DNA from: Naegleria gruberi
Taxonomy: Eukaryota
Reading direction: 5' to 3' (one strand)
DNA: 64,000 nt
NCBI GenBank assembly: GCA_000004985.1
Contig: GG738910.1
Part shown: in pieces, positions 1 to 64,000 of the stretch
How positions within the stretch are numbered: the first letter of the stretch is position 1
How the letters are laid out: the number at the start of each line of letters is the position of its first letter
The notes under the pieces: generated by a model
The model's input: the letters and a program-made list of their open reading frames with translations, nothing else
What the model was told of the DNA's origin: nothing
The model's database searches: none
Made by a program: the position numbers and the translations under genes

Positions 1-2605
1 GATCTATATATGCCTCTTTGGTTATACCTTCCAACCTAATGGTAAGGAGGTTAGTGCACTCGACCTGATCATTAGACAAGCACTCTTTGAATGCTCGACC
101 ATTGATGCCATTGTATTGTTGAGAGCTTCCATAAAACTCTTGGAATTCCCTGAGGGAGCCAAAGGCAATTGGGTCAAGGTCTCTGCAAGAGAATTCAATG
201 CAGTCAAGATGAAAATCCTTGAATATATTGATGACAAATTCACAAGAATGTTTTACAAATTATTCAATAGTCCAGAAAGTGATTTGTTGAACTATACTGG
301 CTTCTTACTCATCGCCAACTTGATCAGATCATCAAGATTGGTAGTTGACGATGAGAATCAAGTATTAAGAGCTCTCAGACAATATCTCATTATCAATGCT
401 GATGTCATTATTGCTGAAAAGTCAAAAATGACAGTTCCTGAGCACATGGCTGAAAGAATTCAACAAATACCAGTCACTCGTGAAATTTACAGCCAAAAAA
501 AGCAAATACCAAAGAAGCAAATTGAAGTTTTCCAAGAAAGATATGGAAGAATCTTCTTTAGAATTTCCAGATATTCTCAACTTGTTGAAGATGCCATTTG
601 TTACATGATTGCTGGCATTAGATGGCATTCATTTGGTGATAATGCCTTATCCATGTTGCAATATCTCTATGAAGACTTGAATCACGTTGGTGTTATTACT
701 GAATTTAGTTTTGATACTTTCTGTTACATGGTCGAATCTCACAGAGATCCAACAACCATGTTGAATAGAACCATTAAGCAAGTTAGTAATGGAAAGGGTG
801 GTAACAGAAATATCTCTCAAAATATGTTGACTTTCAAGTCAACTGCTGGCAATGGTGTCATGTATCCAAGAGAAATCATGTTGAGCTATAATTGCTTTGA
901 CAACCGTCATTATTTCCAAACTTTCCACTTGAGTTCTGTTGGTAAGGGTGTTAGATTGAATGATTTGTCCAATTATGCTAGTTATCATGCTCTTAGAATG
1001 AAAGAAAATCGTGTCATTAACAGATTCTTAACCTTTGACATGAAGATTTTCCAATCTTTTATTAGAGATGTTGATGCTATTCAAACCAACAAGTTTGACA
1101 GAATCCTCATCAAGGCACATAATTCCCATGATGAATCCCTTGCCACCTCCTACAATCTCATTACTCGCCATAACAACTTGTTAGCCAACTGTGAAAACAA
1201 GTACAGAAATGGTTATGTCCACGACTGTGTCATGCCTTACAACTTCAACCACTTGATCCAAATACTCAAGAAACAAGTCTTTGCCATGCAACATCCTCAA
1301 TTCATTAACAAGTTGAATAAGGACATTGAAATTGCTGAAAGAAAAGCCAAAAGACTTGCAAGACAACAAGCAAGAAGAGGAAGCATTGCAAGCTCCTCTT
1401 CAAGCACCGAGAGTAATCATCACAATTTCAATGGTGTTGGAATGGATTTCCAAGGACAAGGACACGTTGAAATTGCCTCTTTAAGTGTTGCAGTTGCTCC
1501 CACTCCAAATATCTTGCCAATGATGGCAAATGTATTTAATTGCAGCAATAATCAAACAAGTAGAATACTTGCAGCTCACAACAGAACCATGATGATGAGT
1601 CAATCCAATCAAGGATGTTCCAGCAGTGGTTACAATACTCCATCAGTCACTAATCAAAATTCCAAACAAGGAACCAAACGTACGAGAGAAAGCAAGGAAT
1701 TCCAATTTGTCTTTGAAGATGGAATCAACTCAAACAGAGCAGGTCGTGCTAAGAAGAAGAAGGAATCTATTCAAGGTCAAAATCTTACACTCGAACAACA
1801 AATCAGAGAAAATGCAGACCTATTGAGCTTGAGTGGCGCCAGTAATATTGAAAGAACAGTTGAATTAAATGTTCAACAAGCTCCTCCTTCAAATTTCCAA
1901 ATTCCAACAACCACATTCAGACCAAAGCATTTTGTAAACTTTTTGGTATATAAGGCTGCTGACGAATTCCATTGTAGCTCACCAAATGTTGGACCATCAG
2001 AAGTCGTCTTGGATGAAATCAACTTGCCACTCTACATTTGTCGTCCTTCACACATTAGTCCATCCAGATTTTTAGAAATGATGGATATTAGTTCTATTCT
2101 AAAGGTCAGCATGAGACAATTCTGTGACATTTTGAATGGTGATGAGGTTCTTGTTGGATTCAAAGATAGTATTAAGGTCCGTGGTGTTCCACAACGTGAT
2201 TTGAATGATCCAACTCTCCATTTCATAGACGAAACTCAAAGAGATCCAGAAGACATTGATTGGGAATCTTTCAATGTCGATGCTTTCTGTGATAGAGTTG
2301 CTGAAGAAGAAATGAAAAAGCAACAACAAAATCAAGAAGTTTACATGCAACAAGTTATGATGAAACAATTCGAAATGATGCATCAACAACCTGCTAACAT
2401 GTTGGAAGATGAAGGATCAGTTTTTGATTTGTTGATTTCAAGTCCACTTGGAGCAAACATGATGCATCAAAATTCAATGATATCTGGCAACGTGGAAGAA
2501 ATGTTTAATAGCTTCCTGGATCCAATTGTTGAAGAAATGAATGAATTGGAAGAAGCTGGTCAATGTGATCTCTTCAAATATGATGAATTTCAACCTCATC
2601 CATAA
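1..2605 (+). CDS. BTB/BACK-like domain protein, 5'-partial (ORF open to window start), with Q/N/S-rich C-terminal region
   Basis: Frame of ORF 116..2605 has no stop back to nt 2 (the track 'M' at 116 is a TTG). Sequence such as ...LIRSSRLVVDDENQVLRALRQYLIINAD resembles the end of a BTB / start of a BACK fold. Poly-Q and acidic tracts near the C-terminus. Stop at 2603-2605. Confidence 0.45.
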   Translation, partial: IYICLFGYTFQPNGKEVSALDLIIRQALFECSTIDAIVLLRASIKLLEFPEGAKGNWVKVSAREFNAVKMKILEYIDDKFTRMFYKLFNSPESDLLNYTGFLLIANLIRSSRLVVDDENQVLRALRQYLIINADVIIAEKSKMTVPEHMAERIQQIPVTREIYSQKKQIPKKQIEVFQERYGRIFFRISRYSQLVEDAICYMIAGIRWHSFGDNALSMLQYLYEDLNHVGVITEFSFDTFCYMVESHRDPTTMLNRTIKQVSNGKGGNRNISQNMLTFKSTAGNGVMYPREIMLSYNCFDNRHYFQTFHLSSVGKGVRLNDLSNYASYHALRMKENRVINRFLTFDMKIFQSFIRDVDAIQTNKFDRILIKAHNSHDESLATSYNLITRHNNLLANCENKYRNGYVHDCVMPYNFNHLIQILKKQVFAMQHPQFINKLNKDIEIAERKAKRLARQQARRGSIASSSSSTESNHHNFNGVGMDFQGQGHVEIASLSVAVAPTPNILPMMANVFNCSNNQTSRILAAHNRTMMMSQSNQGCSSSGYNTPSVTNQNSKQGTKRTRESKEFQFVFEDGINSNRAGRAKKKKESIQGQNLTLEQQIRENADLLSLSGASNIERTVELNVQQAPPSNFQIPTTTFRPKHFVNFLVYKAADEFHCSSPNVGPSEVVLDEINLPLYICRPSHISPSRFLEMMDISSILKVSMRQFCDILNGDEVLVGFKDSIKVRGVPQRDLNDPTLHFIDETQRDPEDIDWESFNVDAFCDRVAEEEMKKQQQNQEVYMQQVMMKQFEMMHQQPANMLEDEGSVFDLLISSPLGANMMHQNSMISGNVEEMFNSFLDPIVEEMNELEEAGQCDLFKYDEFQPHP

Positions 2606-3835
2606 ATTGTAAATAGAAGAATATTAAGGCAAACCATCTGATGAGAAACATTGGAAGGAAATTTGTAATTTTAGAATAAATTGTACATATAACATGTTGA
2701 TGAAAACCAATTGAATGTTAAATCAAATCGCTCGTTCCAGCTAAAATTGTTCATGTCATGTATGTATGTATGTGTTCATGAAGTGATATTAGCAAATGTG
2801 CATGTGTTCATGTATTGCATGCATTCATTCAATAAGACTGAATTAACAGATGATGTGAAGATGAGAATTCATTATTCATGCATGTGTTCTCAGTTTACTC
2901 TTGAGAATGGACAGCATGTGTGCAACATCTGATGTGTTTTCCATCCTCCTTCATTGAATGCTTGAATTATATAATAACCGAACAGATGGCATGAATGCTC
3001 TCCATCAACATTAACATCCAAACATCTTAACATCTATGCAAATTAATTATTACATTTCTTCTCCCCGAATCTTTGCATACATACATACATACACATCCAT
3101 CTATTCATGGTGGTCAATATATAATAATTATCTTTCTCTAATACGTTGTATAAAAACATACTTAATACAGTCTGGTCTTGATGTAATATTGCTCCTGCTG
3201 CTTAATGAAAAACACTCATTCCTGACCAGGAGGCGGACAAAAGCATCTCGTTTTGATTTTTTATCACATTTATCAATTTATGGATTGTCCTCTCATGAAA
3301 TTTATTGAGGATGGAGATAGTAGGGACCTTTAAAGGGTGTTGACCACAATGAACCTTAAGGATGAAACAAATGGTGAGGAAGTGTTTTTGCGCAGTTAAG
3401 TGTGTTTGAAATATTTCATGGCACTTGTTTCAAAAGTCTTCAAGAATTCTGAAGCTAATTGTAAATTGATATTATGTTCGATTCCATAGAAGAACCTACA
3501 ATATTGCTAAGGTGTTGTAACACCAACTAAGGTTTGGCCGAAATGTAAAATGGTGTAACAAATTGATTCTGGGGCGTTTGTCCTCACCTACAACACTGTA
3601 CTTTGCAAAAAACTTTTATTTGAGCTAAGAGAATGGCCCATTTTCATAATTGGGTTCTTAATACTCCAAATTGATTGAATGTTCGATTTACAATCCATAA
3701 ACTATTACATCTTTCTTTTTGATGCGTGCATTTTCTTGTGTAAAGTTTCAACGTTCACTCATTGTTTGAATTACAAGATAAAAACATCTGCTTAATACAA
3801 ATTTTCAAAAGATCTGGTAATGTGCAGCCGATTCT

Positions 3836-5713
3836 TTATGTTTGCTTGAACAATCCTGTTATTAGGAAGGTATTTGGATAAAGTGCTCTCACATTTTCTT
3901 CATTCCAATCATCCAAATTTTGTATAAAATCATGATAAATAATTCGACTCTTGATATGTTTGTACATTTCCTGATTTTCATTCTTGTGAAGGAATTCATA
4001 GATTTGTGAAGTGAGTTCAGCATTAGTTGGTTTGCTGGTGAGGGAGGATACTTCTCTGAAGAGAGTTCTCAGAGAGATGTGTGTTGAAAATATCGAATTG
4101 GAACTAATTGAGGCCTGAGGCGTTGATCCTTTGTGTAAAGTCGCAATCATCCAAAAGCTAGGATTGGATTGACGATTTTTGGAAATAATTGAATCCATTT
4201 CATTGATCCAATTGGCTCTGATTGGTTTGCTGTTAGATTCCATGAAGAGAAAATATTCATAATTATTGAAAATCGAATCATCTTGCATTACCTTACTGAG
4301 AATTGCTTCCTGAGTTTCAGTATATTTGAAACTAATCTTGTTGAAACAGTGAGAATATTTAGTGGTCTTTTGGTTCACATCCGATTCAAATGTTTCGTCC
4401 TTTCTGTGAGTCATGTAAATCACCAAATCAACTTTCATGCTTGTTGGATAATTCCAACATGGCGAATATTTGTTTTCATTCCACAAATCCAATTTTTTCA
4501 ACACGTTCGATTTTTCATTTTCCTTCACTGGGATTACTATTGCCAAGCCCTTTTCATATTCAATATTCCTAATGTGAGGTTTGTTTGGATCCCCCTTTCT
4601 CAAATAAATAACAAATTCTGAATCTGGAATTCCAGCTCTATTTCCTGGATTTCCCCATAATCGAGGATCCGTTTCACATACCAAACCTGCCTTGTGAATG
4701 AAGAGTGAGAAAACCGATTGGTCTTGTCTGTGGTTAGCCAAGCTAGAGCCCTTTGGAGCAATACATTCAGAATTCCAAGCACACTCCAGGGTTGGCAATA
4801 GAACATTCTTATAAGCTGGCGAATCTTTGATATATCCTTGAATACCACCACTACACATGACCTTTGGTCCATATTCTTTTTGGCTGAATCCCAAATAATT
4901 GAATGTGGAAATGTGAGTGAGCTCACCAACTGTTCCACAACACTTCCATCCAGTGGTCAATCCCTCCTGAACCACATGGAAATATCCCTTCTCCATCAAA
5001 ATCGACTCGTATCGATCCAATCGATTCCAAACTTCCACTCCACTATCCAAAAAGAAAATTGCTGGATATCTCTGTAATGCTAAATACATAACCAGTGGCT
5101 TCCAGGCAAATGATTTCAAATTATTAAAGTGAGATGGTAACAATTTGAAATCAATATCAACCACTTCTACATTTTTAAAAGTTTTTGCTCTTTGAACTTG
5201 TTCACTTGTCATTCCTAAATTATAAACAATTATTGGTCTGCTTTCAGATGTCAAATAACTATTCCAATTCCACCAATACGAAGATTTATCAGATATCATT
5301 CTTTCAATATTCGAATCCTTATTCAAAAAACTTGCTTGAATATTAAATAATTTCTCCTTAGTTTCGTATATTCTATGAATGGATCCAACAAAATTTTCAA
5401 ATCTTTCAAAATAACCAGAAGAAACAGCCGTTACAATATATGGATTACCATGTTGCTGGAGTGGATACTTCATACTTGCTGTATTTCGTGTTAGAATTTC
5501 CAATACTTGCTTCATGGATAATGATTTTCCATTATTATTATTATGCAAATAATAACAATAATCGGAAAGTGTCGATGATTCTCCATTCGGATGATAATAA
5601 TTTGGTGTTGATGATCCACGTGACCACGACCACCAAATAATCTGTATCAATATAAAAGTGGAGACAATTCCGAAAATTGCAACTAAAATTTTCTTCTTTC
5701 TTGTGGTGGGCAT
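3836..5713 (-). CDS. Type II (N-terminal signal-anchor) membrane protein, uncharacterised; topology consistent with a Golgi-lumenal enzyme such as a glycosyltransferase
   Basis: ORF 3836..5719 (-). The track start is TTG; the first ATG is at 5713 (MPTTRKKKILVAIFGIVSTFILIQIIWW...). Short basic N-terminus, one TM segment, then a ~600 aa Cys-containing lumenal domain. No recognisable catalytic motif. Confidence 0.45.
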   Translation of the reverse strand: MPTTRKKKILVAIFGIVSTFILIQIIWWSWSRGSSTPNYYHPNGESSTLSDYCYYLHNNNNGKSLSMKQVLEILTRNTASMKYPLQQHGNPYIVTAVSSGYFERFENFVGSIHRIYETKEKLFNIQASFLNKDSNIERMISDKSSYWWNWNSYLTSESRPIIVYNLGMTSEQVQRAKTFKNVEVVDIDFKLLPSHFNNLKSFAWKPLVMYLALQRYPAIFFLDSGVEVWNRLDRYESILMEKGYFHVVQEGLTTGWKCCGTVGELTHISTFNYLGFSQKEYGPKVMCSGGIQGYIKDSPAYKNVLLPTLECAWNSECIAPKGSSLANHRQDQSVFSLFIHKAGLVCETDPRLWGNPGNRAGIPDSEFVIYLRKGDPNKPHIRNIEYEKGLAIVIPVKENEKSNVLKKLDLWNENKYSPCWNYPTSMKVDLVIYMTHRKDETFESDVNQKTTKYSHCFNKISFKYTETQEAILSKVMQDDSIFNNYEYFLFMESNSKPIRANWINEMDSIISKNRQSNPSFWMIATLHKGSTPQASISSNSIFSTHISLRTLFREVSSLTSKPTNAELTSQIYEFLHKNENQEMYKHIKSRIIYHDFIQNLDDWNEENVRALYPNTFLITGLFKQT

Positions 5714-5719
5714 TGTCAA

Positions 5720-5884
5720 GTTATTTTTTTTAAACTTTTTTTTAAAAGAATTATTAAATAGTTAAATAGTTAAATATATTTAATATATTAAAAATTAATT
5801 GTAATTGTAATATTTAAATTCCTTATTAGGATAGAAACGCCCTTAAAAAAAATTGGTCTCTCAGAATTAACGCCTTAGAAAAAA
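5720..5884. promoter_or_regulatory. Short divergent AT-rich intergenic region between head-to-head genes (putative bidirectional promoter)
   Basis: 165 bp, almost pure A/T with repeated 'aaatagttaaatagttaaata' and 'taattgtaattgtaata' motifs, lying between the start codons of the 3836..5713(-) and 5885..8320(+) genes. Confidence 0.25.
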
Positions 5885-8320
5885 ATGAGTCAACAACAAT
5901 TCGTTGGGAATGGAAGCCCGCCAAATATTTCAACTACTTCTATGAATGCTGCTGCTACTAATACTACTACTGGTAATGTTGTGGTTGGTACCTCAACAAC
6001 ACCATCAACAAACACTGGGAATGTGGGAGGGATATCGAATGGTGCTGGAACAGCTTCCCTTAAAACCTCACCGAATGATCTGTTGCTGAATTTACGTAAA
6101 TACACGAACAAATTGTTGGAGATTAATGGAACAAATCAAGTGGTTTCTGTTCCTTCGAACGTTGGTGTTGGAAAAGAGGTTGCACAGCCTCTTGCTTCTC
6201 TCTCCACTCCGACACTGAACCTTAATCAAAATATTGAGGAGAATAGAAATAATCAACAAATTGAAGAGGAAAGAGTGGAACCACAACAAGTATTCAAAAT
6301 TCCTCAACAGCAAACAAGTAGACCAGCAAGTCCAAAAAGGAGTGAAAGTTTGGTGATAATGGATGACCAAATTTCGGATATTGAAAGTGTTACTGATAAT
6401 GACCAGAGTAATACTAGCAAAACAGTTGTAAATTATAGAGATTTAGAAGTGAAAAAGTGTTATGATATTATTTTCAAGCTAAGAAATAGGCTTGCTAAGG
6501 AAAAGGAAAAGAATGATCAACAGGAAAGAAGAAAGGAAGATTCCACAAAGATGCTAGGAAAGTTAATTGATCATTATAAATCGGAAAACTCTAGATTGAT
6601 TCAACAATTAGATTTACTGAGAAGAGATTCTGATGCACAAATTGAGGAACAGTTACATCAGATGAATGATTTGAGGATTTCAAACTTTACTCTATCAGAA
6701 GAAATTAACATTCTAAGAAATTCAGTGAACATTGAGAAACAAAAAGGAGATCAAGATATTGAGAGACACATTAGAGAAAAGTCAAAAACACAATCAGAGT
6801 TAATTGAATGTAAAAGGGAAAATTCCAAACTTAGAGAAACAATAATGGTGCTGGAAGAAAATATTAAAAAGGCAGAACTCAACGCAGCAGAATCTGTGAA
6901 AAATTTTGAGGAAATTGAAATACCATCATTGAAAAGAAAGTGTGGGTATTACGAAAAGACAATCTCTGATTTGGAAAAGAAACTAGATGAGATTCGGAAA
7001 GATCAAGAACGGTCTGTGAATCAACATGTGGAGAGATTTAAATCAAAAGAAGCAGTCATGGGAGAAACCATCAAGCGATTGGAAGAAGATTTGAAAAAGC
7101 AACGAGAATCAATGAAGCAAAACTCCAATTCAAGTTCAGAGGAGAAGAAGCAACTTGAAATTCAATTGAAAGAACAAGTTAATTTGAATGATGAAACAAG
7201 ATTAGAATTGGCTAATTTAAAGTCTTCTCTAGAGGATATAGAAGTTAACATGTTGAATCACCTCATTCAAGAACATGAAGAATTAATTATTGAAGTTTCT
7301 CAAATGGATGCTTTTATGACTGAGGTATTTTCAGTAAAATCAAGAAAGGAAATTAAGAGATTGGTGACTGAAAATTTGGAACTCAAGAATCAATTGAGTT
7401 TGATGAATGAACAATACGAGATTAACAAAAAGCAACTCCAACACGCAACTCTTGAATTGGATGAACTAAAATCTTCCTTCAATAAGGGTGATCAAGTGTT
7501 GAGTCAATTAGAGAACCAAAGAAAGACTCAATCTGAGAGACATAGAATAGAATTGGAAGAATTGAGAACAGAAATGAGAAATTTTACAATTTCACAAAAA
7601 GCAGAAAAAGAGAACTTGTTAGATTTGTTGGACAATACCAAAACTCAACTGGATACTTGCCAACATAAAATGGAGCAAATGCAACTGGAAAGAAGTGATG
7701 GCCAAAAAGAGGTTCAATACCTCAGAAAAAGAAACTCTGAGCTTGAAACTCAACTTCTCAACGCAGAATCAGATAGACAAAGATTGGTTTCAGAAGTTTC
7801 CAATCTTAATTGTACATTAGATCAATTGAGAGATGAAGTCGATGCCAAGAACGATGAAAATAGAAAGATTGTAGAGCAATCAAGATCTTCCATGCAATCT
7901 ATTCAAGTCAAACTCAACAGAGACCAACAAATCTATCAGAAGAGTGAATATGATTGGAATCAAAAAGTGAAACATCTGAATGATATGGTACTTCAAGCGG
8001 AGTACAATCTTTCGGAATATAAAAAGAAGTACAAGGAAGAAATTAGCAGCTTTAATAATGATTTAATTATGAGGCAACAACAAATTGAAAGTTTACAAAC
8101 CGATGTCCAAAGAATGAAACAGGAAGGCATGTCTATTACAGCTCAAAACAAGAAAGACTTGGATGTGAGAGAACAGGAAATTCAAAAGATCAAGAGAGAA
8201 AAACAACAATTAGAGCATTCAATTGTTCAAAAAGAAAGAGAGAAAGACTCATTCAAACTGAGATTGGAAATGATGGAAAGAGAATTATCAAGACTGAAAT
8301 CTCAATATAATGTAAAGTAA
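5885..8320 (+). CDS. Long coiled-coil protein (811 aa) with S/T/N-rich N-terminus
   Basis: ATG at 5885, single ORF. The N-terminal 170 aa are low-complexity (TTTGNVVVGTSTT...). The remaining ~640 aa are heptad-rich, charged and rich in E/K/L/Q (e.g. ...KLRETIMVLEENIKKAELNAAESVKNFEEIE...), typical of a coiled-coil or structural protein. Confidence 0.55.
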   Translation: MSQQQFVGNGSPPNISTTSMNAAATNTTTGNVVVGTSTTPSTNTGNVGGISNGAGTASLKTSPNDLLLNLRKYTNKLLEINGTNQVVSVPSNVGVGKEVAQPLASLSTPTLNLNQNIEENRNNQQIEEERVEPQQVFKIPQQQTSRPASPKRSESLVIMDDQISDIESVTDNDQSNTSKTVVNYRDLEVKKCYDIIFKLRNRLAKEKEKNDQQERRKEDSTKMLGKLIDHYKSENSRLIQQLDLLRRDSDAQIEEQLHQMNDLRISNFTLSEEINILRNSVNIEKQKGDQDIERHIREKSKTQSELIECKRENSKLRETIMVLEENIKKAELNAAESVKNFEEIEIPSLKRKCGYYEKTISDLEKKLDEIRKDQERSVNQHVERFKSKEAVMGETIKRLEEDLKKQRESMKQNSNSSSEEKKQLEIQLKEQVNLNDETRLELANLKSSLEDIEVNMLNHLIQEHEELIIEVSQMDAFMTEVFSVKSRKEIKRLVTENLELKNQLSLMNEQYEINKKQLQHATLELDELKSSFNKGDQVLSQLENQRKTQSERHRIELEELRTEMRNFTISQKAEKENLLDLLDNTKTQLDTCQHKMEQMQLERSDGQKEVQYLRKRNSELETQLLNAESDRQRLVSEVSNLNCTLDQLRDEVDAKNDENRKIVEQSRSSMQSIQVKLNRDQQIYQKSEYDWNQKVKHLNDMVLQAEYNLSEYKKKYKEEISSFNNDLIMRQQQIESLQTDVQRMKQEGMSITAQNKKDLDVREQEIQKIKREKQQLEHSIVQKEREKDSFKLRLEMMERELSRLKSQYNVK

Positions 8321-8381
8321 AAAGTTAGTACTTGTAAAATAAATAACTAGGATTAAAAGACGAAGACTATATATTACATAT

Positions 8382-11117
8382 TTATTGACCCAACAATTTG
8401 GTTCTCAAGACGTATGGCAAGATACCACCATGCTTGAAGTATTCAAGTTCTGGTTCAGTATCGAATCTCAAAATTGTGGTGAATTCCTTGACATTTTCGT
8501 TACCAGTAACAGAGACAGTAACTTCTTGGAATGGCTTCATACCAGCAGACAAATCAATGCTGAATTGTTCCTTACCAGTCAAACCCAAAGAGTCAGCACT
8601 TTGGCCTTCCTTGAATTGCAATGGAATGATACCCATACCAGCCAAGTTAGATCTGTGGATTCTTTCGAAAGAGGTAGCAATAACAGCCTTAACTCCCAAA
8701 AGATATGGACCCTTAGCAGCCCAATCTCTTGATGAACCTGAACCATATTGTTCACCACCAATAACGATCAATTCGTTACCAGCTTCACGATACTTGACGG
8801 AAGCATCGAAAACTGAAACAGCTTCACCAGATGGAACGTGGAGAGAAATTGGACCTGGTTTACCGATCATCTTATTGTAAAGTCTAACGTTAGCAAAAGT
8901 ACCTCTGACCATGACTTCATCGTTACCACGACGAGCACCATAAGTGTTAAAGTCCTTTCTTTCAACACCTCTTTCCAAGAGATATTGAGCAGCAGATGAC
9001 TTCAATGAGATACTACCAGCTGGAGAAATGTGGTCAGTAGTAGTGAAATCACCCAAATTCAACAAACAGTAAGCATCCTTAATTGGCTTGCTTTCATTGG
9101 TTTGAGATTCAACAGCCTTGAAGAATGGTGGATCGTGAATATAAGTTGACTTTTCATCCCATGGATACAACATGCTTTCTGGAGCATCCAACTTATTCCA
9201 GTTATCAGTACCCAAAGCAATCTTTTCATAGACAGACTTGAACATTTCTGGAAGAACATTGTTAGTGACACATTCTTGAACTTCTTCGTGAGTTGGCCAA
9301 ATGTCTCTCAAGAAAACTGGTTGATTAGTGGTTGGATTGACACCCAATGGTTGAGTTTCAAAATCAATCTTAACATTACCAGCAAGAGCATAAGCAACAA
9401 CCAAAGGTGGAGAAGCCAAATAGTTAGCTTGGACAATTGGGTGAACACGAGCTTCAAAGTTTCTGTTACCAGACAAAACTGAAGCAGAAACCAAGTTGGA
9501 ATTAACAATAGTTTCATGAACAACTTCTGGCAATTCACCAGAGTTACCAATACAAGTCATACAACCATAACCAACAACGTTGAAACCCAACTTGTCAAGA
9601 TATCCTTGCAAACCAGACTTAGTCATATATTCAGAAACGACACCTGAACCTGGTGAGAGAGATGTCTTAATGTATGGATTAACAGTCAATCCTTGTTCTA
9701 CAGCCTTCTTGGCAAGCAAAGCAGCAGCAAGCATGACAGAAGGATTTGAGGTATTTGTACAACTGGTAATAGCAGAAATAACAACTGAACCATGAGTTAA
9801 ATTGTACTTCTTTCCTTGATATTCAATTTCAACAGTCTTTTCAGAATCTTCAGCTGGAATTTCGAATCCCTTGAAACCTCTCTTGGCAGTCAAACCTTCC
9901 TTGAATTCCTTATGGACATCAGTCAAAGAGACACGATCGTGTGGTCTCTTTGGACCAGCCAAAGATGGAACAACAGTAGTCAAATCAAGTTCCAATTTAG
10001 CACTATAACGAATGTTAGCAGCATCTGAATCAGATGTGACGAATAACTTTTGAGCCTTCAAATATTCAGCAACCAAAGCAACCTTCTTTTCATCTCTGTT
10101 AGATTGTTTCAAGAAAGTAAGAGTAGTGTTATCAATTGGGAAGAAACCCATAGTAGCACCATATTCTGGAGCCATGTTTGAAATAGTGGCACGATCAGCA
10201 ACAGACAAGTTATTGACACCTTCACCATAGAATTCAACAAACTTTCCGACAACACCCAACTTTCTCAAGTTTTGAGTAAGAGTCAAAACCAAATCAGTAG
10301 CAGTAGCAGCACCAGTCAATTTACCAGTTAATTTGTAACCAACAACTTCTGGCAAAACCATGGCACTTGGTTGACCAAGCATGGCAGCTTCAGCTTCAAT
10401 ACCACCAACACCCCAACCTAAAACACCCAAACCATTGATCATAGTAGTGTGTGAATCAGTACCAACCAATGAATCTGGATATAACAAAGCTTGTAAATTA
10501 TTTTCCTTATCAGTTGATGAAAGTTCTTCATTATTTTCAAAAACAACTCTAGCCAAATATTCCAAGTTAACTTGATGGACAATACCACTTCCTGGTGGAA
10601 CAATTTGCAAATTCTTGAAGGCCTTGCTACCCCACTTTAAGAACTTGAATCTTTCATAGTTTCTATTGAATTCCTTTTCTTGATTTTGTTGTAAAGCATC
10701 CTTTGAACCAAAGTCATCAACTTGAACACTGTGATCGATAACCAAATCAACAGGAACAAGTGGATTAACATTAGCTGGATTACCACCGAGTCTCTTGACA
10801 GCATCACGAATAGCAGCCAAATCGACAACAGCAGGAACACCAGTAAAGTCTTGCATCAAAACTCTAGCTGGTTTGAATGGAATTTCAATAGACTTCTTGC
10901 TTGATTCTTCCCAGTTAAGGATCTTTTCAACATCTTCCTTCAAGACAGCAAATTCATCACAATTTCTTACACAATTTTCCAACAAGACACGAATACAGAA
11001 AGGGAGAGTATCGAGTCTATCGTCCTTCAATTCAGGTAAGCTAAAGTATTTATACTTGCCACCGTTAACTTCGAGAGAACGAGCAACGCTTTCAAATGGA
11101 TTTGGTTGTGCTGGCAT
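8382..11117 (-). CDS. Cytosolic aconitate hydratase / iron-regulatory-protein-1-type aconitase (911 aa)
   Basis: Full-length single-exon ORF. N-terminus [30 protein letters not shown] is typical of the IRP1/ACO1 class. It contains the aconitase Fe-S cluster ligand region ...[28 protein letters not shown]... and ...[16 protein letters not shown]..., and the C-terminal swivel domain ...[36 protein letters not shown].... ATG at 11115-11117, stop at 8382-8384. Confidence 0.9.
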
Positions 11118-11819
11118 TCTGATGATGATTTATTTCTTGTGTTTGATGAAGATGAATCAGCAACAACAGAGAAGGGTTGGAAATTTTTTTTAAAAGTGCT
11201 GTTGAAAACTTGTTGCGATCAAAAGCTTCGAAGGAGAAAGCTGCAACCTTTATCAATCCGCTTATTGTGGACGCGACTTTTAAGCTTCATTCGGAAAAGC
11301 AAAAGACGCGAATTTTTTATCAAGGTGGAAGAGAACAGATCAAGTCACAATAATTCATGGTACTTTGATTCTCATCATGAATTGAATTTAACCCAATTCA
11401 TCATGATATGTAAAGAAATTGTGTTGTGGTAGTAAAAGAAATTTGTTTTTGAATTTTTTGTAATACTTCGGTCAGTTCTTGTATCGGAGAAATTTTCCAT
11501 TGTGTTTTAATAAATGAACGAGAAGAAGATGATGACGATTGGTGCATAGTTGTTGGTGAAAGTTAACAAATATTGTTGTAATAATTGGCTGTAGTTGTTG
11601 ATAGTTAAATTTGTTGTGGAGGTTTCATCAACTACTTCAACTGAAAGGCATACCAAATGTGATTTTTCAGATTGATGCATTAAGAAGCTTCATTAGATGA
11701 AGAAGGAGAACAAGTTTACAATGGACAATTTACTTCATAATTATTTGATGACAATTTTCTATGCAATGATGAACATTAAATGGGAAAGCAAATGAAAGAA
11801 GGGATAAGAACTGAAAAAA

Positions 11820-12735
11820 ATGGCGGCAAGTCAAGAGAATTGTATTAGGAATTGTCGGACGAAAGGTTCATCATCATCTTCAGTGTGGATTAGTTTTCAT
11901 CAGGTCATCCTTTCATGTTTTTTAATTTTAGTGATGAGTAATTGTTGTTGTATTAATTTTACAAGAGCAGCAACAACACTAGTATCCATTCCGAAATGTA
12001 GTAATGCAACTGGAGGTGAAATTATTGTGGACGATATTAGTGAGTGTGTACAGTATGATCCGAATACACCTCTTGTTCCTTGTTTATTAGTGTATGTGCA
12101 ATTATTTAGAATTTAGTTTTGAATCATTACATTGAATTAATTTATTATTACTGAAAATTAAATAATTTAAATGTTGGATATTGATGATTTTGTGGAAATA
12201 TTACAGTCCTAATGAATTTAGAGTTTGTGATTTTCCATTGACATCTCCAAGTGCAAGTATTCCAACTTGTGCCTATGAAGAATTTATTGCACAGAATGGA
12301 GCTTTTCAAAATAATACCAAGTATGGATATGCTAATTGTACTGTTCTCGCTAGTATTGAATGTGTGGGACCAAGATCATGGCATCAACTATTTCCATGTA
12401 AAACGTATGTTATTTTGCTTTGAACAATATTCGAATGTTGGACAATTTACATTTTCATATTTTAATTAATAGTATTTATTCAAATTTCCAATTTGTGACA
12501 GCTTTGGTATTGTCTGTATTTGCTGGAATTTTTGGAGCTGATCGTTTCTATTTACAGCATATTGTTTTAGGGTGAGTTTTTACAATCTAATAGAATTTGT
12601 GTGGAATAACTTTATAGTGTTATTAAATTATTGACACTTGGAGGGGTTGGAGTTTGGTGGATTGTCGATATAGGTCTCCTAGTTGCAGGTATCATTGTTC
12701 CAGCCGATGGTAGTAGTTGGCAACAATATTATTAA
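11820..12735 (+). CDS. TM2-domain-containing membrane protein; 4 exons, approx join(11820..12091,12207..12404,12473..12571,12618..12735)
   Basis: Exon 1 carries an N-terminal hydrophobic signal and a Cys-rich region (ORF 11820..). GTATGT donors at ~12092 and ~12405, GTGAGT donor at ~12572; acceptors ttacag, aattaatag and tttatag. The joined product ends ...ALVLSVFAGIFGADRFYLQHIVLG|VIKLLTLGGVGVWWIVDIGLLVAGIIVPADGSSWQQYY*. This is the TM2-domain signature (G-x-DRFYLG ... KLLTLGG-GVWW-VD). An alternative intron 2 (GTAAAA donor at 12398 to acceptor at 12501) is possible. Confidence 0.7.
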
Positions 12736-12834
12736 TCATTTTGTACATACTATTGTATAATAATCTAGTTCCTAATTTATTTAATTTATCATTTTACAAA
12801 AAAAGAAACTTCCAAATAAAAACATCATCAAAGA

Positions 12835-13809
12835 ATGACTATATTACACCATCGTCATCAGCCTCACCCTAACCTCCCAACGAACAATAAGTATGATCAT
12901 CAATTATTCTTCACTTCATCATTTGGCAAATATCTCCTTCTTCTCACCTTATTCCTAATTTTCACATCAGCAGCTGCAGCAACCCTCAATTGTACCTATT
13001 CCCATTCAGATACTTCCGATTCTTCTTCCACCTCATCCAACATCTATGAATATTCATCATTGAGTCCTCCTGTGAAAGGAACTTGTCGAGGACCAATGCA
13101 TAGAACCATCTCTGCAATGAATGTAATTTCCAAGCTTAATCTCGGTTGTCCAAGAAATCAAATTCCCTACAGTAAGGAAGGAGTTTTGCAAATTCAATGT
13201 GGGGAGTGTATTCCTGGAACGAGTGGAACCAGTAACTTGTTGAATTCATTTCAATGTGCTGTCAATGAATATTGTACAGATGGTGGTAAATGTAAATTAA
13301 TTAAGGAGCATCCATTGTATGGAGCTGATTGTCCATTTGAGGTTTCTTCATCGATTGTTAGATCTGACACTGAGGGAATTGACACTTGGTGTGGAACTGG
13401 TTTGATTTGTGTTCAACATAAATGCGTCAGTTGTAGTGAGGGAGATGTTGATATGAACACTGGTGTGAAATGTATCTTGGGAGAGTGGACATATGCCTCA
13501 TGGATGGATTCCACCTTGGAGCCTTCTCCCTTATTACTTTTTGCATTATGTGGAATTACATTACTGTATGCTTTGGTCAATTGTAGTTGCAGAAGTGTGA
13601 AATTATTGAGCAAGGTTGTTGATGACTACAAAGAAGGAAAAGAACACGAATCTATTAGAAAATTAACTCAGGAATTTGTTTCAGCTCTCGAAAAGGTTCC
13701 AGAAAATTCCAATCAAGAACCAAATAATCATCAACAAGTATTATCGCCTCGAACAACTATTAAAGATGTTGAAATGGCAGATCTAACAAACAAGAAACGA
13801 AATAAATAA
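12835..13809 (+). CDS. Cys-rich secreted/membrane protein with C-terminal TM, uncharacterised (324 aa)
   Basis: ATG at 12835. Hydrophobic signal-like stretch (LLLLTLFLIFTSAAAATLN), then ~16 Cys in an ectodomain with no recognised fold, a TM segment (LLLFALCGITLLYALV), and a short charged tail. Confidence 0.45.
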   Translation: MTILHHRHQPHPNLPTNNKYDHQLFFTSSFGKYLLLLTLFLIFTSAAAATLNCTYSHSDTSDSSSTSSNIYEYSSLSPPVKGTCRGPMHRTISAMNVISKLNLGCPRNQIPYSKEGVLQIQCGECIPGTSGTSNLLNSFQCAVNEYCTDGGKCKLIKEHPLYGADCPFEVSSSIVRSDTEGIDTWCGTGLICVQHKCVSCSEGDVDMNTGVKCILGEWTYASWMDSTLEPSPLLLFALCGITLLYALVNCSCRSVKLLSKVVDDYKEGKEHESIRKLTQEFVSALEKVPENSNQEPNNHQQVLSPRTTIKDVEMADLTNKKRNK

Positions 13810-13975
13810 TAATTTCAAATCTCGTTCTTCAGTATTTAGTTTATCAGTCTTGAATGGACTAAAAATCCATTCTTCCTTATCAAAATTAGCTTTTCTTTAA
13901 GTTCCCCATACCAATTTCAAAGGTCAACCATGATTTTCATCATCACAAATAAAAATTTTTTAAAAAATTAAAAAA

Positions 13976-15058
13976 ATGCAAAATCATGTCCTGATGGGAA
14001 AGAGGACGAGTTGTGCTCGTGTGGCTGTGTACGTGCTGATGGCAATGATGGGTGCTGTTTTTCTGATCATGCTCCAGTTTATGTTGAAGGAGAGGAGCGA
14101 TAAGATGAGATCGTCTTCGGATGAAGAAAATATAATAATCAATAATGATCGAGCAATGATTATGACTACTCAGCAACAACAACAAGAAATTAAACAAGAT
14201 AAACAACAATCTATTTCGGAAAGATCGGCAACAAGTAATGGTAGAAGATCAAGATCAACTTCTTCATCATCATTAAATTCCGAATACGAATATTGGCTAC
14301 GAAATTATATTATTAAATCAGATCCACACTTGTTAGCTTGTCATAATGATATTGGATTTGGATTGATTGAGAGATGGAGAAAGTCTGAACGAGTAATTTG
14401 TGGAGATGAGAAAAATACACAAAATAGCAGAGTTTACATGTACAGAATTCAACAAACCAGACATACTGCACAGGATAATTTTGTGAGGATTAGGAATTTT
14501 GTTACTCTGACTGATGGATTTTTCTCAAATGGATTTACACAGGGCTGGTTTACCTCTGGATGTTCAATGAAAGTGGACAATTTGAAGAGTAGAGAGGGAC
14601 ATAATTTATTCCAAATGCATTTGGATAAGTGGATGGGTCAATATCAAGGAGAGAGGGCTTGTTCAAAGAAAATTAATAGGAGAGTTGTCTTTTTGCAAAG
14701 AGATGGTGAATATAACTTGTTCCACTCAATGACTGATTTCTCATCCTTGTTTGTGAATTATCTCATGATGATTTTTAAGAGAATTGAAGAGGAAGGAATT
14801 GAAGTAACTGATACTATGGAATTATTGGATGAATATGTGCAAGGTACTGATGTGGTCTATTTGGATGGTTATCAAATGGGACCATACATGCCAATTCTGC
14901 AAGCCTTTGGATCTGTATTTTCATACAGTGAATATACTCAACATTTAAAGAAGGAATATGAAGTCAAAGATAAGGATTCTATCTGCTTTGATGAAGTTTT
15001 ATTTGCCACTCCTGGTGGATCTAATTTCCTATTCAAGGACGCATGGAGACCAAAGTAA
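13976..15058 (+). CDS. GT61 (DUF563/EOGT-like) glycosyltransferase paralogue, apparently truncated: N-terminal half only, with a possible short second exon at ~15186..15327
   Basis: Type II signal anchor (VAVYVLMAMMGAVFLIMLQFML). It shares blocks with the 21988..23649 product: RDGEYNLFHSMTDFSSLF vs REQDEHVNMFHAMSDFF, and ICFDEVLFATPG vs VRFERAIFQHAG. It lacks the C-terminal HGAGLT catalytic-region motif. A GTAAGT follows the last codons (aaa|gtaagt at 15055); a 131-nt intron to acceptor 'gatag' at ~15185 would add ...ESHWTKIDPNDFVQMVRSAVLIAETFHLGPGVTATKFDVVNEHHRM*. There is no room downstream for the missing half, because the next gene's 3' end is at 15404. Confidence 0.45.
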   Translation: MQNHVLMGKRTSCARVAVYVLMAMMGAVFLIMLQFMLKERSDKMRSSSDEENIIINNDRAMIMTTQQQQQEIKQDKQQSISERSATSNGRRSRSTSSSSLNSEYEYWLRNYIIKSDPHLLACHNDIGFGLIERWRKSERVICGDEKNTQNSRVYMYRIQQTRHTAQDNFVRIRNFVTLTDGFFSNGFTQGWFTSGCSMKVDNLKSREGHNLFQMHLDKWMGQYQGERACSKKINRRVVFLQRDGEYNLFHSMTDFSSLFVNYLMMIFKRIEEEGIEVTDTMELLDEYVQGTDVVYLDGYQMGPYMPILQAFGSVFSYSEYTQHLKKEYEVKDKDSICFDEVLFATPGGSNFLFKDAWRPK

Positions 15059-15403
15059 GTATTTCTCTTCTACAAGCTGTCTCACCACACATACTAGCCA
15101 ATGTAAGGATTCTGAAGTTTTGAAAGTCTTCTCCAGGTTTATTACCAAGAGACCAGAACGAGAAGCAGGAAAACGTTGTAGATAGAGAATCACATTGGAC
15201 TAAGATTGATCCAAATGATTTTGTTCAAATGGTGAGGTCTGCTGTATTGATAGCAGAAACATTCCACTTAGGTCCTGGTGTTACTGCCACCAAATTCGAT
15301 GTTGTGAATGAACATCATCGTATGTAGAAGATAAAGAGTTGTGTTATTAAATATGATACAAATTTTACTTCAGATTTGAATTGATTCAATGATCTCCAAA
15401 TAC

Positions 15404-16747
15404 TTACAAAGTTGGACGTCCCATAAAAGTCATCCAAGAATTAATGACATCTATGCTTGTTAAATCTGCTCTATTCATTAAACCGGCTAGTTCTGGATGT
15501 TGATTAAGAGCCTCTTCACTCTGATTTTGACATTCATTAATCTCCTGAATGAATGCCTTCTTGAAAGGTTCGGGTTTTTTGAGTTTATGACTCAAAGGAA
15601 ATACAGTTTCTTTCAATGTTTTCCACATTGTATAGGCATCCTCAGGAGAGTAGGTGGATTTGGAAAGTTTGAAATGATTATGAGATAGCGCCTCCTTATC
15701 CTCACTCCATTGAATATAATTATCAGACCCTTTCCAGTTGGATAGTATTTCACAAATTTGACTTTTTAATCCACCATTCCTCAATTGTTCTACTTCTTTG
15801 TGAACACGTTCACAAAGTGCTCTGAATAATAAATTCCAAGAAGAGGATTCATGTATAGAATTCAAAATAGAGACCATATCTGCTGCTGAATAACTAAACC
15901 TTATTGAATTCAGCATCTCATTACAAGCACTGAAAATAACTGCATCACATTCGAATATCGTTGCTATTTGGGCTACCTTATAAAAATGTATGAGTGATTG
16001 CTCTGGGCATCTATTGGTGTACATTAAATCTAAAAAACTCTTTACATGTGCTTCAGTAATAGATAATGAACTTCCAAGCACAATTTGATTCTTTTTTGGA
16101 CTCTTATCGAAATACTTTTTGAAATAGTTACAAAAAATTGAAAGAAACATTTTGTGAGCTGGCAATGAGCCTTCCTTCCCAGTTGAAGTATCTTTAAATT
16201 TGATTGTAATATCAAAATCCTTCTTTTTCTTGTACAATTCCTCAAAATGTTTGAAGAGTGATGAATTTCTTTCCTTCTTTGAAAATTCTGCTGTTTTAGT
16301 GCTAAATACATACGCTACATTATCAAACACAGGTTTCTTGTGGGTAAAATCAAAAAACAGTGGTCCATTATATGGAGTAATGATTGCATGTCCAGGATCA
16401 GATATTTCATCAAGAATCTCTGCTGCATTCGCCTTACTATAGGCTGAAACCAATGAAAAATCACCATTTGGCCATCTGCAAACATATAAAGAAACTGGTT
16501 TTCCAATCGAATCATCTCCAAAACCTTCTTCATCTTCATCTCCAAACTCATCAGCATCATCTTCATCTTCGGAATCAATATCAAAATCTTCTTCATCTTC
16601 CTCTGCTATTTTTCTTTTCTTAGCCTCTTGTTCTTCATTATTTGTTTTTGTTACTTGTTGTGGTTGATCATCTTCATCTTCGTCATCACTCGATAAAACG
16701 AGCGTTTCTTGTTTTTGGGAAATAACAGGTTTTCTCTTTGGCGCCAT
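15404..16747 (-). CDS. BTB/POZ-domain protein with highly acidic N-terminal region (447 aa)
   Basis: ATG at 16745-16747. The N-terminus is a D/E-rich stretch (SSDDEDEDD...EDEEDFDIDSEDEDDADEFGDEDEEGFGDD). The central region ...FDITIKFKDTSTGKEGSLPAHKMFLSIFCNYFKKYFDKSPKKNQIVLGSSLSITEAHVKSFLDLMYT... matches BTB-fold spacing. Single exon. Confidence 0.5.
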   Translation of the reverse strand: MAPKRKPVISQKQETLVLSSDDEDEDDQPQQVTKTNNEEQEAKKRKIAEEDEEDFDIDSEDEDDADEFGDEDEEGFGDDSIGKPVSLYVCRWPNGDFSLVSAYSKANAAEILDEISDPGHAIITPYNGPLFFDFTHKKPVFDNVAYVFSTKTAEFSKKERNSSLFKHFEELYKKKKDFDITIKFKDTSTGKEGSLPAHKMFLSIFCNYFKKYFDKSPKKNQIVLGSSLSITEAHVKSFLDLMYTNRCPEQSLIHFYKVAQIATIFECDAVIFSACNEMLNSIRFSYSAADMVSILNSIHESSSWNLLFRALCERVHKEVEQLRNGGLKSQICEILSNWKGSDNYIQWSEDKEALSHNHFKLSKSTYSPEDAYTMWKTLKETVFPLSHKLKKPEPFKKAFIQEINECQNQSEEALNQHPELAGLMNRADLTSIDVINSWMTFMGRPTL

Positions 16748-17304
16748 TTTTTTGTTGTGTTTGTTTTAAAAAGTGTTGGCGGCAAAAAAAGGCTGTTGAT
16801 TCAATTATGGTTATTTTCTAAGCTTGAAACAGTTCGAGTGTGTGCTGGATTATACTAGAATGCACAGACAGACATGGTTGAAGAATGAATTCATCAAATA
16901 TTGTGCTCGCTTTAATTTTGACCAATTAAAGATTAAGGATAATGCCCGAATTATCCAATAGAAACAGCTCAAAATGACCATAAATAATATGAAATTGTTG
17001 GGTTGTGTCCATTCTATTGATTTTCTATTATCACAAAATGATCATTGAGTAATATTATTATAAAAACAACATAAATTGTTGCCTCACTTTCTACCAGCAA
17101 CAAATATTGAGAATCAAACACATTGCTTATTTTGGCCAAGTTGAACAAATTGAGGTAGTACGCACACTAACCTTTCATAAATCACTTTGAAAAACAACAA
17201 CAAGAATCAATTCCATCGCATCACATCAAGATTTTCAAAATTGTTCCCTACAAAATCAATATTGAGAGTGGTGAAATTCCAAGTTAAAAAACAACAAGTA
17301 ATTC

Positions 17305-20300
17305 ATGAGAGCTTCATCTTCGGGTGACGATTCATCCTCCACTTCGAATCTTGTTGCTCATCATTATCAGCAAAATTCCAATCATCATCATCAGCGGCCC
17401 AGTTTAATTGATCATATTTTGATGAATAATAATCAGACAAATAATAATAATTATTATCAGCAAGATAGGGAATTGGAAGAAGTTTCAACAAGTGTTGTGC
17501 AACATTATAATAATAATGGTGATTTAAATTTTCCAATTTCTTCTTCTACATCGTCGTCTTCATCCACCAATACAACAAATAATAGTCCTAATCATACTCC
17601 TTCTCCATCAACAACAAATCAACAACATATAATTAGTAATAATAGTATAATTAATTGTGAAGAAGATGAAGAATACTTTAATCGAACAACAACAAATAAT
17701 AATCAAAGTAGTAATACGAGTCATAATAATATCATACCAACTAATATTCATACAACATCATCCTCAGCCCATCTGGTGGGCGAAATTAATGTACATAACA
17801 ATAATAATAATTTAACGTCTCCTGCTGATGATCAATCAACTGATGAAGGAATCTTCCAAAAAACCAAGAGAAAGGGAGAGAACATTTTGGAAACTATTCT
17901 TAGATACTTTTGCTGTGTTTCTCACTTTTCGAGGAATAATACACAACTACTCGAATCACACAATGTTTCGAGTAGTGATTATGGAGCACATAGTTCTGCT
18001 TTCATTAAAGTATTGAAAAAGAATGATCATATTAATATAGTGAACGAGTCGAATGTTTCATCGAGGAGGAGAAGTCGTTTATCACAAGAGGCTGTCAAGA
18101 AGATTAAAAAGAAAAAGAGAATTAGACTGATGAGTGATATTGATGAGGATAGTGATAACGAGGATCAAATTATTGAGAGTGAATATTCATTTTGGATATG
18201 GTTGAAATGTTTCTTTGGAAATTTGACATTCATGTGTCATCCTCCAAAGTGTTGCACCATTTTGAATATTTTAATTATTTTGTTTATTGTTCAAGGAATT
18301 TTTGGAATTATTTCTTCCTTTATTTTACTTTATTCGAGTGGTGAGAGTGTTTTGAAACAAACAGAATCGATCCAACAAATTCAAATCAAAACCTATTCCA
18401 AGAATGAAATTTTAAAGATTGTGGACTATACAAATCTTGCGGTAGAGACAATCAAGTTTGAGATGGCCGAATCTGATTTTAATATTAACAACCAATTACA
18501 TTGGACTAAACTTTTTAATTATGTGGCTAGTATTTATGGGAATAGTATACCAATAGATGGCATATTTTATGGTAAATCGGATAATTTCTATGTAGGATAT
18601 AATAGAAACGTTCAACACACGATAAGAAATGGTACAGCTGGTAAATCCCAATGTCAATACTTTTATCGTGCTCATCTCGACACTATCATAACTGATGATT
18701 CTTACTATTATGAAAACTTTGACTATGTTGCTTGTAATTTGTCAGTTTCGAACACAAAGAGACCTTGGTACTTGCCATATACAAAAGAATCTGATGCATC
18801 AAATTCTATCAAGTGGGCCCCTGTATTCAAATCAATTTATGGAGACCAAAGTATTGCTGTGACAATACCAATCTATGTTAATCAGACAATTTCACAAGCA
18901 CTCAATCAGACAACGCTCAGATACATTCCTGTTGATACTGCTCCTTCATCAATTAAGGTTCCATCTCGCCTATATGGTGTTGTTGGATTTCAATTACAAT
19001 CTAGAGCTTTAGGTGAGCTATTGAAAAATAGCTCTGGTTCATTTGGAGAGGTTGATATGGTATTTATTACGAATCCAGATGGTGATTTAATAGCAGTCAA
19101 TGCTCAATCTGGTTCAGATTACTTTCTGTTTGCCAAATATATCATACAGGATTATAGTGAAAGAGGAGTGTTGCACACTCTCAATACCACTACTTGCCAG
19201 ATAACCAATGGAGTATTATGTTCTCTTTCTTTGGAAAAGAAATCATATTCTTTTGAAGGTGAGGCATATTCTGTTGAGCTTTTATTTGCTACAGATTTGT
19301 ATAGTCTTGGATGGGGAGTGGCAATAGCTTCGAAAGTGAAATCATTTGCAGATGAAGTAGTGACAGGCGGTGTCACTTCTGTAGTTGTATTCGTTATTGT
19401 TTTTATATTTGGTATGATTATACTCTTCTTTACCCTCAAAGCAATTAGTAATCCAATACAACAATTGTCAATAGACATGCTCAAATTGACCAACTTGAAA
19501 GATAACAAGTCAAAGGAACAGACTTTAAGTATTTTCAGTGATATCAGAGAAATGCAAATTCACATCAAGGCAATGAAAAAAGGTCTAATTACATTTTCCA
19601 AGTATGTACCTGAGATTGTTGTAGAAAAGGTAATGATCAAACAAGACTATTCCTATGGAGAGGCTGGATTAACAACACAGAACATGTCAGTATTATGTTG
19701 TGAGCTCAATCCATCCGAAATATTTAGGGAAATGAAACCTTCCGACCTGTTAGACTTGCTCAATGATTACTTTGTGCTTGTTTGCAATGCAACTCACAAT
19801 CATGGAGGATTAGTTGACAAGTTTAACACTAATGCATTGGTTTGTTATTTTAACGAGTCAACATTCCCTGTCTTGAATCATGAACAAAATGCTTGCAGTG
19901 CTGCTTTGGAAATTGTCAATCAGATAAGCGAATTAATTGAAAAGCACTCAAAGAAAACCTCCTCCAAAATATCCATCAAGGTTTCAGTCAATAGTGGAGA
20001 CATTATTTGTGGGCTATTAGGATCTAATACTAGAATGAATTTCTCCATGATTGGAAAAAATTATGACATGGCAATTAACATGCTACAAATGAATAACCAT
20101 TACAAAACCAAGGTACTTATTGGTCAAAACACCTTACGTAAGGTGAGGGAGAACTTTATTTGCTACTTTGTAGACAGTTTGGAGACTGAAAAGATTTCAA
20201 TGCCATGTTCAACATTTAAATGTACATCAAGTGGGGATTTATCAAAATATGATGAAGAGGATAATAATGGCATTTGTAATGTTTATGAATTGATTTGTCA

Positions 20301-20490
20301 TAAGGACGAAGCGACAGAACTCCACAAAAAGATTCAATCTGATTTATACCAAATCGAGTCTTTCTTAGCGAACCAACAGTATCACTATCTGTACGACAAG
20401 TGCCTCTGCGTACTATCCTTAGAAGATCTTCAGAGTGTTGAATATTTAAAATCCAAATATAAAGCCGAATTGAATCGACAGATCCTTTAA
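17305..20490 (+). CDS. Receptor-type membrane protein: N/S-rich cytoplasmic N-terminus, TM1, ~350-aa extracellular Cache-like sensor region, TM2, HAMP-like linker, and a degenerate class III nucleotidyl-cyclase homology domain (pseudo-cyclase), then a C-terminal extension
   Basis: TM1 is ILNILIILFIVQGIFGIISSFILLY. TM2 is VVVFVIVFIFGMIILFFTL, followed by AISNPIQQLSIDMLKLTNL (HAMP-like). The cyclase-homology blocks are ...MSVLCCELNPSE... in place of vLFaDIvgFT, ...GGLVDKFNTNALVCYFN... in place of GDaym, ...IKVSVNSGDIICGLLGS... in place of IrIGiHtGpvvaGvvG, and ...RMNFSMIGKNYDMAINMLQ... in place of rYdvwGdtVNtAsRmes. Both metal-binding Asp and the transition-state Arg appear to be substituted (E, N, L). 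Confidence 0.55.
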   Translation: MRASSSGDDSSSTSNLVAHHYQQNSNHHHQRPSLIDHILMNNNQTNNNNYYQQDRELEEVSTSVVQHYNNNGDLNFPISSSTSSSSSTNTTNNSPNHTPSPSTTNQQHIISNNSIINCEEDEEYFNRTTTNNNQSSNTSHNNIIPTNIHTTSSSAHLVGEINVHNNNNNLTSPADDQSTDEGIFQKTKRKGENILETILRYFCCVSHFSRNNTQLLESHNVSSSDYGAHSSAFIKVLKKNDHINIVNESNVSSRRRSRLSQEAVKKIKKKKRIRLMSDIDEDSDNEDQIIESEYSFWIWLKCFFGNLTFMCHPPKCCTILNILIILFIVQGIFGIISSFILLYSSGESVLKQTESIQQIQIKTYSKNEILKIVDYTNLAVETIKFEMAESDFNINNQLHWTKLFNYVASIYGNSIPIDGIFYGKSDNFYVGYNRNVQHTIRNGTAGKSQCQYFYRAHLDTIITDDSYYYENFDYVACNLSVSNTKRPWYLPYTKESDASNSIKWAPVFKSIYGDQSIAVTIPIYVNQTISQALNQTTLRYIPVDTAPSSIKVPSRLYGVVGFQLQSRALGELLKNSSGSFGEVDMVFITNPDGDLIAVNAQSGSDYFLFAKYIIQDYSERGVLHTLNTTTCQITNGVLCSLSLEKKSYSFEGEAYSVELLFATDLYSLGWGVAIASKVKSFADEVVTGGVTSVVVFVIVFIFGMIILFFTLKAISNPIQQLSIDMLKLTNLKDNKSKEQTLSIFSDIREMQIHIKAMKKGLITFSKYVPEIVVEKVMIKQDYSYGEAGLTTQNMSVLCCELNPSEIFREMKPSDLLDLLNDYFVLVCNATHNHGGLVDKFNTNALVCYFNESTFPVLNHEQNACSAALEIVNQISELIEKHSKKTSSKISIKVSVNSGDIICGLLGSNTRMNFSMIGKNYDMAINMLQMNNHYKTKVLIGQNTLRKVRENFICYFVDSLETEKISMPCSTFKCTSSGDLSKYDEEDNNGICNVYELICHKDEATELHKKIQSDLYQIESFLANQQYHYLYDKCLCVLSLEDLQSVEYLKSKYKAELNRQIL

Positions 20491-20922
20491 CTGTGGATTC
20501 AAAATTTCCTCAAAAAGACAATTTTCATTCTTGCTCCTTTAAATAATAGTAGTATTAGTTGTTCCTTAGTTCTGACATTGTGTGAATCAAAGCCGCTTAG
20601 TTCTTCCAAACAATTCAATGAGAGTTGATTAGCATCAAACCGGTTCGGGCTATTAAGGAACCATTTTGTGAAAAAGGATCTGTGAGCAATAAATTCAATA
20701 TCAAAAATAGAGTGGTGCATCCAGAAAAGTCTAGTCCTTAGTTCTTCAGTTCTACTCCTCCTCACTCGTTAACACCTCAAGAGTTTAAGCCAAATCGAAG
20801 CACTCTAAAAAACATTAAGAAAAAAACATTAACACAAAAATATTAAGCAGGTGCACACAAAGTACTTTTTTAACGGTTAAGGGTAACTCTCCTCTTTATA
20901 AGAATAATTGAATAAGAGAAAC

Positions 20923-21933
20923 ATGGGATCAGCACCATCAACAACATTTATTTCCTCATTTGCTGGTAATTCACTAGTGATGGATAAACAATCCATGATG
21001 GTGAGACAATTACTATTGGGTAACGATTCTAAGAAAGGTGATGTAGATGTTTCAAACCGATCGAAGACTTACTCCTTACCTAGTCATCATTCGAGTAGTG
21101 GAAGCAGTATTACACATGCCTCCAAGAGTCATGAATCTTCTCCAGTTGAGCTTTGTGAACATCATGCACCATTGCGATCAATCTCACCTACAAGAAGAAG
21201 AGCAAGTGAAAATGGTTCAATAGGAAGCAGTATTAGCTCTCTGAGTGACTCTATGGATATAAGTAAGGGAAGAGTCAAATCAATTCAATCGAATGGTGTA
21301 TTGCACTCTTATGAGTTTTGGAGTAATGAATCAATAGATTTTGAAAATTGCAGACAAGAAACTGAAATGCAAAACATCCAGATGGAAATCAAAATGAAAT
21401 CTCCAAAGCATTCAGAAAAGCATGATTCAGATTCTCTTCATCACAACCCAGAACATAAGAAAAAGAAGAAGTACAATGGATGGGTTGAAGAACCTCTCAG
21501 TCAATCGATGCATCATTCACCATCCCACCATCACTCAACTCATCACTCCAACAATCATCATTCCACAAACCACCATCACTCAACTCACCACCATCACGCC
21601 AGCAGACATGAACATCATCATTCAAATCATTCAGCTCACTCAACTACCACCTCCAAACCAAGTTCTGTTCTTTCTCCTATTACAACTCGTCATTCTCATG
21701 ATTCAAGCATTCTTGCAACTAATTCCAAACTAAGTCCACTGCATCACGAAGCACCTAATTTCAACAGTGCAATCCAACAACCATCTGTCCAACACAATGC
21801 TTTCAATCTTCCTCTCATTCCTTTCCATTTAAATTTATCAGCTTCTTGGGATCGTCAAAAAGCCATCGAGTTATATGAAAAATCAATGAAACAACATCAT
21901 GATTCTAAATCAACTCACGAATTTGGCTCATAG
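20923..21933 (+). CDS. His/Ser-rich low-complexity protein with MGxxxS N-terminus
   Basis: ORF 20908..21933 (track start is TTG; first ATG at 20923 gives MGSAPSTT...). Long HHS/HHST repeats (HHSPSHHHSTHHSNNHHSTNHHHSTHHHHASRHEHHHSNH). No domains recognised. Confidence 0.35.
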   Translation: MGSAPSTTFISSFAGNSLVMDKQSMMVRQLLLGNDSKKGDVDVSNRSKTYSLPSHHSSSGSSITHASKSHESSPVELCEHHAPLRSISPTRRRASENGSIGSSISSLSDSMDISKGRVKSIQSNGVLHSYEFWSNESIDFENCRQETEMQNIQMEIKMKSPKHSEKHDSDSLHHNPEHKKKKKYNGWVEEPLSQSMHHSPSHHHSTHHSNNHHSTNHHHSTHHHHASRHEHHHSNHSAHSTTTSKPSSVLSPITTRHSHDSSILATNSKLSPLHHEAPNFNSAIQQPSVQHNAFNLPLIPFHLNLSASWDRQKAIELYEKSMKQHHDSKSTHEFGS

Positions 21934-21987
21934 GATTGGACCGAAAATGTTGCTCTTTGTCATCAATAAAGGTCTAATAAAGAAAAA

Positions 21988-23649
21988 ATGGCGAGACTTT
22001 CATGTATTAAAGGTTTATTTAAAATATATATTGCTGTCTTTGCTATTGTTTTATTAATTCTAGTGATTATCAACATTCAACGACATGAATCTGTTTTCAA
22101 GAAATCATCAACCTTTGAATCTATTCGAAACAAAATTTCGAATATAAATTCGGATGTATTAACAGATGAAAAAACAAACGAACAACAAAAAGATCAAGTA
22201 CAAACAATAACTAAACCATCATCAAATTTAAATACAAATATTGCTAATCAACAATTGCAAAACAAACAATCAGAAACTACAACACCTCTGATTTGTCTAA
22301 ATTCCGACTCGAATAGATTGAAAACTAAACAAGAAGAATTATGTGATTCGGAATATGGATGTGGAATGCTTCGTCAATGGAAACAAAATCAATTATTAAT
22401 GTGTGAACGAAAGGAATCCCATCAAAAAACACAATTGACTTGTTATGAACATAATAATTATCACTTGCCAACTGCCACCTTTCCACACACAATTTGTGAT
22501 TCTGAAAATCTAGTCATGGATTTCTCAAAATTAGTAAGAGCACCATGTTTGAAATATAGACCTGGATATTTTTGTAAAAAGGAAACTTATTACAATTACA
22601 AATCTGGAGCATTGATTGGAAATTGTCATAGAACGAATGAATTTTCAAATTTGAATCATTTTGCAAATGATTTTGGAAAGGATATCTTTTCCAGTTTTAT
22701 AACATTTGAAGAAAAACAAGTTGATTTGCAAAATGTGAAATTTTTTGATGGAATTACTATTTTCGTATCGAGAGAACAAGATGAACATGTCAATATGTTT
22801 CATGCAATGAGTGATTTCTTTGCCACACATGTTGTCATTGAAATGTTTAAACTGAACAGTTCAAATATTCAAATAGTCATTTTGGATGAGCATTTTGATG
22901 GACCTTTTGATTTCTTGTGGGATAAGGCACTTTCCTTCAAGAGACCAATGAAAAAGGCCTCTTCCTTTTCAAATGGAATGGTAAGATTTGAGAGGGCAAT
23001 CTTTCAACATGCTGGCTATGCTACACATTTCCTCTCAAATTTGATGAATTTTAATGAGAATGATGCTACTATGTGTCACTCAAAAATTCCACTCGTTGCC
23101 AATTTTGCCAATAGAATTTTGAATGGTTTGGGTATCAAGAAGAGAGAAATCAATAAGGGTGATGTGATTCGTGTCTTGTTCATCAGTCGAAGACCTTATG
23201 TGAAATTTGGAGTCGAGCACAATTTCATGTCTCGTCAAATTAGCAATGAAGAAGAGGTGTTGGATCGAATGAAGACTCACAGAGAATATGGCAAGAAATT
23301 CACAGTGGAAAGAGTTGATTTTGCACATTTGAAATTAGTTGAACAAATTCAAAAAGTTCACGATTCAGATTTCTTAATTGGATATCATGGAGCTGGATTG
23401 ACTCACTCATTGTGGATGCCTGAGGAAACCTCTGCAGTTCTTGAAATTTGGAATACAGTAACAACAAGAGGATGGAGATGCTTTGAACAATTCACATTTT
23501 GGAAGGGAAACGACTATACATTGTGGAGTAATTCAAATCCAAAGAATTTGAGAAAGGACAGTTTGGGAGATTACTTGACTGTGGATGTTGCGGACTTTTA
23601 CAAAACATTTGATAGAATGGTTAACAAGTTGATTGACTCTAGGAATTAG
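21988..23649 (+). CDS. GT61 family (DUF563) glycosyltransferase, EOGT-like (553 aa), type II membrane topology
   Basis: N-terminal signal anchor (IYIAVFAIVLLILVIINI), a stem region, then a catalytic domain ending with the diagnostic motif ...DSDFLIGYHGAGLTHSLWMPEETSAVLEIW.... This matches the GT61/EOGT [I/V]G-HGAGLTN ... EI motif. Confidence 0.7.
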   Translation: MARLSCIKGLFKIYIAVFAIVLLILVIINIQRHESVFKKSSTFESIRNKISNINSDVLTDEKTNEQQKDQVQTITKPSSNLNTNIANQQLQNKQSETTTPLICLNSDSNRLKTKQEELCDSEYGCGMLRQWKQNQLLMCERKESHQKTQLTCYEHNNYHLPTATFPHTICDSENLVMDFSKLVRAPCLKYRPGYFCKKETYYNYKSGALIGNCHRTNEFSNLNHFANDFGKDIFSSFITFEEKQVDLQNVKFFDGITIFVSREQDEHVNMFHAMSDFFATHVVIEMFKLNSSNIQIVILDEHFDGPFDFLWDKALSFKRPMKKASSFSNGMVRFERAIFQHAGYATHFLSNLMNFNENDATMCHSKIPLVANFANRILNGLGIKKREINKGDVIRVLFISRRPYVKFGVEHNFMSRQISNEEEVLDRMKTHREYGKKFTVERVDFAHLKLVEQIQKVHDSDFLIGYHGAGLTHSLWMPEETSAVLEIWNTVTTRGWRCFEQFTFWKGNDYTLWSNSNPKNLRKDSLGDYLTVDVADFYKTFDRMVNKLIDSRN

Positions 23650-23726
23650 AAAAATAAGATGATTTAATAGTAAATTAAGGATTTTATTTAATTGATGTAC
23701 AAAAGGAGACGAAATTAATTTAAGTT

Positions 23727-24425
23727 TCAAATTTTCACCTTTTTTAAAGTTTCGACTGGTGAATGATTTGGAATAACTTTTCTCTTCTTTGAATTGGAAC
23801 AATTTGAGTGGACGTATAATTGCAGAGAAGGTGAAAACTCTGCCTCACTCAAAACCCAATTCATTCTCTGAGAATCGTATGATTTATCCAAATCTTCTTC
23901 ACAGATTGGACACACTGACTGATCTGTATTGGCAATGATTGTTTTGAGAGAGGAGTTTTTGTTTTGAGAGAGTTCAGCAACACTTTCCTTCCTTTGAACC
24001 TTGAAGAAATCAAAAGCAGAAACGACACTCTGTTTATTATTCGAATCTTGTTTTAAAACTGATGAATCAGTTTGATTGAACAACAAGAAACTTGGACTTT
24101 GAACAGGAACAACATTTCCCTGCAGCCAATCGTCTTCACTGCCAAACCAACTTCTCGATTGAATGATTTTAATTGGCTTTTGAATGTTTCGTTTCTTTCT
24201 GTGTCCGTTATTTACATTATTGTTTGATTTTCTATTGTTATTCTTGGAAGACGAGTACATTGCCTGTCTATTATTCGAAGGTGTATTGTTATTCGACACA
24301 ATGGAAGAGGGAGCAATGGGAAAGGAATTTTTGTTTGATGACTTGTTGGTTAATTGCTTGAGAATGTAATTTAGAAATTGCGGAGTAGTAGCAGGTTGAT
24401 TGTTAGAATGGCTTGGTTTCATCAT
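23727..24425 (-). CDS. N/S-rich low-complexity protein, uncharacterised (232 aa)
   Basis: ORF with polar low-complexity tracts (SNNNTPSNNRQAMYSSSKNNNRKSNNNVNNGHRKKRN) and a C-terminal ...VCPICEEDLDKSYDSQ... Cys-pair segment. No confident domain. Confidence 0.3.
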   Translation of the reverse strand: MMKPSHSNNQPATTPQFLNYILKQLTNKSSNKNSFPIAPSSIVSNNNTPSNNRQAMYSSSKNNNRKSNNNVNNGHRKKRNIQKPIKIIQSRSWFGSEDDWLQGNVVPVQSPSFLLFNQTDSSVLKQDSNNKQSVVSAFDFFKVQRKESVAELSQNKNSSLKTIIANTDQSVCPICEEDLDKSYDSQRMNWVLSEAEFSPSLQLYVHSNCSNSKKRKVIPNHSPVETLKKVKI

Positions 24426-25096
24426 TTTAGATTAAATGTTGGCGATAGTGTAGTATTATTATGTTGTTGGAAAAAAACGTTATTTATTAGATAAATCCAC
24501 AGTAGTGATATGTTGTGGTATTTTTTTTGAAATTATTAATAGATTAAATCCGTTACAGGAAACTTTTACAATTTTTTTCAATTATCCTTAAAATATCTTG
24601 CACCAAGATCATGAATGGATTGAAGATTTTCATTTGTGTCTTTTAAATATTTGGTACAAAGAAACAGGATACTATATTCTTGCCTTTTTAAAACCTTGAT
24701 GTAGTTTAAACCCAAAATCATTGTGGAATTATGTGCAGGATTACATAAGATAGATCCTCATCTCTCAAAGACGATTCTTCAATTTATGAAAGTTCATATT
24801 CCTTTTGTCCATTTTCTGGTCATTCTCTCTTGTCCAGTATTCAACAATATAATACATTCAAGAGAGATGGTATTGAAAGTTGTAGAACGATCTTCCTTAA
24901 AAGCCAATACCACAATCCTTAATTGGTGAGCACTCTCGCAATAAGTAAATGATTCTCTGAGGAAGAATATTAATTAATTTGGCCCTATAACCCCACAACT
25001 GGAATCGGCCCTTTGCTTTCCACAACGACCCTGTTATAACATCTCCAAAAAAAGATCTCGATTGTTGCTGCTCATTCTTTCACATTCCTATGTAAA

Positions 25097-25930
25097 ATGG
25101 GCTCAAATACATCAACAACTATTATTGAACAACAACAAGCAGGTGAGGAAGAAAGATCTTTGACCAAGTCAAGATCTATGAGGCAGCCCTCCCTTAAGAG
25201 ATCATCAAGTAATACAGCTTCCGATGATGAGAAGAGTCCAATAGAAGAAATTTTGATGGAAAACCAACCATCAATTATTGGATTTGTTGGAAATTTGATG
25301 GGAATTAAGCAATCACATCATCATAAAGCCATTCGAGTTGTGGATATGGAACAAGCACACAAAATTTCTGAATCTTCGATATTATCATCACCCTTAAAGA
25401 GTGGTAATACAAATGGTGGTGAAGAAGCTTTCCAACCAATCTATTCATCAAAAACTGCCTTTACAAGACCTAGAGCCAAATCATTTGGTCCTTCATTGAA
25501 GAATAGTCTCTCATCAAATAATTCAGTGAATTCTTCAATTTCCAATAGTATCCTTACCAGAAATCAGGTGCATCTCAATTCTTCATACGACGGCTGGAAT
25601 AGAGATGCTATCTGTTGGGAGGAATTTAAGAGAAAAAGTATAGAACGTGAAAATAAGAGAAAGAAGGTTAAGGATGTATCAGCATCATGGTCACCTTCAC
25701 CTTCCAGTCAATCACCAAATGGAAAACAACCACAAGCAACAAATAACGTGTCAATAAGTGTGAGCTTATCAACTCAATCTTCACCACGAGGCAAAGGTAA
25801 CAACAGAAGATATGGAATTATACTTGCACCAATCACAAACCGTGTTGGTATGGAAGTTGAACGAACAGGAATAGGAAACTTTTTGAAGAACCTTGAACAA
25901 CCCTCACTGTTATCCCAATCAATCAAATAG
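25097..25930 (+). CDS. Ser-rich low-complexity protein with MGxxxS N-terminus (277 aa)
   Basis: ATG at 25097 (MGSNTSTTII...). S/N-rich throughout. No domains recognised. Confidence 0.3.
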   Translation: MGSNTSTTIIEQQQAGEEERSLTKSRSMRQPSLKRSSSNTASDDEKSPIEEILMENQPSIIGFVGNLMGIKQSHHHKAIRVVDMEQAHKISESSILSSPLKSGNTNGGEEAFQPIYSSKTAFTRPRAKSFGPSLKNSLSSNNSVNSSISNSILTRNQVHLNSSYDGWNRDAICWEEFKRKSIERENKRKKVKDVSASWSPSPSSQSPNGKQPQATNNVSISVSLSTQSSPRGKGNNRRYGIILAPITNRVGMEVERTGIGNFLKNLEQPSLLSQSIK

Positions 25931-26204
25931 AATAGAATCTCTTTGAATTGGAGAGGAAATGATAGTAGAGCTCGCAAATTGTGATGCGAATCATATAGAC
26001 TAAAAAAGAACTAATAAGCACTGAGGAAAATCTCTTCCTTAATATGGACCTTATGAAGTTTTAGGACAAAACCAAAGGCCAAAGATAATACACTGATAAA
26101 TTAGATATGTTTGTGCTTGATACTAATTTTACAGGTCCCTTATCTGTGAGATGTGAATCAAACTAGGCAAACTCAAAACATGTTTATTTACAGGCAGTTT
26201 ATTT

Positions 26205-28319
26205 TTAAACACTTGAGGAGGTTGAAGGAGAACTCACTTTCAATTGATCTTGTAATTTGGCTTGTAACTTTTTCCTGTTTTCAGCATTCTTTCTTTTGGA
26301 TCTTAGTAACAGGACTGTTGTAAAGATTACAATAATCAAAATAATTAAAAGAATGACCACCACACCAACAACACCCACAGTGATACCAATTGTTACTGCT
26401 GACTGATCAGAAGAGGTATATGTTGAGGTTTGTACCTTATTTTCACTCAGTGTCTTCTTAACAGACATGTCAATGACTCCAAATGAAGTAAGGTGACTCG
26501 TTTCACATTTGACTGATATTACAACTTGGAAATTGGTGTTATCTATTGTCTTGTTCAAGAAGGAGAGAATAGTAGTTTTCAACCCTGAAGATTCCCAAGT
26601 GTTTTTCAAAGTATTGTAATAGGCACAGGAATAATTCAAGTGCTCAGATTTACCAATTGAAACATTGAAGAAAGCTAATGAAATTGGATCTTGTAAACCC
26701 TTGATTGCAATTTCTTGAGCCGATTGTCTGTCATAGAGTGAAATGGACATAACTGTACTCTTCAATTTGTCACTATTCGAAAATAAAACTGGAGCAGAAT
26801 TAGTGCTTGGATCGTAAATGGACGAAACTAACACAATCTCGCTTACATTATTAATTTGATCACTCATTGTCGCTGGAAATTCAAAACTAGTCTTGAAACC
26901 GTCAAAGGAAACTGATTTGGAATCAAGTTCTGTAACATCCTTCACAACTGTCAACTTTTCAACATAACCGTTTACCAAAGAAGTGTTCAAACATGTAGAA
27001 TTTGCAGCCACAATCTTTCCATAACAATACTTGTATTCACAATATTGTCCAAAGTAATTTTCTTGGCATTCAACAACAGGTTCTTCCTCATTCATCCAAT
27101 AATCTCCAATGTCAGTTTCTCTCCAGTCTGGTATTGTGAGATTAAGTGGTTTTGTGACGCATAATGTACCATTAGAATTAATGGAATAATTTGTTGAATT
27201 ACACGAATATTCCATCATTAGAATTCTTTGATTATTGGTATCGGTTACTGTTATGGCCATAGAGGAAACTCCTGGTTTAGACAGAATGTTGATAGACACA
27301 CTTTCAGGACCTGACATGATTGTAGTTCCAGATACGGTTTGAATAATACCAGTACGCAAATCAATTCTTCTCAATCTGTGATTCCAACTGTCGGCAATGT
27401 ACAAATCATTTTGTAATCCCAAGAATAAATCTCGAGGACTGTTAATCATGGCAGAAGTTGCTGCCGAACCGTCACCTGCAATACCTCCATTTCCTGTTCC
27501 ACATATGGTTGAGATTATTCCAGTGGCAGCTGTTATTTTTCTGATTCTGTTGTTTTGAGTATCAGCAATATAAATGTCACCATTAGACATGATAGCAACA
27601 GCTTGAGGACCATTCAACTTGGCAGATGTTGACAATACGTTATCTGTAAATCCTGATGAACCTGCTGTTCCAGCAATTGTTGTAATAATACCAGTAAATA
27701 TATCAAGTTTTCTGACAATATGGTTAAGAGTGTCTGAAATGTACAAATATTTCTGTGTTGTGGTATCGAATGTAACTCCTCTTGGACCATTAAGCATGGC
27801 TTGAGTAGCTATTTTACCATCGCCTGAAAACCCAGCTGTCAAGTTGCCAGCAACAATAACGAGCTGACCTGTCATTAAATTTAACTTTCGAATAATATTA
27901 TTACCACTCTCAGCAATGTATAACGCATTCTCTGTAGTACTCATGGTAATCTGTCTAGGTTCATTGAGTTTCGAATATCTTGCTTTGAACTTTCCACCAA
28001 CGAGTGGTGATTCAGCAAAACCTTTCTCACCAGTTCCACATAAAGTCAGTAAACTGCCATTCGAATGAATAAACTTCAATTGATGATTGCCAGTATCAGC
28101 AATCAACACTCTTGAATAATTAGAAACCCTTACTCCAGCTGGCCAAACTAGAGCATAGTTATTGCCAGCATCAGCAATAGTTTTATAACTTGTGGCCGTT
28201 GGCGTTAATTGACCATTGACATGTTGTTGATCTAGCTGTGTCAGTTGACTAAAGAGCAGAGTTGTTATGATCGTTATTATTAAATGTAGAATAGTCATAG
28301 ATGAAACTGTTTGCTGCAT
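26205..28319 (-). CDS. Cluster member 1: NHL-repeat beta-propeller / single EGF-like / GPS-motif / single-pass TM surface protein (704 aa)
   Basis: Signal peptide (MTILHLIITIITTLLFSQL). Six or more NHL blades (e.g. ...YIADSGNNIIRKLNLMTGQLVIVAG..., ...YISDTLNHIVRKLDIFTGIITTIAG..., ...YIADTQNNRIRKITAATGIISTICG...). One EGF-like Cys knot. Juxtamembrane ...YSCAYYNTLKNTWES...VKCETSHLTSFGVIDMS..., a canonical GPS site (C-x-x-x-H-L-T-S-F-G-V). TM is VGVVGVVVILLIILIIVIFTTVLLL, followed by a basic tail. Single exon. Confidence 0.7.
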   Translation of the reverse strand: MQQTVSSMTILHLIITIITTLLFSQLTQLDQQHVNGQLTPTATSYKTIADAGNNYALVWPAGVRVSNYSRVLIADTGNHQLKFIHSNGSLLTLCGTGEKGFAESPLVGGKFKARYSKLNEPRQITMSTTENALYIAESGNNIIRKLNLMTGQLVIVAGNLTAGFSGDGKIATQAMLNGPRGVTFDTTTQKYLYISDTLNHIVRKLDIFTGIITTIAGTAGSSGFTDNVLSTSAKLNGPQAVAIMSNGDIYIADTQNNRIRKITAATGIISTICGTGNGGIAGDGSAATSAMINSPRDLFLGLQNDLYIADSWNHRLRRIDLRTGIIQTVSGTTIMSGPESVSINILSKPGVSSMAITVTDTNNQRILMMEYSCNSTNYSINSNGTLCVTKPLNLTIPDWRETDIGDYWMNEEEPVVECQENYFGQYCEYKYCYGKIVAANSTCLNTSLVNGYVEKLTVVKDVTELDSKSVSFDGFKTSFEFPATMSDQINNVSEIVLVSSIYDPSTNSAPVLFSNSDKLKSTVMSISLYDRQSAQEIAIKGLQDPISLAFFNVSIGKSEHLNYSCAYYNTLKNTWESSGLKTTILSFLNKTIDNTNFQVVISVKCETSHLTSFGVIDMSVKKTLSENKVQTSTYTSSDQSAVTIGITVGVVGVVVILLIILIIVIFTTVLLLRSKRKNAENRKKLQAKLQDQLKVSSPSTSSSV

Positions 28320-29585
28320 GTTGTACAGATGTGTGTTGTTTCTTTTTAGTTTTTGGGAATAAATCTTGTGCTGATTTAACCACCATTGGATTTACCATTG
28401 TTTCGTAAAAGGAATACACAAGCAATAGATTTTTCTGTTATCCAATAGTTCAGGAACTCTGTTTCTTAATCGGATAACATTCGGTTAAAAGACCAAATCG
28501 ACAAGGACATGATGGGTACTAGAATAAAATTCTTTCATTGGCCAAGTGTGCCTCTAAAAAACCAAGTAGCCTTTCAAATGTATAACCTCACCTTGATTAA
28601 GATTTCGCACGCGGTGGACTCTAGACACAGCAGATGCTTGATGGAGGAGATTTGCCTTCTTATTTGTGTAATTGATTTTTGATGTTGAAATGACGAGATG
28701 GATATTAATACAGATCAAGCATTCCAATTTGGTCCTAAATAATGAATATTATTTGAATGAAGAAATTGATGGTTATGGAATGTTATTTGGCTAAAGGCTT
28801 TTTGATATCATCAGGGTTGTGTACCTGTCTGTATTGCTGAAATTATCCATCGATTGTAAATAAATACTGATGTTGGTGAGGAGAAGGAATTGTGGAGGTT
28901 GTAATACATCTTCTTATTGTTCTCCGAGGAAGAGTTTGATGTTATCAGAACATGAAGGAACAGTTGTTGGGAATTTTTAATTTTTTAATTAAAAAATACA
29001 ACAATTTCCTTCAGATCCTTGTTGTGTAGAGAAGAATGAAGATTTTAGTTGGTGATGAGGAATTTATTAAATAATAATTTTGTGATTTCTAATCTATGAA
29101 TCTGTGAGCATCAAGCTATGATGTAAATGTTGATTTTCTTGGTTACATCATAAGAGCGTGAAAAAGCGAATCGGAACAACATTATAGGATAATCCAATCA
29201 CGTGCATTGGTTGTTAAATGGTTAGAGTAGATATTAGGAAGAACAATTACAACTTGTATGCTAAAGGAACAATTTATCTTTTGCAACTTTGTTCAGGGCA
29301 TTTGTAGGCCTTTATGTGGACTGAAAAAAGACAATTGAGTCAGTTTACAAAACAATCTAAAGCATTAATGACCTGAAATCAAGTCATTAGGCGGAGTTTT
29401 TTTTGACATGTGTACCTTAATCTCCGAATTTTAAGGAAGGAAAGAGGAAGTACCACCAAATTGATCCACAATAGGGTTTGTAAAACAAACTTTTTAACAG
29501 TCTCATTCATTGTGTGGGTTTTTGAAACGATACTTTGACAATCTTTGAAAGGCCTACTTCAAGATGTTTGTGAAAAAAATTGAAA

Positions 29586-32404
29586 ATGCTGAACCGAGTC
29601 TTTCAAACTGGTGTCCTGTTGGTACTCACTCTTACTGTTTTAGTTTTGATTATTGACAATCAACTCTGTGTAAATGCAACATTTAAACCATTGTACAAGA
29701 TGAGTACTGTTGTGGGTGGTGGATTTGATGATGGTCAAGATGCTAAACAAGTTTGCCTTGCTCCAACCAAAGTCAAGTTTGATAGAAAGAGTGAGAATAT
29801 TTATATTTCAGGTGAGTTTTTATTCTAAACATGCTTCAAGATTATATGATTAGATAGAATCAATAATAGAATCAGAAAGTTGGATGTGATGAGTGGAAAG
29901 ATCAGCACTATTGTTGGAAATGAATTTATTGGATTTTCAGGAGATGGTCAAGCAGCAACTCTTGCTCATATCAATAATCCAGGAAAGGTTGAGGTCTCTT
30001 CAAATAATGATATTTACTTTGCTGTAAGTTCTCTTTGTTCTGTTTCTAATACACTCATTTCAAAAAGGACACTAACAATCACAGAATTAGAAAGGTATTT
30101 GCCAATGGAACGATTTTAACCATTGCTGGTTGTGGAGAATTTGGTTTTGATCTGGAAGAGAAATCTCCAGTTCCTGCTCTAGAAGCCAAAATCAATTATC
30201 CTAAAGCAGTTCTTCTCTCTTCTGATGAAAAGATATTGTACATTACAGATACAGCTTCTCACATGATCAAAGCTCTTTCATTCGAAACTGGTTTAGTTTC
30301 CATTATTGCTGGCTCTTTATACCGTGATAGTTCTCAAAACTCAACGATTGTTCAAGGACCAATCAGTTTGGCTTTGAGCCCTCTGACTAGTGAGGTTTAT
30401 TTTGTAGATGATGATGGTATTAAAAAGATTACTAATGAAGGAAAGATCGAAATGATAACAAGAAATTCTAAATTTGGTGGAGATGGAGGTCTAGCAATCA
30501 ATGCTGGAGTTTCAGCTGTTGATATTGAGTTTTTGGGCACTAGTAATACATTGTTAATTGCTGATTACGGCAATAATCGAATTAGAATTATTGGTACCAA
30601 TGGCTTTATTGAAACCTATGCTGGTAATGGTAATGTGACTTCAAGTATTGATGGCGAAAGAGCTTTAGATTCTCCACTGACGGCTTTTGGAGTTTCCACA
30701 TCTAATGAGGGTGAAGTTTATTTTGCTGATTATGCCAGAGTTTCAGTTGTCACCATTAATGGCTTAATCAAACACGTGGCTGGTAATGGGAAATTGCAAT
30801 ATTTGGGAGATGGTAATTTAGCAACCCAAAGTCAATTATTCAAGCCAAGAGGTGTTGCTGTTTCCACAAGTGGAGAGCTATTTATCAGCGATTCTGCTCA
30901 AGATACTATTCGAAAAGTTTCTACTGAAGGTGTAATTAATACCATTGCCGGTGGAACTTTTCCATTGGGAGGTTATATTCAAGATGGTGTTGACCCATTG
31001 AATACATTCCTTAATAATCCAAGCGCTCTAGAATTTTCATCAAGTTCAGGAGAATTGTTTCTTTCAGATTCTCACAATTTTAGAGTGAGAAAGATTTCAA
31101 AGGAAAATATCATTTCTACAATCGCTAACCATACCTCAATCACCAGACCACACGGCATTGCTCTTTATAATGACTTGGTTTATGTGGCTGATTCTCAATC
31201 CAATAGAGTGATACGAGTTGATAAGAATGATGGCTCTGTAACTCTGATAGCAGGAAATGGAACTGCTGGTTATTCAGGAGATGGAAGTTTGGCTACTCAA
31301 GCTCAATTATTCAATGTTTCTGGAGTTACTGTTCTTCCTAATGGTGAAGTTTTGATTGCAGACACCAACAATCATAGAATTCGTAAGGTCAACTTGGAGG
31401 GTATTATTCAAACAATTGCTGGTACAGGAATTCCCGGATTTAATGGTGATAATATCCTCGCCACTAGTGCTCAATTGAATTCTCCAACTGACATCGAAGT
31501 TTCTCCAGTTTCAGGTGAAATTATTATTGTTGATTCGAATAATCATCGTATCAGAAAGATTGATTCCTTTGGTAATATTTCTACAATTGCAGGAACAGGT
31601 ATTGCATCATTGAGCTCACATGGTAAACTTTCCATCTATGGAAGTCTTAACACTCCAACTACGCTTTCAATTTCTGCTTTCAGTGGTCATGTCTACATTG
31701 CAGATTACGAAAATAGAAGAATTAGAAAATTGGAACAATTTACTATTGAAAAATACAATCTTCCAGTTCAAGATGATGGTGAATTGAGAACCGAAACTAT
31801 CCAAGATTCTACAAATCTTAAAACAATTAATTATGATAATATTCAAATTGAACCTCCAAAGGAAAGTTTAAAGAATTCAGAGCTGAGTCTTGCCACTTCA
31901 GTTTACCAAGTCGACAGAAATGGAAAATTAACATCTTTTGAAAAGTCTATTAAGAGTGGAATTGTCACTGTTGCAATTTTGGATTCTGATTGTAATGTTA
32001 TAGAAAATCCATTTACTTCTCCTCTCACAATTACATTCACTGAACTTGATTTCAATTCTACATCAAACTATTCCTGTATTTCGTACAATCAAGAATCCAA
32101 AGAATGGAAGAATGATGGCTCTGTCAATGAAATTTTATCTCTTAATTCAAAATTAACAATTTCATGCAAATTTAGCAAACTTTCATCATTTGCAATAATG
32201 GAATCAAGTGGAGGACCTAGTCCAATAATAACTGCAACCTCTTCAAATACTAATACTTTCAGGGACGCTGGCTTGGGAACTGATGCTATTGTTGCCATTG
32301 TTGTTTCCACTGTTGGTGGTGTAGCTTTGGTTGGAATTATTATGGCTGTAATTGTTGGAATATTGTTTATTATGAAGAGAAAGCAAAATCTTTCCAAAAT
32401 TTGA
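29586..32404 (+). CDS. Cluster member 2: NHL-repeat / GPS-like / single-pass TM surface protein; 3 exons, approx join(29586..29811,29854..30023,30095..32404)
   Basis: ATG at 29586 (track M at 29580 is a non-ATG start). Signal is VLLVLTLTVLVLII. Exon 1 ends ...ENIYISG with a GTGAGT donor. Exon 2 reads DRINNRIRKLDVMSGKISTIVG...SNNDIYFA (textbook NHL blade) and ends at a GTAAGT donor. A 71-nt intron with a 'cactaac' branch motif follows. Exon 3 is in frame with ORF 30236..32404 (many NHL blades). Juxtamembrane ...CISYNQESKEWKNDGS...LTISCKFSKLSSFAIMES (GPS-like), then TM AIVAIVVSTVGGVALVGIIMAVIVGILFIM. Confidence 0.65.
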
Positions 32405-32461
32405 AATATTTAATTAAAATTTTCCTTTAGTGTGTTTGTCTAATTGTTTTTTGAATTCAAT

Positions 32462-32928
32462 GTGGGCAAAAACTTCATAAAAAAATATTCAACATTCTGC
32501 TACTAAAGTAGGACATGATGATTTTCGGAGTGGTTTTGCATCATGAAAGCACCAAACTTTCACATCATCATCTCAACATGATCTATATAGTAGTAATAAT
32601 AGTAATTTTTATTGGTGGATTATCATCATGAAATTGGAATTTATTTTTCATCATGGAAAATCACAAGTTGGTACATCATCATCGGATCACTCACCAACCA
32701 TCATCAATGTTATTTGCCATCAATATAATAATAGTATTTGTGGAATTTAATTTTTAGTAATATAATTTTGGTGAAATGTCAAAATTTTCACTAAATTCAT
32801 CATCACTGCTGGATCTACTGAACAAGTTGGAAAACTGTCAATGTAGTATTGTTCGGAATGATCAATAGTAGGTAAGAGAATTTGGGCAAGTTATGATAGG
32901 GATAGGTACATGTGAATTTTGAAAAAAG
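32462..32928 (-). repeat. Dispersed ~470-bp noncoding element, copy 1, immediately 3' of the 29586..32404 gene (opposite orientation to copy 3)
   Basis: The reverse complement of 32462..32928 aligns at roughly 97-98% identity to 57672..58175 (e.g. 'cagtgatgatgaatttagtgaaaattttgacatttcaccaaaatt' is identical in both). The flanking sequence outside these bounds is unrelated. It contains a 38-codon ORF at 32517..32633. Confidence 0.7.
32517..32633 (+). other. Conserved small ORF inside the repeat element (MMIFGVVLHHESTKLSHHHLNMIYIVVIIVIFIGGLSS*)
   Basis: In-frame stop two codons upstream of the ATG. The same ORF is present in copy 3 on the minus strand at 57981..58097 with one amino-acid change (S->T) and one synonymous change. 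The C-terminal 16 aa are strongly hydrophobic (TM-like). Confidence 0.3.
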
Positions 32929-34104
32929 AGCAACAAATATTCTAACTGTTAACTAACATAATCACCTTAGCCAGTTCATCAACATTACATTCACTGCATC
33001 CACTCAACTTTGCATCTAGCATTAGTCATTTTACAAGTATTAAACAGGCCTCTCAAACTCAGCAACATTCCACTAGTCAATTTAAACAATTATATGAAAC
33101 AAATCCTGTCTTGAATGATTCTAATCTACAACTAGAAGAATCAACAACTCTAACCAATCCTCCTTCATTCTCTCTGCCTCCAAAGATTAGTAAGAATTCG
33201 TTTTCGAGAAAAACAATTTCAACTTCATAATTGAGTCTGGATTCTCTTGGTCCAGAAAAAAGAAAGAGGAAGAAGAGAAGCAATTTAATGTGGAAGTGGA
33301 ATAACTCTGTGATTTTTCAACAGAGTGGAACATTAAAGGAAGGTCTGTGATTTTTCAACAGAGAGGTTTCTTTTTGGAAATACATTGAGCATTCCTTTAA
33401 GTGTCAGTTTTCAAGGGAAAAGGAGAACTTGTCCAGTAGATCCAGAATTTATTACTAATGACTTGTTGGTTGGCCCTGTATTTTAGTCAATTAAGAACCC
33501 AAGGCAACCATTGAAAATTGATATTTAGTATTGATTGTATGGATGGTTTGATGATTTGTTTGGATATGATTTCCTTAACTGTAAGAATGTTCAATTCCAC
33601 ATCCGTCCGCAGTGCTAGCAACATTGCTTTGGTTGTATAAAACGACCCTTCTGGAATATTATTAAGGTTGCAATTATTAATATACTAAGGTGGGGTATTG
33701 TTAATCCTAGTTGAACCGTTGATGATTGTTTTGGAAGTCAGGTTATCAAACCAAATGACACTCTATTTAAGACATGATCGTTGAGCTTCAAGTTTGTGTT
33801 TTGGCCTTTGCTAATATTAATAACACTTATTGAAACATGTTGTGGACGCTGTTTGTTGCGTGGTTTTGACTATTAAAAAAGATCTAAAACAATACAAAAA
33901 CAGCTTTTCCTTTTTTAAGTATTTTACTGTGGAGAAGCCATCACCAACAATACTGGTGGTGGTGGTGCACCACCTGCATTGTTTGTGGCATCTTGCTTGT
34001 AATATAGTGTTGGACAACTGTCCGCTATTCATCTCAACAGTGCCTTAAATCACACACTTAATACTTGGTACCAATAATTTCAAACAATAAAAATTCTTCG
34101 TGTG

Positions 34105-37100
34105 ATGATGACGGTGACGGTACTGAGAGGAGTTAAGGGTGCAATCAATACTAACAGCGCAATATGGCACCACCCATGGAAATATTTAAAAATCATATTG
34201 CTTTGTATTTATTGGGTAGTAATTTTAAATAGTAATCATCATGTACAATGTACAGCAACATACAAATCGAAGGTAATTGTGGGAATGACATCATTGAGTC
34301 CTTTGAACAATGTGTCAATCTCAAGTAATTATGTGATTCCCGGAAATATTTATTTAGATAGTACTGCTGGAGTAATGTACACGACCGAAGATGCAAAAAT
34401 TAGAAAGATTACTCTTTCATCGGGTATTATTTCAACACTTGTAGGTTTTCTAGAAGTTTTTAATGGTTGTTAATTTATGTGTAAAAAACAAAAGGTTGGA
34501 AGTGGTAGATTTGGAACAACATATACAACTGATCCTACGACGACTCAAATGCATATGCCAAAAAGCTTAACACTATGGAAAACACACTTAATTTGGATTG
34601 ATGGATATGTGAGAATTAGAAAATTGGATTCATCCACTAATCAAGTTTCGGTAATTTTTGGTGCAGGAAATGGAAACTCTGACAATACTGTTACAAATCC
34701 TCTCTTGGTTCGATGTGGTTCTTCTTTGTCAATAACTGTAGATCCTTCAGATAATATTTATTTTGCAGATTTTGGTAAGTATTAATTCTTTGAAGTTACT
34801 TGACATTGGAAAAGATAATGTGATGGTAAGAAAAATTGACGGGACTACCAATGTAGCTAGTGTTTACAATTATTACCCTAGTGGTTTATTGGGTTATCCA
34901 GTTCAAATCAAATATTGTAATGGAGGCCTTTATGTATATGTAAATGATAACGTTAATTTCTATATTCAAAAATTGACGGAAAGTGATGGAACTGTTTATG
35001 CAAGCGTAGAGGTTGGAGGTGGTTCATCAAAAAGTACAGGTATTTCTGGAACTTCCTATCAAATGGATGCCACTAACTATGTTACCAAGATGGACTGTTA
35101 CAATAATGAGCTTTATTGGAATGCGTACGATTATAGCATTAGAAAACTAACAACTGGTGGAATTGTGGAACAGGTTTTGGGAAATGGATATAGAGGTGAG
35201 TCAGAAGATGGAACCATTACATCATCTTCAATAATTGGTTACATTGAATACTTAACTATTGATCAGGCGAATGGTGATCTTTACTTTGCTGAAAATAATT
35301 ACAACATTAGAAAACTTGTTGGAACTACTTTGTCTTCATTTTTGCATTATAGAAATGTATTGAATGAAGGAAATCCAAAAACTCTTCCATTAGTTACAAA
35401 GGCAATTGCTTTATACAGTGATGGAATTTATTTGGCTGAACCAAACAGTATTAAGTTTTACAATTTAACAAGTTCAACAATTAAGCATTTTGCGGGATAT
35501 TTTTATCTTCCATATAACAACAAAGCCCCAATAGGATCTTTAAATATTGGAGGTTCTTATGTGACTGCTAGATATTCTAGCATTCTATCTATGACATGCA
35601 CTCCAACAGGAGATATCTATTTGAGTGAGTATTATATGAATTTTCATTCAAAATTGATTTAATAGTTGATAATCATTATCCTGGATTTTTTATCAAATTA
35701 CTGTCAAAGAGCACGGGTTTAGTTACAATAGTAGCTGGCACAGCTTCTGCATTAGAGTGTGTTAATGGAAATACTCCAACTGCTTGTGCTATTACTGTAA
35801 GTATTTTTCTCTCATTTATTGTTTCCAATTTTATTCTAGAATGCCAAAAATATACAATATTACAATGGTGAGGTCTATTTTGCAACAGATATCTACATTT
35901 ACAAAATCAGCTCATCAACTGGAAAGATTGAGATTGTTTTAGGAGGCGGTACTTTCACTTCTGATGGTGCATCTTCATCAGCAAATATTGCAACGCTTGG
36001 TACGTTAATTGTCATTCTCTTTCATTTAATTCTTTTATAGGTGCTTTTACGATACGACCATCAGATGGAAAGATATATTACTTTCAACAAATCGGTTTTA
36101 CGTTTTATCTCAAAGTTTTCTCTACTTCAACAGTTACAACACTTTTTACTGTAAGTGTTGATTGAACTATTTAATCTAACTTAATTAAGACCTCTTCTGT
36201 TCCTCTTGTCCCATTCAGTCTTTATGTAAACGACAACGGTTATGTGTACTACACTGATAGTATGACTAATACTGTTAAACTTTTCACACCTACAACAGCT
36301 AATGCTAACACTGGTACACTTACGTCATATGCTGGTAATAGTTTTGGAACATATAATGATGGAGAAACTCTGGCTAATACCAAGTTCACTACACTTGTAG
36401 GTTTGACTTTTTCCAACGATAACAACTTGATGTTTGTTGCAGACGATAAACTCAGAATAATTTACAAGGAGTGTGATGCAAATTATGGTGGAGATTATTG
36501 TAATCTACCCTATTGTTACTCGATTAGATCTGATGACTCCACTGTTTGTAATTCTAATGGAAATTGTACAGATGTTAACAATTGTTTGTGTTCAAATGGT
36601 TTCTCAGGTGCTAATTGTTCTTCTTGGACTTGTAATGGATATTCAAATTCTCTTACAACTGGCTGTTCTTATCATGGTACTTGTACATCATATAACACTT
36701 GTAATTGCTCATCTAATTATTATGGATCTAATTGCTCAATTACAACATGTAATGATATTTATTCTAATTCAAGTGAAGTTTGTTTAGGAAGAGGTATATG
36801 TGCTCAAGTAGACGATTGCCATTGTGAATTTGGTTTTACAGGCAATAATTGCCAAAATTACAACTGCTCTGGAATTGCTTTTGACAATTCCAGTGTCTGC
36901 TCTTCCAGAGGATTGTGTTTATCTCCAAATAATTGTTCTTGTCAAAGTGGGTTTTTTGGAAATGAGTGTCAACACTATAATTGTTATGGAATTCTCGCTA
37001 ATTCGTCTCAAGTTTGTTCCTCAAGTGGTGTATGTTCATCTCCAAATAATTGCACCTGTAATGATGGTTACACTGGTGATGAATGTCACTTGACTTCCTG

Positions 37101-40100
37101 TTATGGCGTTTCTTCCAATAATTCAAAGGTTTGTTCAGGTCATGGAGGTTGCAGCTTTTATAATAATTGTATCTGTGAAAGTGGATATTTTGGAAATGAT
37201 TGCTTCTTCTATAATTGTTTTGGTATTCTGAATACCAATAGTTCAGTATGTTCTGGAAATGGTAACTGTACAATGCATGATACATGTGAGTGCAAAGAGA
37301 GTTTCACTGGATTAAGTTGTAATGTTACAATACCACAAAATAGTCCAATTATTAGTAATATTTCTTTTGGTAACATTACTTTTAATAATACTTCTATGAA
37401 TGAAACATCTTACTTTAACGAAACTCTCATGAGCAACATATCAATGACTAATGGCAGTTCAAATTATATTTCTTTGAGTAATAATACTGTAAATACCACT
37501 TCCTTAAATGATACAGAGTACTTTAATGAAACCAAAATGAACCCTAGCAACATATCAATAACCAACAGTAGTTTAAACTATACTTCTTTAAATGATACTG
37601 CAAATTTCAATGAAACCAAAATGAACAATGACTCTTCTCATAACTCAACTTCTAACACTAATGAAACGGATGTAAATTCTCCCCTCCTTCAACAAAATAC
37701 ATCCACTATCAACAATACCATTCTTAACAATAACGTCTCTGCTGAGTCCTCCCAAATTTATTTACTGGTTTCGTGTTTTGGTATTCTGAATACCAATAGT
37801 TCTGTCTGCTCAGGAAATGGTAATTGTTCAATGAATGATACATGTGAGTGCAAAGAGAGTTTCACTGGATTAAGTTGTAATGTTACAATACCACAAAATA
37901 GTCCAATTATTAGTAATATTTCTTTTGGTAACATTACTTTTAATAATACTTCTATGAATGAAACATCTTACTTTAACGAAACTATAATGAGCAACATATC
38001 AATGACTAATGGCAGTTCAAATTATACTTCCGAAAACTCAACTTTCACCGTTAACGAAACAGATGTAAATTCGTCTCCACAAAATACGTCAACAATCATC
38101 AACAACACCAACCCAACAACTTCTAACACATCTTCTGTTATGCAAAACAGCACATGCTATGGAACCAATTCTACTCTGGTCTGTAGTGGAAATGGAAAAT
38201 GTTTAACTAACCAACAGTGCTCTTGTGACTATGGATACGCAGGTGATGTATGTGAATTGAATACGTGTTTTGGAATTCCTTCTTCTGATAGAGTATGTAA
38301 TGGAAGAGGTGTTTGTTCAAATATCAATACTTGTGAATGTTTTTCTAGAATTGGAGTCAAGATTATGGGAGATGAATGTGAAACTTTGCTTTGCAGAGGA
38401 GTTTATAATGGTGTGGGGTATTTCTTTTCAGATATAGACTCAAGAGTTTGTTCAAACCATGGAAAGTGCTTTATTGATTTAAATAATTCTTCAGGCTGTT
38501 TTTGTGATTATGGTTATTATGGAGATTCGTGCAATAAGTATGATTGTTTCTCGGAGTCAAGCACTAGTGAAAATGTTTGCTCTGGACATGGAACATGTGA
38601 AAGTCCTGATACTTGTCAATGCTTAAATGATGACACAAATGGACATTTTGCAGGACCAAACTGTAATACATGTCATTCGGCATTTTCTGGATCATCTTGT
38701 AAAGACAAGACATGTACTGCTTCAACATGTTTGAATGGAGGTTCATGTGGAAATGAAAACCAGTGTGTTTGTACCAGTAATTTTACAGGACTGATTTGTG
38801 AGGATTGTAAATTAGACCATTATGGGTTAAATTGTAATGTCTATTGTAATTATGAAACTACGTGTAATGGACATGGATTTTGTGATATGTTGAATGGAAC
38901 CTGTTTATGCTTTTCAAGCAGAGAAAATGGATATTGGAATGGAACAAGTTGTAATTCATGCCTTGTAGACTATTATGGCAGTGATTGTTTAACTCGTTTT
39001 GATTCCTTCAATTCAACTTATTCTTCAGCATTATTTGGACAAATTTCAAAATATTTTGATGGAATATCATTCAAGTTATTTGGGCCTTCTTATTCACATA
39101 ACAGCATTTCATGTTCCAAATTAATTCACCCCAATGATTTTTCACTATTTGGTGTAGAACCAAAATGTTATTGGACAGATAAATTGAATGGTGTATTCAA
39201 AATAGAATTTGATAATGATTTTACATTTGACATCACTAAGGTATTGAGTATCCGATTGAATACAAATGTATTCTCCAATACCTTGATTGATTATGGGTAC
39301 ATTAGAATGTATTTGATTCTGTCTGACAATATTCAAGCACCAACAGCAAATATCAAAACCTCAAAAAAACTTTATTCCACGTCTGAGAATATTTATCTTA
39401 GTGCTAGTAACAGTTTTTCAGGAGATAAGAAAGGATTAGAATATTATTGGAGTATTAATGGACAAAATGTACCAATGAATGTTTTACAATCAACAATGTC
39501 AACAAAGGATCAAATTCTAAAAATTGAAAAAGATCAATTAACCAGTGGAACTTTCGTTATTTCATTATTTGTCAAAAGCCAAGTAAGCAAATTGTCGAGC
39601 TCAACTGAGTCAATCACTATTCAAGTTCAAGATGTTGAATTTCCCTCTGTTGTAATTTTAAATAAGGAAATTTCAGTGAAATCAATAGACAAATATATAA
39701 CAATCAAAAAGACAACCTCTATTCCAATATCTTTGAAAGAAAAGGAAATGAAAATAGAATGGCAACAAATAGAAGGACCAACATCCATCAAATTCAAAAA
39801 AGACTCTTACAATAATTTAGTTATTGAACAATTATCAATTGGAAAATGGAAATATGTTTTCAAAGTTTCAATATTTGTTGTTGAAAATCCAACATTAACC
39901 TCTAACGACTTCGTTGTAATCAATGCAGATCAACCAAAACTTTCACTATCATTATCATTGAAACAATCAACAAGAATATCTAATTCTATTCAGGTGAATT
40001 TTCAAGATCCTGAAAACAATTTAGATGAATACGAGCGTTGGAAGTGGACATGTATTGATGTTGCCACGGTTGGATATTGTGGTGATACAATTTATCAAAA

Positions 40101-42357
40101 TCTTGCTTTGAATTCAAAGAATCGCTCCACAATTATTAATCTTTCACAACAAGATTTTCCATCCTATGTCATGAGCCCAACACTTACATTGTTCATTATG
40201 AAGGGAGATAGAAGCGTTTATAGCTCGTTAAATTTAAATATTCAACATTCACCTCCAATAATCAGTGTTATTAGTATTTCACCAAATTTGAGAAATATTG
40301 TAACCAATGATGATAAAATATCAATTGAAATGAAACATCAAGATCAAGATCCCTCCAATTCATCACTCGTAATTAAAACTCAATGGAAAATTGATAACTT
40401 TTTGGTATCTGAAAGTAATACCAAAAAAGTGAATGGAAATGAATTTGAAACAACTAGCTCCACAATCACAACACCTTTTAAGCATCTTAAGAGTTTAAAT
40501 AAGAATAAGTATAGCTCGTTAGTTATTGACTCAAAAGAACTAGAAGAAGGAACTGATCATTCAATTGAGGTCAAAGTTTCCTTTGTGGATAGTTATACCA
40601 ATCAAGAAATGGCCGCCACTTCAAATGTGAACAGTTTCACAAAAGCCTTACCTCCAAGAAAGTGTCCATGTACCATTTCACCAACAACTGGTGTTTCAAT
40701 GAAGACTGATTTTACATTCAGTTGTGATAATTGTCAGAATGAAGATAATACAATTGAAATCAAACAAGGATACATTGATCAAGAAACTGGAATTAAGGTT
40801 TATTTACCATTGTCATTGGATGGTTCCGTTAACATTCCATCTTCCTCTTCTGCTACATCTTCTACCAAAAGAAGATTGGATGATCATTCTGTTCAATTAT
40901 TTGTTGAACTGGGTGACAAATCAACAGGAGAATCCAGAGTAATGTATTCGAATATCACTGTACTACCTCCAAGCCCACCACATCCAACTTTATCTGAAAT
41001 TTTAAATCTTGTTTCAAATCAAACAAGTAAGATCATGTCTACTTCAATTCAAGATGGTAATACAGCAGTTAGTATTGCAGATACTCTTACTTGTATTGTG
41101 TCAACAAGTCAATTATTACAAACACTACCAAGTACTGATAAGGAAACAAGTACTGTCACTCAAGTTCAATCTAAATTATTAGATACATTATCTAGTTCAT
41201 TGCAAACAACTGGATCTGATAGTGTTTCAAGTTCCACAACGTCAATGGCCGTTCTAGCACTGCATTCCGTTGTGAAGAACGAACAAGTAATTGAAAAACC
41301 AGTTATTCAAAAATCAATTACCATTCTAAATAATGTTATTCAATTGACACTTAAAAGTAAGGTTGATATTTTCACACAAACATCAAAACCGCTATTAGCA
41401 ATTGTTGGAAAGTTAAGTGACCAAGTTGCTAAATTTACCCACTTGAAAGAGGAATTTATAAGATACGAGGAAATAGCATCAACGGCTGAGATGATAACCC
41501 TGTCCTATGTTTCTGTTCAACCAGTGAGTGGTGATCCAGCAGCAATTCATGAGAGTGTTGTTAATGCCAAGGCTGACAAAATGTACTTGACTGATTTTTC
41601 AAATGTAATTATATCATCAGCGCCAACAAGCAATTCTAAAAAGAGAGTGAATATTTATCAATCTTTTGTGAATATTCCACCAATGAAAGTTACAGAAAGT
41701 AATGAATTTGCAGAATTGACCTATTCCTACATTGTTAAAGAGCATGTTCCATCGATTTATCAAAAAATTTTACAACAAGAATCAAATAACTCTACCAATG
41801 GAACAAGGTTTGATGTAATTTCATCTGTGAGTGCTTCATTAGCAATTTCATCTCCTCATGCTCACATGATTGAATTTTCTCAAAATTTGACAATTTATAT
41901 TCATGTCAATGATGAAGATTTCTCCACAGCGTCATTGACAGAATATGCATGTGTATTAGTCAATTCAAATTTGGAAAGCGATTTTGAAAATTGTACCATT
42001 TCAGGACGTGACAAGGCAACTGAGTCAATTGCTTGTAATTGTCGATTCATTGATCTACATGTTTCTAATGTAATAATTCTCAAAAACAATAAGCAAAAAA
42101 TAGTACTACAGAACAAACAAGAAGAAGGTCTAGATGATGATGTGTTGGTGATTATAATTGTTGCAATTGTTTCATGTGTTGGATTGTCTATTCTGTCAAT
42201 TTCAATGGTAATGGGAATTTTTGCTTGTTATATGAAGAAGAAATCTAAAAAGATTTATCCTTACGAAAGAAAGGAATTAATTTCACACAATATTGAACAA
42301 CCTACCAAACCTTATGATAATTCATTGATTTCAACATCTTCCATTTCTTTACTTTAG
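34105..42357 (+). CDS. Cluster member 3 (giant, ~2,664 aa): NHL propeller, tenascin-type EGF arrays with N-glycan-dense stalk, PKD/REJ-like module, GPS-like motif, C-terminal TM; 7 exons, approx join(34105..34440,34495..34774,34815..35624,35666..35796,35840..35999,36041..36150,36190..42357)
   Basis: The joined ORFs 34102.., 34477.., 34763.. and 36244..42357 need 39-54-nt introns (donors gtaggt/gtaagt/gtgagt/gtaagt/gtacgt/gtaagt; acceptors aaaag/aaaag/aatag/tctag/ttatag/ttaag). Summed CDS is 7,995 nt (divisible by 3). Splicing restores NHL blades such as ...IYFADFG|DNVMVRKIDG... and ...LSKSTGLVTIVAGTASALECVNGNTPTACAIT|NAKNIQYYNGEVYFATDIYIYKI.... Then ~30 CxCxxGYxGxxC EGF units, the module with ...SASNSFSGDKKGLEYYWSINGQNVP..., ...CPCTISPTTGVSMKTDFTFSCDNCQN..., juxtamembrane ...YACVLVNSNLESDFENCTISGRDKATESIACNCRFIDLHVSNVIIL, TM LVIIIVAIVSCVGLSILSISMVMGIFAC, and a short tail. 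Confidence 0.6.
37217..38028 (+). repeat. Internal direct duplication (~255 nt at 37217..37467 and 37774..38028) flanking a sequon-dense spacer, inside cluster member 3
   Basis: Both copies encode CFGILNTNSSVCSGNGNC(T/S)M(H/N)DTCECKESFTGLSCNVTIPQNSPIISNISFGNITFNNTSMNETSYFNET(L/I)MSNISMTNGSSNY. About 140 nt (approx 37300..37440 vs 37845..37985) look identical. The intervening ~300 nt encodes almost continuous N-x-S/T sequons. Confidence 0.7.
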
Positions 42358-42974
42358 ATTATTCCAATCATCAAGATGTATGTAACATTGCAAATTAATA
42401 AAAACAAAATTGAGAACAAGTAATTATACTAATGGATACTAAAGCTCAGGGACTGTTTCACCTTTAAGGTGATTCAGTCTTGAGACCTGCATTAATGGAT
42501 ATAAATCTTTATTAGCAGGTCCCGAGAATAATAAATATGGCTCTTATAAAAAAACTTATGTTGTGTCTATTAATAATTATCGCACGATGAGCTGTGCCAA
42601 TTTTATTCCTTTCCATTAATAGGATATTTCTCAAGATTTCAAAATCTCGAATACACCATAAAACAGCAAACAATGAATAGAGTACCGACTATGTATTGCT
42701 TACATCCTACCTATATACTTTTCATCATAGGAGACAATGTAGGTGATGTGAAATTTAATTAAAATCAGAAATATCAAAATCTTCATGATTTCAACGAAAC
42801 ACGACGAAATAATTGGCACGGTACATCTACAATAGTACTAATAAAAGTTTATTAATGTTTCAAGATGATTGACTGTGTACTTTTGGCATGAATCATGATT
42901 GGTGACCATGAATAACCCGAAGTTGACAAAAACACAAAATGATGAAAATTGAAAGTTTTCCAAATTATCATGTG

Positions 42975-43310
42975 AATCTGGCAGTGATGATGATTTTAGT
43001 GAAAATATTGAATTTCACTAAAATATTACTATTATCAGATTTATTTCCACAAATATTACTATTATAATGATGATAAATAACAATGATGATGGTTGGTAGT
43101 TGTTCCGATGATCATGTACCAACTTGGATTTTTCCAAATAATAAAATTATGAAGGAAAAATAAAATTATTTCCAAATCATGATGAAAGATTAAATTCCAA
43201 AAATTACTATTAATACTATTATTTAAATCATGATGAGATGATGTGGTGAAATTCTTGGAGTTAATAGATGTGAAACTACTCCAAAAATCAATAGAGTTGT
43301 GATGTACCTG
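42975..43310 (+). repeat. Degenerate partial copy (copy 2) of the dispersed element, between cluster members 3 and 4
   Basis: It aligns in the same orientation as copy 3 (e.g. 'cagtgatgatgattttagtgaaaatattgaatttcactaaaatattactattat...ccgatgatcatgtaccaacttggatttttcc') but with many substitutions and indels. The small-ORF region is disrupted. Confidence 0.5.
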
Positions 43311-43396
43311 ATCAACATATTTTTAAAAAAAATAGAGACAGTTGACAAAACAAAAAAACAACAACAAGCTCATCACCACCTGCTAAATAATTATTT

Positions 43397-46300
43397 ATGA
43401 TGAAGACCTCCATTTGCTTCCCATTACTACATTCAAACCACAACATGGCTGTACATTATAGTAAAGGTTCATGTTCAACTACTACTTTGTTGCTAGAAGA
43501 ACAAGATGTGGCTGAAGGTGTTGAACGCCTGTCTCCTCTTGTTCTAAACCTTCGGCTCGACTTCATGCCACCAGTGTTGATTAATAACATTTACTGTCCA
43601 AATATAAAGTGGTGTACTTTGTCAGGAGCGTATGGACTGAAAAGGAAATGCAGAATCGAGATAATGTTTATATTATATAAACTGAACCTTAAAAAAATGG
43701 CCACGTTCATTCAAGAAAAACAAATGGCTGTTTCTAAGGGTGCACAAAAATCATCAATAATTTCAACCATGATGATGATAATTTTTGTATGCCTATTATT
43801 TCTCGCTAACTCGATAAGGGGAATTGACTTTGAGGTTGCGCCTTATTACAAAGTAACAACTTTATTGAGAGAAGCCGATAAAGTTGAGTGTGTTCGTTTT
43901 GGTCCGAAGGGTATATATTATTCCAAGCCATACCAAATAGTTTTATACTCTTTGGACAGTTCTTCAATGTATGTAACTCAAGGAGCTGGCAATTTTGGCA
44001 CTGGAGAAAGAGGCGACACTAATGGTGCTAGATACTGGCGTGATATTACAGGAACATATTCATTAAAATCCAAGATTGATTACCCTTACAAGTTTGCCTT
44101 CCATGCTGGAAGATCCAAAACTTACTTTGCACTGGCTAATCATCAAGTAAAGCTAGACACTGACGATGTTATTTCTCCATTCATTGGTAAACCAAATGTA
44201 ACAGGTAATGCGGAAGGAGATCCTACTTCTGAGTGTCTGTTGAATGATCCTCAAGGAGTTGACGTTTCATTTGATGGTGATTTTGTGTATGTGGCTGATA
44301 CTGGTAACAATCTTATCAAGTATACTTCATACAAAGATGGTGTATTCGTCATTAGTAATCTTGCTGGTACTGGTAACACAACAAGTTTAGTTGACGGTGT
44401 CAATGCTTTACAGGTTGACCTTAATAGACCTGTTTCTGTAAGGTTTTCCAAAAAAACAGGTGAGATTTATATTGCAGAAAAGGGAAATCATGTTATTAGA
44501 AAAGTTAGAAAAGACAATATTGCTTCTGTAGCGGTTGGTTCAATTGGTATCTCAGGTTATAACGGAGATTTTAAGAGTTCTTTGGATTCATTTTTGAGTG
44601 AACCAAGTGATATTGCGATTTCCACTAGTGGTGTTATATATATTGCTGATTCTGGTAATAATCGAGTCAGAAAAGTTTATCAAAATGGTATGTTGGTTTT
44701 CCTCTATTCAGTTTTTACCTTGGGAATGATATATAGGAACAATAACAACTGTATGCGGAAATGGAATGAACATGTATGGAGGCGATTCACTTGATTCTAG
44801 AAGAACAGCAATAGGAGGTGTAAATTCTGTTGATGTTAATGAAAATGGAGAATTAGTTATTTCTCACATGAATTATATTCGTAAATTGACTCCTATTTGT
44901 TATAATGGTTATGTATTCAATTCTGAAACTCATTTGTGTAATCCGTATTTCCAGTGTTTTGGAAAGAAACATACTGAACCATATGTGTGCTCTGGAAGAG
45001 GATCTTGTATTAACCATAATTGTATTTGCAAAGAAGGATTTGAAGGAGAAAAATGTGAAACTATATCAAAGGTTTTCAATGTGAAACGATTGTTGGTTTC
45101 TGGAGAAGTAACAAATCTACCACCATCAATTTTAGCAGCAAATATGAAACATCTTCAAGTGAGCAATACTGGCGACATGATTGTCCTTACACAAGATGGA
45201 ATCCTTGGAAGACTTGTTGGAAACTCACTGGTTAAAGTTTCTCAATCTAGTCTGGCATTGTTCTACCTGGAAGAAGATGGTTCAATACTTACAACATCTA
45301 CTACTTCAATTATCAAGATTGGTATTGATGGAGCTATATTATCTCTTGTAAAAACAACTAATTTCTATGATGTAGATGGCGTCTCACCAACAAATATTAA
45401 TATTGGCGCATTTAGTTGTATTACACAAGATCAAGTTTCAAAAGTCTACTATGTTACAGAATATTACTCAAATGTTTTTGCAAAAGTTGAAAATGGGAAG
45501 TTAGCTTTACTGATTAGTAATACAAAAGGATTTGCAGATGGCTTAAAAAATGTTGCCAGATCTACCTCTCCTAAATTTGTTTATGCATATGGAGGCACAG
45601 TCATATTTTCAGATTATAACAGAATAAGAATGTGGAAAGATTACACAACCACAACAATTGCAGGTAATGGTATCGAAGGATACAACGGAAATAATGTACC
45701 AAAATTGGCCTGTTCTTTTGGTGAAATTGTTGGGTTTCATGTAGTTAGAAAATCAGCAACAGTGTTTTGGATTTACGTTTCTGACAGTTATTCTAGAACA
45801 ATCAGATTAATCAAAACCAATGAAAATAATGTAACTATAATTGCTGGATCCCCTGGGACCGGCAAATACATGAATTTTGAGGATAACCCCAAGAAGGCCA
45901 TTTTTTCATTACCTATTGGTTTATCGATGGTCAATGACACTTTATATTTCATTGACCAAGGAAGTAGTAGAATTATGAGTCTTTCACCTGATGGTACTAA
46001 ACTGACAACCATTGCAGGCGGAAGAGGTGTTTTAAACGTTGGAGAAAATCTAGACCAACGGTTTTCTTATTTTGGTCCATCCCCTACAGGAATTTATCTT
46101 AAAGAATCACCAACAAGGGAATTATTAATTAGTGATAGTAATATTGGCAGAATAAGAAAAAGCATTTTTGAAAACAATCTTTGGGGTAATGTGACTACAC
46201 TTGCTGGTACTTCAACCAGTGAATTGCCAGTTGATAAAGGAATGGATGGTGACTGTTTAACTTGCGCCTTCCTAAGACCTTCAAAAATACGATTCGGGGG

Positions 46301-49300
46301 AAATGAAACTCTACTTGTATCAGAATCGATTAATACTGTCAAACTTATCAATGTTGGGCAGGGATCAGTTAGAACACTTGTTGGAACTCCTTACACTAAT
46401 CCTCTACAAAATCCATCTCTTGTAACTGTCAATACGTCAGCAATAGGATTCCAGATAGATGGGTTACGGGATGCTATTCTTGTTGGAGATGAACTGGTTT
46501 TTGCTGAAAAATCCAGAATTCTTAAGGTCAATTCACAAGGTTTAATAGAAATTGTTGCTGGTGATGGAAATGGTTATTCATGTAATTTTGGTAATTACAT
46601 GTCGGCCAAAATGGCAAAGTTTGGCAATAATGCTGTGGGAACAAAATTGGTAACCTCTCTCGATTATTACGATGGAGAGATTTATATTTTAGAAGAATAC
46701 GCTCTCAGAAAAGTTAATTCCAAAGGAATAATGATACCAATAATTAGTGGGCAAGGAACAACGTCTTGGTCGAATGGAGTTAGAAAATTGCCATTACAAG
46801 ATGCATCAATTCCTGCATGTAGTTTTATGAAAGTTGTTAATGAAAATGAGATTTATATTCTCAGTACTGCAGGACAGTTGTATATTGTAAGAAATGGAAC
46901 TGTTGAGAGACCTATTATAACTAAAGATTTATCTTTTATGGGCCCAGTATATTCCCAATTCTATAGCACAAGCGATGGAGAATTTTACATGTTGACTGCA
47001 AATACGGTTGAATTAGGTAAAATGAGTTGTCCTTCATTTTCCAAACAAAATGAAAATGATACATGTGAAAATATGATAACTTGTTTTGGTTTAAAGTCAA
47101 CAGATCAAAATGTTTGTTCAACGAATGGTAAATGTTCAGCTTTGGATACATGTATCTGTAATTTTGGTTGGAGTGGTGTTAAATGTAATGAATCAACTGC
47201 TCAATTGGTGATTCAAAGCCTGAACCCAAACAGAGTTACCACTGATGATGGACTTGATATTGGTTTCAAAACCTCCTCTTCTCCATTGACAAATTTAAAA
47301 GTTGATACAAAAACAGGAATTGTTTATTTGCTTTCTGGAGGAAAAACCATTTCTCTCAACGGCAAAACAAATGATTGGGTTAGATCCAGTGATACAACAT
47401 CAAAATCTATGATTATTTCTAAAACAACAGGTTACTTCTATTTTTTAAGAGAATCTTGCATCTACCAAAGGGGAGCAACTCCTTATCCATATTATTATTC
47501 TGGAAATTGCTACACTAAGGGTTCAGTTCTTGGAACTATTTCAACCGCATCATATAACAACTTGGAAGATGGTGACTCTGGGGAGGATGGTAGTTTGTAT
47601 ATAGTTGATAGTGGAAATCACGTTGTAAGATTAATATCAGAAGGAGTAATGTCAACCTTTTGTGGTAGTTTTGGTGTTTCTGGTTTATTTATCAACTCTA
47701 ATTCCTCAACCAAAACTTTTTTGAAATCACCAAGGGCCATCAAAGTCACCTCAAACGGGGTTTACATTGCTGATAGTGGAAATTACAGAATTCTTTTTAT
47801 TGATAAATCTGGACATGTCCAAAAAATTGCAGGGTCATCAAATGGTACATCAAATGGGGATGGAAAAGCAACTCTGACAAATATTTTCCCTTCTAATTCA
47901 TTGGATTATTCAGAGAGTCGCCAAGAACTGTACTTTATAGATAATAATAGAGATGAGATGAATTCAGGGAGTGTAAAAGTAAGAAAGATTACCAAAGATG
48001 GATATGTTGAAACGTTGTTTGGTTATTACGAGAGGGATCCATATTCAAACTTAACAGTTCCAATGACCATCACACTGGAAAAGGATACCAGTTTCTATGC
48101 AGCAAATTCTTTGGCTGTTTCAGGTGATTACTTGTATTTAACATTTGATTCTGTGAAATTGATTGCAAAAGTTTCACTTTCCACAAATACCTTGTATGTG
48201 GTTTCCAAAATAGGTTCAGTCCTGAATGGTGATGGCTTTCATGTCGGTTTTACCACCTTCCAACACCCAAGTGCACCATATTTCCATAGTATTACTCGTA
48301 CTTTGTATTGGGTTGAAATGTCCTCAATAAGAATGATGAGAGATAACAAAGTTTACACCGTGGTTGGCCTTAATTCAAACATTCCTTCCTTTGGAAAGAT
48401 GAAACCATTGTGGAAAGATATTTCTCCAAAAGGAATTGCACTTTCATCAACTGGAGAGTTATATTTTTCTGATGGACAGCATGTCATTTATAAGATTCTA
48501 AATTCAAGATCTGATATTGAAATTGTTTGGGGAAAGAAAGGTGTTTATGGAAGTGCTGACACTCTTCTAGAAAATCCAACTGCTATTTTTATTAATTCCA
48601 AAGATGAACTGTATATTGCTGATTCATACAGAATAATCAAGTTTGACATCACCTCCAAGAAAATTACTAAAATAGTGAGTAAGAGTGATGTATATTTTGG
48701 TATATGTTCATCAGTGATAGAACTTTCAACAGGAGAAATAGTCTATGTGGATTCTTATTTTAAAAAAGTTAGAATGATTCTCAACAATGGTACAAATATT
48801 ATAATCGCTGGTGGTGGTTTAAAAACAGGTGTTTCGAATGGTGATCTTGCAACAAAACTACTTTTCACCACTCCTGTTTCAGTTCAAGAAATCAACACAG
48901 GAGTATTACTTTTGCTGGAGCAAAACTCTTTGATCAAGATGACTTGGTCTCCATCTAGAAATGGTTATATTTGTTCAATAATTGCTGGAAAGGGCTTATA
49001 TAGTATGACTGCCTCAGGAAATGGTGGTCTTGCGATAAATGCTGTTATCTATAATTTTGCTATGAGTTACAATACATTTACGAAAGAGGTTTATCTTCTT
49101 GACAATGTTGAGTCAAGAATTATCACTCCGTACTGTCCAGAAGGGTTCACTTTTAATATTTCAAATGAGACATGTCAGCCAGTTGATATGTGTTTTGGTT
49201 TTAATTCAAATGACAACAGAGCGTGTTCTGGAAGAGGTGAGTGCGTTGGTCTTGATGCATGTAATTGTTTTGGAGGTTACAGTGGAATCAAGTGTGAAAT

Positions 49301-52300
49301 AATGTGTCACAAAACATGTGAAGGAACTGTTGTGGACGCATCATTCATGTTAACGGAATTCTCAACTGATTTTAGCAAACCTGGCAATTTGGTGGTAGAT
49401 TCTGAGTACATTTATGTTTCTGATTCTGAAGACAATGTAGTTAAACGTTTTGATAAGGGTGGATATTCTTCAATTTATTGTGGAATTGAAGGACAAAGTG
49501 GCAACCAAGGAAATGGTTTACCAGGAACTGAAGCCACACTAAATTCACCTCTAGGTTTAAGTGTATACAATAATGAACTATTTATTGCTGATTTTAACAA
49601 TAGTGTCATCAGAAAGGTTGACGCTTTTGGGTTTGTTGATGTTGCATTCAATACAACAGAAAAACCTCTCAACATTATTGCCAGGGGCGAAAACGTATTT
49701 TACTATACAGATTCCACTTCATTGTACATGATTAACCAATCAGTTATTAGTACCATTGCAACAGGATTTGATAGTCCTTATGGATTGTTCTATTATTCAA
49801 ATACGTCCAACATGGAGGAAAGTTTACTAGTTGCAGATACCAATAATAACTCAATCAAGAAGGTATCTCTCTCTGATAGACAAGTTACCATAATTCTTTC
49901 TAATTTGAATTCTCCTAAAGGACTATTCATTGATTCTTTTGGTGATCTTTATATTGCTGACAGTGGATCAAACCAAATTTTAAAGTATTCAGGAGGTGTT
50001 TTGAAGGTAATTGCAGGAACATCCAATTCCTCAATGAATGGTACAGATGGTGCAATCAATTCACTTCAAGCAATTCTGCACTCTCCTAGTGATCTTATTG
50101 TAACAGATGAAGGAATTATTTATTTCACCGATTCACAAGGATATGCCGTGAAAACTCTCACTCCTGTTTGTGATAAAATTTCCATGTATGATCCAATTTT
50201 AAGAAAGTGTTTCCGACCTCTACTTTGTTTCAATTTTGGTATTGATGATAAGAGAGCTTGTAGCTCTAATGGTCAATGTGTTGCAGAGAATACCTGTAAT
50301 TGTAATGATAATTGGGGAGGGGATGATTGTTCCATTCCATCATGTTTCAACATTTCTGCTTCAAGTACCACTACGGTTTGTTCTGGACATGGTTTGTGTA
50401 TTGATCATAATACTTGTCGATGTGATACTGGTTGGTCTGGTGCTGACTGTTCAATTGCATCATGTTATGGTATCAAGGGTGATAACAGTTCAGTATGTTA
50501 CGGAAATGGCCAGTGTGTCGGTTTTAATCAATGTTCTTGTAATAATGGATGGTCTGATTTCGATTGTTTGACACCTTCGTGCTTTGGCTTGACCTATGAT
50601 TTGGATTCTTCATGTTCTGGAAATGGCAAATGTATTTCTAATGATACTTGTGAATGTTATTTAGGTTATCAAGGTCCTGATTGCTCTACAGTGTCAGTCG
50701 ATCCATTCCAAGTATACAATCCAGTACTAACTGTTAAGACTATTGGTTCTTTGAACAAACCAAAAGGAGTTACAGTATCTTCGAGTGGTGATATTTATTT
50801 CAGCGATACTAGCAACAATAAGTTGAAGAAGATATTACAATCTGATTGGTCTGTATCTCTTATTGCTGGAACTGGTACTGGTTCGTTTTCAGGTGATGGA
50901 TCTTCACCAACAGCAGCCACTATTAATAATCCTATTGGTTTGGATATTACAGAAAACGGAGAAGTTTATTTTGCTGATTCAAATAACAATAGAGTTAGAA
51001 AATGTAGTTATGATGGTAAATTAATCTCGACAGTGGTCCAAGTTACATCTCCTCAACAAGTCAAAATTGACGAATACAATAATCGATTGTGGATTGTTGC
51101 TTCTGGAGGAGTTTACATGTATGATTTGAATATTGCAAATATGACCCTTGTATACAGTAATGATCTCAATACTCCATTCGGAATTGATATTGGATATCAA
51201 GGTAAAATAGTGTACATTACAGACAAATCAAATCATGTTATTAGAAAGCTCGCAAAAAGAGGTAATTCATATGTTCAATCTATTTATTTTGGAAGTAAGG
51301 GAGTAACTGGAACCTACTCATCAACATCTAATATGAATAACCCAATGGGTATATCAGTAACTAATGGTAATAGTATTATATTTTCTGATTCCTCTAATCA
51401 TGTAATTAAACTGATTTCTCATGGAGTTAACAAGACAACATCAGTTATTGTTGGTACTGGATCTTCATCAGGTTATTCAGCAACAGAAACTAAACCTCTT
51501 TCCATGGCTCTAAATACTCCCGGTGATGTATTTGTGAATGAGAAAGGAATTTATATTGCTGATACCAATGACAACGCCATTAGAATTATTAAGATTTCAT
51601 GTCCATACACTAACTATGTTTTCAATTATTATACTTCCAAGTGTGAATTTGATACCAGAATTTCTTGTAATAAGATTTCATTTTCTTCACCAAATGTTTG
51701 TAATGGTAAAGGTGTTTGTTATGGAGTTGATAAATGCAACTGTACAAGTGGGTGGAATGGTACTTTTTGTGAAATACCTATTTGTTTTGGAGTGTCCAAT
51801 CCAAAACTAGCTTGTAGTTCAAATGGTCAATGTATTTCTAACAATACTTGTTCCTGTAATGATGGTTGGTTTGGATCTATTTGTCAAAATCCATCTTGTT
51901 TTGGAATTTCATATAATGATTCAAATACCTGTTCTGGAAATGGTCAATGTATTGCAAATAATACTTGCTCGTGTGATAATTTTTACGAAGGCAAAAATTG
52001 TTCTCTTCCAAAATGTTTTGGTATTAATTCAGACAGCTCATTGGTTTGTAGTGGAAATGGTTTATGCGTTAGCCCAGATACATGTAATTGTACTAGCGGT
52101 TATTTTGGAAATGATTGTTTTTACACAAATTGTTTTGGAATATTGTCAGGAGAAACTACTGTATGTTCCTCAAAAGGAAACTGTACTGCTCCAAATACTT
52201 GTTTTTGTGAAAAAGGGTATTATGGGAATCAGTGTCAAAACTTTACTTGTTTTGGAATTGACTCATTCAGCCCCAATGCTTGCTCATCTCGTGGAAGTTG

Positions 52301-55300
52301 TATTGACATCGATAAATGTAAATGTGGAGATGATTTTTATGGTTCTAATTGCACAGGGTTTGATTGCTTTGGTTATCCATCAACTAATCCAAATACTTGT
52401 TCTGGTAAGGGTGATTGTTTAAATCCAAACACTTGTATCTGTAATGATGGTTATGCAGGTGAAAGGTGTGAAATTGCTCGTTGTTTTGGAGTTTATGGAA
52501 ATGAATCAAACGTATGTGATTCACATGGTGAGTGTGTATCCTTAGATAACTGTACATGTACATCACTTCATCATTATGGAGATAATTGCGATAGATTTGA
52601 TTGTTTTGGAATTGAGAGTAGCAATTCAAGTGTTTGCTCTTCCCATGGAAATTGTACTTTCCTTGATATTTGTAATTGTTCGAAAGGTTACGAAGGTTTA
52701 TCATGTTCTGAATTCAATTGTTTTGGAAAAAAGCCAATCGCTTCTGATATTTGTTCTGGAAATGGCATTTGTACTGGTCCAAATATATGTAATTGCAAAG
52801 ATGGGTATTTTGGAGATGATTGTCAGATAACCAATTGTTATGGAATTCATAGTAATGAGTCTAGTGTATGTTCATCAAATGGTAGATGTATTTCTTTAGA
52901 TTCTTGCTCTTGCTCTTTTGGATATTATGGAGAGATGTGTCAAGAATATGATTGTTTTGGAATGAAACACTCAAATACAAGTGTTTGTTCACAACATGGA
53001 ACATGTCATTCTCCAAATAATTGCACTTGTAATGATGGATATCATGGTGCAGACTGTGATAGATTCAATTGTTTTGGAGTTTCTTCTTTCAATAGTTCAG
53101 TATGTTCATCAAGAGGTTACTGCAAATTACCAAATGTCTGTTCTTGCACTGGAACTTTTTATGGTGAAAATTGTGAACAATATGACTGTTTTGGAATCAA
53201 TTATCAAAACTCAAATGTTTGTTCCTCACACGGTAAATGTATTGGGGCTGATGCTTGTCAGTGTTATGATGGATATATATCTAGTAATTGTTCTGTTCCT
53301 CTTTGCTTTGGTATTTCAGCTCTTAACTCGTCAGTTTGTAGAGGACATGGTTATTGTACTTCACCTAATAAGTGTGACTGCATTTCGAATCAAGATACAA
53401 AGTTTGATGGACAGGAATGTCAAAATCATTTCTGTAAGGAATACGATGGAACCTTAATAAGGTTTAACAATAATTCAGTTTGTAGTGGTTCTGGAGTTTG
53501 TAAGTTAAATCGAGTCATGAAGAGAAGCGAATGTGTATGTAGTGAAAATTATGGAGGAGAGTCTTGTGAAATGCCAAAATGTTTCGGTATTTTACAAAAT
53601 GAGACAAGTGCTTGTAACAACAATGGATTTTGTTCAAGTGTAGATACTTGTGAATGTCATCATAATGATTTTTTTGGATATTGGAAGGGTTCTAATTGTA
53701 CACAATGCCAAGTTCCATATTCTGGATCCAAATGTAATGTTATTAAGGAGTGCAATGCTTCTGTCTGTCATAACAATGGTATTTGTGACGAGTACATGAC
53801 TTGCATTTGTAATTCTAATCAAACACATGGTTTCTGGAATGCAGAATTTTGTAACGTTTGTCAAGAAGGTTATTATGGAAAGGAGTGTTCCACGCAAATG
53901 CTTGGCCCTCTTAAATTAAGTGGAGAGGCATCATCCATGACATTCAAGATGAATGCTCCAATTTCATTTTCAAAGACAAGTGTTAACTGTACAAGATTTT
54001 TGAGGGAAGATTCTTATGAAACTGTTGGAGGATTGCAATCTATTTGTTCTTGGAATAATAGTATGATGAAAGTGACATTTGGTGCTTCATTTGATGTTAA
54101 ATCAGGTAGAATTATTTATTTGAATAGATTGGTCTTTGATGAGAGCGGATATGATTACGAACCGATCAAATTGGAATATCCAGATACACCAATCCTTCCT
54201 ACTGCCATTGTCGAATCAAACAAATTAGTTGGATCTTGCGACAGTATTATAATTGATGGAAGTAAGAGTTACTCTCCTGATTCTAAACCTCTTTCATTTT
54301 CTTGGAAAGTTGTTAATTCTCCAAATATTAATAGTTTGCAACACATTGTACAATCACAAACAAGATCTATTCTTTCCATTGATAGTAGCAATTGCTCTAC
54401 AGGTGTTCACATTTTCGAGCTGATTGTAAAGAGTTCTATATTAGAATTACAAAGTATTCCACTAACAATTTCCATCACTAAGGCAGAAATTCCTCTACCA
54501 ACTATTTCCATAGATGCACAAGCCTCCCCTCTCACAACTTCAAAGTTACCATACAAGATAATGAAAAGTACTGTTTTGCCTGATTGTGCTCAATCTTTGA
54601 GTATGATATATAATTGGAAGCTGGTGAGCGGTAGAAACGATATTGTTTTTGAGATGGATCAATTTAATAATTTAGTAATTATCAATTACTTCCTGGAAGA
54701 TTCAAGTTATGAATTTGAATGTAGTGTATTTGTGGAAGGACATGCAGAAAATATTATTACTTCAAAAGTTTCCTTTAGTACCAAGATTAGTCCTTTATCT
54801 TCTGAAATCAGACTTGTTGAATTATCAACCAATTATACTATTATTCAATTATTGTTCAGGGATCCAGAAATTGTTAATGAAGAGGTTAATGTTGAATGGG
54901 AGTGTATTGATTTGGACACCAAACTGAATTGTTCATCGTCACTTCTTTCCCATCTTTCAACTTTACCTCTTAACTCTGAATTTTTAATATCTGGAAGTTT
55001 GTTATCAAATTACAACAACATATCCTTGAAATCTACTATCAAGAAGGGAAAGAGAATTTCCAATAGTGAACTCGTAGTAACCATTCCTCAAAAAACACTC
55101 CCTCCAATTATTTCACCTGTTTATCTGTCGCCAAGTAATTTAGCTCTAGGATCGAGTATTAATCTTCAATTTGGTGTAACTATCGATGGAAGTGATGACA
55201 TTAGTTCAGCTATTAGTAGAAAATGGACTCTCAACAATGTTGTTATTGAAAAATCAGATAGTATGAGACTGGATCCATCTGAATCCAACTCCTTAATATT

Positions 55301-57002
55301 AGCAACTAATTCTTTTACAGAAGGGGCCACATACAAGATTGATTTCAAAGTGACTGACCAAAGAAATAATCAATTTTCAATCTATTCCTATTCTTTTTCA
55401 ATCAAGATTTCTCCAAAGTGTACATGTACAATTAGTCCATCATCTGGTTATGCTCTCCAAACTCTTTTTACATTTGCATGTACTGATTGTAAAAATAATC
55501 AAGGACCTTTATCGTTCGAATATGGCTTCATAGATAGTCGTTACCAAACTAGAGTAACCTTATCAAAGAGTTCTAAATATTCGGCCGTTCTCCCATCCTC
55601 TTATCAAGGAAATACATTGAATCTGTATGCTGTTGTTAGTGACTCTGTAAGTCAATCATCAAGTTATTTGAGTGCAGAAGTTCTTGTACCTGTCATTGGT
55701 TCACTAGCTGAAGCAAAGAAGAAACAACTTCAATGGAAAACAACAGGTTCCTCACTCAAAGATGGTGATTATATGAAGAGTGTGTATAGCAATGATGTTA
55801 TGACAAGTACTTTCACAAAGATGATTGCCTCTTTACTATCAGCAAGATCTGTTTGTAACGGAAAAGGAGTTCTAAATAATGGAAAATGTCAATGTGATAA
55901 TGGGTATTCTTCATTTGATTGTAGATATACCACTTCTGATTATGTATCCATTCAAGAGAGTGTATTTGATTTATCTAACGATTTTAAAGAAACATTTGGT
56001 GTTTATCTAGATTCCAAAGATATTCTAAGCGAAAAGTTTGTTGCCAATATTATTTTCGGACTTGAAACTTTGACAAATCGTTTTGATTTCTTGAATGAGA
56101 CATCTTTTGACATTATCTTATCAATTGTTGATCATTTATTGGAAGAACACGAAAAGTATTCATCAGTTCAAACATCCAATGGTGTAGATACGCTCTTACT
56201 CGATATTTTGGATCATTTATATTCTTTTACAGAATATTATGAGATTAAGGAACAATTAATGAGCAAATTAATTGAAATTTCCCAAAGACTCTCTTCACTT
56301 GAATCAAGAAAAATATTGGTCGGCCAACCTCCTTTAATTCTTTCCAATCAATTACAAACTTCAATTACCAACAAACATTTTAGAGAGGAATATTCAGGAC
56401 TAGTAATTAGATATAATAATTATTCTACTATACTACCAGAGTCTTTCTCAAAGCATCTATCCAATCAGCCAAAGAGAGTACCAGTTACTTACAGTTGGTT
56501 TGCTCTTAAAGATCTTTCACAATTCATATTACCAGGAAATGCATCAAGAATTATCTCAAAATATGTTGTGAAATTCACATTGGAAAAGGTTAAATATTTG
56601 GAATTATTGAAAGAACCTGTGAAATTTGAAATACCACTCATTGAACCAATAGACATGAATTCTAATAAGTATTCCTGTATTGACTTTTCCAACATGACAA
56701 TGCCAGTGGAAAGTGAGTGCCAATTTAAAGTGGAAAATGGAATAGCCTCTTGTTCTTGCTTAAACTACTCAAGTACCGTTGGAATAACATTCTTTGAACG
56801 CAGTCGAAGAGCTCCATCAATTCTTGCAGTTAAAACTGCACCACTTTGGGAATTATTCTCTCTACTCACAATTCCATTTGCAATAATTTTGGTTGGTTGT
56901 GCATTCACAATTAAAACGATTTTTAACAGAAAAATCAGCCTTGACAATAATCAATTCGAATTGAGAAACGTGGACAGCATGATTGTGACGGAATCAGCTT
57001 AA
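43397..57002 (+). CDS. Cluster member 4 (giant, ~4,400 aa): NHL propeller(s), ~45 tenascin-type EGF units, PKD/REJ-like module, GPS-like motif, C-terminal TM; 2 exons, approx join(43397..44687,44737..57002); functional start probably at the ATG at ~43697 (MATFIQEKQMAVSKGAQKSSIISTMMMIIFVCLLFLANSIRG signal)
   Basis: ORF 43397..44794 joins ORF 44766..57002 through a 49-nt intron (caaaatg|gtatgt...atatag|gaacaataacaactg), restoring ...RVRKVYQNG|TITTVCGNGMNMYGGDSL.... The module shares collinear blocks with member 5 (GSCDSIIIDGSKSYSPDSKPLSFSWKV vs GSCEDVLIDASESYSPDRKTLNFKWTV; KCTCTISPSSGYALQTLFTFACTDCKN vs KACSCAISPTSGIALTTIFTFNCENCQN; KSVCNGKGVLNNGKCQCDNGYSSFDCRYT vs KDCSGHGSLVNGKCVCEADYTTFDCRMT). 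Juxtamembrane YSCIDFSNMTMPVESECQFKVENGIASCSC, TM LWELFSLLTIPFAIILVGCAFTI. Confidence 0.6.
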
Positions 57003-57671
57003 TAAATATTACTGTATTCTCAAACATTCGAAATGTTCAAAAATAAGGGGTGTATTCCAACAGTGTGACGTAGTGGATTTCCAGACCTCTTTTTCAGGGT
57101 AGTTCAACTCCAGCTATTTTGATATGAGCTGATGAAATACCTTCTATCTCAATTAATTTGTCAGATATTGAAGTAATAAATTGTACAGAGAGAGAATATA
57201 TCACTGGGAATCTATCTTCTTCTAATGAATGTTTCTCATCCCTTATTCGTTGAATATAATAGTAAAGTATCACAAATATTAAAGAACAATAGTGAAAATT
57301 ACAGGAAAAGATAATTATCTGGTGGATGAATGACATGCTATTCGTGATGTTTCAGTGAGAAGACAATATCCACATCATGAGAAAAACAATAAAAACATGA
57401 AAATATCAGATATCCATGAATTTCACAAACTATGCTATAAGACTCGAAATTATACATTTAATAACATAATAAACATTATGAATTGTTGTTTTATTGTTGT
57501 TTGATTTGTAATTGGGCTATGAAACTCTGGTAACATCAAATATCAGAACTTGGTAAATTGACAACATGAAAATCTGATAATAAATATGATGTTTATTATC
57601 TATTTAAATAGTAGTACTAAAAGACATGATTCAAGTTGGTGAAGTACATGCTGAGTTATGGTCCATGTACT

Positions 57672-58175
57672 TTTTCAAAATTCACATGTACCTATCCCTA
57701 TCATAAATTGCCCAAAATTGATAAGAGAAAGTTCTCCTACCTACTATTGACCATTCCGAACAATACTATATTGACAGTTTTCCAACTTGTTCAGTAGATC
57801 CATCAGTGATGATGAATTTAGTGAAAATTTTGACATTTCACCAAAATTATATTACTAAAAATTAATTTCCACAAATACTATTATTATATTGATGGCAAAT
57901 AACATTGATGATGATTGGTGAATGATCCGATGATGATGTACCAACTTGTGATTTTCCATGATGAAAAATAAATTCCAATTTCATGATGATAATCCACCAA
58001 TAAAAATTACTATTATTACTACTATATAGATCATGTTGAGATGATGATGTGAAAGTTTGGTTGTTTCATGATGTAAAACCACTCCGAAAATCATCAATGT
58101 TAAATATTTTTTAAACTTGGTTTTTGAGTAGAATGTTGAATATTTTTTTATGAAGTTTGTTGTGAGCGAGGTATG
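57672..58175 (+). repeat. Dispersed ~500-bp noncoding element, copy 3, immediately 3' of the minus-strand giant gene (58206..) and ~670 bp 3' of member 4
   Basis: Roughly 97-98% identical to the reverse complement of 32462..32928, apart from two ~20-30-nt indels. It carries the same small ORF on the minus strand (57981..58097; the track shows it extended to 58205 as a 74-aa ORF). Confidence 0.7.
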
Positions 58176-58205
58176 TTGTAGATTGCTGAAAAGAACAAGA
58201 GCCAT

Positions 58206-61200
58206 TTAAACAGACTTCATTTCAACTCCTTGTTTTGAGGAATTTGTAGTTTCTGGTTTCATTCTCTTAACAACACAATAACCAAAAATTCCCAATACAA
58301 TAAAGGCAATAATGATAAAGCAAATAATCAAAAAAGCCCACAAAATCCAGAATAACTCAGAGATTCCCTTTGGAGTTTCAGGATTAACTTGTTTTTCAAT
58401 TGGAACAGATGATAAAATACCAACTCTAACATTTTCTGAACATTCACATTGGCCAGAATTAGAATTGAAGGAGAATTTACATGAAGAAGCATCAATGACT
58501 TGACCATTTGTAACTTGAATGCACGAATAAGTTGCCTTATCATTAAAAGTTTGTGTAAGTGGCAAGGAATGAGTTATTGGAGAGGAATAGTTTGTAATAG
58601 ATGTTGAGAATTTAATTTCAGATAAATCAGAGACAATAGTATTAGTTGTACCTTCTTGTTGAGGAGTTACATATTGAGAAACATCCTTAATAATCATCCA
58701 AATGTAATTGACTGGCTTTCTGAGAGAGACACTTTGTAACCTTTGAGAAACAGTTGAAGGAAGAGTTAATGAAGTTTGACTTTCTGTCAAAACTTGTGAA
58801 TCAAAAGTATTCTTAAATTGCTTGTTGAATTGATGAACTGCAAAATTAGGTTCAAACTTGAAAGATGATTGACCAACAAGAACCTTTCTTGAAAGTAATG
58901 AAACCACCATGTGACAACTTTCCATCAATTCTGAATAGTCATACGAAGGCAAAGTCTTTAAATAAGAATGCATGGAATTGAGGGACGAAAGCAACAACCT
59001 TTCAACACCAACTTCAAATTGGAATAATGGAGTGTTTTCAGCATCATTCAAGGTTGACTTGATAATATTCATACTCATGTTATAGACATTAGCAGAAACG
59101 TAACTCTTCAACATAGATTCAATACCGAACATAATGTTAGTAAAAAACCTTCCAGTTATCTTTTCTCCATTTTCATTCTTGACTTGTTGGGAAGAAAAGA
59201 AAGCAGTAGCCAAATCTTGAGTAATTTCATTCAAAATTTCATAATCTTCCTTTGTCATTCTACAGTCAAATGTTGTGTAATCAGCCTCACAAACACATTT
59301 TCCATTAACCAATGAACCATGTCCAGAACAATCTTTCTTTACACTTCTTGATTTAGGGGCGAGAGAATCTGTCATTCTCTTGAGGACTCTTGAAATGATT
59401 GCAGAATTGAAAACAGATCTAGCATAATCACCAGTTGGTAATAATAAGGTGATGGCGTTCCATTTTGTCATGTACTCCTTGATATCCTTTACCTTTGATA
59501 CATATGGAGCTGTAATTTGAACTGATTTCTTGGAAAGAGTTGTTGCAGATGTTTCAGTATCAATAACCTTAACATACAGTTCAAGATTATTACCAGAATT
59601 TGGAGTTGGAAGTTTTTGGTACAATTCTTCATCCTTTGATAAGGTAATTAAAGCACCTGAGAAATCATCAATAAAACCATATTCGAAAGCATAAGTCTTC
59701 TTATCATTTTGACAATTTTCACAATTGAAAGTAAAGATTGTGGTCAAAGCAATACCAGAAGTTGGACTAATGGCACAACTACATGCTTTTGGAGGTCTGT
59801 TAACAGAGAAGGAATAAGAATATGATGTCTTTTGATTATTTCTCTTATCCAAGATAGTTAATGAAATGGTATTAGAACTACCTTCATCCAAATATTGAGT
59901 ATCCAAAATTAGAGAATTTGACAATGATGAACTGATACTCATTGGTGATGTTAATATAGCATCAATAGCCTTGTCATTCAATAACCATGTTCTTGAGATG
60001 AATTGATCTATATTTAAATCACCATTAATAGTGACAACCAATTGAATATTGACATAATCTCCCTTATTAACCTTTGAAGAAGATACTTGAACAACGGAGA
60101 TCAAAGGTGGCATGATTAAATGTTCTGCTTGTTGTGGAAAATTCAAATCAACTGATGATTGAACAAATCTACTTCCCTTTCGAATAGTGAGGCTAATTCT
60201 AACATTTTCTGCTGAACCAAACATTGACTTTTCAATCTTGTATTGTTCAAGAAAACCTTGAGACAAGTAATTAACAACATCAACTGGACAAACAGTATTA
60301 GTAACAGTGTCCACACATGTCCAAGAATAAGTTGGTTGAACATTTTCAGATTCTGGATCAGTGAAATCAATTCCAATGGTACTGTATTGAGGAGTAGAAT
60401 CTAAAACATACATGTTCATTGAGAGTGCTTGAGCTACAGTGTCGATAGTGACAAGAGCTGTTGAAAATTTGTTAACATTAGAAGTATCGAAAGCAGAGAC
60501 TTTGAAAACATATTGTCTTGTTTCAATGGTATTGAAATTGGTAATCTTTAAATTCTTGAATGAATCAACTGTGAATTCTACTTGAGGACCACTGATTTGT
60601 GTCCATGTGTAATCAATATTTGCAGCAGATTCCATGCATATTGGAATGGACAGCTTCTTCTTGAATGAAATTGGAACGTCACTAGTCTTGACAGTAACTG
60701 AACTACTTTTATATAAGCCATCAATGGAAACAACTGGAACAGCATAGGTAAGTTTGGTGAAACTGAATTGAATCTTATCAACCAATGAATAAACTTGACT
60801 AGTTACAGCCAATTCAAATTGATGAACACCAGCATTCATACCAGAATAGCTAATATTCAATTTACTTGGGGAAGCAAGAGTAGAATCCAATAACTTTTGA
60901 AGTTCTACCTTATTTGGTGATGACAATACAGTCCATTTGAAATTCAATGTCTTTCTATCAGGGGAATAACTTTCAGAAGCATCAATTAAAACATCTTCAC
61001 AACTTCCATAAGTGTCCTTAGCTCCAGATATTGTGGCAATCGGACTCTTTGGTGATAAAGCACCTTGGACAGTAAATGCCAAATATTGAGCATTGACATT
61101 ATTTGATTCAAAGTATAAATTATTCAAAGAGATACTATCACCTGCCTTCAATTTGTAGTCCGTGTTAAGTTCAATTGAGAATTCAAACGTTTCCTTGTTA

Positions 61201-63872
61201 GACCAGTAACATTTTGGATTAGTTCCAAGAAGATCAATACTCTTCAACAACTTGTTACAATCAAGAATCATACTATTAGTATATAAAGAAGAATAAGATG
61301 CAGGTGCAATAACCTTAAATGTCAAACCAGTCAAATCATCCATAAAAAGAACTGGTCCAATAATCTTTGTTGAACACAATTCACCATAAACTCCATCTGC
61401 ACAGGTAGAACAAGATTCACCCTTCCAGAAACCTTTCTTGTTATCTGCATAACAAGTACATTGTTCAAGCTCATTACAATAACCATTTCCACTACAAGTA
61501 GTTGAGGCATTACATTTAACCAAACTATTACACATAGCTCCTAAATAAGGAGAAACACATGCTGAACAATCTGCACCAGTCCAATAACCTTTGCCAGCTA
61601 TGTTATCACAGACACAAATATTCAAATCTGTACATTGACCATGTCCAGAACAAACAGATGAAGCATTGGAAGAAATGCCACCACAAGTGAATTGAGCACA
61701 ATGACTTCCGTAATATCCAGATTGACAAGAACAATGATCGAAAAAATCACATCTACCTTTTCCATAACATGCTGACGCATTTGTTGAGGCAGTTCCATAA
61801 CAATCAAATTGACTACAATCATATCCAGTAGTATCCATCTAAACAGGAGCAATTATTTGGGGAGATGCAACCACCATGTCCATAACATGCTGAACCACTT
61901 GTTGAGGCAGTTCCATAACAATCAAATTGACTACAATCATTCCCGTAGTATCCATCTAAACAAGAACAATTATTTGGTGAGATGCAACCACCATGTCCAG
62001 AACATGCTGATGCATTTGTGGAGGCAGTTTCGTAACAATCAAATTGACTACAATCATTTCCGTAGTATCCATCTAAACAAGAACAATTATTTGGTGAGAT
62101 GCAACCACCATGTCCAGAACATGCTGATGCATTTGTGGAGGCAGTTTCGTAACAATCAAATTCACTACAATCATTTCCATAATATCCAGCTAAGCATGAA
62201 CAGTTATTTGGTGAGACACAACGACCATAACTAGAACAAACTGAACCACTTGTTGAGGCAGCTCCAAAACAATCAAACTCAGCACAGTCATTTCCGTAAT
62301 GTTCGTTAGAGCATGAGCAATTATTTGGTGAGATGCAATCACCATGTCCAAAACAAACTGAACCACTTGTTGAGGCAGTTCCAAAACAATCAAACTCAGC
62401 ACATTCATTTCCATAGTATCCAGAGGTGCATGAACAATTATTTGGTGCAATACAATAGCCATTTCCAGAGCAAGCTGATGAATTACTTGGTGAAATATCA
62501 AAACATTTGAAAGAACTGCAATCTGATCCACTATATCCAGCTAAGCATGAGCAGTTATTTGGTGAGAGACAGGTTCCATGAACAGAACATGCTGATGCAC
62601 TTTTTGAGGCAGTTCCAAAACAATCAAATTGGCTACAATCATTTCCATAGTAATCGTTTGAGCATGAGCAATTATTTGGTGAGAGACATATTCCTTGAGA
62701 AGAACAAACTGATGAAGAAGTAAATAATGTACCAAAACATTCGTATTCACTACAATTACTACCATAGTATCCATAGGTGCATGAACAATTATTTGGAGCA
62801 ATGCAACTACCATGACCAGAACAAACTGATGCATTACCTGGAGCAATGTCATAACATTTGAATAAACTACAATCAGCACCACTGTATCCAGATAAACAGG
62901 AGCAATTGTTTGGAGCAACACAACTTCCATGTCCTGAGCAAACGTTGTGGTCAGTATTCAAAATATCACTACAATTAAAAAGTTGACAATCTGCACCAAA
63001 GTAATTTGTTTCACATTTACAAGTATCTATGGCTGTACATGTTCCGTGGCCTGAGCAAACAGTTGAGTTGTCACCTGAAATTCCATTACATGTTGGATAT
63101 TGACAAGTGTTTGGAGCAACACATGTGGTATATTGAGGACATGCTTTTGGATGTGTGGCCACAATACCATTACACTTTGGAGTTTGACAATTTGAACCAC
63201 CCCAAAGTACACCATAATCTGTCAAGCTGCCAGGAGGAAAAAAAGTATCCTTTCCAAACCCATGGAAAGGAAAAGTTAAACAAGCACCTTTAGTATTGTT
63301 AGCGAAATAATCAGACACTTGAAGTACTAACCTTCTAAAGAATAAAGAACCATGTTCCCATCAACTTGGAGAACAAATTTGAAAGGTGGAGACTGACTAG
63401 CACACTCACCAGTTTTCATGGCTTCCCTGTGTTGATTCAAATCTGCCTTTTCCGTGTTACCGTCGTACAATTTAAGAGAACCAGTTTGTGTTAACACTAA
63501 CTTATAACCATCAGTTGCTGGGCCGAAAGTAGAACTATACCGAGTCATTGTTCTGAGACCTATCTGAATGAGACTACCATCATCGTTCAAGATTAAAGTC
63601 AACTTTCCATCAGCAGATGTTAATGCTTTAGTTGCATAGAGAATTGGTGATTGTTCAGTGAGGCCTGTTTTTTCTGAAAGATCAACACAGAGGCAGCTGT
63701 TTTCACCATAGCAAATATTCCCTCCACAAGTCGAATTGTCTGTTCCAGGAATTCCATTACAAGTATATGAAGTAACCTCACTGATTATGAAAAGCAAAAG
63801 GATTACCAACACCGACACGAACAGTTTCATGTTGTGGATTTTTTTTAAAGTCGAATTTTCAAATTGAATCAA
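58206..63872 (-). CDS. Cluster member 5 (giant, ~2,400 aa, minus strand): signal peptide + bulb-type (B) lectin domain exon, tenascin-type EGF array, PKD/REJ-like module, GPS-like motif, C-terminal TM. Interrupted by an apparent 1-nt frameshift at ~61822-61838. Approx join(complement(63332..63872), complement(~61822..63287), complement(58206..~61838))
   Basis: Exon 1 (ORF 63327..63872) is MKLFVSVLVILLLFIISEV... followed by ...ATDGYKLVLTQTGSLKLYDGN...FKFVLQVDGNMVLYSLEG, the bulb-lectin 'QxDxNxVxY'-type fold. A 44-nt intron (gttagt...gctaac...ctaaag) puts it in frame with ORF 61819..63318, which is all CxCxxGYxGxxC units. That frame hits TGA at 61819 exactly where a repeat unit reads GYYWI* in place of GYYGNDCSQFDCY. 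The +1 frame continues as MDTTGYDCSQFDCYGTAS... (ORF 58206..61838). C-terminus: YSCIQVTNGQVIDASSCKFSFNSNSGQCEC..., TM LFWILWAFLIICFIIIAFIVLGIFGYC, tail VVKRMKPETTNSSKQGVEMKSV*. Confidence 0.55.
61822..62290 (-). repeat. Tandem array of near-identical 117-nt (39-codon) EGF-unit repeats inside cluster member 5
   Basis: Units encoding DCSQFDCY(E/G)TAST(N/S)(A/G)SAC(S/Y)GHGGCISPNNCSCLDGYYGN are repeated at least three times (approx 61822..61938, 61939..62055, 62056..62172) with about 1-3 substitutions per unit, and more divergent units farther 5'. The antisense strand reads as the spurious His-rich ORF 61809..62234. Confidence 0.75.
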
Positions 63873-64000
63873 AACACTGCTTAACTTTGTCCAAAGTTTT
63901 TCCTTATTGAAAGAGAAGGTCCTATTCCAATCAAGGAAGAATTAATAATACTACATTTAAGGACTGCATCATTTCGCACATTCTGCTTGCGTATATCCCC

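What the first reader, a model, noticed from the sequence alone, without database searches (positions are those of the whole stretch)
37217..38028. Recent internal duplication bracketing an N-glycosylation-sequon-saturated stalk within an EGF array (member 3)
Two ~255-nt copies (37217..37467, 37774..38028) encode the same EGF unit plus a 'VTIPQNSPIISNISFGNITFNNTSMNETSYFNET(L/I)MSNISMTNGSSNY' segment. About 140 nt are identical. Between them lies ~100 aa of almost back-to-back N-x-S/T sequons (NISMTNGSSNYISLSNNTVNTTSLNDTEYFNETKMNPSNISITNSSLNYTSLNDTANFNETKMNNDSSHNSTSNTNETDVNS...). This suggests a heavily N-glycosylated mucin-like spacer inserted into the EGF rod, created by recent duplication. 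It is unusual relative to the otherwise Cys-dense architecture.
Basis: seen in the sequence. Interest (0 to 1): 0.55.

Follow-up and report, generated by a model that had tools for sequence, protein, structure and literature searches.

The report
Duplicated EGF plus N-glycan stalk module
A large predicted surface protein of the soil amoeba Naegleria gruberi carries two tandem copies of an "EGF domain plus asparagine-sugar-site-rich spacer" module, partly homogenised by recent recombination; the feature is real but is an ordinary kind of repeat evolution in a fast-evolving surface-protein family.

Summary
Window 37216-37472 and 37774-38030 are a 257-nt in-frame direct repeat, 96% identical, with a 149-nt exact core. 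It lies in the last exon of a Naegleria gruberi gene (NCBI "predicted protein", 2604 aa). The protein has a weak NHL-like region, about 15 teneurin-type EGFs, a REJ domain and one TM.

The repeat is the best-preserved part of a larger tandem duplication of a whole [EGF + Cys-free stalk] module (558 nt and 381 nt). Synonymous divergence is mosaic: 0.52 in the first 21 codons, 0.03 in the 63-codon core, and about 0.7 in the tail. This favours an older duplication followed by recent gene conversion of the core. Stalk 1 also has 84-108-nt sub-repeats.

The stalks hold 24 and 17 N-x-S/T sequons, against about 11 and 7 expected from composition (0 of 5000 shuffles reach the observed counts). The sequons are spaced every 4-6 residues. 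N. gruberi has the full N-glycosylation pathway.

Five other N. gruberi paralogues carry equally sequon-saturated inserts, so the stalk is a family theme. Glycosylation itself is inferred, not shown. No close orthologue or independent assembly was available. Interest is modest.

The parts
34285..42357 (+). Host gene: Naegleria gruberi 'predicted protein' (P0001, 2604 aa), 7 exons with short introns. Architecture: weak NHL-like region, EGF array, REJ domain, single TM.
   Evidence: 100% identity to P0001. Exon mapping: 34285-34446, 34501-34773, 34814-35623, 35668-35796, 35840-36001, 36043-36150, 36190-42354. Pfam: EGF_2 117.8 bits, EGF_TEN 107.6, EGF_Teneurin 100, REJ 56.7. TEN_NHL is weak, 18.7 bits against a cut-off of 27.1.
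36478..37215 (+). EGF array, N-terminal part (P0001 aa 646-891), Cys-dense with about 15% Cys
   Evidence: 246 aa, 11 sequons, C 0.15
37216..37472 (+). Repeat copy 1 (257 nt)
   Evidence: D1
37774..38030 (+). Repeat copy 2 (257 nt, 96% identical to copy 1)
   Evidence: D1; (E 1.6e-119)
37277..37425 (+). 149-nt exact-identity core of copy 1 (= 37835-37983 in copy 2). It lies within the low-dS tract 37279-37467 (dS 0.03), the inferred gene-conversion tract.
37216..37320 (+). EGF-A (aa 892-926), complete 6-Cys unit, first part of module A
   Evidence: translations
37321..37773 (+). Stalk 1 (aa 927-1077): 151 aa, no Cys, 24 sequons, 69% of Asn residues in sequons
37354..37623 (+). Three degenerate sub-repeats of stalk 1. 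R1 37354-37431 (26 aa), R2 37432-37539 (36 aa), R3 37540-37623 (28 aa). Each ends in (Y/N)FNET(L/K)M.
   Evidence: D2 (75-nt family at 37358, 37466, 37550, 37916; 71-76% identity; spacing 108 and 84); internal blastn hits at 72-74%
37624..37773 (+). Tail of stalk 1 (NNDSSHNSTSNTNETDVNSPLLQQNTSTINNT...SQIYLLVS), homologous to the tail of stalk 2 at about 72-79% nt identity
   Evidence: D3, D10; 419-500 vs 38027-38102, 72%; tail dS 0.67
37774..37878 (+). EGF-B (aa 1078-1112), an isolated 'island' EGF between the two stalks
   Evidence: Pfam EGF_Teneurin 25.3 bits against a cut-off of 24.3
37879..38154 (+). Stalk 2 (aa 1113-1204): 92 aa, no Cys, 17 sequons, 85% of Asn residues in sequons
38155..38997 (+). 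EGF array, C-terminal part (aa 1205-1485)
39739..41064 (+). REJ domain (ORF aa 1166-1607)
   Evidence: Pfam PF02010, E 2.1e-15, 56.7 bits against a cut-off of 25
42142..42234 (+). Single C-terminal transmembrane segment (aa 2534-2564) followed by KKKSKK. This implies a type I topology with the stalks extracellular or lumenal.
   Evidence: hydropathy scan, max KD 2.98, the only such segment

Best explanation
The region encodes two tandem copies of a module made of one teneurin/tenascin-type EGF domain followed by a cysteine-free, Asn/Ser/Thr-rich linker ('stalk'). The module sits in the middle of the EGF rod of a large type I surface protein of Naegleria gruberi.

Inferred history:
1. A stalk built from 26-36-aa degenerate repeats arose next to an EGF.
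2. The whole EGF+stalk module duplicated in tandem. This is the older event, with synonymous divergence of about 0.5-0.7 at its edges.
3. Unequal crossing-over or slippage changed the number of sub-repeats. Module A has about 57 more residues than module B.
4. A recent gene-conversion or unequal-exchange event homogenised about 190 nt, covering the C-terminal half of the EGF plus the first stalk repeat.

Inferred function (not shown): in the ER the oligosaccharyltransferase glycosylates most of the 41 sequons, which are spaced every 4-6 residues. That would turn the two linkers into extended, hydrated, protease-shielded N-glycan 'bottle-brush' spacers. These would separate the distal NHL-like region and seven EGFs from the membrane-proximal EGFs and REJ domain, adding reach or a hinge. 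This would be an N-linked functional analogue of O-glycosylated mucin-like stalks.
For: Shown:
- The repeat is real, in frame, and lies in a coding exon of an annotated N. gruberi gene. The frame has 0 stops in 278 codons against 8-42 in the other frames.
- The two modules are collinear over their whole length: EGF, R1, start of R2, then the tail NST..NETDVNS..QNTST(I)INNT.
- Divergence is mosaic: dS 0.52, then 0.03, then 0.67. Synonymous differences are 11 of about 26 sites in the flanks and 1 of about 36 in the core (Fisher p = 1.3e-4).
- Sequons exceed composition shuffles: 24 against 10.7+-2.4 and 17 against 7.2+-1.9, with 0 of 5000 shuffles reaching either. In the stalks, 69-85% of Asn residues sit in sequons, against 4-31% elsewhere in the protein. 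The reversed motif [ST]-x-N is not enriched (12 and 6).
- Spacing is regular. In stalk 1, 74% of gaps are 4-6 residues against 19% in shuffles (p = 1.4e-8), and short gaps are avoided.
- The weak NHL-like region is depleted of sequons (2 against 10.9 expected). Enrichment in exposed parts with depletion in folded parts is the 'dual selection' signature described for secretory proteins (PMC5562741).
- Topology: a single C-terminal TM with a basic cytoplasmic flank puts the stalks outside.
- N. gruberi has homologues of Alg1-14, Rft1, Stt3, Ost1, Ost2, Ost3/6, Wbp1 and Swp1 (Table 1 of PMC4973528).
- Five further N. gruberi paralogues (P0057, P0087, P0091, P0097, P0111) have Cys-free inserts in or next to their EGF arrays. 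These have 16.7-18.8 sequons per 100 aa. The four long inserts score z = 5.9-9.4 over shuffles, and the short P0091 insert scores z = 2.1. Median spacing is 5-6 residues in all of them.
- Ongoing intragenic homogenisation in this gene cluster is independently visible. The neighbouring paralogue has adjacent 117-nt EGF units that are 116/117 identical.
Against: - There is no direct evidence of glycosylation, expression or surface location.
- The annotated model lacks a signal peptide. Only an in-frame upstream extension supplies a hydrophobic segment.
- The mosaic rests on few sites (12 synonymous differences in all). The low-complexity tails are hard to align, so their apparent homology could be partly convergent.
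- A two-step history (older stalk-internal repeats, then a recent 257-nt segmental copy) cannot be excluded.
- No orthologue, second strain or second assembly was available to time or confirm the events.
- The structure prediction was uninformative, so 'extended or disordered' is an assumption.
Confidence: 0.6

Rival explanations
1. Simple recent segmental duplication. A pre-existing long stalk followed one EGF. A 257-nt piece (EGF plus the start of the stalk) was recently copied and inserted about 300 nt downstream. The resemblance of the two tails reflects older stalk-internal repeats, not a whole-module duplication.
For: The copies are 96% identical with a 149-nt exact run. The stalk does contain older internal repeats of 84-108 nt (D2). 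Tail similarity is only 72-79% over short low-complexity stretches.
Against: The first 21 codons of the copies have dS 0.52, as high as the tails, while the next 63 codons have 0.03. A single recent copy should be uniformly similar. The order EGF, R1, R2 start, NETDVNS tail is collinear in both modules. Under the insertion model that collinearity would be a coincidence.
Confidence: 0.2
2. The Asn-rich stretches are ordinary low-complexity sequence drift in an AT-rich genome and are not, or only sparsely, glycosylated. They would act at most as a passive flexible linker.
For: The region is 31% GC and rich in N, S and T. No experimental glycosylation data exist. The literature search found no Naegleria N-glycoproteomics.
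Against: Sequon counts are 5 SD above composition-preserving shuffles, and the reversed motif is not enriched. Spacing is far more regular than in shuffles. The same signature recurs in non-alignable stalks of five paralogues. Folded parts of the same protein are depleted of sequons. The organism has a complete OST and ALG set.
Confidence: 0.1
3. The stalk is a folded beta-solenoid rod (pentapeptide-repeat-like or hexapeptide-like), and the N-x-[ST]-hydrophobic-x periodicity reflects Asn/Thr ladders rather than glycosylation sites.
For: Pentapeptide_3 (PF13576) gives a sub-threshold hit on repeat R1. It scores 24.5 bits with both copies present and 18 bits for one, against a cut-off of 27. A hydrophobic residue often follows the sequon. 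The P0057 stalk gives a very weak LbH hit (E 0.027).
Against: All hits are below the curated cut-offs and no single stretch passes. Sequon gaps mix 4, 5 and 6 with no two consecutive 5s, so no in-phase run of pentads exists. The residue that would face inward is often E, D or N (contexts). The other paralogue stalks give no such hits. AF2 gave no confident solenoid, though that model is uninformative overall.
Confidence: 0.06
4. Assembly artefact: a read stack across 37200-38050 was duplicated or mis-joined, so one of the copies does not exist.
For: Near-identical repeats are classic sites of mis-assembly. No reads or second assembly could be consulted.
Against: The copies are not identical (10 differences, mostly synonymous). 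They are separated by 301 nt of unique sequence and followed by different tails. The frame is kept throughout, with 0 stops in 278 codons. The offset is exactly 186 codons. The repeat is short (257 nt). From my own knowledge, not a tool result, the original N. gruberi assembly used Sanger reads, which would be long enough to span it.
Confidence: 0.03

Closest known systems
Mucin-like Ser/Thr-rich O-glycosylated stalks next to EGF modules in animal receptors (LDL-receptor O-linked sugar domain; EGF-TM7 adhesion GPCRs such as CD97/EMR with EGF - mucin-like spacer - GPS). From general knowledge, not tested here.
   Same: A low-complexity, Cys-free, presumably heavily glycosylated spacer combined with EGF modules in the ectodomain of a membrane protein. 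The same protein also has a membrane-proximal REJ and GPS-like region. The presumed role is extension, rigidity and protease protection.
   Different: The stalk here is built on Asn-x-Ser/Thr sequons (16-19 per 100 aa) with little proline. The predicted chemistry is therefore N-linked rather than mucin-type O-linked. The spacers lie inside the EGF array, around an island EGF, rather than between the EGFs and the membrane-proximal domain. There is no sequence homology.
Intragenic tandem repeats in fungal cell-wall adhesins (FLO, ALS families), where recombination between glycosylated Ser/Thr-rich repeats changes stalk length. From general knowledge.
   Same: In-frame coding repeats in a glycosylated stalk of a surface protein. 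There are signs of unequal exchange, conversion and repeat-number change: sub-repeats of 84-108 nt, a module duplication and a homogenised core. A neighbouring paralogue also has near-identical repeats.
   Different: The organism, the domain types (EGF/REJ) and the predicted glycan linkage all differ. Length polymorphism between alleles or strains was not tested.
PKD1 / sea-urchin REJ family and the Naegleria EGF-REJ(-GPS) paralogue family (hits)
   Same: The protein has a REJ domain above the Pfam threshold, a large modular ectodomain and a Cys-containing GPS-like segment before the TM. It has dozens of paralogues in N. gruberi, N. lovaniensis, N. fowleri, Percolomonas and Acrasis.
   Different: It has a single TM rather than 11 TM with PLAT. 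The GPS-like motif is degenerate, with no conserved Trp or HL[ST]. The EGF array and the stalks have no counterpart in PKD1.
Teneurins (source of the best-scoring Pfam EGF models)
   Same: EGF_TEN and EGF_Teneurin-type EGF units and a weak TEN_NHL match.
   Different: The domain order and topology are opposite (the NHL-like region is N-terminal to the EGFs, and the TM is C-terminal, type I). No YD shell or toxin domain was detected. This protein is not a teneurin.
Viral glycan shields (e.g. [quoted passage not shown]
   Same: Selection for a high density of N-glycosylation sequons on an exposed surface.
   Different: There the sequons decorate a folded domain for immune evasion. Here they are packed at regular 4-6-residue intervals in a low-complexity linker of a free-living amoeba.

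Membership tests
EGF-like domain (Pfam EGF_2 / EGF_Teneurin / EGF_TEN) | Profile match above the curated threshold | tested here: met
   For the whole ORF: EGF_2 117.8 bits (cut-off 22.1), EGF_TEN 107.6 (65), EGF_Teneurin 100 (24.3). The island EGF-B alone scores EGF_Teneurin 25.3 bits against 24.3.
EGF-like domain (Pfam EGF_2 / EGF_Teneurin / EGF_TEN) | Six conserved cysteines per unit | tested here: met
   Both copies read C-x10-C-x5-C-x5-C-x-C-x8-C: CFGILNTNSSVCSGNGNC(T/S)M(H/N)DTCECKESFTGLSC.
Teneurin | Type II membrane protein with EGF repeats followed by NHL beta-propeller, YD-repeat shell and C-terminal toxin-like domain | tested here: not met
   The TM is C-terminal. The NHL-like region is N-terminal to the EGFs and below threshold (18.7 against 27.1 bits). 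No YD or Tox domain appears in the Pfam scans.
PKD1 / REJ family | REJ domain | tested here: met
   PF02010, E 2.1e-15, 56.7 bits against a cut-off of 25, aligned to profile positions 11-443 of 452.
PKD1 / REJ family | GPS cleavage motif (C..W..C..C-x-C-HL[ST]) before the first TM | tested here: inconclusive
   The segment YACVLVNSNLESDFENCTISGRDKATESIACNCRFIDLHVSNV keeps the Cys pattern but lacks the Trp and the HL[ST] site (inspection only). No Pfam GPS hit.
PKD1 / REJ family | PLAT domain and 11-TM polycystin channel-like region | tested here: not met
   Only one hydrophobic segment was found in 2604 aa. No PLAT or PKD_channel hit.
Mucin / PTS domain | Pro/Thr/Ser-rich tandem repeats serving as dense O-glycosylation sites | tested here: not met
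   The stalks are Asn 22-23%, Ser 18-20%, Thr 14-18%. Proline is only 4 of 92 residues in stalk 2 and is not among the eight commonest residues of stalk 1 (<=5 of 151). The repeats are degenerate at 71-76% nt identity. The enriched motif is the N-x-S/T sequon. O-glycosylation itself is not testable here.
N-glycosylated protein segment | N-x-S/T (x not Pro) sequons in a lumenal or extracellular segment of a secretory-pathway protein, in an organism with OST | tested here: met
   41 sequons lie in 243 aa. The segment is N-terminal to the single TM with a basic cytoplasmic tail. N. gruberi has Stt3, Ost1, Ost2, Ost3/6, Wbp1, Swp1 and the ALG set. A signal peptide is not in the annotated model and is only plausible in an upstream extension.
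N-glycosylated protein segment | Actual glycan occupancy | not testable with these tools
   This needs PNGase F or Endo H shift, lectin blot or glycoproteomics.
Pentapeptide repeat protein (PF13576 / PF00805) | Profile match above threshold and long in-phase runs of A(D/N)LXX pentads | tested here: not met
   Pentapeptide_3 scores 24.5 bits (two copies of R1) or 18 bits (one), against a cut-off of 27, and no stretch passes on its own. Sequon gaps never give two consecutive 5s.

The most novel reading that the evidence does not exclude
Naegleria gruberi EGF-REJ surface proteins repeatedly evolved an N-linked counterpart of mucin domains. These are Cys-free inserts with one N-glycosylation sequon every 5-6 residues over 40-400 residues, which may be close to the densest spacing the oligosaccharyltransferase can use. 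They would form N-glycan 'bottle-brush' rods inside EGF arrays and would be kept dynamic by intragenic recombination. The six stalks found are not alignable to each other, so they may have arisen independently under a common selection.
Probability: 0.3. Interest if true: 0.5.

Novelty: new variant of a known kind. Interest (0 to 1): 0.27.

Why it matters
If the stalks are glycosylated as predicted, they would be a clear natural example of very dense, regularly spaced N-glycosylation: about 17 sites per 100 residues. That would be useful for asking how closely OST can place glycans. It would also show that a free-living heterolobosean builds mucin-like spacers with N-linked rather than O-linked sugars.

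The mosaic divergence gives a small, clean case of intragenic gene conversion in a fast-evolving, lineage-specifically expanded surface-receptor family. It matters little beyond that. The gene is already annotated as a predicted protein. Internal duplication of EGF modules is commonplace. Nothing here bears on a long-standing open question.

Tried and rejected
1. The best non-self hits are at most 32% identical. The N. lovaniensis candidate P0003 shows no flanking synteny with the window, and it matches the neighbouring 4090-aa paralogue better than this gene (752 against 369 bits). No clean orthologue exists in the data. P0003 has only a 17-aa linker (IRVETGSTANNSNYVADVQ) in its EGF array and no sequon-dense stalk.

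2. Independent assembly, strain or transcript evidence.
- The full-length search returned no second about-100% hit.
- A search with the stalk region alone returned nothing at E <= 0.001, not even the protein itself, presumably because of low-complexity filtering.
- An exact 41-mer from the core has 0 matches in the metagenome contigs.
- The look-up of encoding contigs has no record for P0001.

3. AlphaFold2 single-sequence model of aa 853-1241. Mean pLDDT was 31.6, with 387 of 389 residues below 50, and only the C-terminal EGF approaches 45. It is uninformative about disorder versus fold, and no fold search was run on it.

4. Homology between the paralogues' stalks. Pairwise BLAST gives only weak, composition-like matches (best E 6e-6 at 31% identity, mostly E > 0.01). 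Common ancestry of the stalks is neither shown nor excluded.

5. Pentapeptide or left-handed beta-helix reading. All hits are sub-threshold, so it was rejected as the main model.

6. Literature. Searches for Naegleria N-glycans, Naegleria glycoconjugates, and Naegleria with EGF/REJ found no paper describing this family or Naegleria N-glycoproteomics. They yielded only the pathway inventory and references to lectin studies.

7. Mobile element or dispersed repeat. blastn of module A against the whole window finds only the internal copies and one trivial 45-nt EGF match.
Full report
**Observation.** The repeat finder on 36000-39500 returns a single long two-copy family. The copies are at 37216-37472 and 37774-38030, 257 nt long and 96% identical, with a start-to-start spacing of 558 nt. 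The ungapped identity track and a global alignment place the mismatches at unit positions 29-60 (seven of them) and at 210 and 212. This leaves an exact run of 149 nt (37277-37425 = 37835-37983). blastn of the first unit against the whole 64-kb window finds copy 2 at E 1.6e-119. Otherwise it finds only internal 72-74% sub-repeats and one trivial EGF match.

**Context.** Both copies lie in a 2037-codon open frame, 36244-42357 (+). That frame is 100% identical to a 2604-aa NCBI 'predicted protein [Naegleria gruberi]' on a 243,952-nt contig (P0001). Exact peptide mapping gives a 7-exon model, 34285-42354, with introns of about 40-55 nt. The finding sits in the last exon, 36190-42354. Pfam finds EGF_2, EGF_TEN and EGF_Teneurin units and a REJ domain (56.7 bits). 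There is a weak, sub-threshold TEN_NHL match in the N-terminal 640 aa. Only one strongly hydrophobic segment exists (aa 2534-2564), and it is followed by KKKSKK. The protein is thus a type I membrane protein: weak NHL-like region, EGF rod, REJ domain, TM. The region of interest is extracellular or lumenal. The stalk region is coding: 0 stops in 278 codons against 8-42 in the other five frames, with P about 1.6e-9 from composition.

**Anatomy of the duplication.** The 257-nt repeat is only the best-preserved part of a larger tandem duplication.
- Module A (37216-37773, aa 892-1077) is EGF-A (35 aa, six Cys) plus a 151-aa Cys-free stalk.
- Module B (37774-38154, aa 1078-1204) is EGF-B plus a 92-aa stalk.

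After the shared head, module A has about 165-170 extra nucleotides. Both modules then continue with a homologous tail: NSTSNTNETDVNSPLLQQNTSTINNT in A and NSTFTVNETDVNSSPQNTSTIINNT in B. These tails are 72-79% identical at the DNA level (D3/D10).

Stalk 1 is itself made of three degenerate repeats of 26, 36 and 28 aa. Each ends in (Y/N)FNET(L/K)M. At the DNA level this is a 75-nt family at 71-76% identity with spacings of 108 and 84 nt (D2). Module B has R1 and the first 12 residues of R2 and then joins the tail, as expected from unequal exchange between sub-repeats.

**Age of the duplication.** Codon-based counts (Nei-Gojobori style) give:
- dS = 0.52 for the first 21 codons (5 synonymous differences in 13.3 sites);
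- dS = 0.03 for the next 63 codons (1 in 35.5 sites);
- dS = 0.67 for the alignable tail block (4 in 9 sites).

dN is low throughout the head. The contrast is significant: Fisher p = 0.003 for part 1 against the core, and p = 1.3e-4 for both flanks against the core. A single recent duplication should be uniformly similar. The mosaic and the collinearity of the modules favour an older whole-module duplication, followed by a recent gene-conversion or unequal-exchange tract of about 190 nt. The numbers are small, so I hold this at moderate confidence.

Recent homogenisation is plausible in this locus. The neighbouring paralogue (P0021, minus strand) has a 117-nt EGF tandem array whose adjacent units at about 61945-62178 are 116/117 identical.

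**Sequon saturation.** P0001 has 76 N-x-S/T (x not Pro) sequons. Of these, 41 lie in the two stalks, which make up 9% of the length.
- Stalk 1 has 24 sequons, against 10.7+-2.4 in 5000 composition-preserving shuffles.
- Stalk 2 has 17, against 7.2+-1.9. No shuffle reaches either observed count.
- In the stalks, 69% and 85% of Asn residues are in sequons, against 4-31% elsewhere in the protein.
- The reversed motif [ST]-x-N occurs only 12 and 6 times.
- Sequons are spaced regularly. In stalk 1, 74% of gaps are 4-6 residues against 19% in shuffles (p = 1.4e-8). Gaps of 3 or fewer are rare.

So this is not just Asn-rich low complexity. The motif itself and its spacing look selected.

Conversely, the weak NHL-like region has 2 sequons where 10.9 are expected. 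Enrichment in exposed regions with purging from folded or buried ones is the published signature of secretory-pathway proteins (PMC5562741). N. gruberi has detectable homologues of the whole dolichol pathway and of Stt3, Ost1, Ost2, Ost3/6, Wbp1 and Swp1 (PMC4973528 Table 1). Glycosylation of the stalks is therefore a well-founded inference, but it remains an inference.

**Family context.** Within the window, this gene's peak density (13 sequons per 60 aa) is unmatched. The two other EGF-REJ paralogues peak at 4-5, and an unrelated N/S/T-rich ORF (17302-20487) peaks at 7. Among the 120 best database hits, however, five other N. gruberi paralogues carry Cys-free inserts in or beside their EGF arrays:
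- P0057 aa 339-581
- P0087 aa 1045-1470
- P0091 aa 611-682
- P0097 aa 1039-1294
- P0111 aa 1064-1339

These inserts have 16.7-18.8 sequons per 100 aa and median spacing of 5-6 residues. The four long inserts score z = 5.9-9.4 over shuffles, and the short P0091 insert scores z = 2.1. None of the N. lovaniensis, N. fowleri, Percolomonas or Acrasis hits does, but few were sampled.

The stalks of different paralogues are not convincingly alignable. The module is a recurrent type rather than one conserved domain.

**Mechanism proposed.** The shown steps are the duplication, mosaic divergence, sub-repeat structure, sequon excess and spacing, topology, presence of the pathway, and recurrence. The inferred steps are co-translational N-glycosylation of most sites, which would produce extended, hydrated, protease-shielded spacers. 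These would lengthen or hinge the EGF rod and hold the distal NHL-like region and EGFs away from the membrane-proximal EGF/REJ part. Recombination among repeats would tune the length.

**Rivals.**
- Unglycosylated low complexity is contradicted by the shuffle, reversed-motif and spacing controls.
- A pentapeptide-like beta-solenoid was raised by a sub-threshold Pentapeptide_3 hit on R1 (24.5 and 18 bits against a cut-off of 27). It is disfavoured by the out-of-phase 4/5/6 spacing and by acidic or amide residues at would-be inward positions.
- Mis-assembly is unlikely. The copies differ at 10 mainly synonymous positions, have unique sequence between and after them, and keep the frame. It cannot be formally excluded without reads.

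**Comparison with known systems.** The protein is a member of the EGF-domain superfamily and carries a REJ domain. It is not a teneurin, because the topology and domain order are wrong and there is no YD shell. It is not a polycystin-1-type protein, because it has one TM, no PLAT domain and a degenerate GPS-like motif. Functionally the stalks resemble mucin-like O-glycosylated spacers of EGF-containing receptors and the recombining glycosylated repeat stalks of fungal adhesins. They fail the compositional definition of a PTS mucin domain and are predicted to be N-linked.

**What failed.** No usable orthologue or synteny was found. No second assembly or transcript was found. The AF2 single-sequence model was uninformative. 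No literature on this family or on Naegleria N-glycoproteomics was found.

**Verdict.** This is a modest variant of well-known themes, namely glycosylated spacers and intragenic repeat dynamics in surface proteins. Interest is about 0.27.

Noticed in passing
window 34285-42357 (+), 43391/44730-56999 (+), 58209-63941 (-): Three large EGF-REJ-type paralogues sit side by side. They are P0001, a 4090-codon open frame, and P0021 (1835 aa). They are only about 30-40% identical to each other and to the N. lovaniensis protein P0003, so this looks like a lineage-specific tandem gene cluster. Only P0001 has sequon-dense stalks.
   Followed up: partly
window 61727-62962 (-), especially 61945-62178: The neighbouring paralogue P0021 contains a tandem array of at least 9 EGF units of 117 nt. 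Two adjacent units are 116/117 identical, with one E/Q difference, so very recent intragenic duplication or conversion also occurs there.
   Followed up: yes
window 34102-34284 (+), upstream of annotated exon 1: The annotated model P0001 starts at MTSLSPL and has no signal peptide. The same frame is open upstream (ATG ATG at about 34105) and encodes ...WKYLKIILLCIYWVVILNSNHHVQC. This hydrophobic segment ends like the signal peptide of N. lovaniensis P0003 (...LLFCLLLHNTKVVQC). The gene model is probably truncated at the N-terminus.
   Followed up: partly
P0001 aa 1-645 (window 34285-36477): The weak NHL-like region is strongly depleted of sequons: 2 observed against 10.9+-2.8 expected, and all 5000 shuffles have at least as many. 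The REJ-to-C-terminus part is mildly depleted (11 against 16.2). This is consistent with purifying selection against glycans in folded domains.
   Followed up: partly
P0001 aa ~2468-2510 (window ~41944-42072): A GPS-like Cys pattern precedes the TM (YACVLVNSNLESDFENCTISGRDKATESIACNCRFIDLHVSNV). It lacks the conserved Trp and the HL[ST] cleavage site that paralogues keep (e.g. C-x-C-THTTMF). It may be a non-cleaving, degenerate GPS.
   Followed up: no
P0057 aa 339-581, P0087 aa 1045-1470, P0091 aa 611-682, P0097 aa 1039-1294, P0111 aa 1064-1339 (other N. gruberi contigs): Five further N. gruberi paralogues have Cys-free inserts with 16.7-18.8 sequons per 100 aa and spacing of 5-6 residues, inside or beside EGF arrays. 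These stalks are not alignable with each other.
   Followed up: yes
window 37354-37431 and 37912-37989 (repeat R1): There is a sub-threshold Pfam Pentapeptide_3 match (24.5 bits against a cut-off of 27) to SNISFGNITFNNTSMNETSYFNET. The stalk has a loose N-x-[ST]-hydrophobic-x pentad rhythm.
   Followed up: partly
P0008 (N. lovaniensis C9374_004025) aa 1549-1617: A 69-aa Cys-free stretch (VSPIHVSVTRITFLKIVPFLFVLEWLAMK...) sits inside an otherwise perfect EGF array. It looks like an out-of-frame translation, meaning a frameshift or annotation error in that record, and is not a stalk.
   Followed up: no
window 17302-20487 (+): An unrelated 1062-codon open frame has an S/T/N-rich low-complexity segment (7 sequons per 60 aa...SSSTSSSSSTNTTNNSPNHTPSPSTTNQQ...). 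It has the second-highest sequon density in the window.
   Followed up: no

What the first reader, a model, noticed from the sequence alone, without database searches (positions are those of the whole stretch)
61815..61845. 1-nt frameshift inside near-identical tandem EGF repeats splits the minus-strand giant gene into two ORFs
Repeat units in the minus-strand gene read ...GHGGCISPNNCSCLDGYYGNDCSQFDCYGTAS.... In the last unit the sequence is GGATACTACTGGATATGATTGTAGTCAA, against GGATACTACGGGAATGATTGTAGTCAA in the neighbouring units. The extra base makes the upstream frame terminate (GYYWI*), while the +1 frame continues perfectly as (T)GYDCSQFDCYGTASTNASACYGKGRC.... This is either an assembly or sequencing error in a 117-nt near-perfect tandem array, or a very recent pseudogenising or allelic frameshift. 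It is not an intron, because homology to the repeat consensus is continuous.
Basis: seen in the sequence. Interest (0 to 1): 0.55.

Follow-up and report, generated by a model that had tools for sequence, protein, structure and literature searches.

The report
Single-base frameshift in Naegleria EGF gene
One extra base splits an otherwise intact surface-receptor-like gene of the amoeba Naegleria gruberi into two reading frames, which is either a very young inactivating mutation or a sequencing error, and the public annotation hides it behind an implausible 73-base "intron".

Summary
The window is Naegleria gruberi. A minus-strand gene (63830..58206) has a signal peptide, one 44-nt intron, an array of 117-nt EGF units, then REJ/PKD domains and a membrane anchor. 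Ten consecutive units are exactly 117 nt. The next (61932..61815) is 118 nt. The upstream frame stops at TGA 61821..61819, and the +1 frame runs a further 1210 codons. Both frames are open only over 61838..61822, exactly where the unit alignment places the extra base.

Removing T61827 restores ...LDGYYGYDC... and a 1,859-residue protein. That protein aligns in one piece across the junction to the uninterrupted neighbouring paralogue. The public model (1835 aa) is reproduced exactly by splicing out 61844..61772. This 73-nt "intron" starts GTTTAG, is in-register EGF coding sequence and removes three cysteines. It is almost certainly an annotation patch.

I found no frameshift-prone motif and no RNA structure that would support programmed frameshifting. 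No independent sequence of this locus exists in any searchable collection, so a real recent or allelic frameshift (about 0.5) cannot be separated from a consensus error (about 0.4). The "near-perfect array" claim is overstated: the affected unit is 90% identical to its nearest neighbours. The finding is ordinary and of low interest, apart from correcting the gene model.

The parts
58206..63830 (-). Whole gene (Naegleria gruberi 'predicted protein', public model P0001, 1835 aa). With one base removed it encodes 1,859 aa.
   Evidence: 99% identity, 100% coverage to P0001; the model is reproduced exactly from window coordinates; corrected CDS has length divisible by 3 and a single terminal stop.
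63768..63830 (-). Start codon and a predicted N-terminal signal peptide, MKLFVSVLVILLLFIISEVTS.
   Evidence: Read from the sequence. It is a hydrophobic N-terminus. No predictor was run.
63288..63331 (-). Intron 1, credible: 44 nt, GTTAGT...gCTAACaa...AAAG.
   Evidence: Its length and 5' site match six other ORF-joining introns in the window.
61581..62985 (-). Array of 12 in-register EGF units (39 aa, six Cys each, teneurin-type EGF).
   Evidence: (Pfam EGF_2 3.8e-55, EGF_TEN 1.5e-44).
61815..61932 (-). The one 118-nt unit (unit 10), which carries the extra base.
61822..61838 (-). The only stretch where the upstream and downstream frames are both open. The extra base must lie here. The most conservative placement is T61827, whose removal gives LDGYYGYDC and keeps the conserved Gly. 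T61823 is an equally parsimonious placement at DNA level (GGGAAT to TGGATAT).
   Evidence: Gly occupies this EGF position in 65 of 74 units of the family.
61819..61821 (-). Premature TGA that ends the upstream frame (...GYYWI*).
61772..61844 (-). The 73-nt 'intron 2' of the public model (GTTTAG...GTCAG). I judge it an annotation patch over the frameshift.
   Evidence: exact reconstruction of the model; non-consensus 5' site and atypical length; it is in-register EGF coding sequence, and removing it deletes three Cys.
58206..61838 (-). Downstream 1210-codon ORF holding the last EGF units, PKD-like and REJ domains, a membrane anchor and a short tail.
59463..60362 (-). REJ domain (residues 493-792 of the downstream ORF).
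   Evidence: PF02010, 6.6e-22, 78 bits against a cut-off of 25.
58269..58358 (-). Predicted transmembrane segment ELFWILWAFLIICFIIIAFIVLGIFGYCVV.
   Evidence: for the coordinates. The call rests on hydrophobicity read from the sequence.

Best explanation
The locus is one gene for a secreted, membrane-anchored EGF/REJ protein of Naegleria gruberi, and it carries one extra nucleotide inside its tenth EGF unit. I commit to the reading that the extra base is a genuine, very young mutation. It may be present on only one haplotype of this heterozygous diploid strain. It truncates the product after the EGF array, about 653 residues including the signal peptide. The result is a secreted protein that lacks the REJ domain and the membrane anchor, or a transcript cleared by nonsense-mediated decay. 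Shown here: the extra base; the intactness of everything else; the ancestral continuity of the frame; and the implausibility of the annotated intron and of programmed frameshifting. Inferred only: that the base exists in the DNA of the organism rather than only in the consensus, and what happens to the transcript.
For: One gene: the junction-spanning corrected protein aligns as a single HSP (query 1-799, E 5e-146) to the uninterrupted 4078-codon paralogue next door. Paralogues P0002-P0004 show the same EGF-to-REJ order. One lesion only: this is the single frame break in the window between open stretches of at least 120 codons that a consensus intron does not explain. Young: there are 1210 stop-free codons downstream (P about 1e-39 by chance). 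Unit 10 differs from unit 9 by 6 synonymous and 6 non-synonymous base changes, so it evolved as coding sequence until recently. Real rather than error (weak evidence): the site is not a homopolymer and the window has no N runs. Unit 10 is only 90% identical to its neighbours, so repeat collapse is unlikely with long reads. Both local changes (the added T and AAT to TAT) turn the segment into a copy of the T-GGA-TA that lies 9 nt upstream (gaTGGATActacTGGATAtgat). A templated mutation would produce that pattern, and a base-calling slip would not be expected to. Naegleria is described as mainly a heterozygous diploid (PMC9928731). The gene belongs to a locally expanded family with three paralogues in 30 kb, where loss of one copy is tolerable.
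Against: No read-level or independent sequence supports the base. Only one N. gruberi genome exists (PMC9928731), and every look-up for other copies failed. From my own knowledge, not verified here, the reference is an unfinished Sanger whole-genome shotgun draft of about 8x, and single-base indel errors at roughly one per 1e5 bases are expected in such drafts. One error in a 5.6-kb gene is therefore unremarkable. Total absence of decay is exactly what an artefact predicts. The 'templated copy' argument is post hoc, and I estimate it reaches only about p = 0.1.
Confidence: 0.5

Rival explanations
1. The extra base is a consensus (base-calling or assembly) error in the draft genome. The organism has an intact 1,859-codon gene.
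For: The gene is otherwise perfectly intact: one lesion in 5.6 kb and 1210 open codons downstream. Removing one base restores a canonical EGF unit with all six Cys and the conserved Gly. The reference is a single unfinished draft (my own knowledge), and no second assembly exists.
Against: The context is not a homopolymer or a compression-type motif. The 17 nt upstream and 45 nt downstream of the changed hexamer match sister units exactly, so this is not a generally low-quality stretch. The affected unit is 10% diverged from its neighbours, so mis-piling of reads from different units is unlikely. This is the only unexplained frame break in 64 kb, so there is no sign of a locally error-rich assembly.
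Confidence: 0.4
2. The 73-nt intron of the public model (61844..61772) is real. Recently 'intronised' coding sequence is spliced out, giving the 1835-aa protein.
For: It has GT-AG ends, and removing it restores the frame and reproduces the deposited protein exactly.
Against: The 5' site is GTTTAG, whereas all seven credible introns in the window start GT[AGT][AT]GT and are 40-49 nt. I selected those seven using a 5'-site filter, so the comparison is partly circular. None of the 128 frame-restoring GT..AG pairs has a consensus 5' site. The segment is in-register EGF coding sequence. The same GTTTAG and TCAG motifs recur in the neighbouring units 8 and 9, which the model leaves unspliced. Splicing would remove three cysteines and fuse two broken EGF domains. 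Automated gene finders routinely insert such introns to step over frameshifts (my own knowledge).
Confidence: 0.04
3. Programmed +1 ribosomal frameshifting or stop-codon hopping at AUA-UGA-U yields the full-length protein from the sequence as it stands.
For: The shift would occur at a stop followed by U and would read GAU next, superficially like antizyme UCC-UGA-U (my own knowledge). Skipping one base in 61838..61822 keeps the 39-residue unit spacing.
Against: The 17-nt window holds no known +1 shift-prone codon pair, and the P-site codons UAC, UGG and AUA cannot re-pair in +1 (sequence). The 141 nt that start 9 nt upstream of the stop and extend 3' fold less stably than shuffled controls (z +1.25; 183 of 200 shuffles fold at least as well). 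The stop follows automatically from reading AAT-GAT-type codons out of frame, so its position is not informative. Shifting at the stop would put Trp where 65 of 74 family EGF units have Gly. No paralogue needs a shift.
Confidence: 0.02

Closest known systems
Frameshift-bridging artefactual introns in automated eukaryotic gene models
   Same: A short GT-AG interval whose length is 1 modulo 3 (73 nt) is placed over a single-base frame break, giving a deposited protein that lacks 24 residues.
   Different: Nothing differs in kind. Whether the underlying break is real or an error is unknown.
Young unitary or allelic loss-of-function frameshifts in expanded surface-protein gene families
   Same: There is a single disabling indel, no secondary decay, and intact paralogues nearby.
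   Different: The lesion is not verified in reads, and expression has not been examined.
Programmed +1 frameshifting (antizyme, bacterial RF2, Euplotes AAA-UAA/UAG)
   Same: A 0-frame stop lies at the place where the +1 frame continues, and UGA-U is read as GAU after a one-base skip.
   Different: There is no shift-prone P-site codon, no stimulatory structure, no conservation that could be tested, and the paralogues are single ORFs.
REJ-domain receptors (sea-urchin REJ, polycystin-1) and teneurin-type EGF arrays
   Same: Pfam finds REJ, K319L-like PKD and EGF_TEN/EGF_2 domains in an extracellular region that is followed by a membrane span.
   Different: There is a single C-terminal membrane span rather than 11. 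No GPS/GAIN domain was detected by Pfam before the membrane span. The family is specific to Naegleria and heteroloboseans, and its closest relatives outside N. gruberi are only 22-50% identical over short stretches.

Membership tests
Spliceosomal intron (as in the public gene model, 61844..61772) | GT...AG termini, with removal restoring the reading frame | tested here: met
   removing 73 nt (GTTTAG...GTCAG) reproduces P0001 exactly.
Spliceosomal intron (as in the public gene model, 61844..61772) | 5' splice site and length typical of the organism | tested here: not met
   seven credible introns in the window are 40-49 nt and start GT[AGT][AT]GT. This one is 73 nt and starts GTTTAG. No consensus donor occurs among the 128 frame-restoring GT..AG pairs. 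The sample is small and was selected with a 5'-site filter, so the test is partly circular.
Spliceosomal intron (as in the public gene model, 61844..61772) | The interval is not itself homologous coding sequence, and the spliced product keeps its domains intact | tested here: not met
   the interval aligns in register with EGF units, and its removal deletes three of six Cys-bearing positions across two units.
Spliceosomal intron (as in the public gene model, 61844..61772) | Spliced transcripts observed | not testable with these tools
   No RNA-seq or EST data are accessible.
Programmed +1 ribosomal frameshift site | A shift-prone codon pair in the overlap of the two frames | tested here: not met
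   the overlap GAT GGA TAC TAC TGG ATA TGA contains none of the known motifs (CUU-AGG-C, GCG-AGU-U, UCC-UGA-U, CUU-UGA-C, AAA-UAA). The motif list is from my own knowledge.
Programmed +1 ribosomal frameshift site | A stimulatory RNA structure 3' of the site | tested here: not met
   MFE -24.8 kcal/mol against a shuffle mean of -29.5, z +1.25.
Programmed +1 ribosomal frameshift site | Conservation of the two-frame arrangement in orthologues | not testable with these tools
   no orthologue exists, and the next best hit is 34% identical. The paralogues are single ORFs.
Frameshift pseudogene or loss-of-function allele | Homology to intact genes continues across the break in a different frame | tested here: met
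   a single HSP across the junction to the neighbouring paralogue (E 5e-146).: in-register unit alignment.
Frameshift pseudogene or loss-of-function allele | The lesion is present in the organism's DNA (reads or a second assembly) | not testable with these tools
   searches found no independent sequence. Only one N. gruberi genome exists.
Assembly or consensus error | An error-prone context (homopolymer, gap, N run, collapsed identical repeats) | tested here: not met
   no N in the window.: the site is not a homopolymer.: the affected unit is only 90% identical to its nearest units. This lowers the likelihood of an error but does not exclude one.
REJ/PKD-type EGF receptor family | REJ domain, EGF repeats, signal peptide and membrane span in one polypeptide | tested here: met
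   REJ 78 bits against a cut-off of 25; EGF_2 184 bits; signal peptide and membrane span read from the sequence. This holds only for the frame-corrected gene.
REJ/PKD-type EGF receptor family | GPS/GAIN autoproteolysis motif before the membrane span | tested here: inconclusive
   no Pfam GPS hit at E up to 10. A Cys-rich stretch YSC...C...CEC at 58529..58380 resembles one by eye only. N. fowleri relatives are named 'GPS domain-containing'.

The most novel reading that the evidence does not exclude
The extra base is real and the cell still makes the full-length receptor. This would happen either by splicing out the 73-nt stretch of former coding sequence (a newly born intron with a non-consensus GTTTAG donor) or by a +1 ribosomal shift at AUA-UGA-U. 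Either would be a first for Naegleria.
Probability: 0.05. Interest if true: 0.6.

Novelty: new member of a known kind. Interest (0 to 1): 0.12.

Why it matters
The value is mostly curatorial. The deposited N. gruberi protein (1835 aa) is probably wrong at this point. It lacks 24 residues, including three cysteines, because a gene finder stepped over a one-base frame break. If the base is an error, the true protein has 1,859 residues. If it is real, the locus is a very young null or truncated allele in a locally triplicated EGF/REJ receptor family, and a small data point on gene turnover and heterozygosity in Naegleria. Neither outcome touches an open biological question.

Tried and rejected
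(1) I looked for independent sequence of the locus. Exact-product look-ups for the public model, for the 1210-aa ORF and for an unrelated intronless ORF of the window all returned nothing. The positional collection therefore appears not to hold N. gruberi.

(2) Two metagenome scans with degenerate patterns found 0 hits. One pattern covered the unique peptide just 3' of the site, and the other covered the junction with a variable gap.

(3) The protein database holds only the one public model at high identity, in a cluster of one member, with no haplotig copy and no transcriptome-derived copy.

(4) Literature: the original genome paper is not held. Searches on Naegleria frameshifts and pseudogenes, and on introns, gave nothing specific. 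The pangenome paper confirms that only one N. gruberi genome exists and that Naegleria is a heterozygous diploid.

(5) Repeat-collapse misassembly: I consider it unlikely, because the affected unit is 10% diverged and a collapse would remove 117 nt in frame.

(6) A phase-variation-like contingency tract: rejected, because there is no homopolymer or microsatellite at the site.

(7) Independent expression of the downstream ORF from ATG 61838: I consider it unlikely to be functional. The product would be an extracellular-type domain set without a signal peptide, and the ATG is simply the out-of-frame reading of the recurring ...TTAGATGGATAC... motif.

(8) Alternative genetic code (TGA read as sense): rejected, because TAG follows two codons later in the same frame.

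(9) A bulb-lectin assignment for the N-terminal domain was not confirmed by Pfam.

Full report
**What the window is.** The DNA has about 34% G+C throughout and is densely packed with long ORFs. The 1210-codon minus-strand ORF next to the finding matches a single public protein at 99% identity over its full length. That protein is 'predicted protein [Naegleria gruberi]', 1835 aa, from a 243,952-bp scaffold (P0001). The next best hits are N. gruberi paralogues at 25-34% identity. Proteins from Acrasis, N. fowleri and N. lovaniensis match only over short EGF stretches. The window is therefore nuclear DNA of the amoeboflagellate Naegleria gruberi.

**Checking the observation.**
- The quoted sequence is present on the minus strand at 61836..61809 and is unique in the window.
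- Tandem Repeats Finder reports a 117-nt period over about 61749..62943, with only 77-78% matches.
- When the array is cut in register, ten consecutive units (62985..61933) are exactly 117 nt, or 39 codons with six Cys each. The next unit (61932..61815) is 118 nt.
- The upstream frame ends ...CSCLDGYYWI-TGA at 61821..61819. The +1 frame continues ...GYDCSQFDCYGTASTNASACYGKGRC... for 1210 codons, down to the stop at 58206.
- The downstream frame is closed on its 5' side by TAG 61841..61839. The two frames are therefore both open only over 61838..61822. Any event that connects them must lie in these 17 nt, which is where the unit alignment puts the extra base.
- A 1210-codon open frame at this composition has a chance probability of about 1e-39. 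The two other frames of the same stretch contain 53 and 139 stops.

**Corrections to the description.** Only units 8 and 9 are near-identical (98%). The frameshifted unit 10 is 90% identical to them and 76% to unit 11. The other unit pairs are 51-83% identical. Unit 10 is not the last unit, because at least two further, more degenerate EGF units follow.

The local change can be read in two equally parsimonious ways:
- An inserted T at 61827 plus AAT to TAT. This gives G-Y-D-C once the T is removed.
- G to T plus an inserted T at 61823. This gives W-N-D-C.

Trp occurs nowhere else at that position.

**Anatomy of the gene.**
- The ATG is at 63830 and is followed by a hydrophobic signal-peptide-like N-terminus.
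- A domain of about 145 residues follows. It has no Pfam match.
- Intron 1 lies at 63331..63288. It is 44 nt and reads GTTAGT...CTAAC...AAAG.
- The EGF array comes next (Pfam EGF_2 3.8e-55, EGF_TEN 1.5e-44).
- Downstream of the frame break lie the last EGF units, a K319L-like PKD domain, a REJ domain (6.6e-22, 78 bits against a cut-off of 25), a late teneurin-type EGF, a hydrophobic membrane span (58358..58269) and a short tail.
- Removing one base gives a CDS divisible by three, with a single terminal stop and 1,859 residues.

**One ancestral gene.** An 800-residue query spanning the junction, from 200 residues upstream to 600 downstream, aligns as one HSP (query 1-799, 34% identity, E 5e-146). 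The target is residues 2636-3469 of the uninterrupted 4078-codon ORF on the plus strand just upstream in the window. That neighbour and a third gene at 36244..42357 carry the same EGF and REJ domains, and the neighbour also has NHL repeats. The two ORFs are therefore halves of one ancestral gene, which belongs to a locally triplicated family.

**The public annotation.** Splicing out 63331..63288 and 61844..61772 and translating from 63830 reproduces P0001 residue for residue. The deposited model therefore steps over the frame break with a 73-nt 'intron', GTTTAG...GTCAG. I consider this an annotation patch, for five reasons.
- All seven credible ORF-joining introns in the window are 40-49 nt and begin GT[AGT][AT]GT. 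I picked those candidates with a 5'-site filter, so this comparison is partly circular.
- None of the 128 GT..AG pairs that could restore the frame has such a donor.
- The 73 nt are in-register EGF coding sequence.
- The same GTTTAG and TCAG motifs recur in the neighbouring units 8 and 9, which the model leaves unspliced.
- Splicing would delete 24 residues, including three cysteines, and would leave two broken EGF domains.

Across the whole window, only three junctions exist where open stretches of at least 120 codons change frame with overlap on the same strand. Two are explained by consensus introns (44688..44736 and 63331..63288). The third is this site.

**Programmed frameshifting.** I see no support for it.
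- The 17-nt overlap, GAT GGA TAC TAC TGG ATA TGA, contains no known +1 shift-prone codon pair. The motif list is from my own knowledge.
- The RNA that starts 9 nt upstream of the stop and extends 3' folds less stably than shuffled controls (z +1.25).
- The stop codon arises automatically from reading ...AAT/TAT GAT... out of frame, so its position carries no information.
- The paralogues are single ORFs.
- An alternative genetic code is excluded, because TAG follows two codons after the TGA.

**Real mutation or consensus error?** Both explanations predict what is seen: one lesion and no other decay. Unit 10 differs from unit 9 by 6 synonymous and 6 non-synonymous base changes. It therefore evolved as coding sequence, and any real lesion is much younger than that 10% divergence.

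Three points weigh against an artefact.
- The site is not a homopolymer, there are no Ns, and the flanks match sister units perfectly.
- The unit is diverged enough that read mis-piling or repeat collapse is unlikely. A collapse would in any case remove 117 nt in frame.
- Both local changes convert the segment into a copy of the T-GGA-TA motif 9 nt upstream (gaTGGATActacTGGATAtgat). A templated mutation would do that, and a base-calling slip would not be expected to. This argument is post hoc and weak.

Three points weigh in favour of an artefact.
- From my own knowledge, the reference is an unfinished Sanger shotgun draft of about 8x. Single-base indel errors at roughly one per 1e5 bases are expected in such drafts.
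- No second assembly of the species exists (PMC9928731).
- Complete intactness is the signature of an error.

Naegleria is described as mainly a heterozygous diploid (PMC9928731). An allelic frameshift captured by a mosaic consensus is therefore a natural middle case.

I could find no independent sequence. The exact-product look-ups failed. Two degenerate-pattern scans of metagenome contigs found nothing. The protein database holds only the single public model.

My probability estimates are:

| Explanation | Probability |
|---|---|
| Real recent or allelic frameshift | about 0.5 |
| Consensus error | about 0.4 |
| Real intron | about 0.04 |
| Programmed frameshift | about 0.02 |

**Comparison with known things and verdict.** The site is an ordinary single-base frame disruption in a multi-domain extracellular protein gene. 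An automated gene model has masked it with an artificial intron. The protein resembles REJ/polycystin-1-type ectodomains combined with teneurin-type EGF arrays. It differs in having a single membrane span and no detectable GPS domain. Nothing here is mechanistically new. The useful outcome is a corrected gene structure and a precise test: reads across 61815..61932. Interest is low.

Noticed in passing
window 34200..57002 (+) and 58206..63830 (-): Three paralogous giant EGF/REJ genes lie side by side: 36244..42357 (2037-codon ORF, probably with upstream exons from about 34.2 kb), 43397..57002 (about 4,500 aa, with many NHL repeats as well as EGF and REJ) and the gene of the finding. This looks like a lineage-specific expansion of teneurin-like/REJ ectodomain proteins in Naegleria.
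   Followed up: partly
window 44688..44736 (+): ORFs 43397..44794 and 44766..57002 overlap by 29 nt in different frames. Unlike the finding, a consensus 49-nt intron (GTATGT...ATATAG) explains this cleanly, so it is not a second frameshift.
   Followed up: yes
window 63332..63767 (-): The N-terminal domain of about 145 residues has no Pfam match even at E up to 10. It contains LQVDGNMVLY, which fits the QxDxNxVxY mannose-binding motif of bulb-type (GNA-like) lectins, plus two degenerate repeats of the same shape. It may be a divergent bulb-type lectin domain. This is unconfirmed.
   Followed up: partly
window 58380..58529 (-): A Cys-rich stretch, YSC...SSC...GQCECSENVRVGIL, lies immediately before the membrane span. 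By eye it resembles a GPS motif without the HL/T cleavage residues. Pfam gives no GPS hit. N. fowleri relatives are annotated as GPS domain-containing.
   Followed up: partly
window 15055..15097, 29812..29853, 30024..30067, 34775..34814, 35625..35665, 44688..44736 (+); 63331..63288 (-): All ORF-joining introns recognisable in the window are very short and uniform: 40-49 nt, GT[AGT][AT]GT donors and 20-40% G+C.
   Followed up: partly
window 21933..21988 (+): Only about 55 nt separate the stop of one long ORF from the ATG of the next ORF on the same strand and in the same frame. Either the intergenic spacer is extremely short or there is an unrecognised gene structure.
   Followed up: no
window 61822..61836 (-): The altered hexamer TGGATA at the frameshift is an exact copy of the TGGATA 9 nt upstream. 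This is compatible with a template-switch or local misalignment mutation that created the substitution and the insertion in one event.
   Followed up: partly

What the first reader, a model, noticed from the sequence alone, without database searches (positions are those of the whole stretch)
61822..62290. Concerted evolution and recent expansion of 117-nt EGF-unit tandem repeats
Adjacent 117-nt units (39 aa, one tenascin-type EGF each) differ by only 1-3 nt. Units farther 5' in the same array, and all EGF units in the other cluster genes, are far more diverged. This indicates recent unequal crossing-over or gene conversion inside this receptor, a mechanism for rapid length and sequence variation of the ectodomain. 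A smaller instance occurs in member 3 (see the 37217..38028 finding).
Basis: seen in the sequence. Interest (0 to 1): 0.5.

Follow-up and report, generated by a model that had tools for sequence, protein, structure and literature searches.

The report
Recently duplicated EGF unit in amoeba receptor
A surface-receptor gene of the amoeba Naegleria gruberi carries a tandem array of 117-base EGF-domain units in which one neighbouring pair is almost identical, an ordinary recent duplication or conversion, and the reference sequence has a one-base frameshift beside it that the public gene model hides with an implausible intron.

Summary
The window is Naegleria gruberi NEG-M. The gene is NAEGRDRAFT_74099 (XP_002670973.1), on the minus strand. 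It encodes a signal peptide, an N-terminal domain, 13 in-phase 39-aa tenascin/teneurin-type EGF units, PKD/REJ modules and one transmembrane helix.

Just one adjacent pair is near-identical: units 7 and 8 (61936..62169) differ at 2 of 117 nt, with synonymous divergence 0.04 against a median of 0.59. Unit 9 differs from unit 8 at 11 nt and unit 6 from unit 7 at 25. All other pairs differ at 20-67 nt.

A recent recombination origin is well supported:
- Similarity falls with distance along the array (permutation p = 0.0002).
- Units 5-10 form a young zone that ends at a sharp breakpoint inside unit 10.
- Units 1-3 and 4-6 form an older 351-nt block duplication.
- Site patterns are mosaic (PHI p = 0.0005-0.006).
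- EGF arrays in the two neighbouring family genes have no pair closer than 41/117.

The extra base creates a stop at 61819..61821. The annotated protein bridges it with a 73-nt "intron" made of EGF coding sequence.

This is ordinary repeat dynamics. Variation between strains could not be tested.

The parts
58206..63830 (-). Whole gene NAEGRDRAFT_74099 (XP_002670973.1, EFC38229.1, D2VYF2) of Naegleria gruberi NEG-M. It encodes a signal peptide, an N-terminal domain, an EGF array, PKD/REJ modules, one transmembrane helix and a short tail.
   Evidence: The annotated 1835-aa protein P0001 is identical to the window translation over its first 647 and last 1187 residues. Hydropathy peaks occur only at aa 1-20 and about 1806-1841.
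63332..63830 (-). Exon 1: signal peptide and most of the N-terminal ~200-aa domain.
   Evidence: No Pfam family matches. The domain aligns with the N-terminus of N. fowleri FDP41_012117 (24% identity, E = 3e-9).
63288..63331 (-). Intron 1, 44 nt: GTTAGT...CGCTAAC...AG.
   Evidence: It is needed to join exon 1 to the EGF open reading frame exactly as in the annotated protein.
61584..63105 (-). Array of 13 in-phase 39-aa (117-nt) six-cysteine EGF units, numbered -1 to 11.
   Evidence: TRF period 117. Cysteine pattern repeats every 39 aa. Pfam EGF_2, EGF_TEN and EGF_Teneurin score above their cut-offs.
62170..62871 (-). Older three-unit (351-nt) block duplication: units 1-3 (62521..62871) and units 4-6 (62170..62520).
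   Evidence: TRF period 351 scores 1163. Differences are 23 (units 1 and 4), 36 (2 and 5) and 25 (3 and 6), against 37-43 for neighbouring units. The 1+4 clade has 97% bootstrap support.
61761..62403 (-). Young or homogenised zone of the array: units 5-9 plus the 5' 57 nt of unit 10.
   Evidence: Adjacent differences here are 20, 25, 2 and 11. Unit 10 differs from unit 9 at 3 of its first 57 nt but at 26 of its last 60 nt.
61936..62169 (-). The near-identical pair: unit 7 (62053..62169) and unit 8 (61936..62052). They differ at 2 of 117 nt, one synonymous (GGA/GGG) and one Glu/Gln (GAA/CAA). The full tract is 61916..62178.
61818..61935 (-). Unit 9, 118 nt long and mosaic. Nt 0-19 are identical to unit 8, nt 20-45 to unit 5, and nt 0-36 to unit 10. 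It differs from unit 8 at 11 nt.
61819..61830 (-). Frameshift site. The sequence reads TAC TGG ATA TGA where sister units read TAC GG(G/A) AAT GAT. That is one extra base plus one substitution, and it puts a stop in frame at 61819..61821.
   Evidence: Deleting one base (for example 61823) gives an uninterrupted 1859-codon reading frame.
61772..61844 (-). The 73-nt 'intron' of the public gene model, judged artificial. It consists of the last 27 nt of unit 9 and the first 46 nt of unit 10.
   Evidence: The model reads ...SPNNCS|SCYGKGRC.... The donor is GTTTAG and there is no CTAAC branch motif. It is the shortest of 126 frame-restoring GT-AG pairs. Real short introns nearby have GT[AT]AGT and CTAAC.
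61701..61817 (-). Unit 10, a chimeric boundary unit. Its 5' half resembles unit 9 and its 3' half is old and unique (CDFFDHCSCQSGYYGSH).
59463..60617 (-). PKD-like module (about 60444..60617) and REJ module (about 59463..60362).
   Evidence: Pfam REJ E = 6.6e-22 (78 bits, cut-off 25). K319L-like PKD scores 31 bits (cut-off 27).
58280..58370 (-). Single transmembrane helix (LFWILWAFLIICFIIIAFIVLGIFGYCVV), followed by a 25-aa tail.
   Evidence: Hydropathy analysis and the sequence itself. Coordinates are approximate.

Best explanation
The EGF array of this N. gruberi receptor gene grew by repeated out-of-register homologous recombination or replication slippage between its 117-nt units. The latest event was most likely a tandem duplication of exactly one unit, giving units 7 and 8, which have since acquired 2 substitutions. 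Earlier events of the same kind produced unit 9, the hybrid 5' half of unit 10, the unit 5/6 pair and the three-unit block (units 1-3 and 4-6). Short gene-conversion patches have also moved sequence between units. For example, a 26-nt stretch of unit 9 is identical to unit 5. Each unit is one self-contained EGF fold and 117 is a multiple of 3, so gaining or losing a unit keeps the reading frame and simply lengthens or shortens the extracellular stalk. Shown here: the identity pattern, the identity at synonymous sites, the decay with distance, the breakpoints and the mosaicism. Inferred: the molecular mechanism, the direction of change (gain rather than overwrite) and any functional consequence.
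For: Units 7 and 8 differ at 2 of 117 nt, while 78 pairwise comparisons have a median of 41.5. Synonymous divergence for units 7 and 8 is pS 0.04, against a median of 0.59 for other pairs, so this is not protein constraint. The near-identical tract at offset 117 is 146 nt long. That is one full period plus conserved flanks, as expected for a one-unit duplication. Differences rise with distance along the array (Spearman 0.49, p = 0.0002). Neighbour-joining gives 7+8 (95%), 7+8+9 (89%) and 1+4 (97%). TRF finds a 351-nt higher-order period. Unit 10 switches from 95% to 57% identity with unit 9 at about nt 57. PHI tests for mosaicism give p = 0.0005-0.006. EGF arrays of two neighbouring family genes have no pair closer than 41/117, so this array is exceptionally young. 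An independent case exists in N. fowleri: in FDP41_012117 two adjacent EGF units differ by 1 aa, while the same two units in paralogue FDP41_005591 differ by 7 aa.
Against: Only one assembly of one strain is available, so no copy-number polymorphism has been observed. Duplication and whole-unit gene conversion predict the same present-day sequence. The PHI signal can be inflated by correlated changes within codons in such short units. The gene is frame-disrupted in the assembly right next to the young units. That raises the possibility that local sequence or assembly quality is imperfect, or that the gene is no longer under selection.
Confidence: 0.6

Rival explanations
1. Gene conversion only. 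An existing, diverged unit was overwritten by its neighbour, so the unit number did not change and there was no expansion.
For: Patchy tracts shared between non-adjacent units show that conversion operates in this array (a 26-nt run shared by units 9 and 5). In the N. fowleri paralogues P0012 and P0020 the unit count is equal (9 each), yet one adjacent pair is homogenised, which is conversion without any change in copy number.
Against: The near-identical tract spans the whole 117-nt period and runs into both flanks (146 nt). The other conversion-like patches in the array are only 20-40 nt long. The array also shows clear signs of growth: a 351-nt block duplication and a hybrid boundary unit.
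Confidence: 0.28
2. Assembly artefact. Two alleles or reads of a single unit were laid down in tandem, or the repeat was mis-joined, so the extra near-identical unit (and perhaps the frameshift) is not in the genome.
For: The neighbouring unit carries a frameshift that breaks an otherwise intact 1859-codon gene, which could reflect locally poor sequence. N. gruberi is reported to be heterozygous (Fritz-Laylin et al. 2010, as cited in PMC9928731).
Against: The two copies together span only 234 nt. From general knowledge, the reference assembly is Sanger-based and one read would span them. The copies differ at 2 positions and are flanked by distinct units. The graded similarity (2, 11, 20, 25 differences) is a biological pattern, not a collapse or expansion error.
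Confidence: 0.07
3. The similarity is maintained by strong purifying or convergent selection on the protein sequence of these particular EGF units, and not by recent common ancestry.
For: Units share conserved cysteines and an SPNNCSC motif.
Against: Synonymous sites are as conserved as non-synonymous ones in units 7 and 8 (1 synonymous and 1 non-synonymous change, pS 0.04). Other unit pairs with the same conserved motifs have pS 0.3-0.85.
Confidence: 0.02

Closest known systems
Intragenic tandem repeats of cell-surface adhesins (e.g. yeast FLO1; Verstrepen et al. 2005, recalled from my own knowledge)
   Same: In-frame tandem units lie in the ectodomain of a surface protein. Neighbouring units are near-identical, as expected from unequal recombination or slippage, and could give length variation.
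   Different: Here each unit is a whole folded EGF domain of 39 aa, not a low-complexity Ser/Thr-rich stretch. Only one pair is near-identical. No length polymorphism has been demonstrated.
Human LPA kringle IV type 2 copy-number repeat (recalled from my own knowledge)
   Same: A whole protein domain is the repeat unit, and near-identical tandem copies arise by unequal recombination within one gene.
   Different: LPA units are about 5.5 kb with introns and occur in many identical copies that vary between individuals. Here the units are 117 nt, intron-free and present as two near-identical copies, and population data are absent.
Tenascin / teneurin EGF arrays (Pfam EGF_2, EGF_TEN, EGF_Teneurin)
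   Same: Six-cysteine EGF units are packed head to tail with no linker. Pfam scores are above cut-off.
   Different: This is a protist protein with a different overall architecture. It has no fibronectin-III or fibrinogen domains (tenascin) and no YD shell (teneurin).
Polycystin-1 / sea-urchin REJ receptor family
   Same: A REJ module (E = 6.6e-22) and a PKD-like module lie between the ectodomain repeats and the membrane.
   Different: No GPS motif was detected by Pfam. There is a single transmembrane helix rather than 11, and no PLAT or channel domain.
N. fowleri EGF-GPS-7TM-RGS receptors FDP41_012117 and FDP41_005591
   Same: They share a homologous N-terminal module (E = 3e-9) and 39-aa EGF arrays. 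One adjacent pair is homogenised in one paralogue (1 aa against 7 aa).
   Different: The C-terminal half is different: GPS, seven transmembrane helices and RGS, rather than REJ and one transmembrane helix. That comparison was made at the protein level only.

Membership tests
Tenascin/teneurin-type EGF repeat (Pfam EGF_2 / EGF_TEN / EGF_Teneurin) | Six cysteines with C-x4-C-x10-C-x5-C-x5-C-x-C spacing, and a profile score above the curated cut-off | tested here: met
   13 units match the cysteine pattern at an exact 39-aa period. EGF_2 scores 184 bits (cut-off 22), EGF_TEN 153 bits (cut-off 65) and EGF_Teneurin 94 bits (cut-off 24).
Recently duplicated or homogenised tandem coding repeat | Adjacent units far more similar than distant units | tested here: met
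   Differences correlate with distance along the array (Spearman 0.49, p = 0.0002). However, only one pair is near-identical (2/117).
Recently duplicated or homogenised tandem coding repeat | Identity extends to synonymous sites (ancestry, not selection) | tested here: met
   pS is 0.04 for units 7 and 8, against a median of 0.59 for other pairs.
Concerted evolution (strict sense) | Repeats within a genome are more alike than orthologous repeats between species or strains | not testable with these tools
   No orthologue was found. The best non-self hits are N. gruberi paralogues at 25-34% identity. No other N. gruberi data were found. An analogous test on N. fowleri paralogues was positive.
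Concerted evolution (strict sense) | Mosaic or conversion tracts among units | tested here: met
   PHI p = 0.0005-0.006. Unit 9 shares a 26-nt exact run with unit 5 and a 37-nt run with unit 10. The units are short, so this evidence is supportive rather than conclusive.
Length-polymorphic (contingency-type) surface repeat | Unit number varies among isolates | not testable with these tools
   Only the NEG-M assembly exists in the searched collections.
Polycystin-1 / REJ receptor family | REJ domain | tested here: met
   PF02010 E = 6.6e-22, 78 bits against a cut-off of 25.
Polycystin-1 / REJ receptor family | GPS cleavage motif and a multi-pass PKD membrane domain | tested here: not met
   No GPS hit even at E <= 10 on the juxtamembrane 180 aa. 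There is only one hydrophobic helix.
Spliceosomal intron (for the annotated 61772..61844 feature) | Donor and branch motifs like the other short introns of this locus, and non-coding character | tested here: not met
   The donor is GTTTAG and there is no CTAAC, whereas three neighbouring short introns have GT[AT]AGT and CTAAC. The sequence is codon-for-codon homologous to coding parts of sister units. Splicing would leave a 9-cysteine hybrid. No transcript data were available.

The most novel reading that the evidence does not exclude
The 1-nt insertion in unit 9 is real and the annotated 73-nt segment of former EGF coding sequence (61772..61844) really is spliced out. That would be a very recent 'intronisation' of repeat coding sequence that rescues a frameshifted receptor gene. 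A milder version is that the insertion is real and unspliced, turning a membrane receptor into a secreted lectin-like/EGF protein in the laboratory strain NEG-M.
Probability: 0.04. Interest if true: 0.6.

Novelty: new member of a known kind. Interest (0 to 1): 0.2.

Why it matters
As a phenomenon this is textbook. Domain-sized tandem repeats in surface proteins duplicate and homogenise by unequal recombination. The local value is threefold.

First, one member of a lineage-specific N. gruberi EGF-REJ receptor cluster has a much younger array than its neighbours. That makes it a sensible marker locus for variation between strains.

Second, the public protein model XP_002670973.1 is almost certainly wrong around residues 640-660. 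It hides either a sequencing error or a very recent inactivating mutation.

Third, N. fowleri shows the same kind of unit homogenisation in a related receptor, so the behaviour may be general for Naegleria EGF arrays.

None of this would surprise a specialist, and it does not open a long-standing question.

Tried and rejected
- **Other copies of the locus.** I looked for other strains, transcripts or environmental relatives in order to count units. Exact-product look-ups found nothing. The homology search found only the reference protein plus distant paralogues. A protein-pattern scan and a degenerate DNA scan of metagenome contigs found nothing. The cluster of P0001 has a single member.
- **Literature.** Searches gave nothing on this gene family. 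The EGF hits were eGFP. The N. gruberi genome paper is not held.
- **Domain assignments.** Pfam does not support my by-eye impressions of a bulb-lectin fold (QVDGNMVLY) or a GPS motif, so neither is claimed.
- **Programmed +1 frameshifting at AUA UGA U.** I rejected this. The out-of-frame TGA is an automatic by-product of the AAT GAT codons, and AUA cannot re-pair in the +1 frame (my inference, no test).
- **A real intron that skips exactly one unit.** One unit-phase GT-AG pair exists (61874..61757, 118 nt), but its donor is weak (GTGGTT) and it has no branch motif.
- **The + strand ORF 61809..62234.** This is a mechanical consequence of a stop-free repeat and is not evidence of a gene.

Full report
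**What is there**

The interval lies in a gene on the minus strand. Translation of that strand gives two long open reading frames, 61819..63318 and 58206..61838, preceded by a short exon with a signal peptide. A homology search identifies the locus as Naegleria gruberi NEG-M. The annotated product is a 1835-aa "predicted protein", NAEGRDRAFT_74099 (XP_002670973.1, EFC38229.1, D2VYF2).

Pfam places ten EGF_2 matches (E = 3.8e-55), EGF_TEN and EGF_Teneurin in the upstream frame. It places a K319L-like PKD module, a REJ domain (E = 6.6e-22) and further EGF modules in the downstream frame. Hydropathy shows only an N-terminal signal sequence and one C-terminal transmembrane helix. The protein is therefore a single-pass receptor-like molecule: an N-terminal domain, 13 exactly in-phase 39-aa EGF units, PKD/REJ modules, a transmembrane helix and a 25-aa tail.

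The same window holds two more genes of this family, 36244..42357 and 44766..57002. Both have EGF arrays and REJ domains.

**Checking the observation**

TRF reports a 117-nt period over 61749..62943 at 77-78% match, and also a 351-nt period. I cut the array into units in the register of the first cysteine codon. Unit i starts at 62988 - 117i on the minus strand. I then counted differences for every pair of units.

Adjacent differences from the 5' to the 3' end of the array are 50, 45, 41, 37, 43, 41, 20, 25, 2, 11, 29, 53. Only units 7 and 8 (62053..62169 and 61936..62052) fit "1-3 nt".

A profile at offset 117 shows one near-identical tract, 61916..62061 against 62033..62178, of 146 nt with 2 mismatches. 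No alternative register gives more near-identical pairs.

The pair is nevertheless far outside chance. The probability of 2 or fewer differences is 9e-8 if the pair were only as similar as the next-closest pair outside units 7-9, or 7e-6 after correcting for 78 pairs.

In the arrays of 36244..42357 and 44766..57002 the closest pair of 39-aa units differs at 45 and 41 of 117 nt, with medians of 58.5 and 56. The only other high-identity repeat inside a gene is the 257-nt block in member 3 (37216..37472 against 37774..38030, 96%). It consists of one EGF plus an Asn/Ser/Thr-rich linker and has sharp borders.

**Ancestry or selection**

Nei-Gojobori counts give pS = 0.04 and pN = 0.01 for units 7 and 8 (one synonymous and one Glu/Gln change). 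For units 8 and 9 pS is 0.25, and for units 5 and 6 it is 0.28. The median for the remaining pairs among units 0-9 is 0.59. Identity at silent sites excludes protein-level constraint as the cause.

**History of the array**

Several lines of evidence point to repeated recombination.

- **Decay with distance.** Differences rise with distance along the array (Spearman 0.49, permutation p = 0.0002).
- **Tree.** Neighbour-joining recovers 7+8 (95% bootstrap), 7+8+9 (89%) and 1+4 (97%).
- **Block duplication.** The 351-nt period reflects an older three-unit block duplication. Units 1 and 4 differ at 23 nt, units 3 and 6 at 25, and units 2 and 5 at 36, against 37-43 for their neighbours.
- **Chimeric boundary unit.** Unit 10 differs from unit 9 at 3 of its first 57 nt but at 26 of its last 60 nt. 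This marks the 3' edge of the young zone at about 61760.
- **Mosaic unit.** Unit 9 is identical to unit 8 over nt 0-19, to unit 5 over nt 20-45 and to unit 10 over nt 0-36.
- **PHI test.** A pairwise-homoplasy-index test shows that compatible sites cluster (p = 0.0005-0.006, depending on the subset of units). This supports a recombinant history. Correlation within codons may contribute in such short units.

Together these results fit repeated out-of-register recombination or slippage plus short conversion patches. The latest event covers one full period, so I favour a one-unit tandem duplication. Conversion of a whole unit cannot be excluded.

**Related sequences**

No orthologue exists in the searched collections. 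The best non-self hits are N. gruberi paralogues at 25-34% identity. N. fowleri, N. lovaniensis and Acrasis proteins match only in the EGF part.

An informative parallel turned up in N. fowleri. Its EGF-GPS-7TM-RGS receptors share the N-terminal module of this gene (24% identity, E = 3e-9). Paralogues FDP41_012117 and FDP41_005591 both have nine EGF units that correspond position for position (2-9 aa differences between corresponding units). In FDP41_012117 the adjacent units at aa 419 and 458 differ by 1 aa, while the same two units in the paralogue differ by 7 aa. That is homogenisation without a change in copy number. It shows that conversion acts on Naegleria EGF arrays.

Unit 9 is 118 nt long. 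Where sister units read TAC GG(G/A) AAT GAT TGT, it reads TAC TGG ATA TGA TTG T. That is one extra base and one substitution, with a stop at 61819..61821. The downstream frame resumes at once and stays open for 1210 codons. The other two frames of that stretch contain 53 and 139 stops. The base-composition expectation for no stop in 1210 codons is 5e-40. Deleting a single base (for example 61823) yields one 1859-codon frame with 13 regular EGF units.

The public model bridges the defect with a 73-nt intron, 61844..61772, which reads ...SPNNCS|SCYGKGRC.... I judge this intron to be artificial for four reasons.

- It consists of the last 27 nt of unit 9 and the first 46 nt of unit 10, which are codon-for-codon homologous to coding sequence in sister units.
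- Removing it deletes cysteine 6 of one EGF and cysteines 1-2 of the next, leaving a 9-cysteine hybrid.
- Its donor is GTTTAG and it has no CTAAC. The confirmed 44-nt intron 1 and two candidate short introns nearby have GT[AT]AGT donors and a CTAAC 8-13 nt before the AG.
- It is simply the shortest of 126 GT-AG pairs that would restore the frame.

The choice is therefore between a sequencing error and a very recent real mutation. These tools cannot decide between them. By eye, the changed bases recreate the hexamer TGGATA found 10 nt upstream. That is a weak hint of a templated, and therefore real, mutation.

**Comparison with what is known, and verdict**

Mechanistically this is the familiar behaviour of in-frame, domain-sized tandem repeats. 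Yeast FLO adhesins and the human LPA kringle IV-2 repeat are comparable cases, recalled from my own knowledge. The units are tenascin/teneurin-type EGFs. The carrier resembles the REJ/polycystin-1 family through its REJ domain, but it lacks a detectable GPS motif and the multi-pass membrane part.

A recent recombination origin is solid. Expansion as opposed to conversion, and variability between strains, remain untested. Interest is low. The most useful practical outcome is the flag on the gene model.

Noticed in passing
window 32470..32926 (+), 57671..58158 (-), 42948..43290 (-): A dispersed non-coding repeat. The first two copies are 90% identical over 488 nt, and each lies immediately 3' of the stop codon of a family gene (30236..32404 + and 58206..61838 -). 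The third copy is about 75% identical. None contains an ORF longer than 74 aa. It could be a shared 3' UTR or terminator module, or a small mobile element.
   Followed up: partly
window 37216..37472 and 37774..38030 (+): Within member 3 (36244..42357), a 257-nt block encoding one EGF plus an Asn/Ser/Thr-rich linker is repeated 558 nt downstream. The copies are 96% identical and have sharp borders, while the sequence between them is unrelated. This is a non-adjacent duplication or conversion.
   Followed up: partly
window 63332..63830 (-) and continuing to ~63150: The N-terminal ~200-aa module contains QVDGNMVLY, which resembles the QxDxNxVxY motif of bulb-type lectins. It has no Pfam match even at E <= 10. 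It is homologous (E = 3e-9) to the N-terminus of N. fowleri EGF-GPS-7TM-RGS receptors, so the same ectodomain head is attached to two different membrane anchors.
   Followed up: partly
proteins P0012 (FDP41_012117) and P0020 (FDP41_005591), N. fowleri: The two paralogues have the same nine EGF units. Adjacent units at aa 419 and 458 of P0012 differ by 1 aa, while their counterparts in P0020 differ by 7 aa. This indicates gene conversion within the array. P0013/P0021 (FDP41_006070/6071) look like a fragmented third copy with a broken EGF unit.
   Followed up: partly
window 30024..30084 (+), 36151..36189 (+), 63288..63331 (-): Three very short introns (61, 39 and 44 nt) have GT[AT]AGT donors and a CTAAC motif 8-13 nt before the AG. 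Each lies just upstream of a long family ORF. Only the third is confirmed by the annotated protein.
   Followed up: partly
window 30236..32404 (+), 43397..57002 (+): The neighbouring genes carry NHL/teneurin-NHL repeats. The 4078-aa ORF 44766..57002 combines several NHL blocks, about 18 or more diverged EGF units, a REJ-like region and a transmembrane helix. The C-terminal architecture is colinear with that of the gene studied here, so the window holds a cluster of a lineage-specific receptor family.
   Followed up: no
window 61809..62234 (+): A 141-aa ORF on the opposite strand of the repeat exists only because the repeated unit has no stop in that frame. There is no evidence that it is a gene.
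   Followed up: no

What the first reader, a model, noticed from the sequence alone, without database searches (positions are those of the whole stretch)
63332..63872. Domain swap: a bulb-type (B) lectin replaces the NHL propeller at the N-terminus of one giant receptor
Members 3 and 4 begin with signal + NHL blades. The minus-strand member instead begins with a signal peptide and a ~150-aa bulb-lectin-like domain (…YKLVLTQTGSLKLYDGN… / …FKFVLQVDGNMVLYSLEG), joined by a 44-nt intron to the EGF array. Exon shuffling within the family implies modular ligand-recognition heads on a common EGF / PKD-REJ-like / GPS / TM chassis.
Basis: partly seen in the sequence, partly recalled or inferred. Interest (0 to 1): 0.5.

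Follow-up and report, generated by a model that had tools for sequence, protein, structure and literature searches.

The report
Bulb-type lectin head, Naegleria surface protein
The window is Naegleria gruberi DNA, and the flagged stretch does encode a very divergent bulb-type (snowdrop-lectin-like) sugar-binding domain, spliced through a 44-base intron onto a giant EGF/REJ membrane protein; that protein is already in the databases as an uncharacterised prediction whose lectin domain Pfam does not detect.

Summary
On the minus strand, an ATG at 63830 opens a signal peptide, a 29-residue EGF-like half-module and a roughly 113-residue bulb-type (beta-prism II) lectin domain. A phase-1 GT..AG intron (63331..63288) joins this to the EGF array.

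The splice matches the public model exactly (N. gruberi EFC38229 / D2VYF2). Two metagenomic orthologues keep the intron at the same site.

Pfam B_lectin gives no hit. Homology rests on other evidence:
- phmmer E-values of 1e-18 to 1e-10 against proteins that carry B_lectin;
- a single-domain profile match of 56.7 bits, against at most 4.7 bits for 2000 shuffles;
- an AlphaFold model whose 45 best PDB matches are all beta-prism II lectins.

Only the third QxDxNxVxY sugar-binding motif is intact.

The REJ-to-membrane region is collinear with the NHL-headed neighbour (32% identity, E 2e-133), so different heads on one chassis is real.

Exon shuffling through this intron is not supported. The intron cuts off the prism's last strand and is absent in paralogues. 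The lectin appears nested inside the first EGF unit. No GPS motif is detected.

The window copy also carries a +1 insertion at about 61827, which the annotation hides with a 73-nt pseudo-intron.

Modest interest: a new variant of a known kind.

The parts
63768..63830 (-). Start codon and signal-peptide-like N-terminus (residues 1-21, MKLFVSVLVILLLFIISEVTS)
   Evidence: Read directly from the sequence. The same start and hydrophobic leader occur in orthologues L001 and L005. No signal-peptide predictor was available.
63681..63767 (-). EGF-like Cys-rich half-module (residues 22-50, YTCNGIPGTDNSTCGGNICYGENSCLCVD)
   Evidence: It has the same pattern as the first half of the array's EGF units. The equivalent stretch of a paralogue gives a weak EGF_2 hit. 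It is inferred to be the N-terminal half of an EGF unit that hosts the lectin.
63332..63653 (-). Bulb-type (beta-prism II) lectin domain, exon-1 part (residues 60-166, plus the first base of codon 167)
   Evidence: Supported by phmmer, the Pfam content of the hits, the profile match, PDB profile hits, and the AF2 model with Foldseek.
63561..63587 (-). First motif position, degenerate (NDDGSLIQI, residues 82-90)
   Evidence: Alignment to the canonical QxDxNxVxY motif.
63465..63491 (-). Second motif position, degenerate (TQTGSLKLY, residues 114-122)
63342..63368 (-). Third motif, canonical QxDxNxVxY (QVDGNMVLY, Q155 D157 N159 V161 Y163)
   Evidence: It is identical in L001 and is the only motif broadly kept across the heterolobosean homologues. 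L005 has Asn to His at this motif.
63288..63331 (-). 44-nt phase-1 intron (GTTAGT...CTAAC...AG)
   Evidence: There is an in-frame stop two codons into the intron, and the downstream frame is restored only by splicing. Orthologues have an intron at the same site: 47 nt in L001 and 43 nt in L005. The public model uses the same splice.
63271..63287 (-). Exon-2 part of the lectin domain (the rest of codon G167, then ACLTF): the last beta-strand of the prism
   Evidence: The AF2 model has a strand at mature residues 146-151, in a block with mean pLDDT 82. The homologous W-x-T strand is contiguous in paralogues.
63172..63219 (-). DYGVLWGGSNCQTPKC: the C-terminal half of an EGF unit that follows the lectin
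   Evidence: It matches the (Y/W)GGxxCxxPxC end of ordinary EGF units in the window and is conserved after every heterolobosean lectin copy. Lectin-excised constructs of four paralogues give end-to-end EGF matches below threshold.
61749..62943 (-). EGF array: about 10 tandem copies of a 117-nt (39-aa) unit
   Evidence: Tandem Repeats Finder; Pfam EGF_2 and EGF_Teneurin.
61827..61827 (-). +1 nucleotide insertion that breaks the reading frame (GGATACTAC[T]GGATATG)
   Evidence: The frames switch here. The repeat spacing is 118 instead of 117. All blastn alignments to L001 show a 1-nt gap here.
61772..61844 (-). 73-nt 'intron 2' of the public gene model, most likely an annotation patch over the frameshift
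   Evidence: It is needed to reproduce EFC38229. The same stretch is uninterrupted EGF coding sequence in L001. Its 5' site, GTTTAG, is weak.
59463..60362 (-). REJ domain
   Evidence: Pfam PF02010 at E 6.6e-22, 78.2 bits against a cut-off of 25.
58269..58355 (-). Single transmembrane segment (LFWILWAFLIICFIIIAFIVLGIFGYCVV)
   Evidence: Read directly from the sequence. It is collinear with the TM segment of the neighbouring paralogue.
58206..58268 (-). 20-residue cytoplasmic tail and stop codon

Best explanation
The region is exon 1 of Naegleria gruberi gene NAEGRDRAFT_74099 (EFC38229 / D2VYF2).

The gene encodes a type-I surface glycoprotein with this layout: signal peptide, then a first EGF unit that carries a nested, highly divergent bulb-type (beta-prism II, GNA-like) lectin domain, then about 17 EGF units, then a PKD/REJ region, then one transmembrane helix and a 20-residue tail.

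Shown here:
- the domain is a B_lectin homologue with all three subdomains in register;
- a 44-nt phase-1 intron joins it to the EGF array;
- the C-terminal chassis is shared with NHL-headed paralogues next door.

Inferred:
- Of the three potential sugar sites, only the third (Q155-x-D157-x-N159-x-V161-x-Y163) is intact. The protein would therefore present one mannose- or rhamnose-type binding pocket at the membrane-distal tip of a long rigid EGF stalk.
- It would work as an adhesion or prey-recognition molecule of a bacterivorous amoeba, not as a signalling receptor, because the tail has no signalling domain.
- The lectin moved between family members as an EGF-nested cassette rather than as a free exon.
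For: Organism and gene:
- Two window ORFs are exactly N. gruberi EFC38191 and EFC38193.
- The 1835-aa public protein is reproduced exactly by exons 63830..63332, 63287..61845 and 61771..58206.

Lectin homology:
- phmmer against 1.8e9 proteins gives 15 hits at E<=1e-10, many covering query residues 42-149 as a single domain.
- The ten best distant hits all have PF01453 at 49-177 bits.
- A profile made only of heterolobosean sequences finds Pfam-B_lectin proteins at E 1e-20 to 5e-11 in 5.8e9 sequences.
- A two-sequence profile hits garlic agglutinin at 4.5e-7, and also pyocin L1 and putidacin.
- A profile of canonical segments scores 56.7 bits against at most 4.7 bits for 2000 shuffles.
- The AF2 core has pLDDT 86-96.
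- The top 45 Foldseek PDB hits are all beta-prism II lectins, with target-normalised TM 0.72-0.82 and rmsd 2.4-3.1 A among the best hits.

Splice:
- Orthologues L001 and L005 have GT..AG introns of 47 and 43 nt at the identical codon position and phase.
- L001 becomes one continuous ORF of at least 1330 aa after splicing.
- The exon-2 start is homologous to sequence that follows the lectin without interruption in paralogues.

Shared chassis.

Functional constraint:
- The third motif is conserved across the family.
- The region downstream of the frameshift has dN/dS 0.39.
Against: - Pfam's own B_lectin model gives no hit, even at E<=10.
- Two of the three motifs are degenerate. The Trp that follows each motif in canonical members is replaced (Y, none, L).
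- Orthologue L005 has His in place of the motif Asn.
- The lectin head has dN/dS of about 0.64 against L001, which fits relaxed constraint as well as it fits diversifying selection.
- The AF2 model was built from an alignment dominated by canonical lectins, so it is not independent evidence for the fold.
- The window copy carries a +1 frameshift.
- No transcript data and no binding data could be consulted.
Confidence: 0.72

Rival explanations
1. The beta-prism fold is kept, but it is no longer a sugar-binding lectin. It would serve as a protein-binding or purely structural cap on the EGF stalk, in the way the lectin-like domains of plant S-locus receptor kinases bind a peptide rather than a glycan.
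For: - Two of three motifs are degenerate and the core Trp residues are replaced.
- L005 has Asn to His in the one canonical motif.
- The head has dN/dS of about 0.64.
- The SRK ectodomain 5gyy_B is among the structural matches.
- Pfam scores fall below threshold across the whole heterolobosean group.
Against: The third motif, including Q, D, N, V and Y, is identical in the window and L001. It is the one motif broadly kept across N. gruberi and Willaertia paralogues while the other two drift. That pattern is what selection on one binding pocket would produce.
Confidence: 0.3
2. 63327..63872 is a separate small gene, or an intron-retaining isoform, that gives a secreted 167-aa EGF-lectin protein not attached to the EGF/REJ chassis.
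For: - The unspliced reading frame stops two codons after the 5' splice site in all three orthologues, so an unspliced transcript would give a short secreted product.
- Prokaryotic gene callers called exactly this ORF on metagenome contigs.
Against: - Exon 1 alone lacks the last strand of the prism. In this fold that strand closes the domain against the N-terminus (PMC3797127).
- GT..AG at the same codon and phase is kept in three orthologues, with no other signal for a gene end.
- The downstream sequence is homologous to what follows the lectin directly in intron-less paralogues.
- The public gene model splices it.
Confidence: 0.07
3. In the sequenced strain the gene is a recently inactivated pseudogene, so its lectin head has no current function there.
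For: - There is a +1 insertion at about 61827 inside an EGF unit.
- The public model only keeps the frame by removing 73 nt of sequence that is coding in L001.
- The head has a raised dN/dS.
Against: - This is the only defect. 3.6 kb of A+T-rich ORF downstream is free of stops and has dN/dS 0.39 against L001.
- Indels between the orthologues in exons 1 and 2 are all multiples of three.
- The insertion lies in a 117-nt tandem array with copies 86-92% identical, where a base-calling or assembly error is plausible.
Confidence: 0.2

Closest known systems
Monocot mannose-binding / GNA-related lectins and bacterial tandem-lectin bacteriocins (Pfam B_lectin PF01453, beta-prism II; e.g. garlic agglutinin 1BWU, gastrodianin 1XD5, pyocin L1 4LE7)
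   Same: - It has three roughly 35-residue subdomains in the same order and register.
- It has a canonical QxDxNxVxY motif.
- The predicted fold superposes at TM 0.72-0.82.
   Different: - It scores below Pfam's threshold.
- Only one of the three motifs is intact, and the core Trp residues are replaced.
- It has a 10-15 residue insertion before subdomain 3.
- It is embedded in a 1860-aa membrane protein rather than being a free 12-kDa lectin.
Plant G-type lectin receptor kinases / S-locus receptor kinase ectodomain (5GYY)
   Same: It is a single-pass membrane protein whose ectodomain combines B_lectin and EGF-like modules. 5gyy_B appears among the structural matches. The domain composition of SRK is from general knowledge.
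   Different: - There is no kinase and no PAN domain.
- There is one lectin domain rather than two.
- There are about 17 EGF units and a REJ region.
- The cytoplasmic tail is only 20 residues.
Sea-urchin receptor for egg jelly (suREJ1) and polycystin-1 (lectin domain + REJ module membrane proteins; from general knowledge, Moy et al. 1996)
   Same: A carbohydrate-recognition domain and EGF sit on a REJ module, followed by membrane anchoring. The REJ domain here scores 78 bits.
   Different: - Those proteins use C-type lectin domains; this one uses a beta-prism II lectin.
- Pfam detects no GPS motif here.
- There is one TM helix and no polycystin channel-like region.
NHL-headed EGF/REJ paralogues in the same window (36244..42357 +; 43397..57002 +) and teneurin-type EGF/NHL modules
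   Same: - The REJ-to-TM chassis is collinear: 32% identity with E 2e-133, and 30% with E 4e-53.
- The EGF units are of the same type.
   Different: The head is a lectin rather than NHL blades. The lectin profile does not detect the NHL regions at all.
Other heterolobosean EGF-lectin proteins: N. gruberi EFC36407 and EFC40255, and Willaertia magna KAL9646771 and KAL9641966
   Same: The same cassette is present: CxC(V/I)D, then the lectin, then Y(L/F)(Y/W)GGxxCxxPxC, preceded by a signal peptide and followed by an EGF array.
   Different: - The chassis differs: GPS + multi-TM + RGS in EFC40255, and a short stalk in EFC36407.
- The Willaertia locus has two lectin copies inside the array.
- No intron is present at the lectin/EGF junction in L002 or L004.

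Membership tests
B_lectin / GNA-related beta-prism II lectins (PF01453) | Match to the Pfam PF01453 model at or above its gathering score (32.4 bits) | tested here: not met
   There is no hit at E<=10 for the 272-aa N-terminus or for the isolated 117-aa domain. Paralogues reach only 30.4 and 16.5 bits.
B_lectin / GNA-related beta-prism II lectins (PF01453) | Statistically significant sequence similarity to bona fide family members over the whole domain | tested here: met
   - phmmer E-values of 3e-18 to 1e-10 in 1.8e9 proteins.
- The hits carry PF01453 at 49-177 bits.
- A heterolobosean-only profile finds PF01453 proteins at 1e-20.
- PDB lectins are hit at 4.5e-7.
- The profile match is 56.7 bits against at most 4.7 bits for shuffles.
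B_lectin / GNA-related beta-prism II lectins (PF01453) | Three tandem subdomains (four-stranded meanders) in one domain of about 110 residues | tested here: met
   One alignment covers profile positions 9-106 and residues 60-168 with all three motif positions in register. The AF2 model has 12 strands in the core.
B_lectin / GNA-related beta-prism II lectins (PF01453) | Beta-prism II three-dimensional fold | tested here: met
   The AF2 model has core pLDDT 86-96. The 45 best Foldseek PDB matches are all beta-prism II lectins. Caveat: the model's alignment was dominated by canonical lectins, and a 2-sequence alignment gave pLDDT 35.
B_lectin / GNA-related beta-prism II lectins (PF01453) | QxDxNxVxY carbohydrate-binding motif | tested here: met
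   It is present once, as QVDGNMVLY at residues 155-163. The other two positions read NDDGSLIQI and TQTGSLKLY.
B_lectin / GNA-related beta-prism II lectins (PF01453) | Conserved Trp after each motif (hydrophobic core) | tested here: not met
   The aligned positions are Y, no counterpart, and L/C in the window. Trp is kept only after the third motif in some paralogues.
B_lectin / GNA-related beta-prism II lectins (PF01453) | Binding of mannose or a related sugar | not testable with these tools
   This needs recombinant protein and glycan arrays.
REJ-module membrane proteins (polycystin-1 / suREJ type) | REJ domain (PF02010) above threshold | tested here: met
   78.2 bits against a cut-off of 25, E 6.6e-22.
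REJ-module membrane proteins (polycystin-1 / suREJ type) | GPS motif next to the first transmembrane segment | tested here: not met
   There is no PF01825 hit at E<=10 in the whole ORF or in the 170 juxtamembrane residues. The sequence reads CECSENVRVGIL, without an HL(T/S) cleavage site.
   - There is only one intron, on the 3' side.
- It lies 5-6 residues inside the fold.
- There is no intron between the signal peptide, the EGF half-module and the lectin.
- The homologous junction has no intron in L002 or in Willaertia L004.
Domain nested inside an EGF unit | Flanking halves reconstitute a recognisable EGF unit when the insert is removed | tested here: inconclusive
   Four paralogue constructs give end-to-end EGF_2 or EGF_Teneurin alignments at E 1e-3 to 7e-3, below threshold. 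The window's own construct gives none. The flank motif (Y/W)GGxxCxxPxC equals the end of ordinary units.

The most novel reading that the evidence does not exclude
Heterolobosean amoebae own a small, so far undescribed class of surface proteins in which a single-site beta-prism II lectin is nested inside an EGF unit. This EGF-lectin cassette has been moved between different membrane chassis: REJ with one TM here, GPS with multiple TMs and RGS in EFC40255, and mid-array duplicates in Willaertia.

The REJ version would be a protist counterpart of the lectin-plus-REJ receptors of animals (suREJ1, polycystin-1), built with a different lectin fold. It would be used to recognise mannose- or rhamnose-bearing glycans on prey or substrate.
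Probability: 0.25. Interest if true: 0.55.

Novelty: new variant of a known kind. Interest (0 to 1): 0.35.

Why it matters
Free-living and pathogenic amoebae must recognise bacteria, fungi and host surfaces. For Naegleria, no paper on a bulb-type lectin, or on this EGF/NHL/REJ protein family, turned up in the two literature searches made here.

If the head binds sugar, this gene and its two N. gruberi paralogues are concrete, testable candidates for glycan-dependent adhesion or prey recognition. They would also show that the lectin-on-a-REJ-module design is not restricted to animals.

On the practical side, the case shows that Pfam thresholds miss a whole group of divergent B_lectin domains. 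It also shows that the public model of this gene hides a frameshift behind an invented intron.

Tried and rejected
- Pfam B_lectin search on the N-terminus and on the isolated domain: no hit. This is not taken as evidence of absence, because direct phmmer and profile searches are strongly positive.
- AF2 on a 2-sequence alignment: pLDDT 35, unusable. It was repeated with 43 sequences.
- My early note that the lectin exon was unannotated (no self-hit) was wrong. One search retrieved EFC38229 with exactly this exon structure.
- I tested whether the lectin subdomains derive from the neighbouring NHL blades, since beta-prism II and propeller blades are argued to share ancestry (PMC3797127). The lectin profile gives nothing on any NHL region of the window, so this was rejected as a recent event.
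- A real intron at 61844..61772 was judged unlikely. The stretch is uninterrupted coding sequence in L001 and in the window's own repeat units, and the repeat register shows a single extra base.
- Two scans of JGI metagenome contigs for further orthologues found nothing.
- Exact-product look-ups for several N. gruberi proteins found nothing.
- The afdb50 fold library was unavailable.
- The third word-indexed protein search did not return the long eukaryotic homologues, so the taxonomic spread (for example N. fowleri) could not be established.
Full report
**What is in the sequence**

On the minus strand, the ORF 63872..63327 contains an ATG at 63830.

The reading frame stops two codons after a GT at 63331. 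The 44 nt from 63331 to 63288 are GTTAGT...CTAAC...AG. Removing them joins codon phase 1 to the frame of the 499-codon EGF ORF, giving ...MVLYSLE-G-ACLTFPFHGFGK....

**Where the window comes from, and what is already public**

Two window ORFs are letter-for-letter Naegleria gruberi proteins EFC38191 and EFC38193, from a 243,952-bp scaffold.

A search with the downstream ORF retrieved an 1835-aa 'predicted protein', EFC38229 / XP_002670973 / D2VYF2 / NAEGRDRAFT_74099. I can reproduce it exactly from exons 63830..63332, 63287..61845 and 61771..58206.

So the gene model with the 44-nt intron is already public. The Pfam domains precomputed for it (EGF types, PKD-like, REJ) do not include B_lectin.

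**Is the domain a bulb-type lectin?**

Pfam PF01453 gives no hit at E<=10, either on the 272-residue N-terminus or on the isolated domain.

Other evidence is strong:
- A full phmmer scan of 1.84 billion representative proteins gave 260 hits at E<=1e-3 and 15 at E<=1e-10. Many align to query residues of about 42-149 as one domain.
- The ten best distant hits all carry PF01453 at 49-177 bits.
- A profile of the window plus its closest orthologue hits garlic agglutinin (4.5e-7), pyocin L1/L2, putidacin and gastrodianin in the PDB.
- A profile built only from the eight heterolobosean sequences, with no canonical lectin in it, finds proteins with precomputed PF01453 at E 1e-20 to 5e-11 in 5.8 billion sequences.
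- A profile of 35 canonical segments aligns residues 60-168 in a single 98-position match of 56.7 bits. The best of 2000 shuffles scored 4.7 bits.
- In the six-frame translation of the whole 64-kb window this is the only hit. The NHL regions score nothing.

AlphaFold2 failed with two sequences (pLDDT 35). With a 43-sequence alignment it gave pLDDT 86-96 for the core. The 45 best Foldseek matches in the PDB are all beta-prism II lectins, with target-normalised TM 0.72-0.82 and rmsd 2.4-3.1 A among the best hits. Because the alignment was dominated by canonical lectins, this shows compatibility with the fold rather than independent proof.

**Anatomy of the head**

- Residues 1-21 are signal-like.
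- Residues 22-50 (YTCNGIPGTDNSTCGGNICYGENSCLCVD) look like the first half of one of the array's EGF units.
- Residues 60-172 are the lectin.
- Residues 190-205 (DYGVLWGGSNCQTPKC) match the (Y/W)GGxxCxxPxC ending of ordinary EGF units elsewhere in the window.

The three motif positions read as follows:
- first: NDDGSLIQI, degenerate;
- second: TQTGSLKLY, degenerate;
- third: QVDGNMVLY, a canonical QxDxNxVxY.

The Trp that follows each motif in canonical members is replaced. Across the heterolobosean homologues, the third motif is the one that is broadly kept.

In GNA-type lectins this motif forms the mannose pocket. In pyocin L1 it binds D-rhamnose. The first point is general knowledge; the PDB titles list the mannose and rhamnose complexes.

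**The splice**

Two metagenomic orthologues were recovered.
- L001 is 66% identical in the head. It has a 47-nt GTAAGT...CTAAC...AG intron at the same codon and phase. After splicing it is one uninterrupted ORF of at least 1330 codons running from the signal peptide through the lectin and EGF array into the REJ region.
- L005 is more distant. It has a 43-nt GTATGT...TAG intron at the same place, with otherwise diverged intron sequence.

In all three, the unspliced frame stops within two or three codons.

The first residues of exon 2 form the last strand of the prism in the model (mature 146-151). They are homologous to the W-x-T strand that follows the third motif without interruption in paralogues. 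In this fold the terminal strand closes the domain against the N-terminus (PMC3797127). Exon 1 alone would therefore encode an incomplete domain.

This argues against a separate monocistronic lectin gene. An intron-retaining minor isoform cannot be excluded without RNA data.

**Domain swap and exon shuffling**

The chassis claim holds. The REJ-to-TM region is collinear with the convergently oriented neighbour (44766..57002), at 32% identity over about 1000 residues and E 2e-133. It is 30% identical over 581 residues with the 36244..42357 gene. Both of those genes carry NHL repeats and the same EGF types.

The lectin head is not unique to this gene. The same cassette (CxC-V/I-D, lectin, Y-x-(Y/W)-G-G-x-x-C-x-x-P-x-C) occurs in the following proteins:
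- N. gruberi EFC36407, on a short stalk;
- N. gruberi EFC40255, on a GPS + multi-TM + RGS chassis;
- Willaertia magna KAL9641966;
- Willaertia magna KAL9646771.

At the KAL9646771 locus (L004), an uninterrupted 1654-codon ORF contains two lectin copies, the second in mid-array.

The junction has no intron there, nor in L002, the metagenomic counterpart of EFC40255.

So modular heads are supported, but the vehicle is not this intron. It lies inside the fold, has no partner on the 5' side, and is lineage-specific.

The unit that recurs looks like an EGF unit with a prism nested in one of its loops. Lectin-excised constructs of four paralogues give end-to-end EGF_2 or EGF_Teneurin alignments, but only at E 1e-3 to 7e-3. 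The window's own construct gives none. I rate this as suggestive.

Pfam detects no GPS motif in this gene.

**Is the gene intact?**

The EGF ORF and the REJ ORF are in different frames. The cause is one extra base at about 61827:
- the 117-nt repeat register jumps to 118 there;
- all three blastn alignments to L001 show a 1-nt gap.

The public model restores the frame by removing 73 nt (61844..61772, GTTTAG...CAG). That stretch is ordinary EGF coding sequence in L001.

Downstream, 3.6 kb stay open, and dN/dS against L001 is 0.39. The defect is therefore either a sequence error in a repetitive array or a very recent mutation.

The head evolves faster than the chassis (dN 0.305 against 0.072; head dN/dS 0.64).

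**Most likely mechanism**

The protein is a type-I surface glycoprotein that holds a single-site beta-prism II lectin at the tip of an EGF stalk, on a REJ module. It has one TM helix and a 20-residue tail with no signalling domain.

I infer glycan-dependent adhesion or prey recognition through the third motif, with about 0.4-0.5 confidence for that step. The main rival is that the prism has become a non-glycan-binding cap, as in plant S-locus receptor kinases. The motif losses, the Asn to His change in L005 and the high dN/dS all fit that rival.

**Comparison with known systems and novelty**

By fold and sequence the domain is a divergent member of the B_lectin superfamily, below Pfam's threshold.

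The architecture resembles plant G-type lectin receptors (B_lectin + EGF + TM) and the animal lectin-plus-REJ receptors suREJ1 and polycystin-1, both from general knowledge. It differs in lectin fold, in lacking a kinase and a GPS motif, and in the EGF-nested placement.

Literature searches for Naegleria with bulb-type lectin, GNA-related lectin, REJ or NHL terms found nothing relevant.

It is a new variant of a known kind in an already deposited, uncharacterised protein, and of modest interest.

Noticed in passing
window 61827 (-), with 61772..61844: A single extra base breaks the frame inside the EGF array: the repeat spacing is 118 instead of 117 nt. The public model EFC38229 hides it by splicing out 73 nt that are ordinary coding sequence in the orthologue L001. 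Removing the base gives an intact 1859-aa protein.
   Followed up: yes
window 63288..63331 versus L001 865..911: The short intron is 41/44 identical between the window and L001 (93%), against 74% at exon-1 third codon positions and 75% in the 5' leader (binomial P about 0.001-0.007). The intron of the more distant L005 at the same site is diverged. The constraint is possibly on splicing signals in a minimal intron; it remains unexplained.
   Followed up: partly
window 63332..63653 versus 58206..61771: Between the window and L001, the lectin head diverges about four times faster at the protein level than the REJ chassis (dN 0.305 against 0.072; dN/dS 0.64 against 0.39).
   Followed up: partly
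L005 669..695: A third orthologue, from another metagenome, has QVDGHLVVY: the motif Asn is replaced by His in the only canonical sugar-binding motif.
   Followed up: no
L004 480..5441 (Willaertia magna JBEGDK010000124): The locus is one uninterrupted 1654-codon ORF with two lectin domains embedded in EGF arrays. The deposited model KAL9646771 (1050 aa) skips about 600 codons of it through predicted introns.
   Followed up: partly
L002 1880..1910: Just after the lectin domain, the metagenomic counterpart of N. gruberi EFC40255 differs from the N. gruberi protein by an apparent 2-nt frameshift (GPVIQWKQL* instead of GPVMYNGNNC). This is either an assembly error or a pseudogene.
   Followed up: no
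window 44688..44736 (+): A 49-nt phase-1 intron (GTATGT...ATAG) joins ORF 43397..44794 to the 4078-codon ORF 44766..57002 in the middle of an NHL blade (...VRKVYQNG|GTITTVCGNG...). The ATG at 43397 does not look like a signal peptide, so the true 5' end of this gene was not established.
   Followed up: partly
window 26205..28319 (-), 30236..32404 (+), 34100..42357 (+), 43397..57002 (+), 58206..63830 (-): The right-hand 38 kb of the window is a cluster of at least five genes for NHL and/or EGF surface proteins with single TM segments. The 30236..32404 protein has a sub-threshold GPS match (E 0.007) that the lectin gene lacks.
   Followed up: partly
window 63831..63900 and L001 280..350: The block upstream of the start codon (TTCAATAAGGAAAA...CTTTGG.CAAAGTTAA, then an A-rich run ending CACAACATG) is conserved between the window and L001. 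It is possibly the core promoter or leader.
   Followed up: no
window 17305..20490 (+): This ORF is exactly N. gruberi EFC38193. Its sequence layout looks like a membrane sensor with a C-terminal nucleotide-cyclase-like region. That is an impression from reading the sequence; it was not scanned against Pfam.
   Followed up: no
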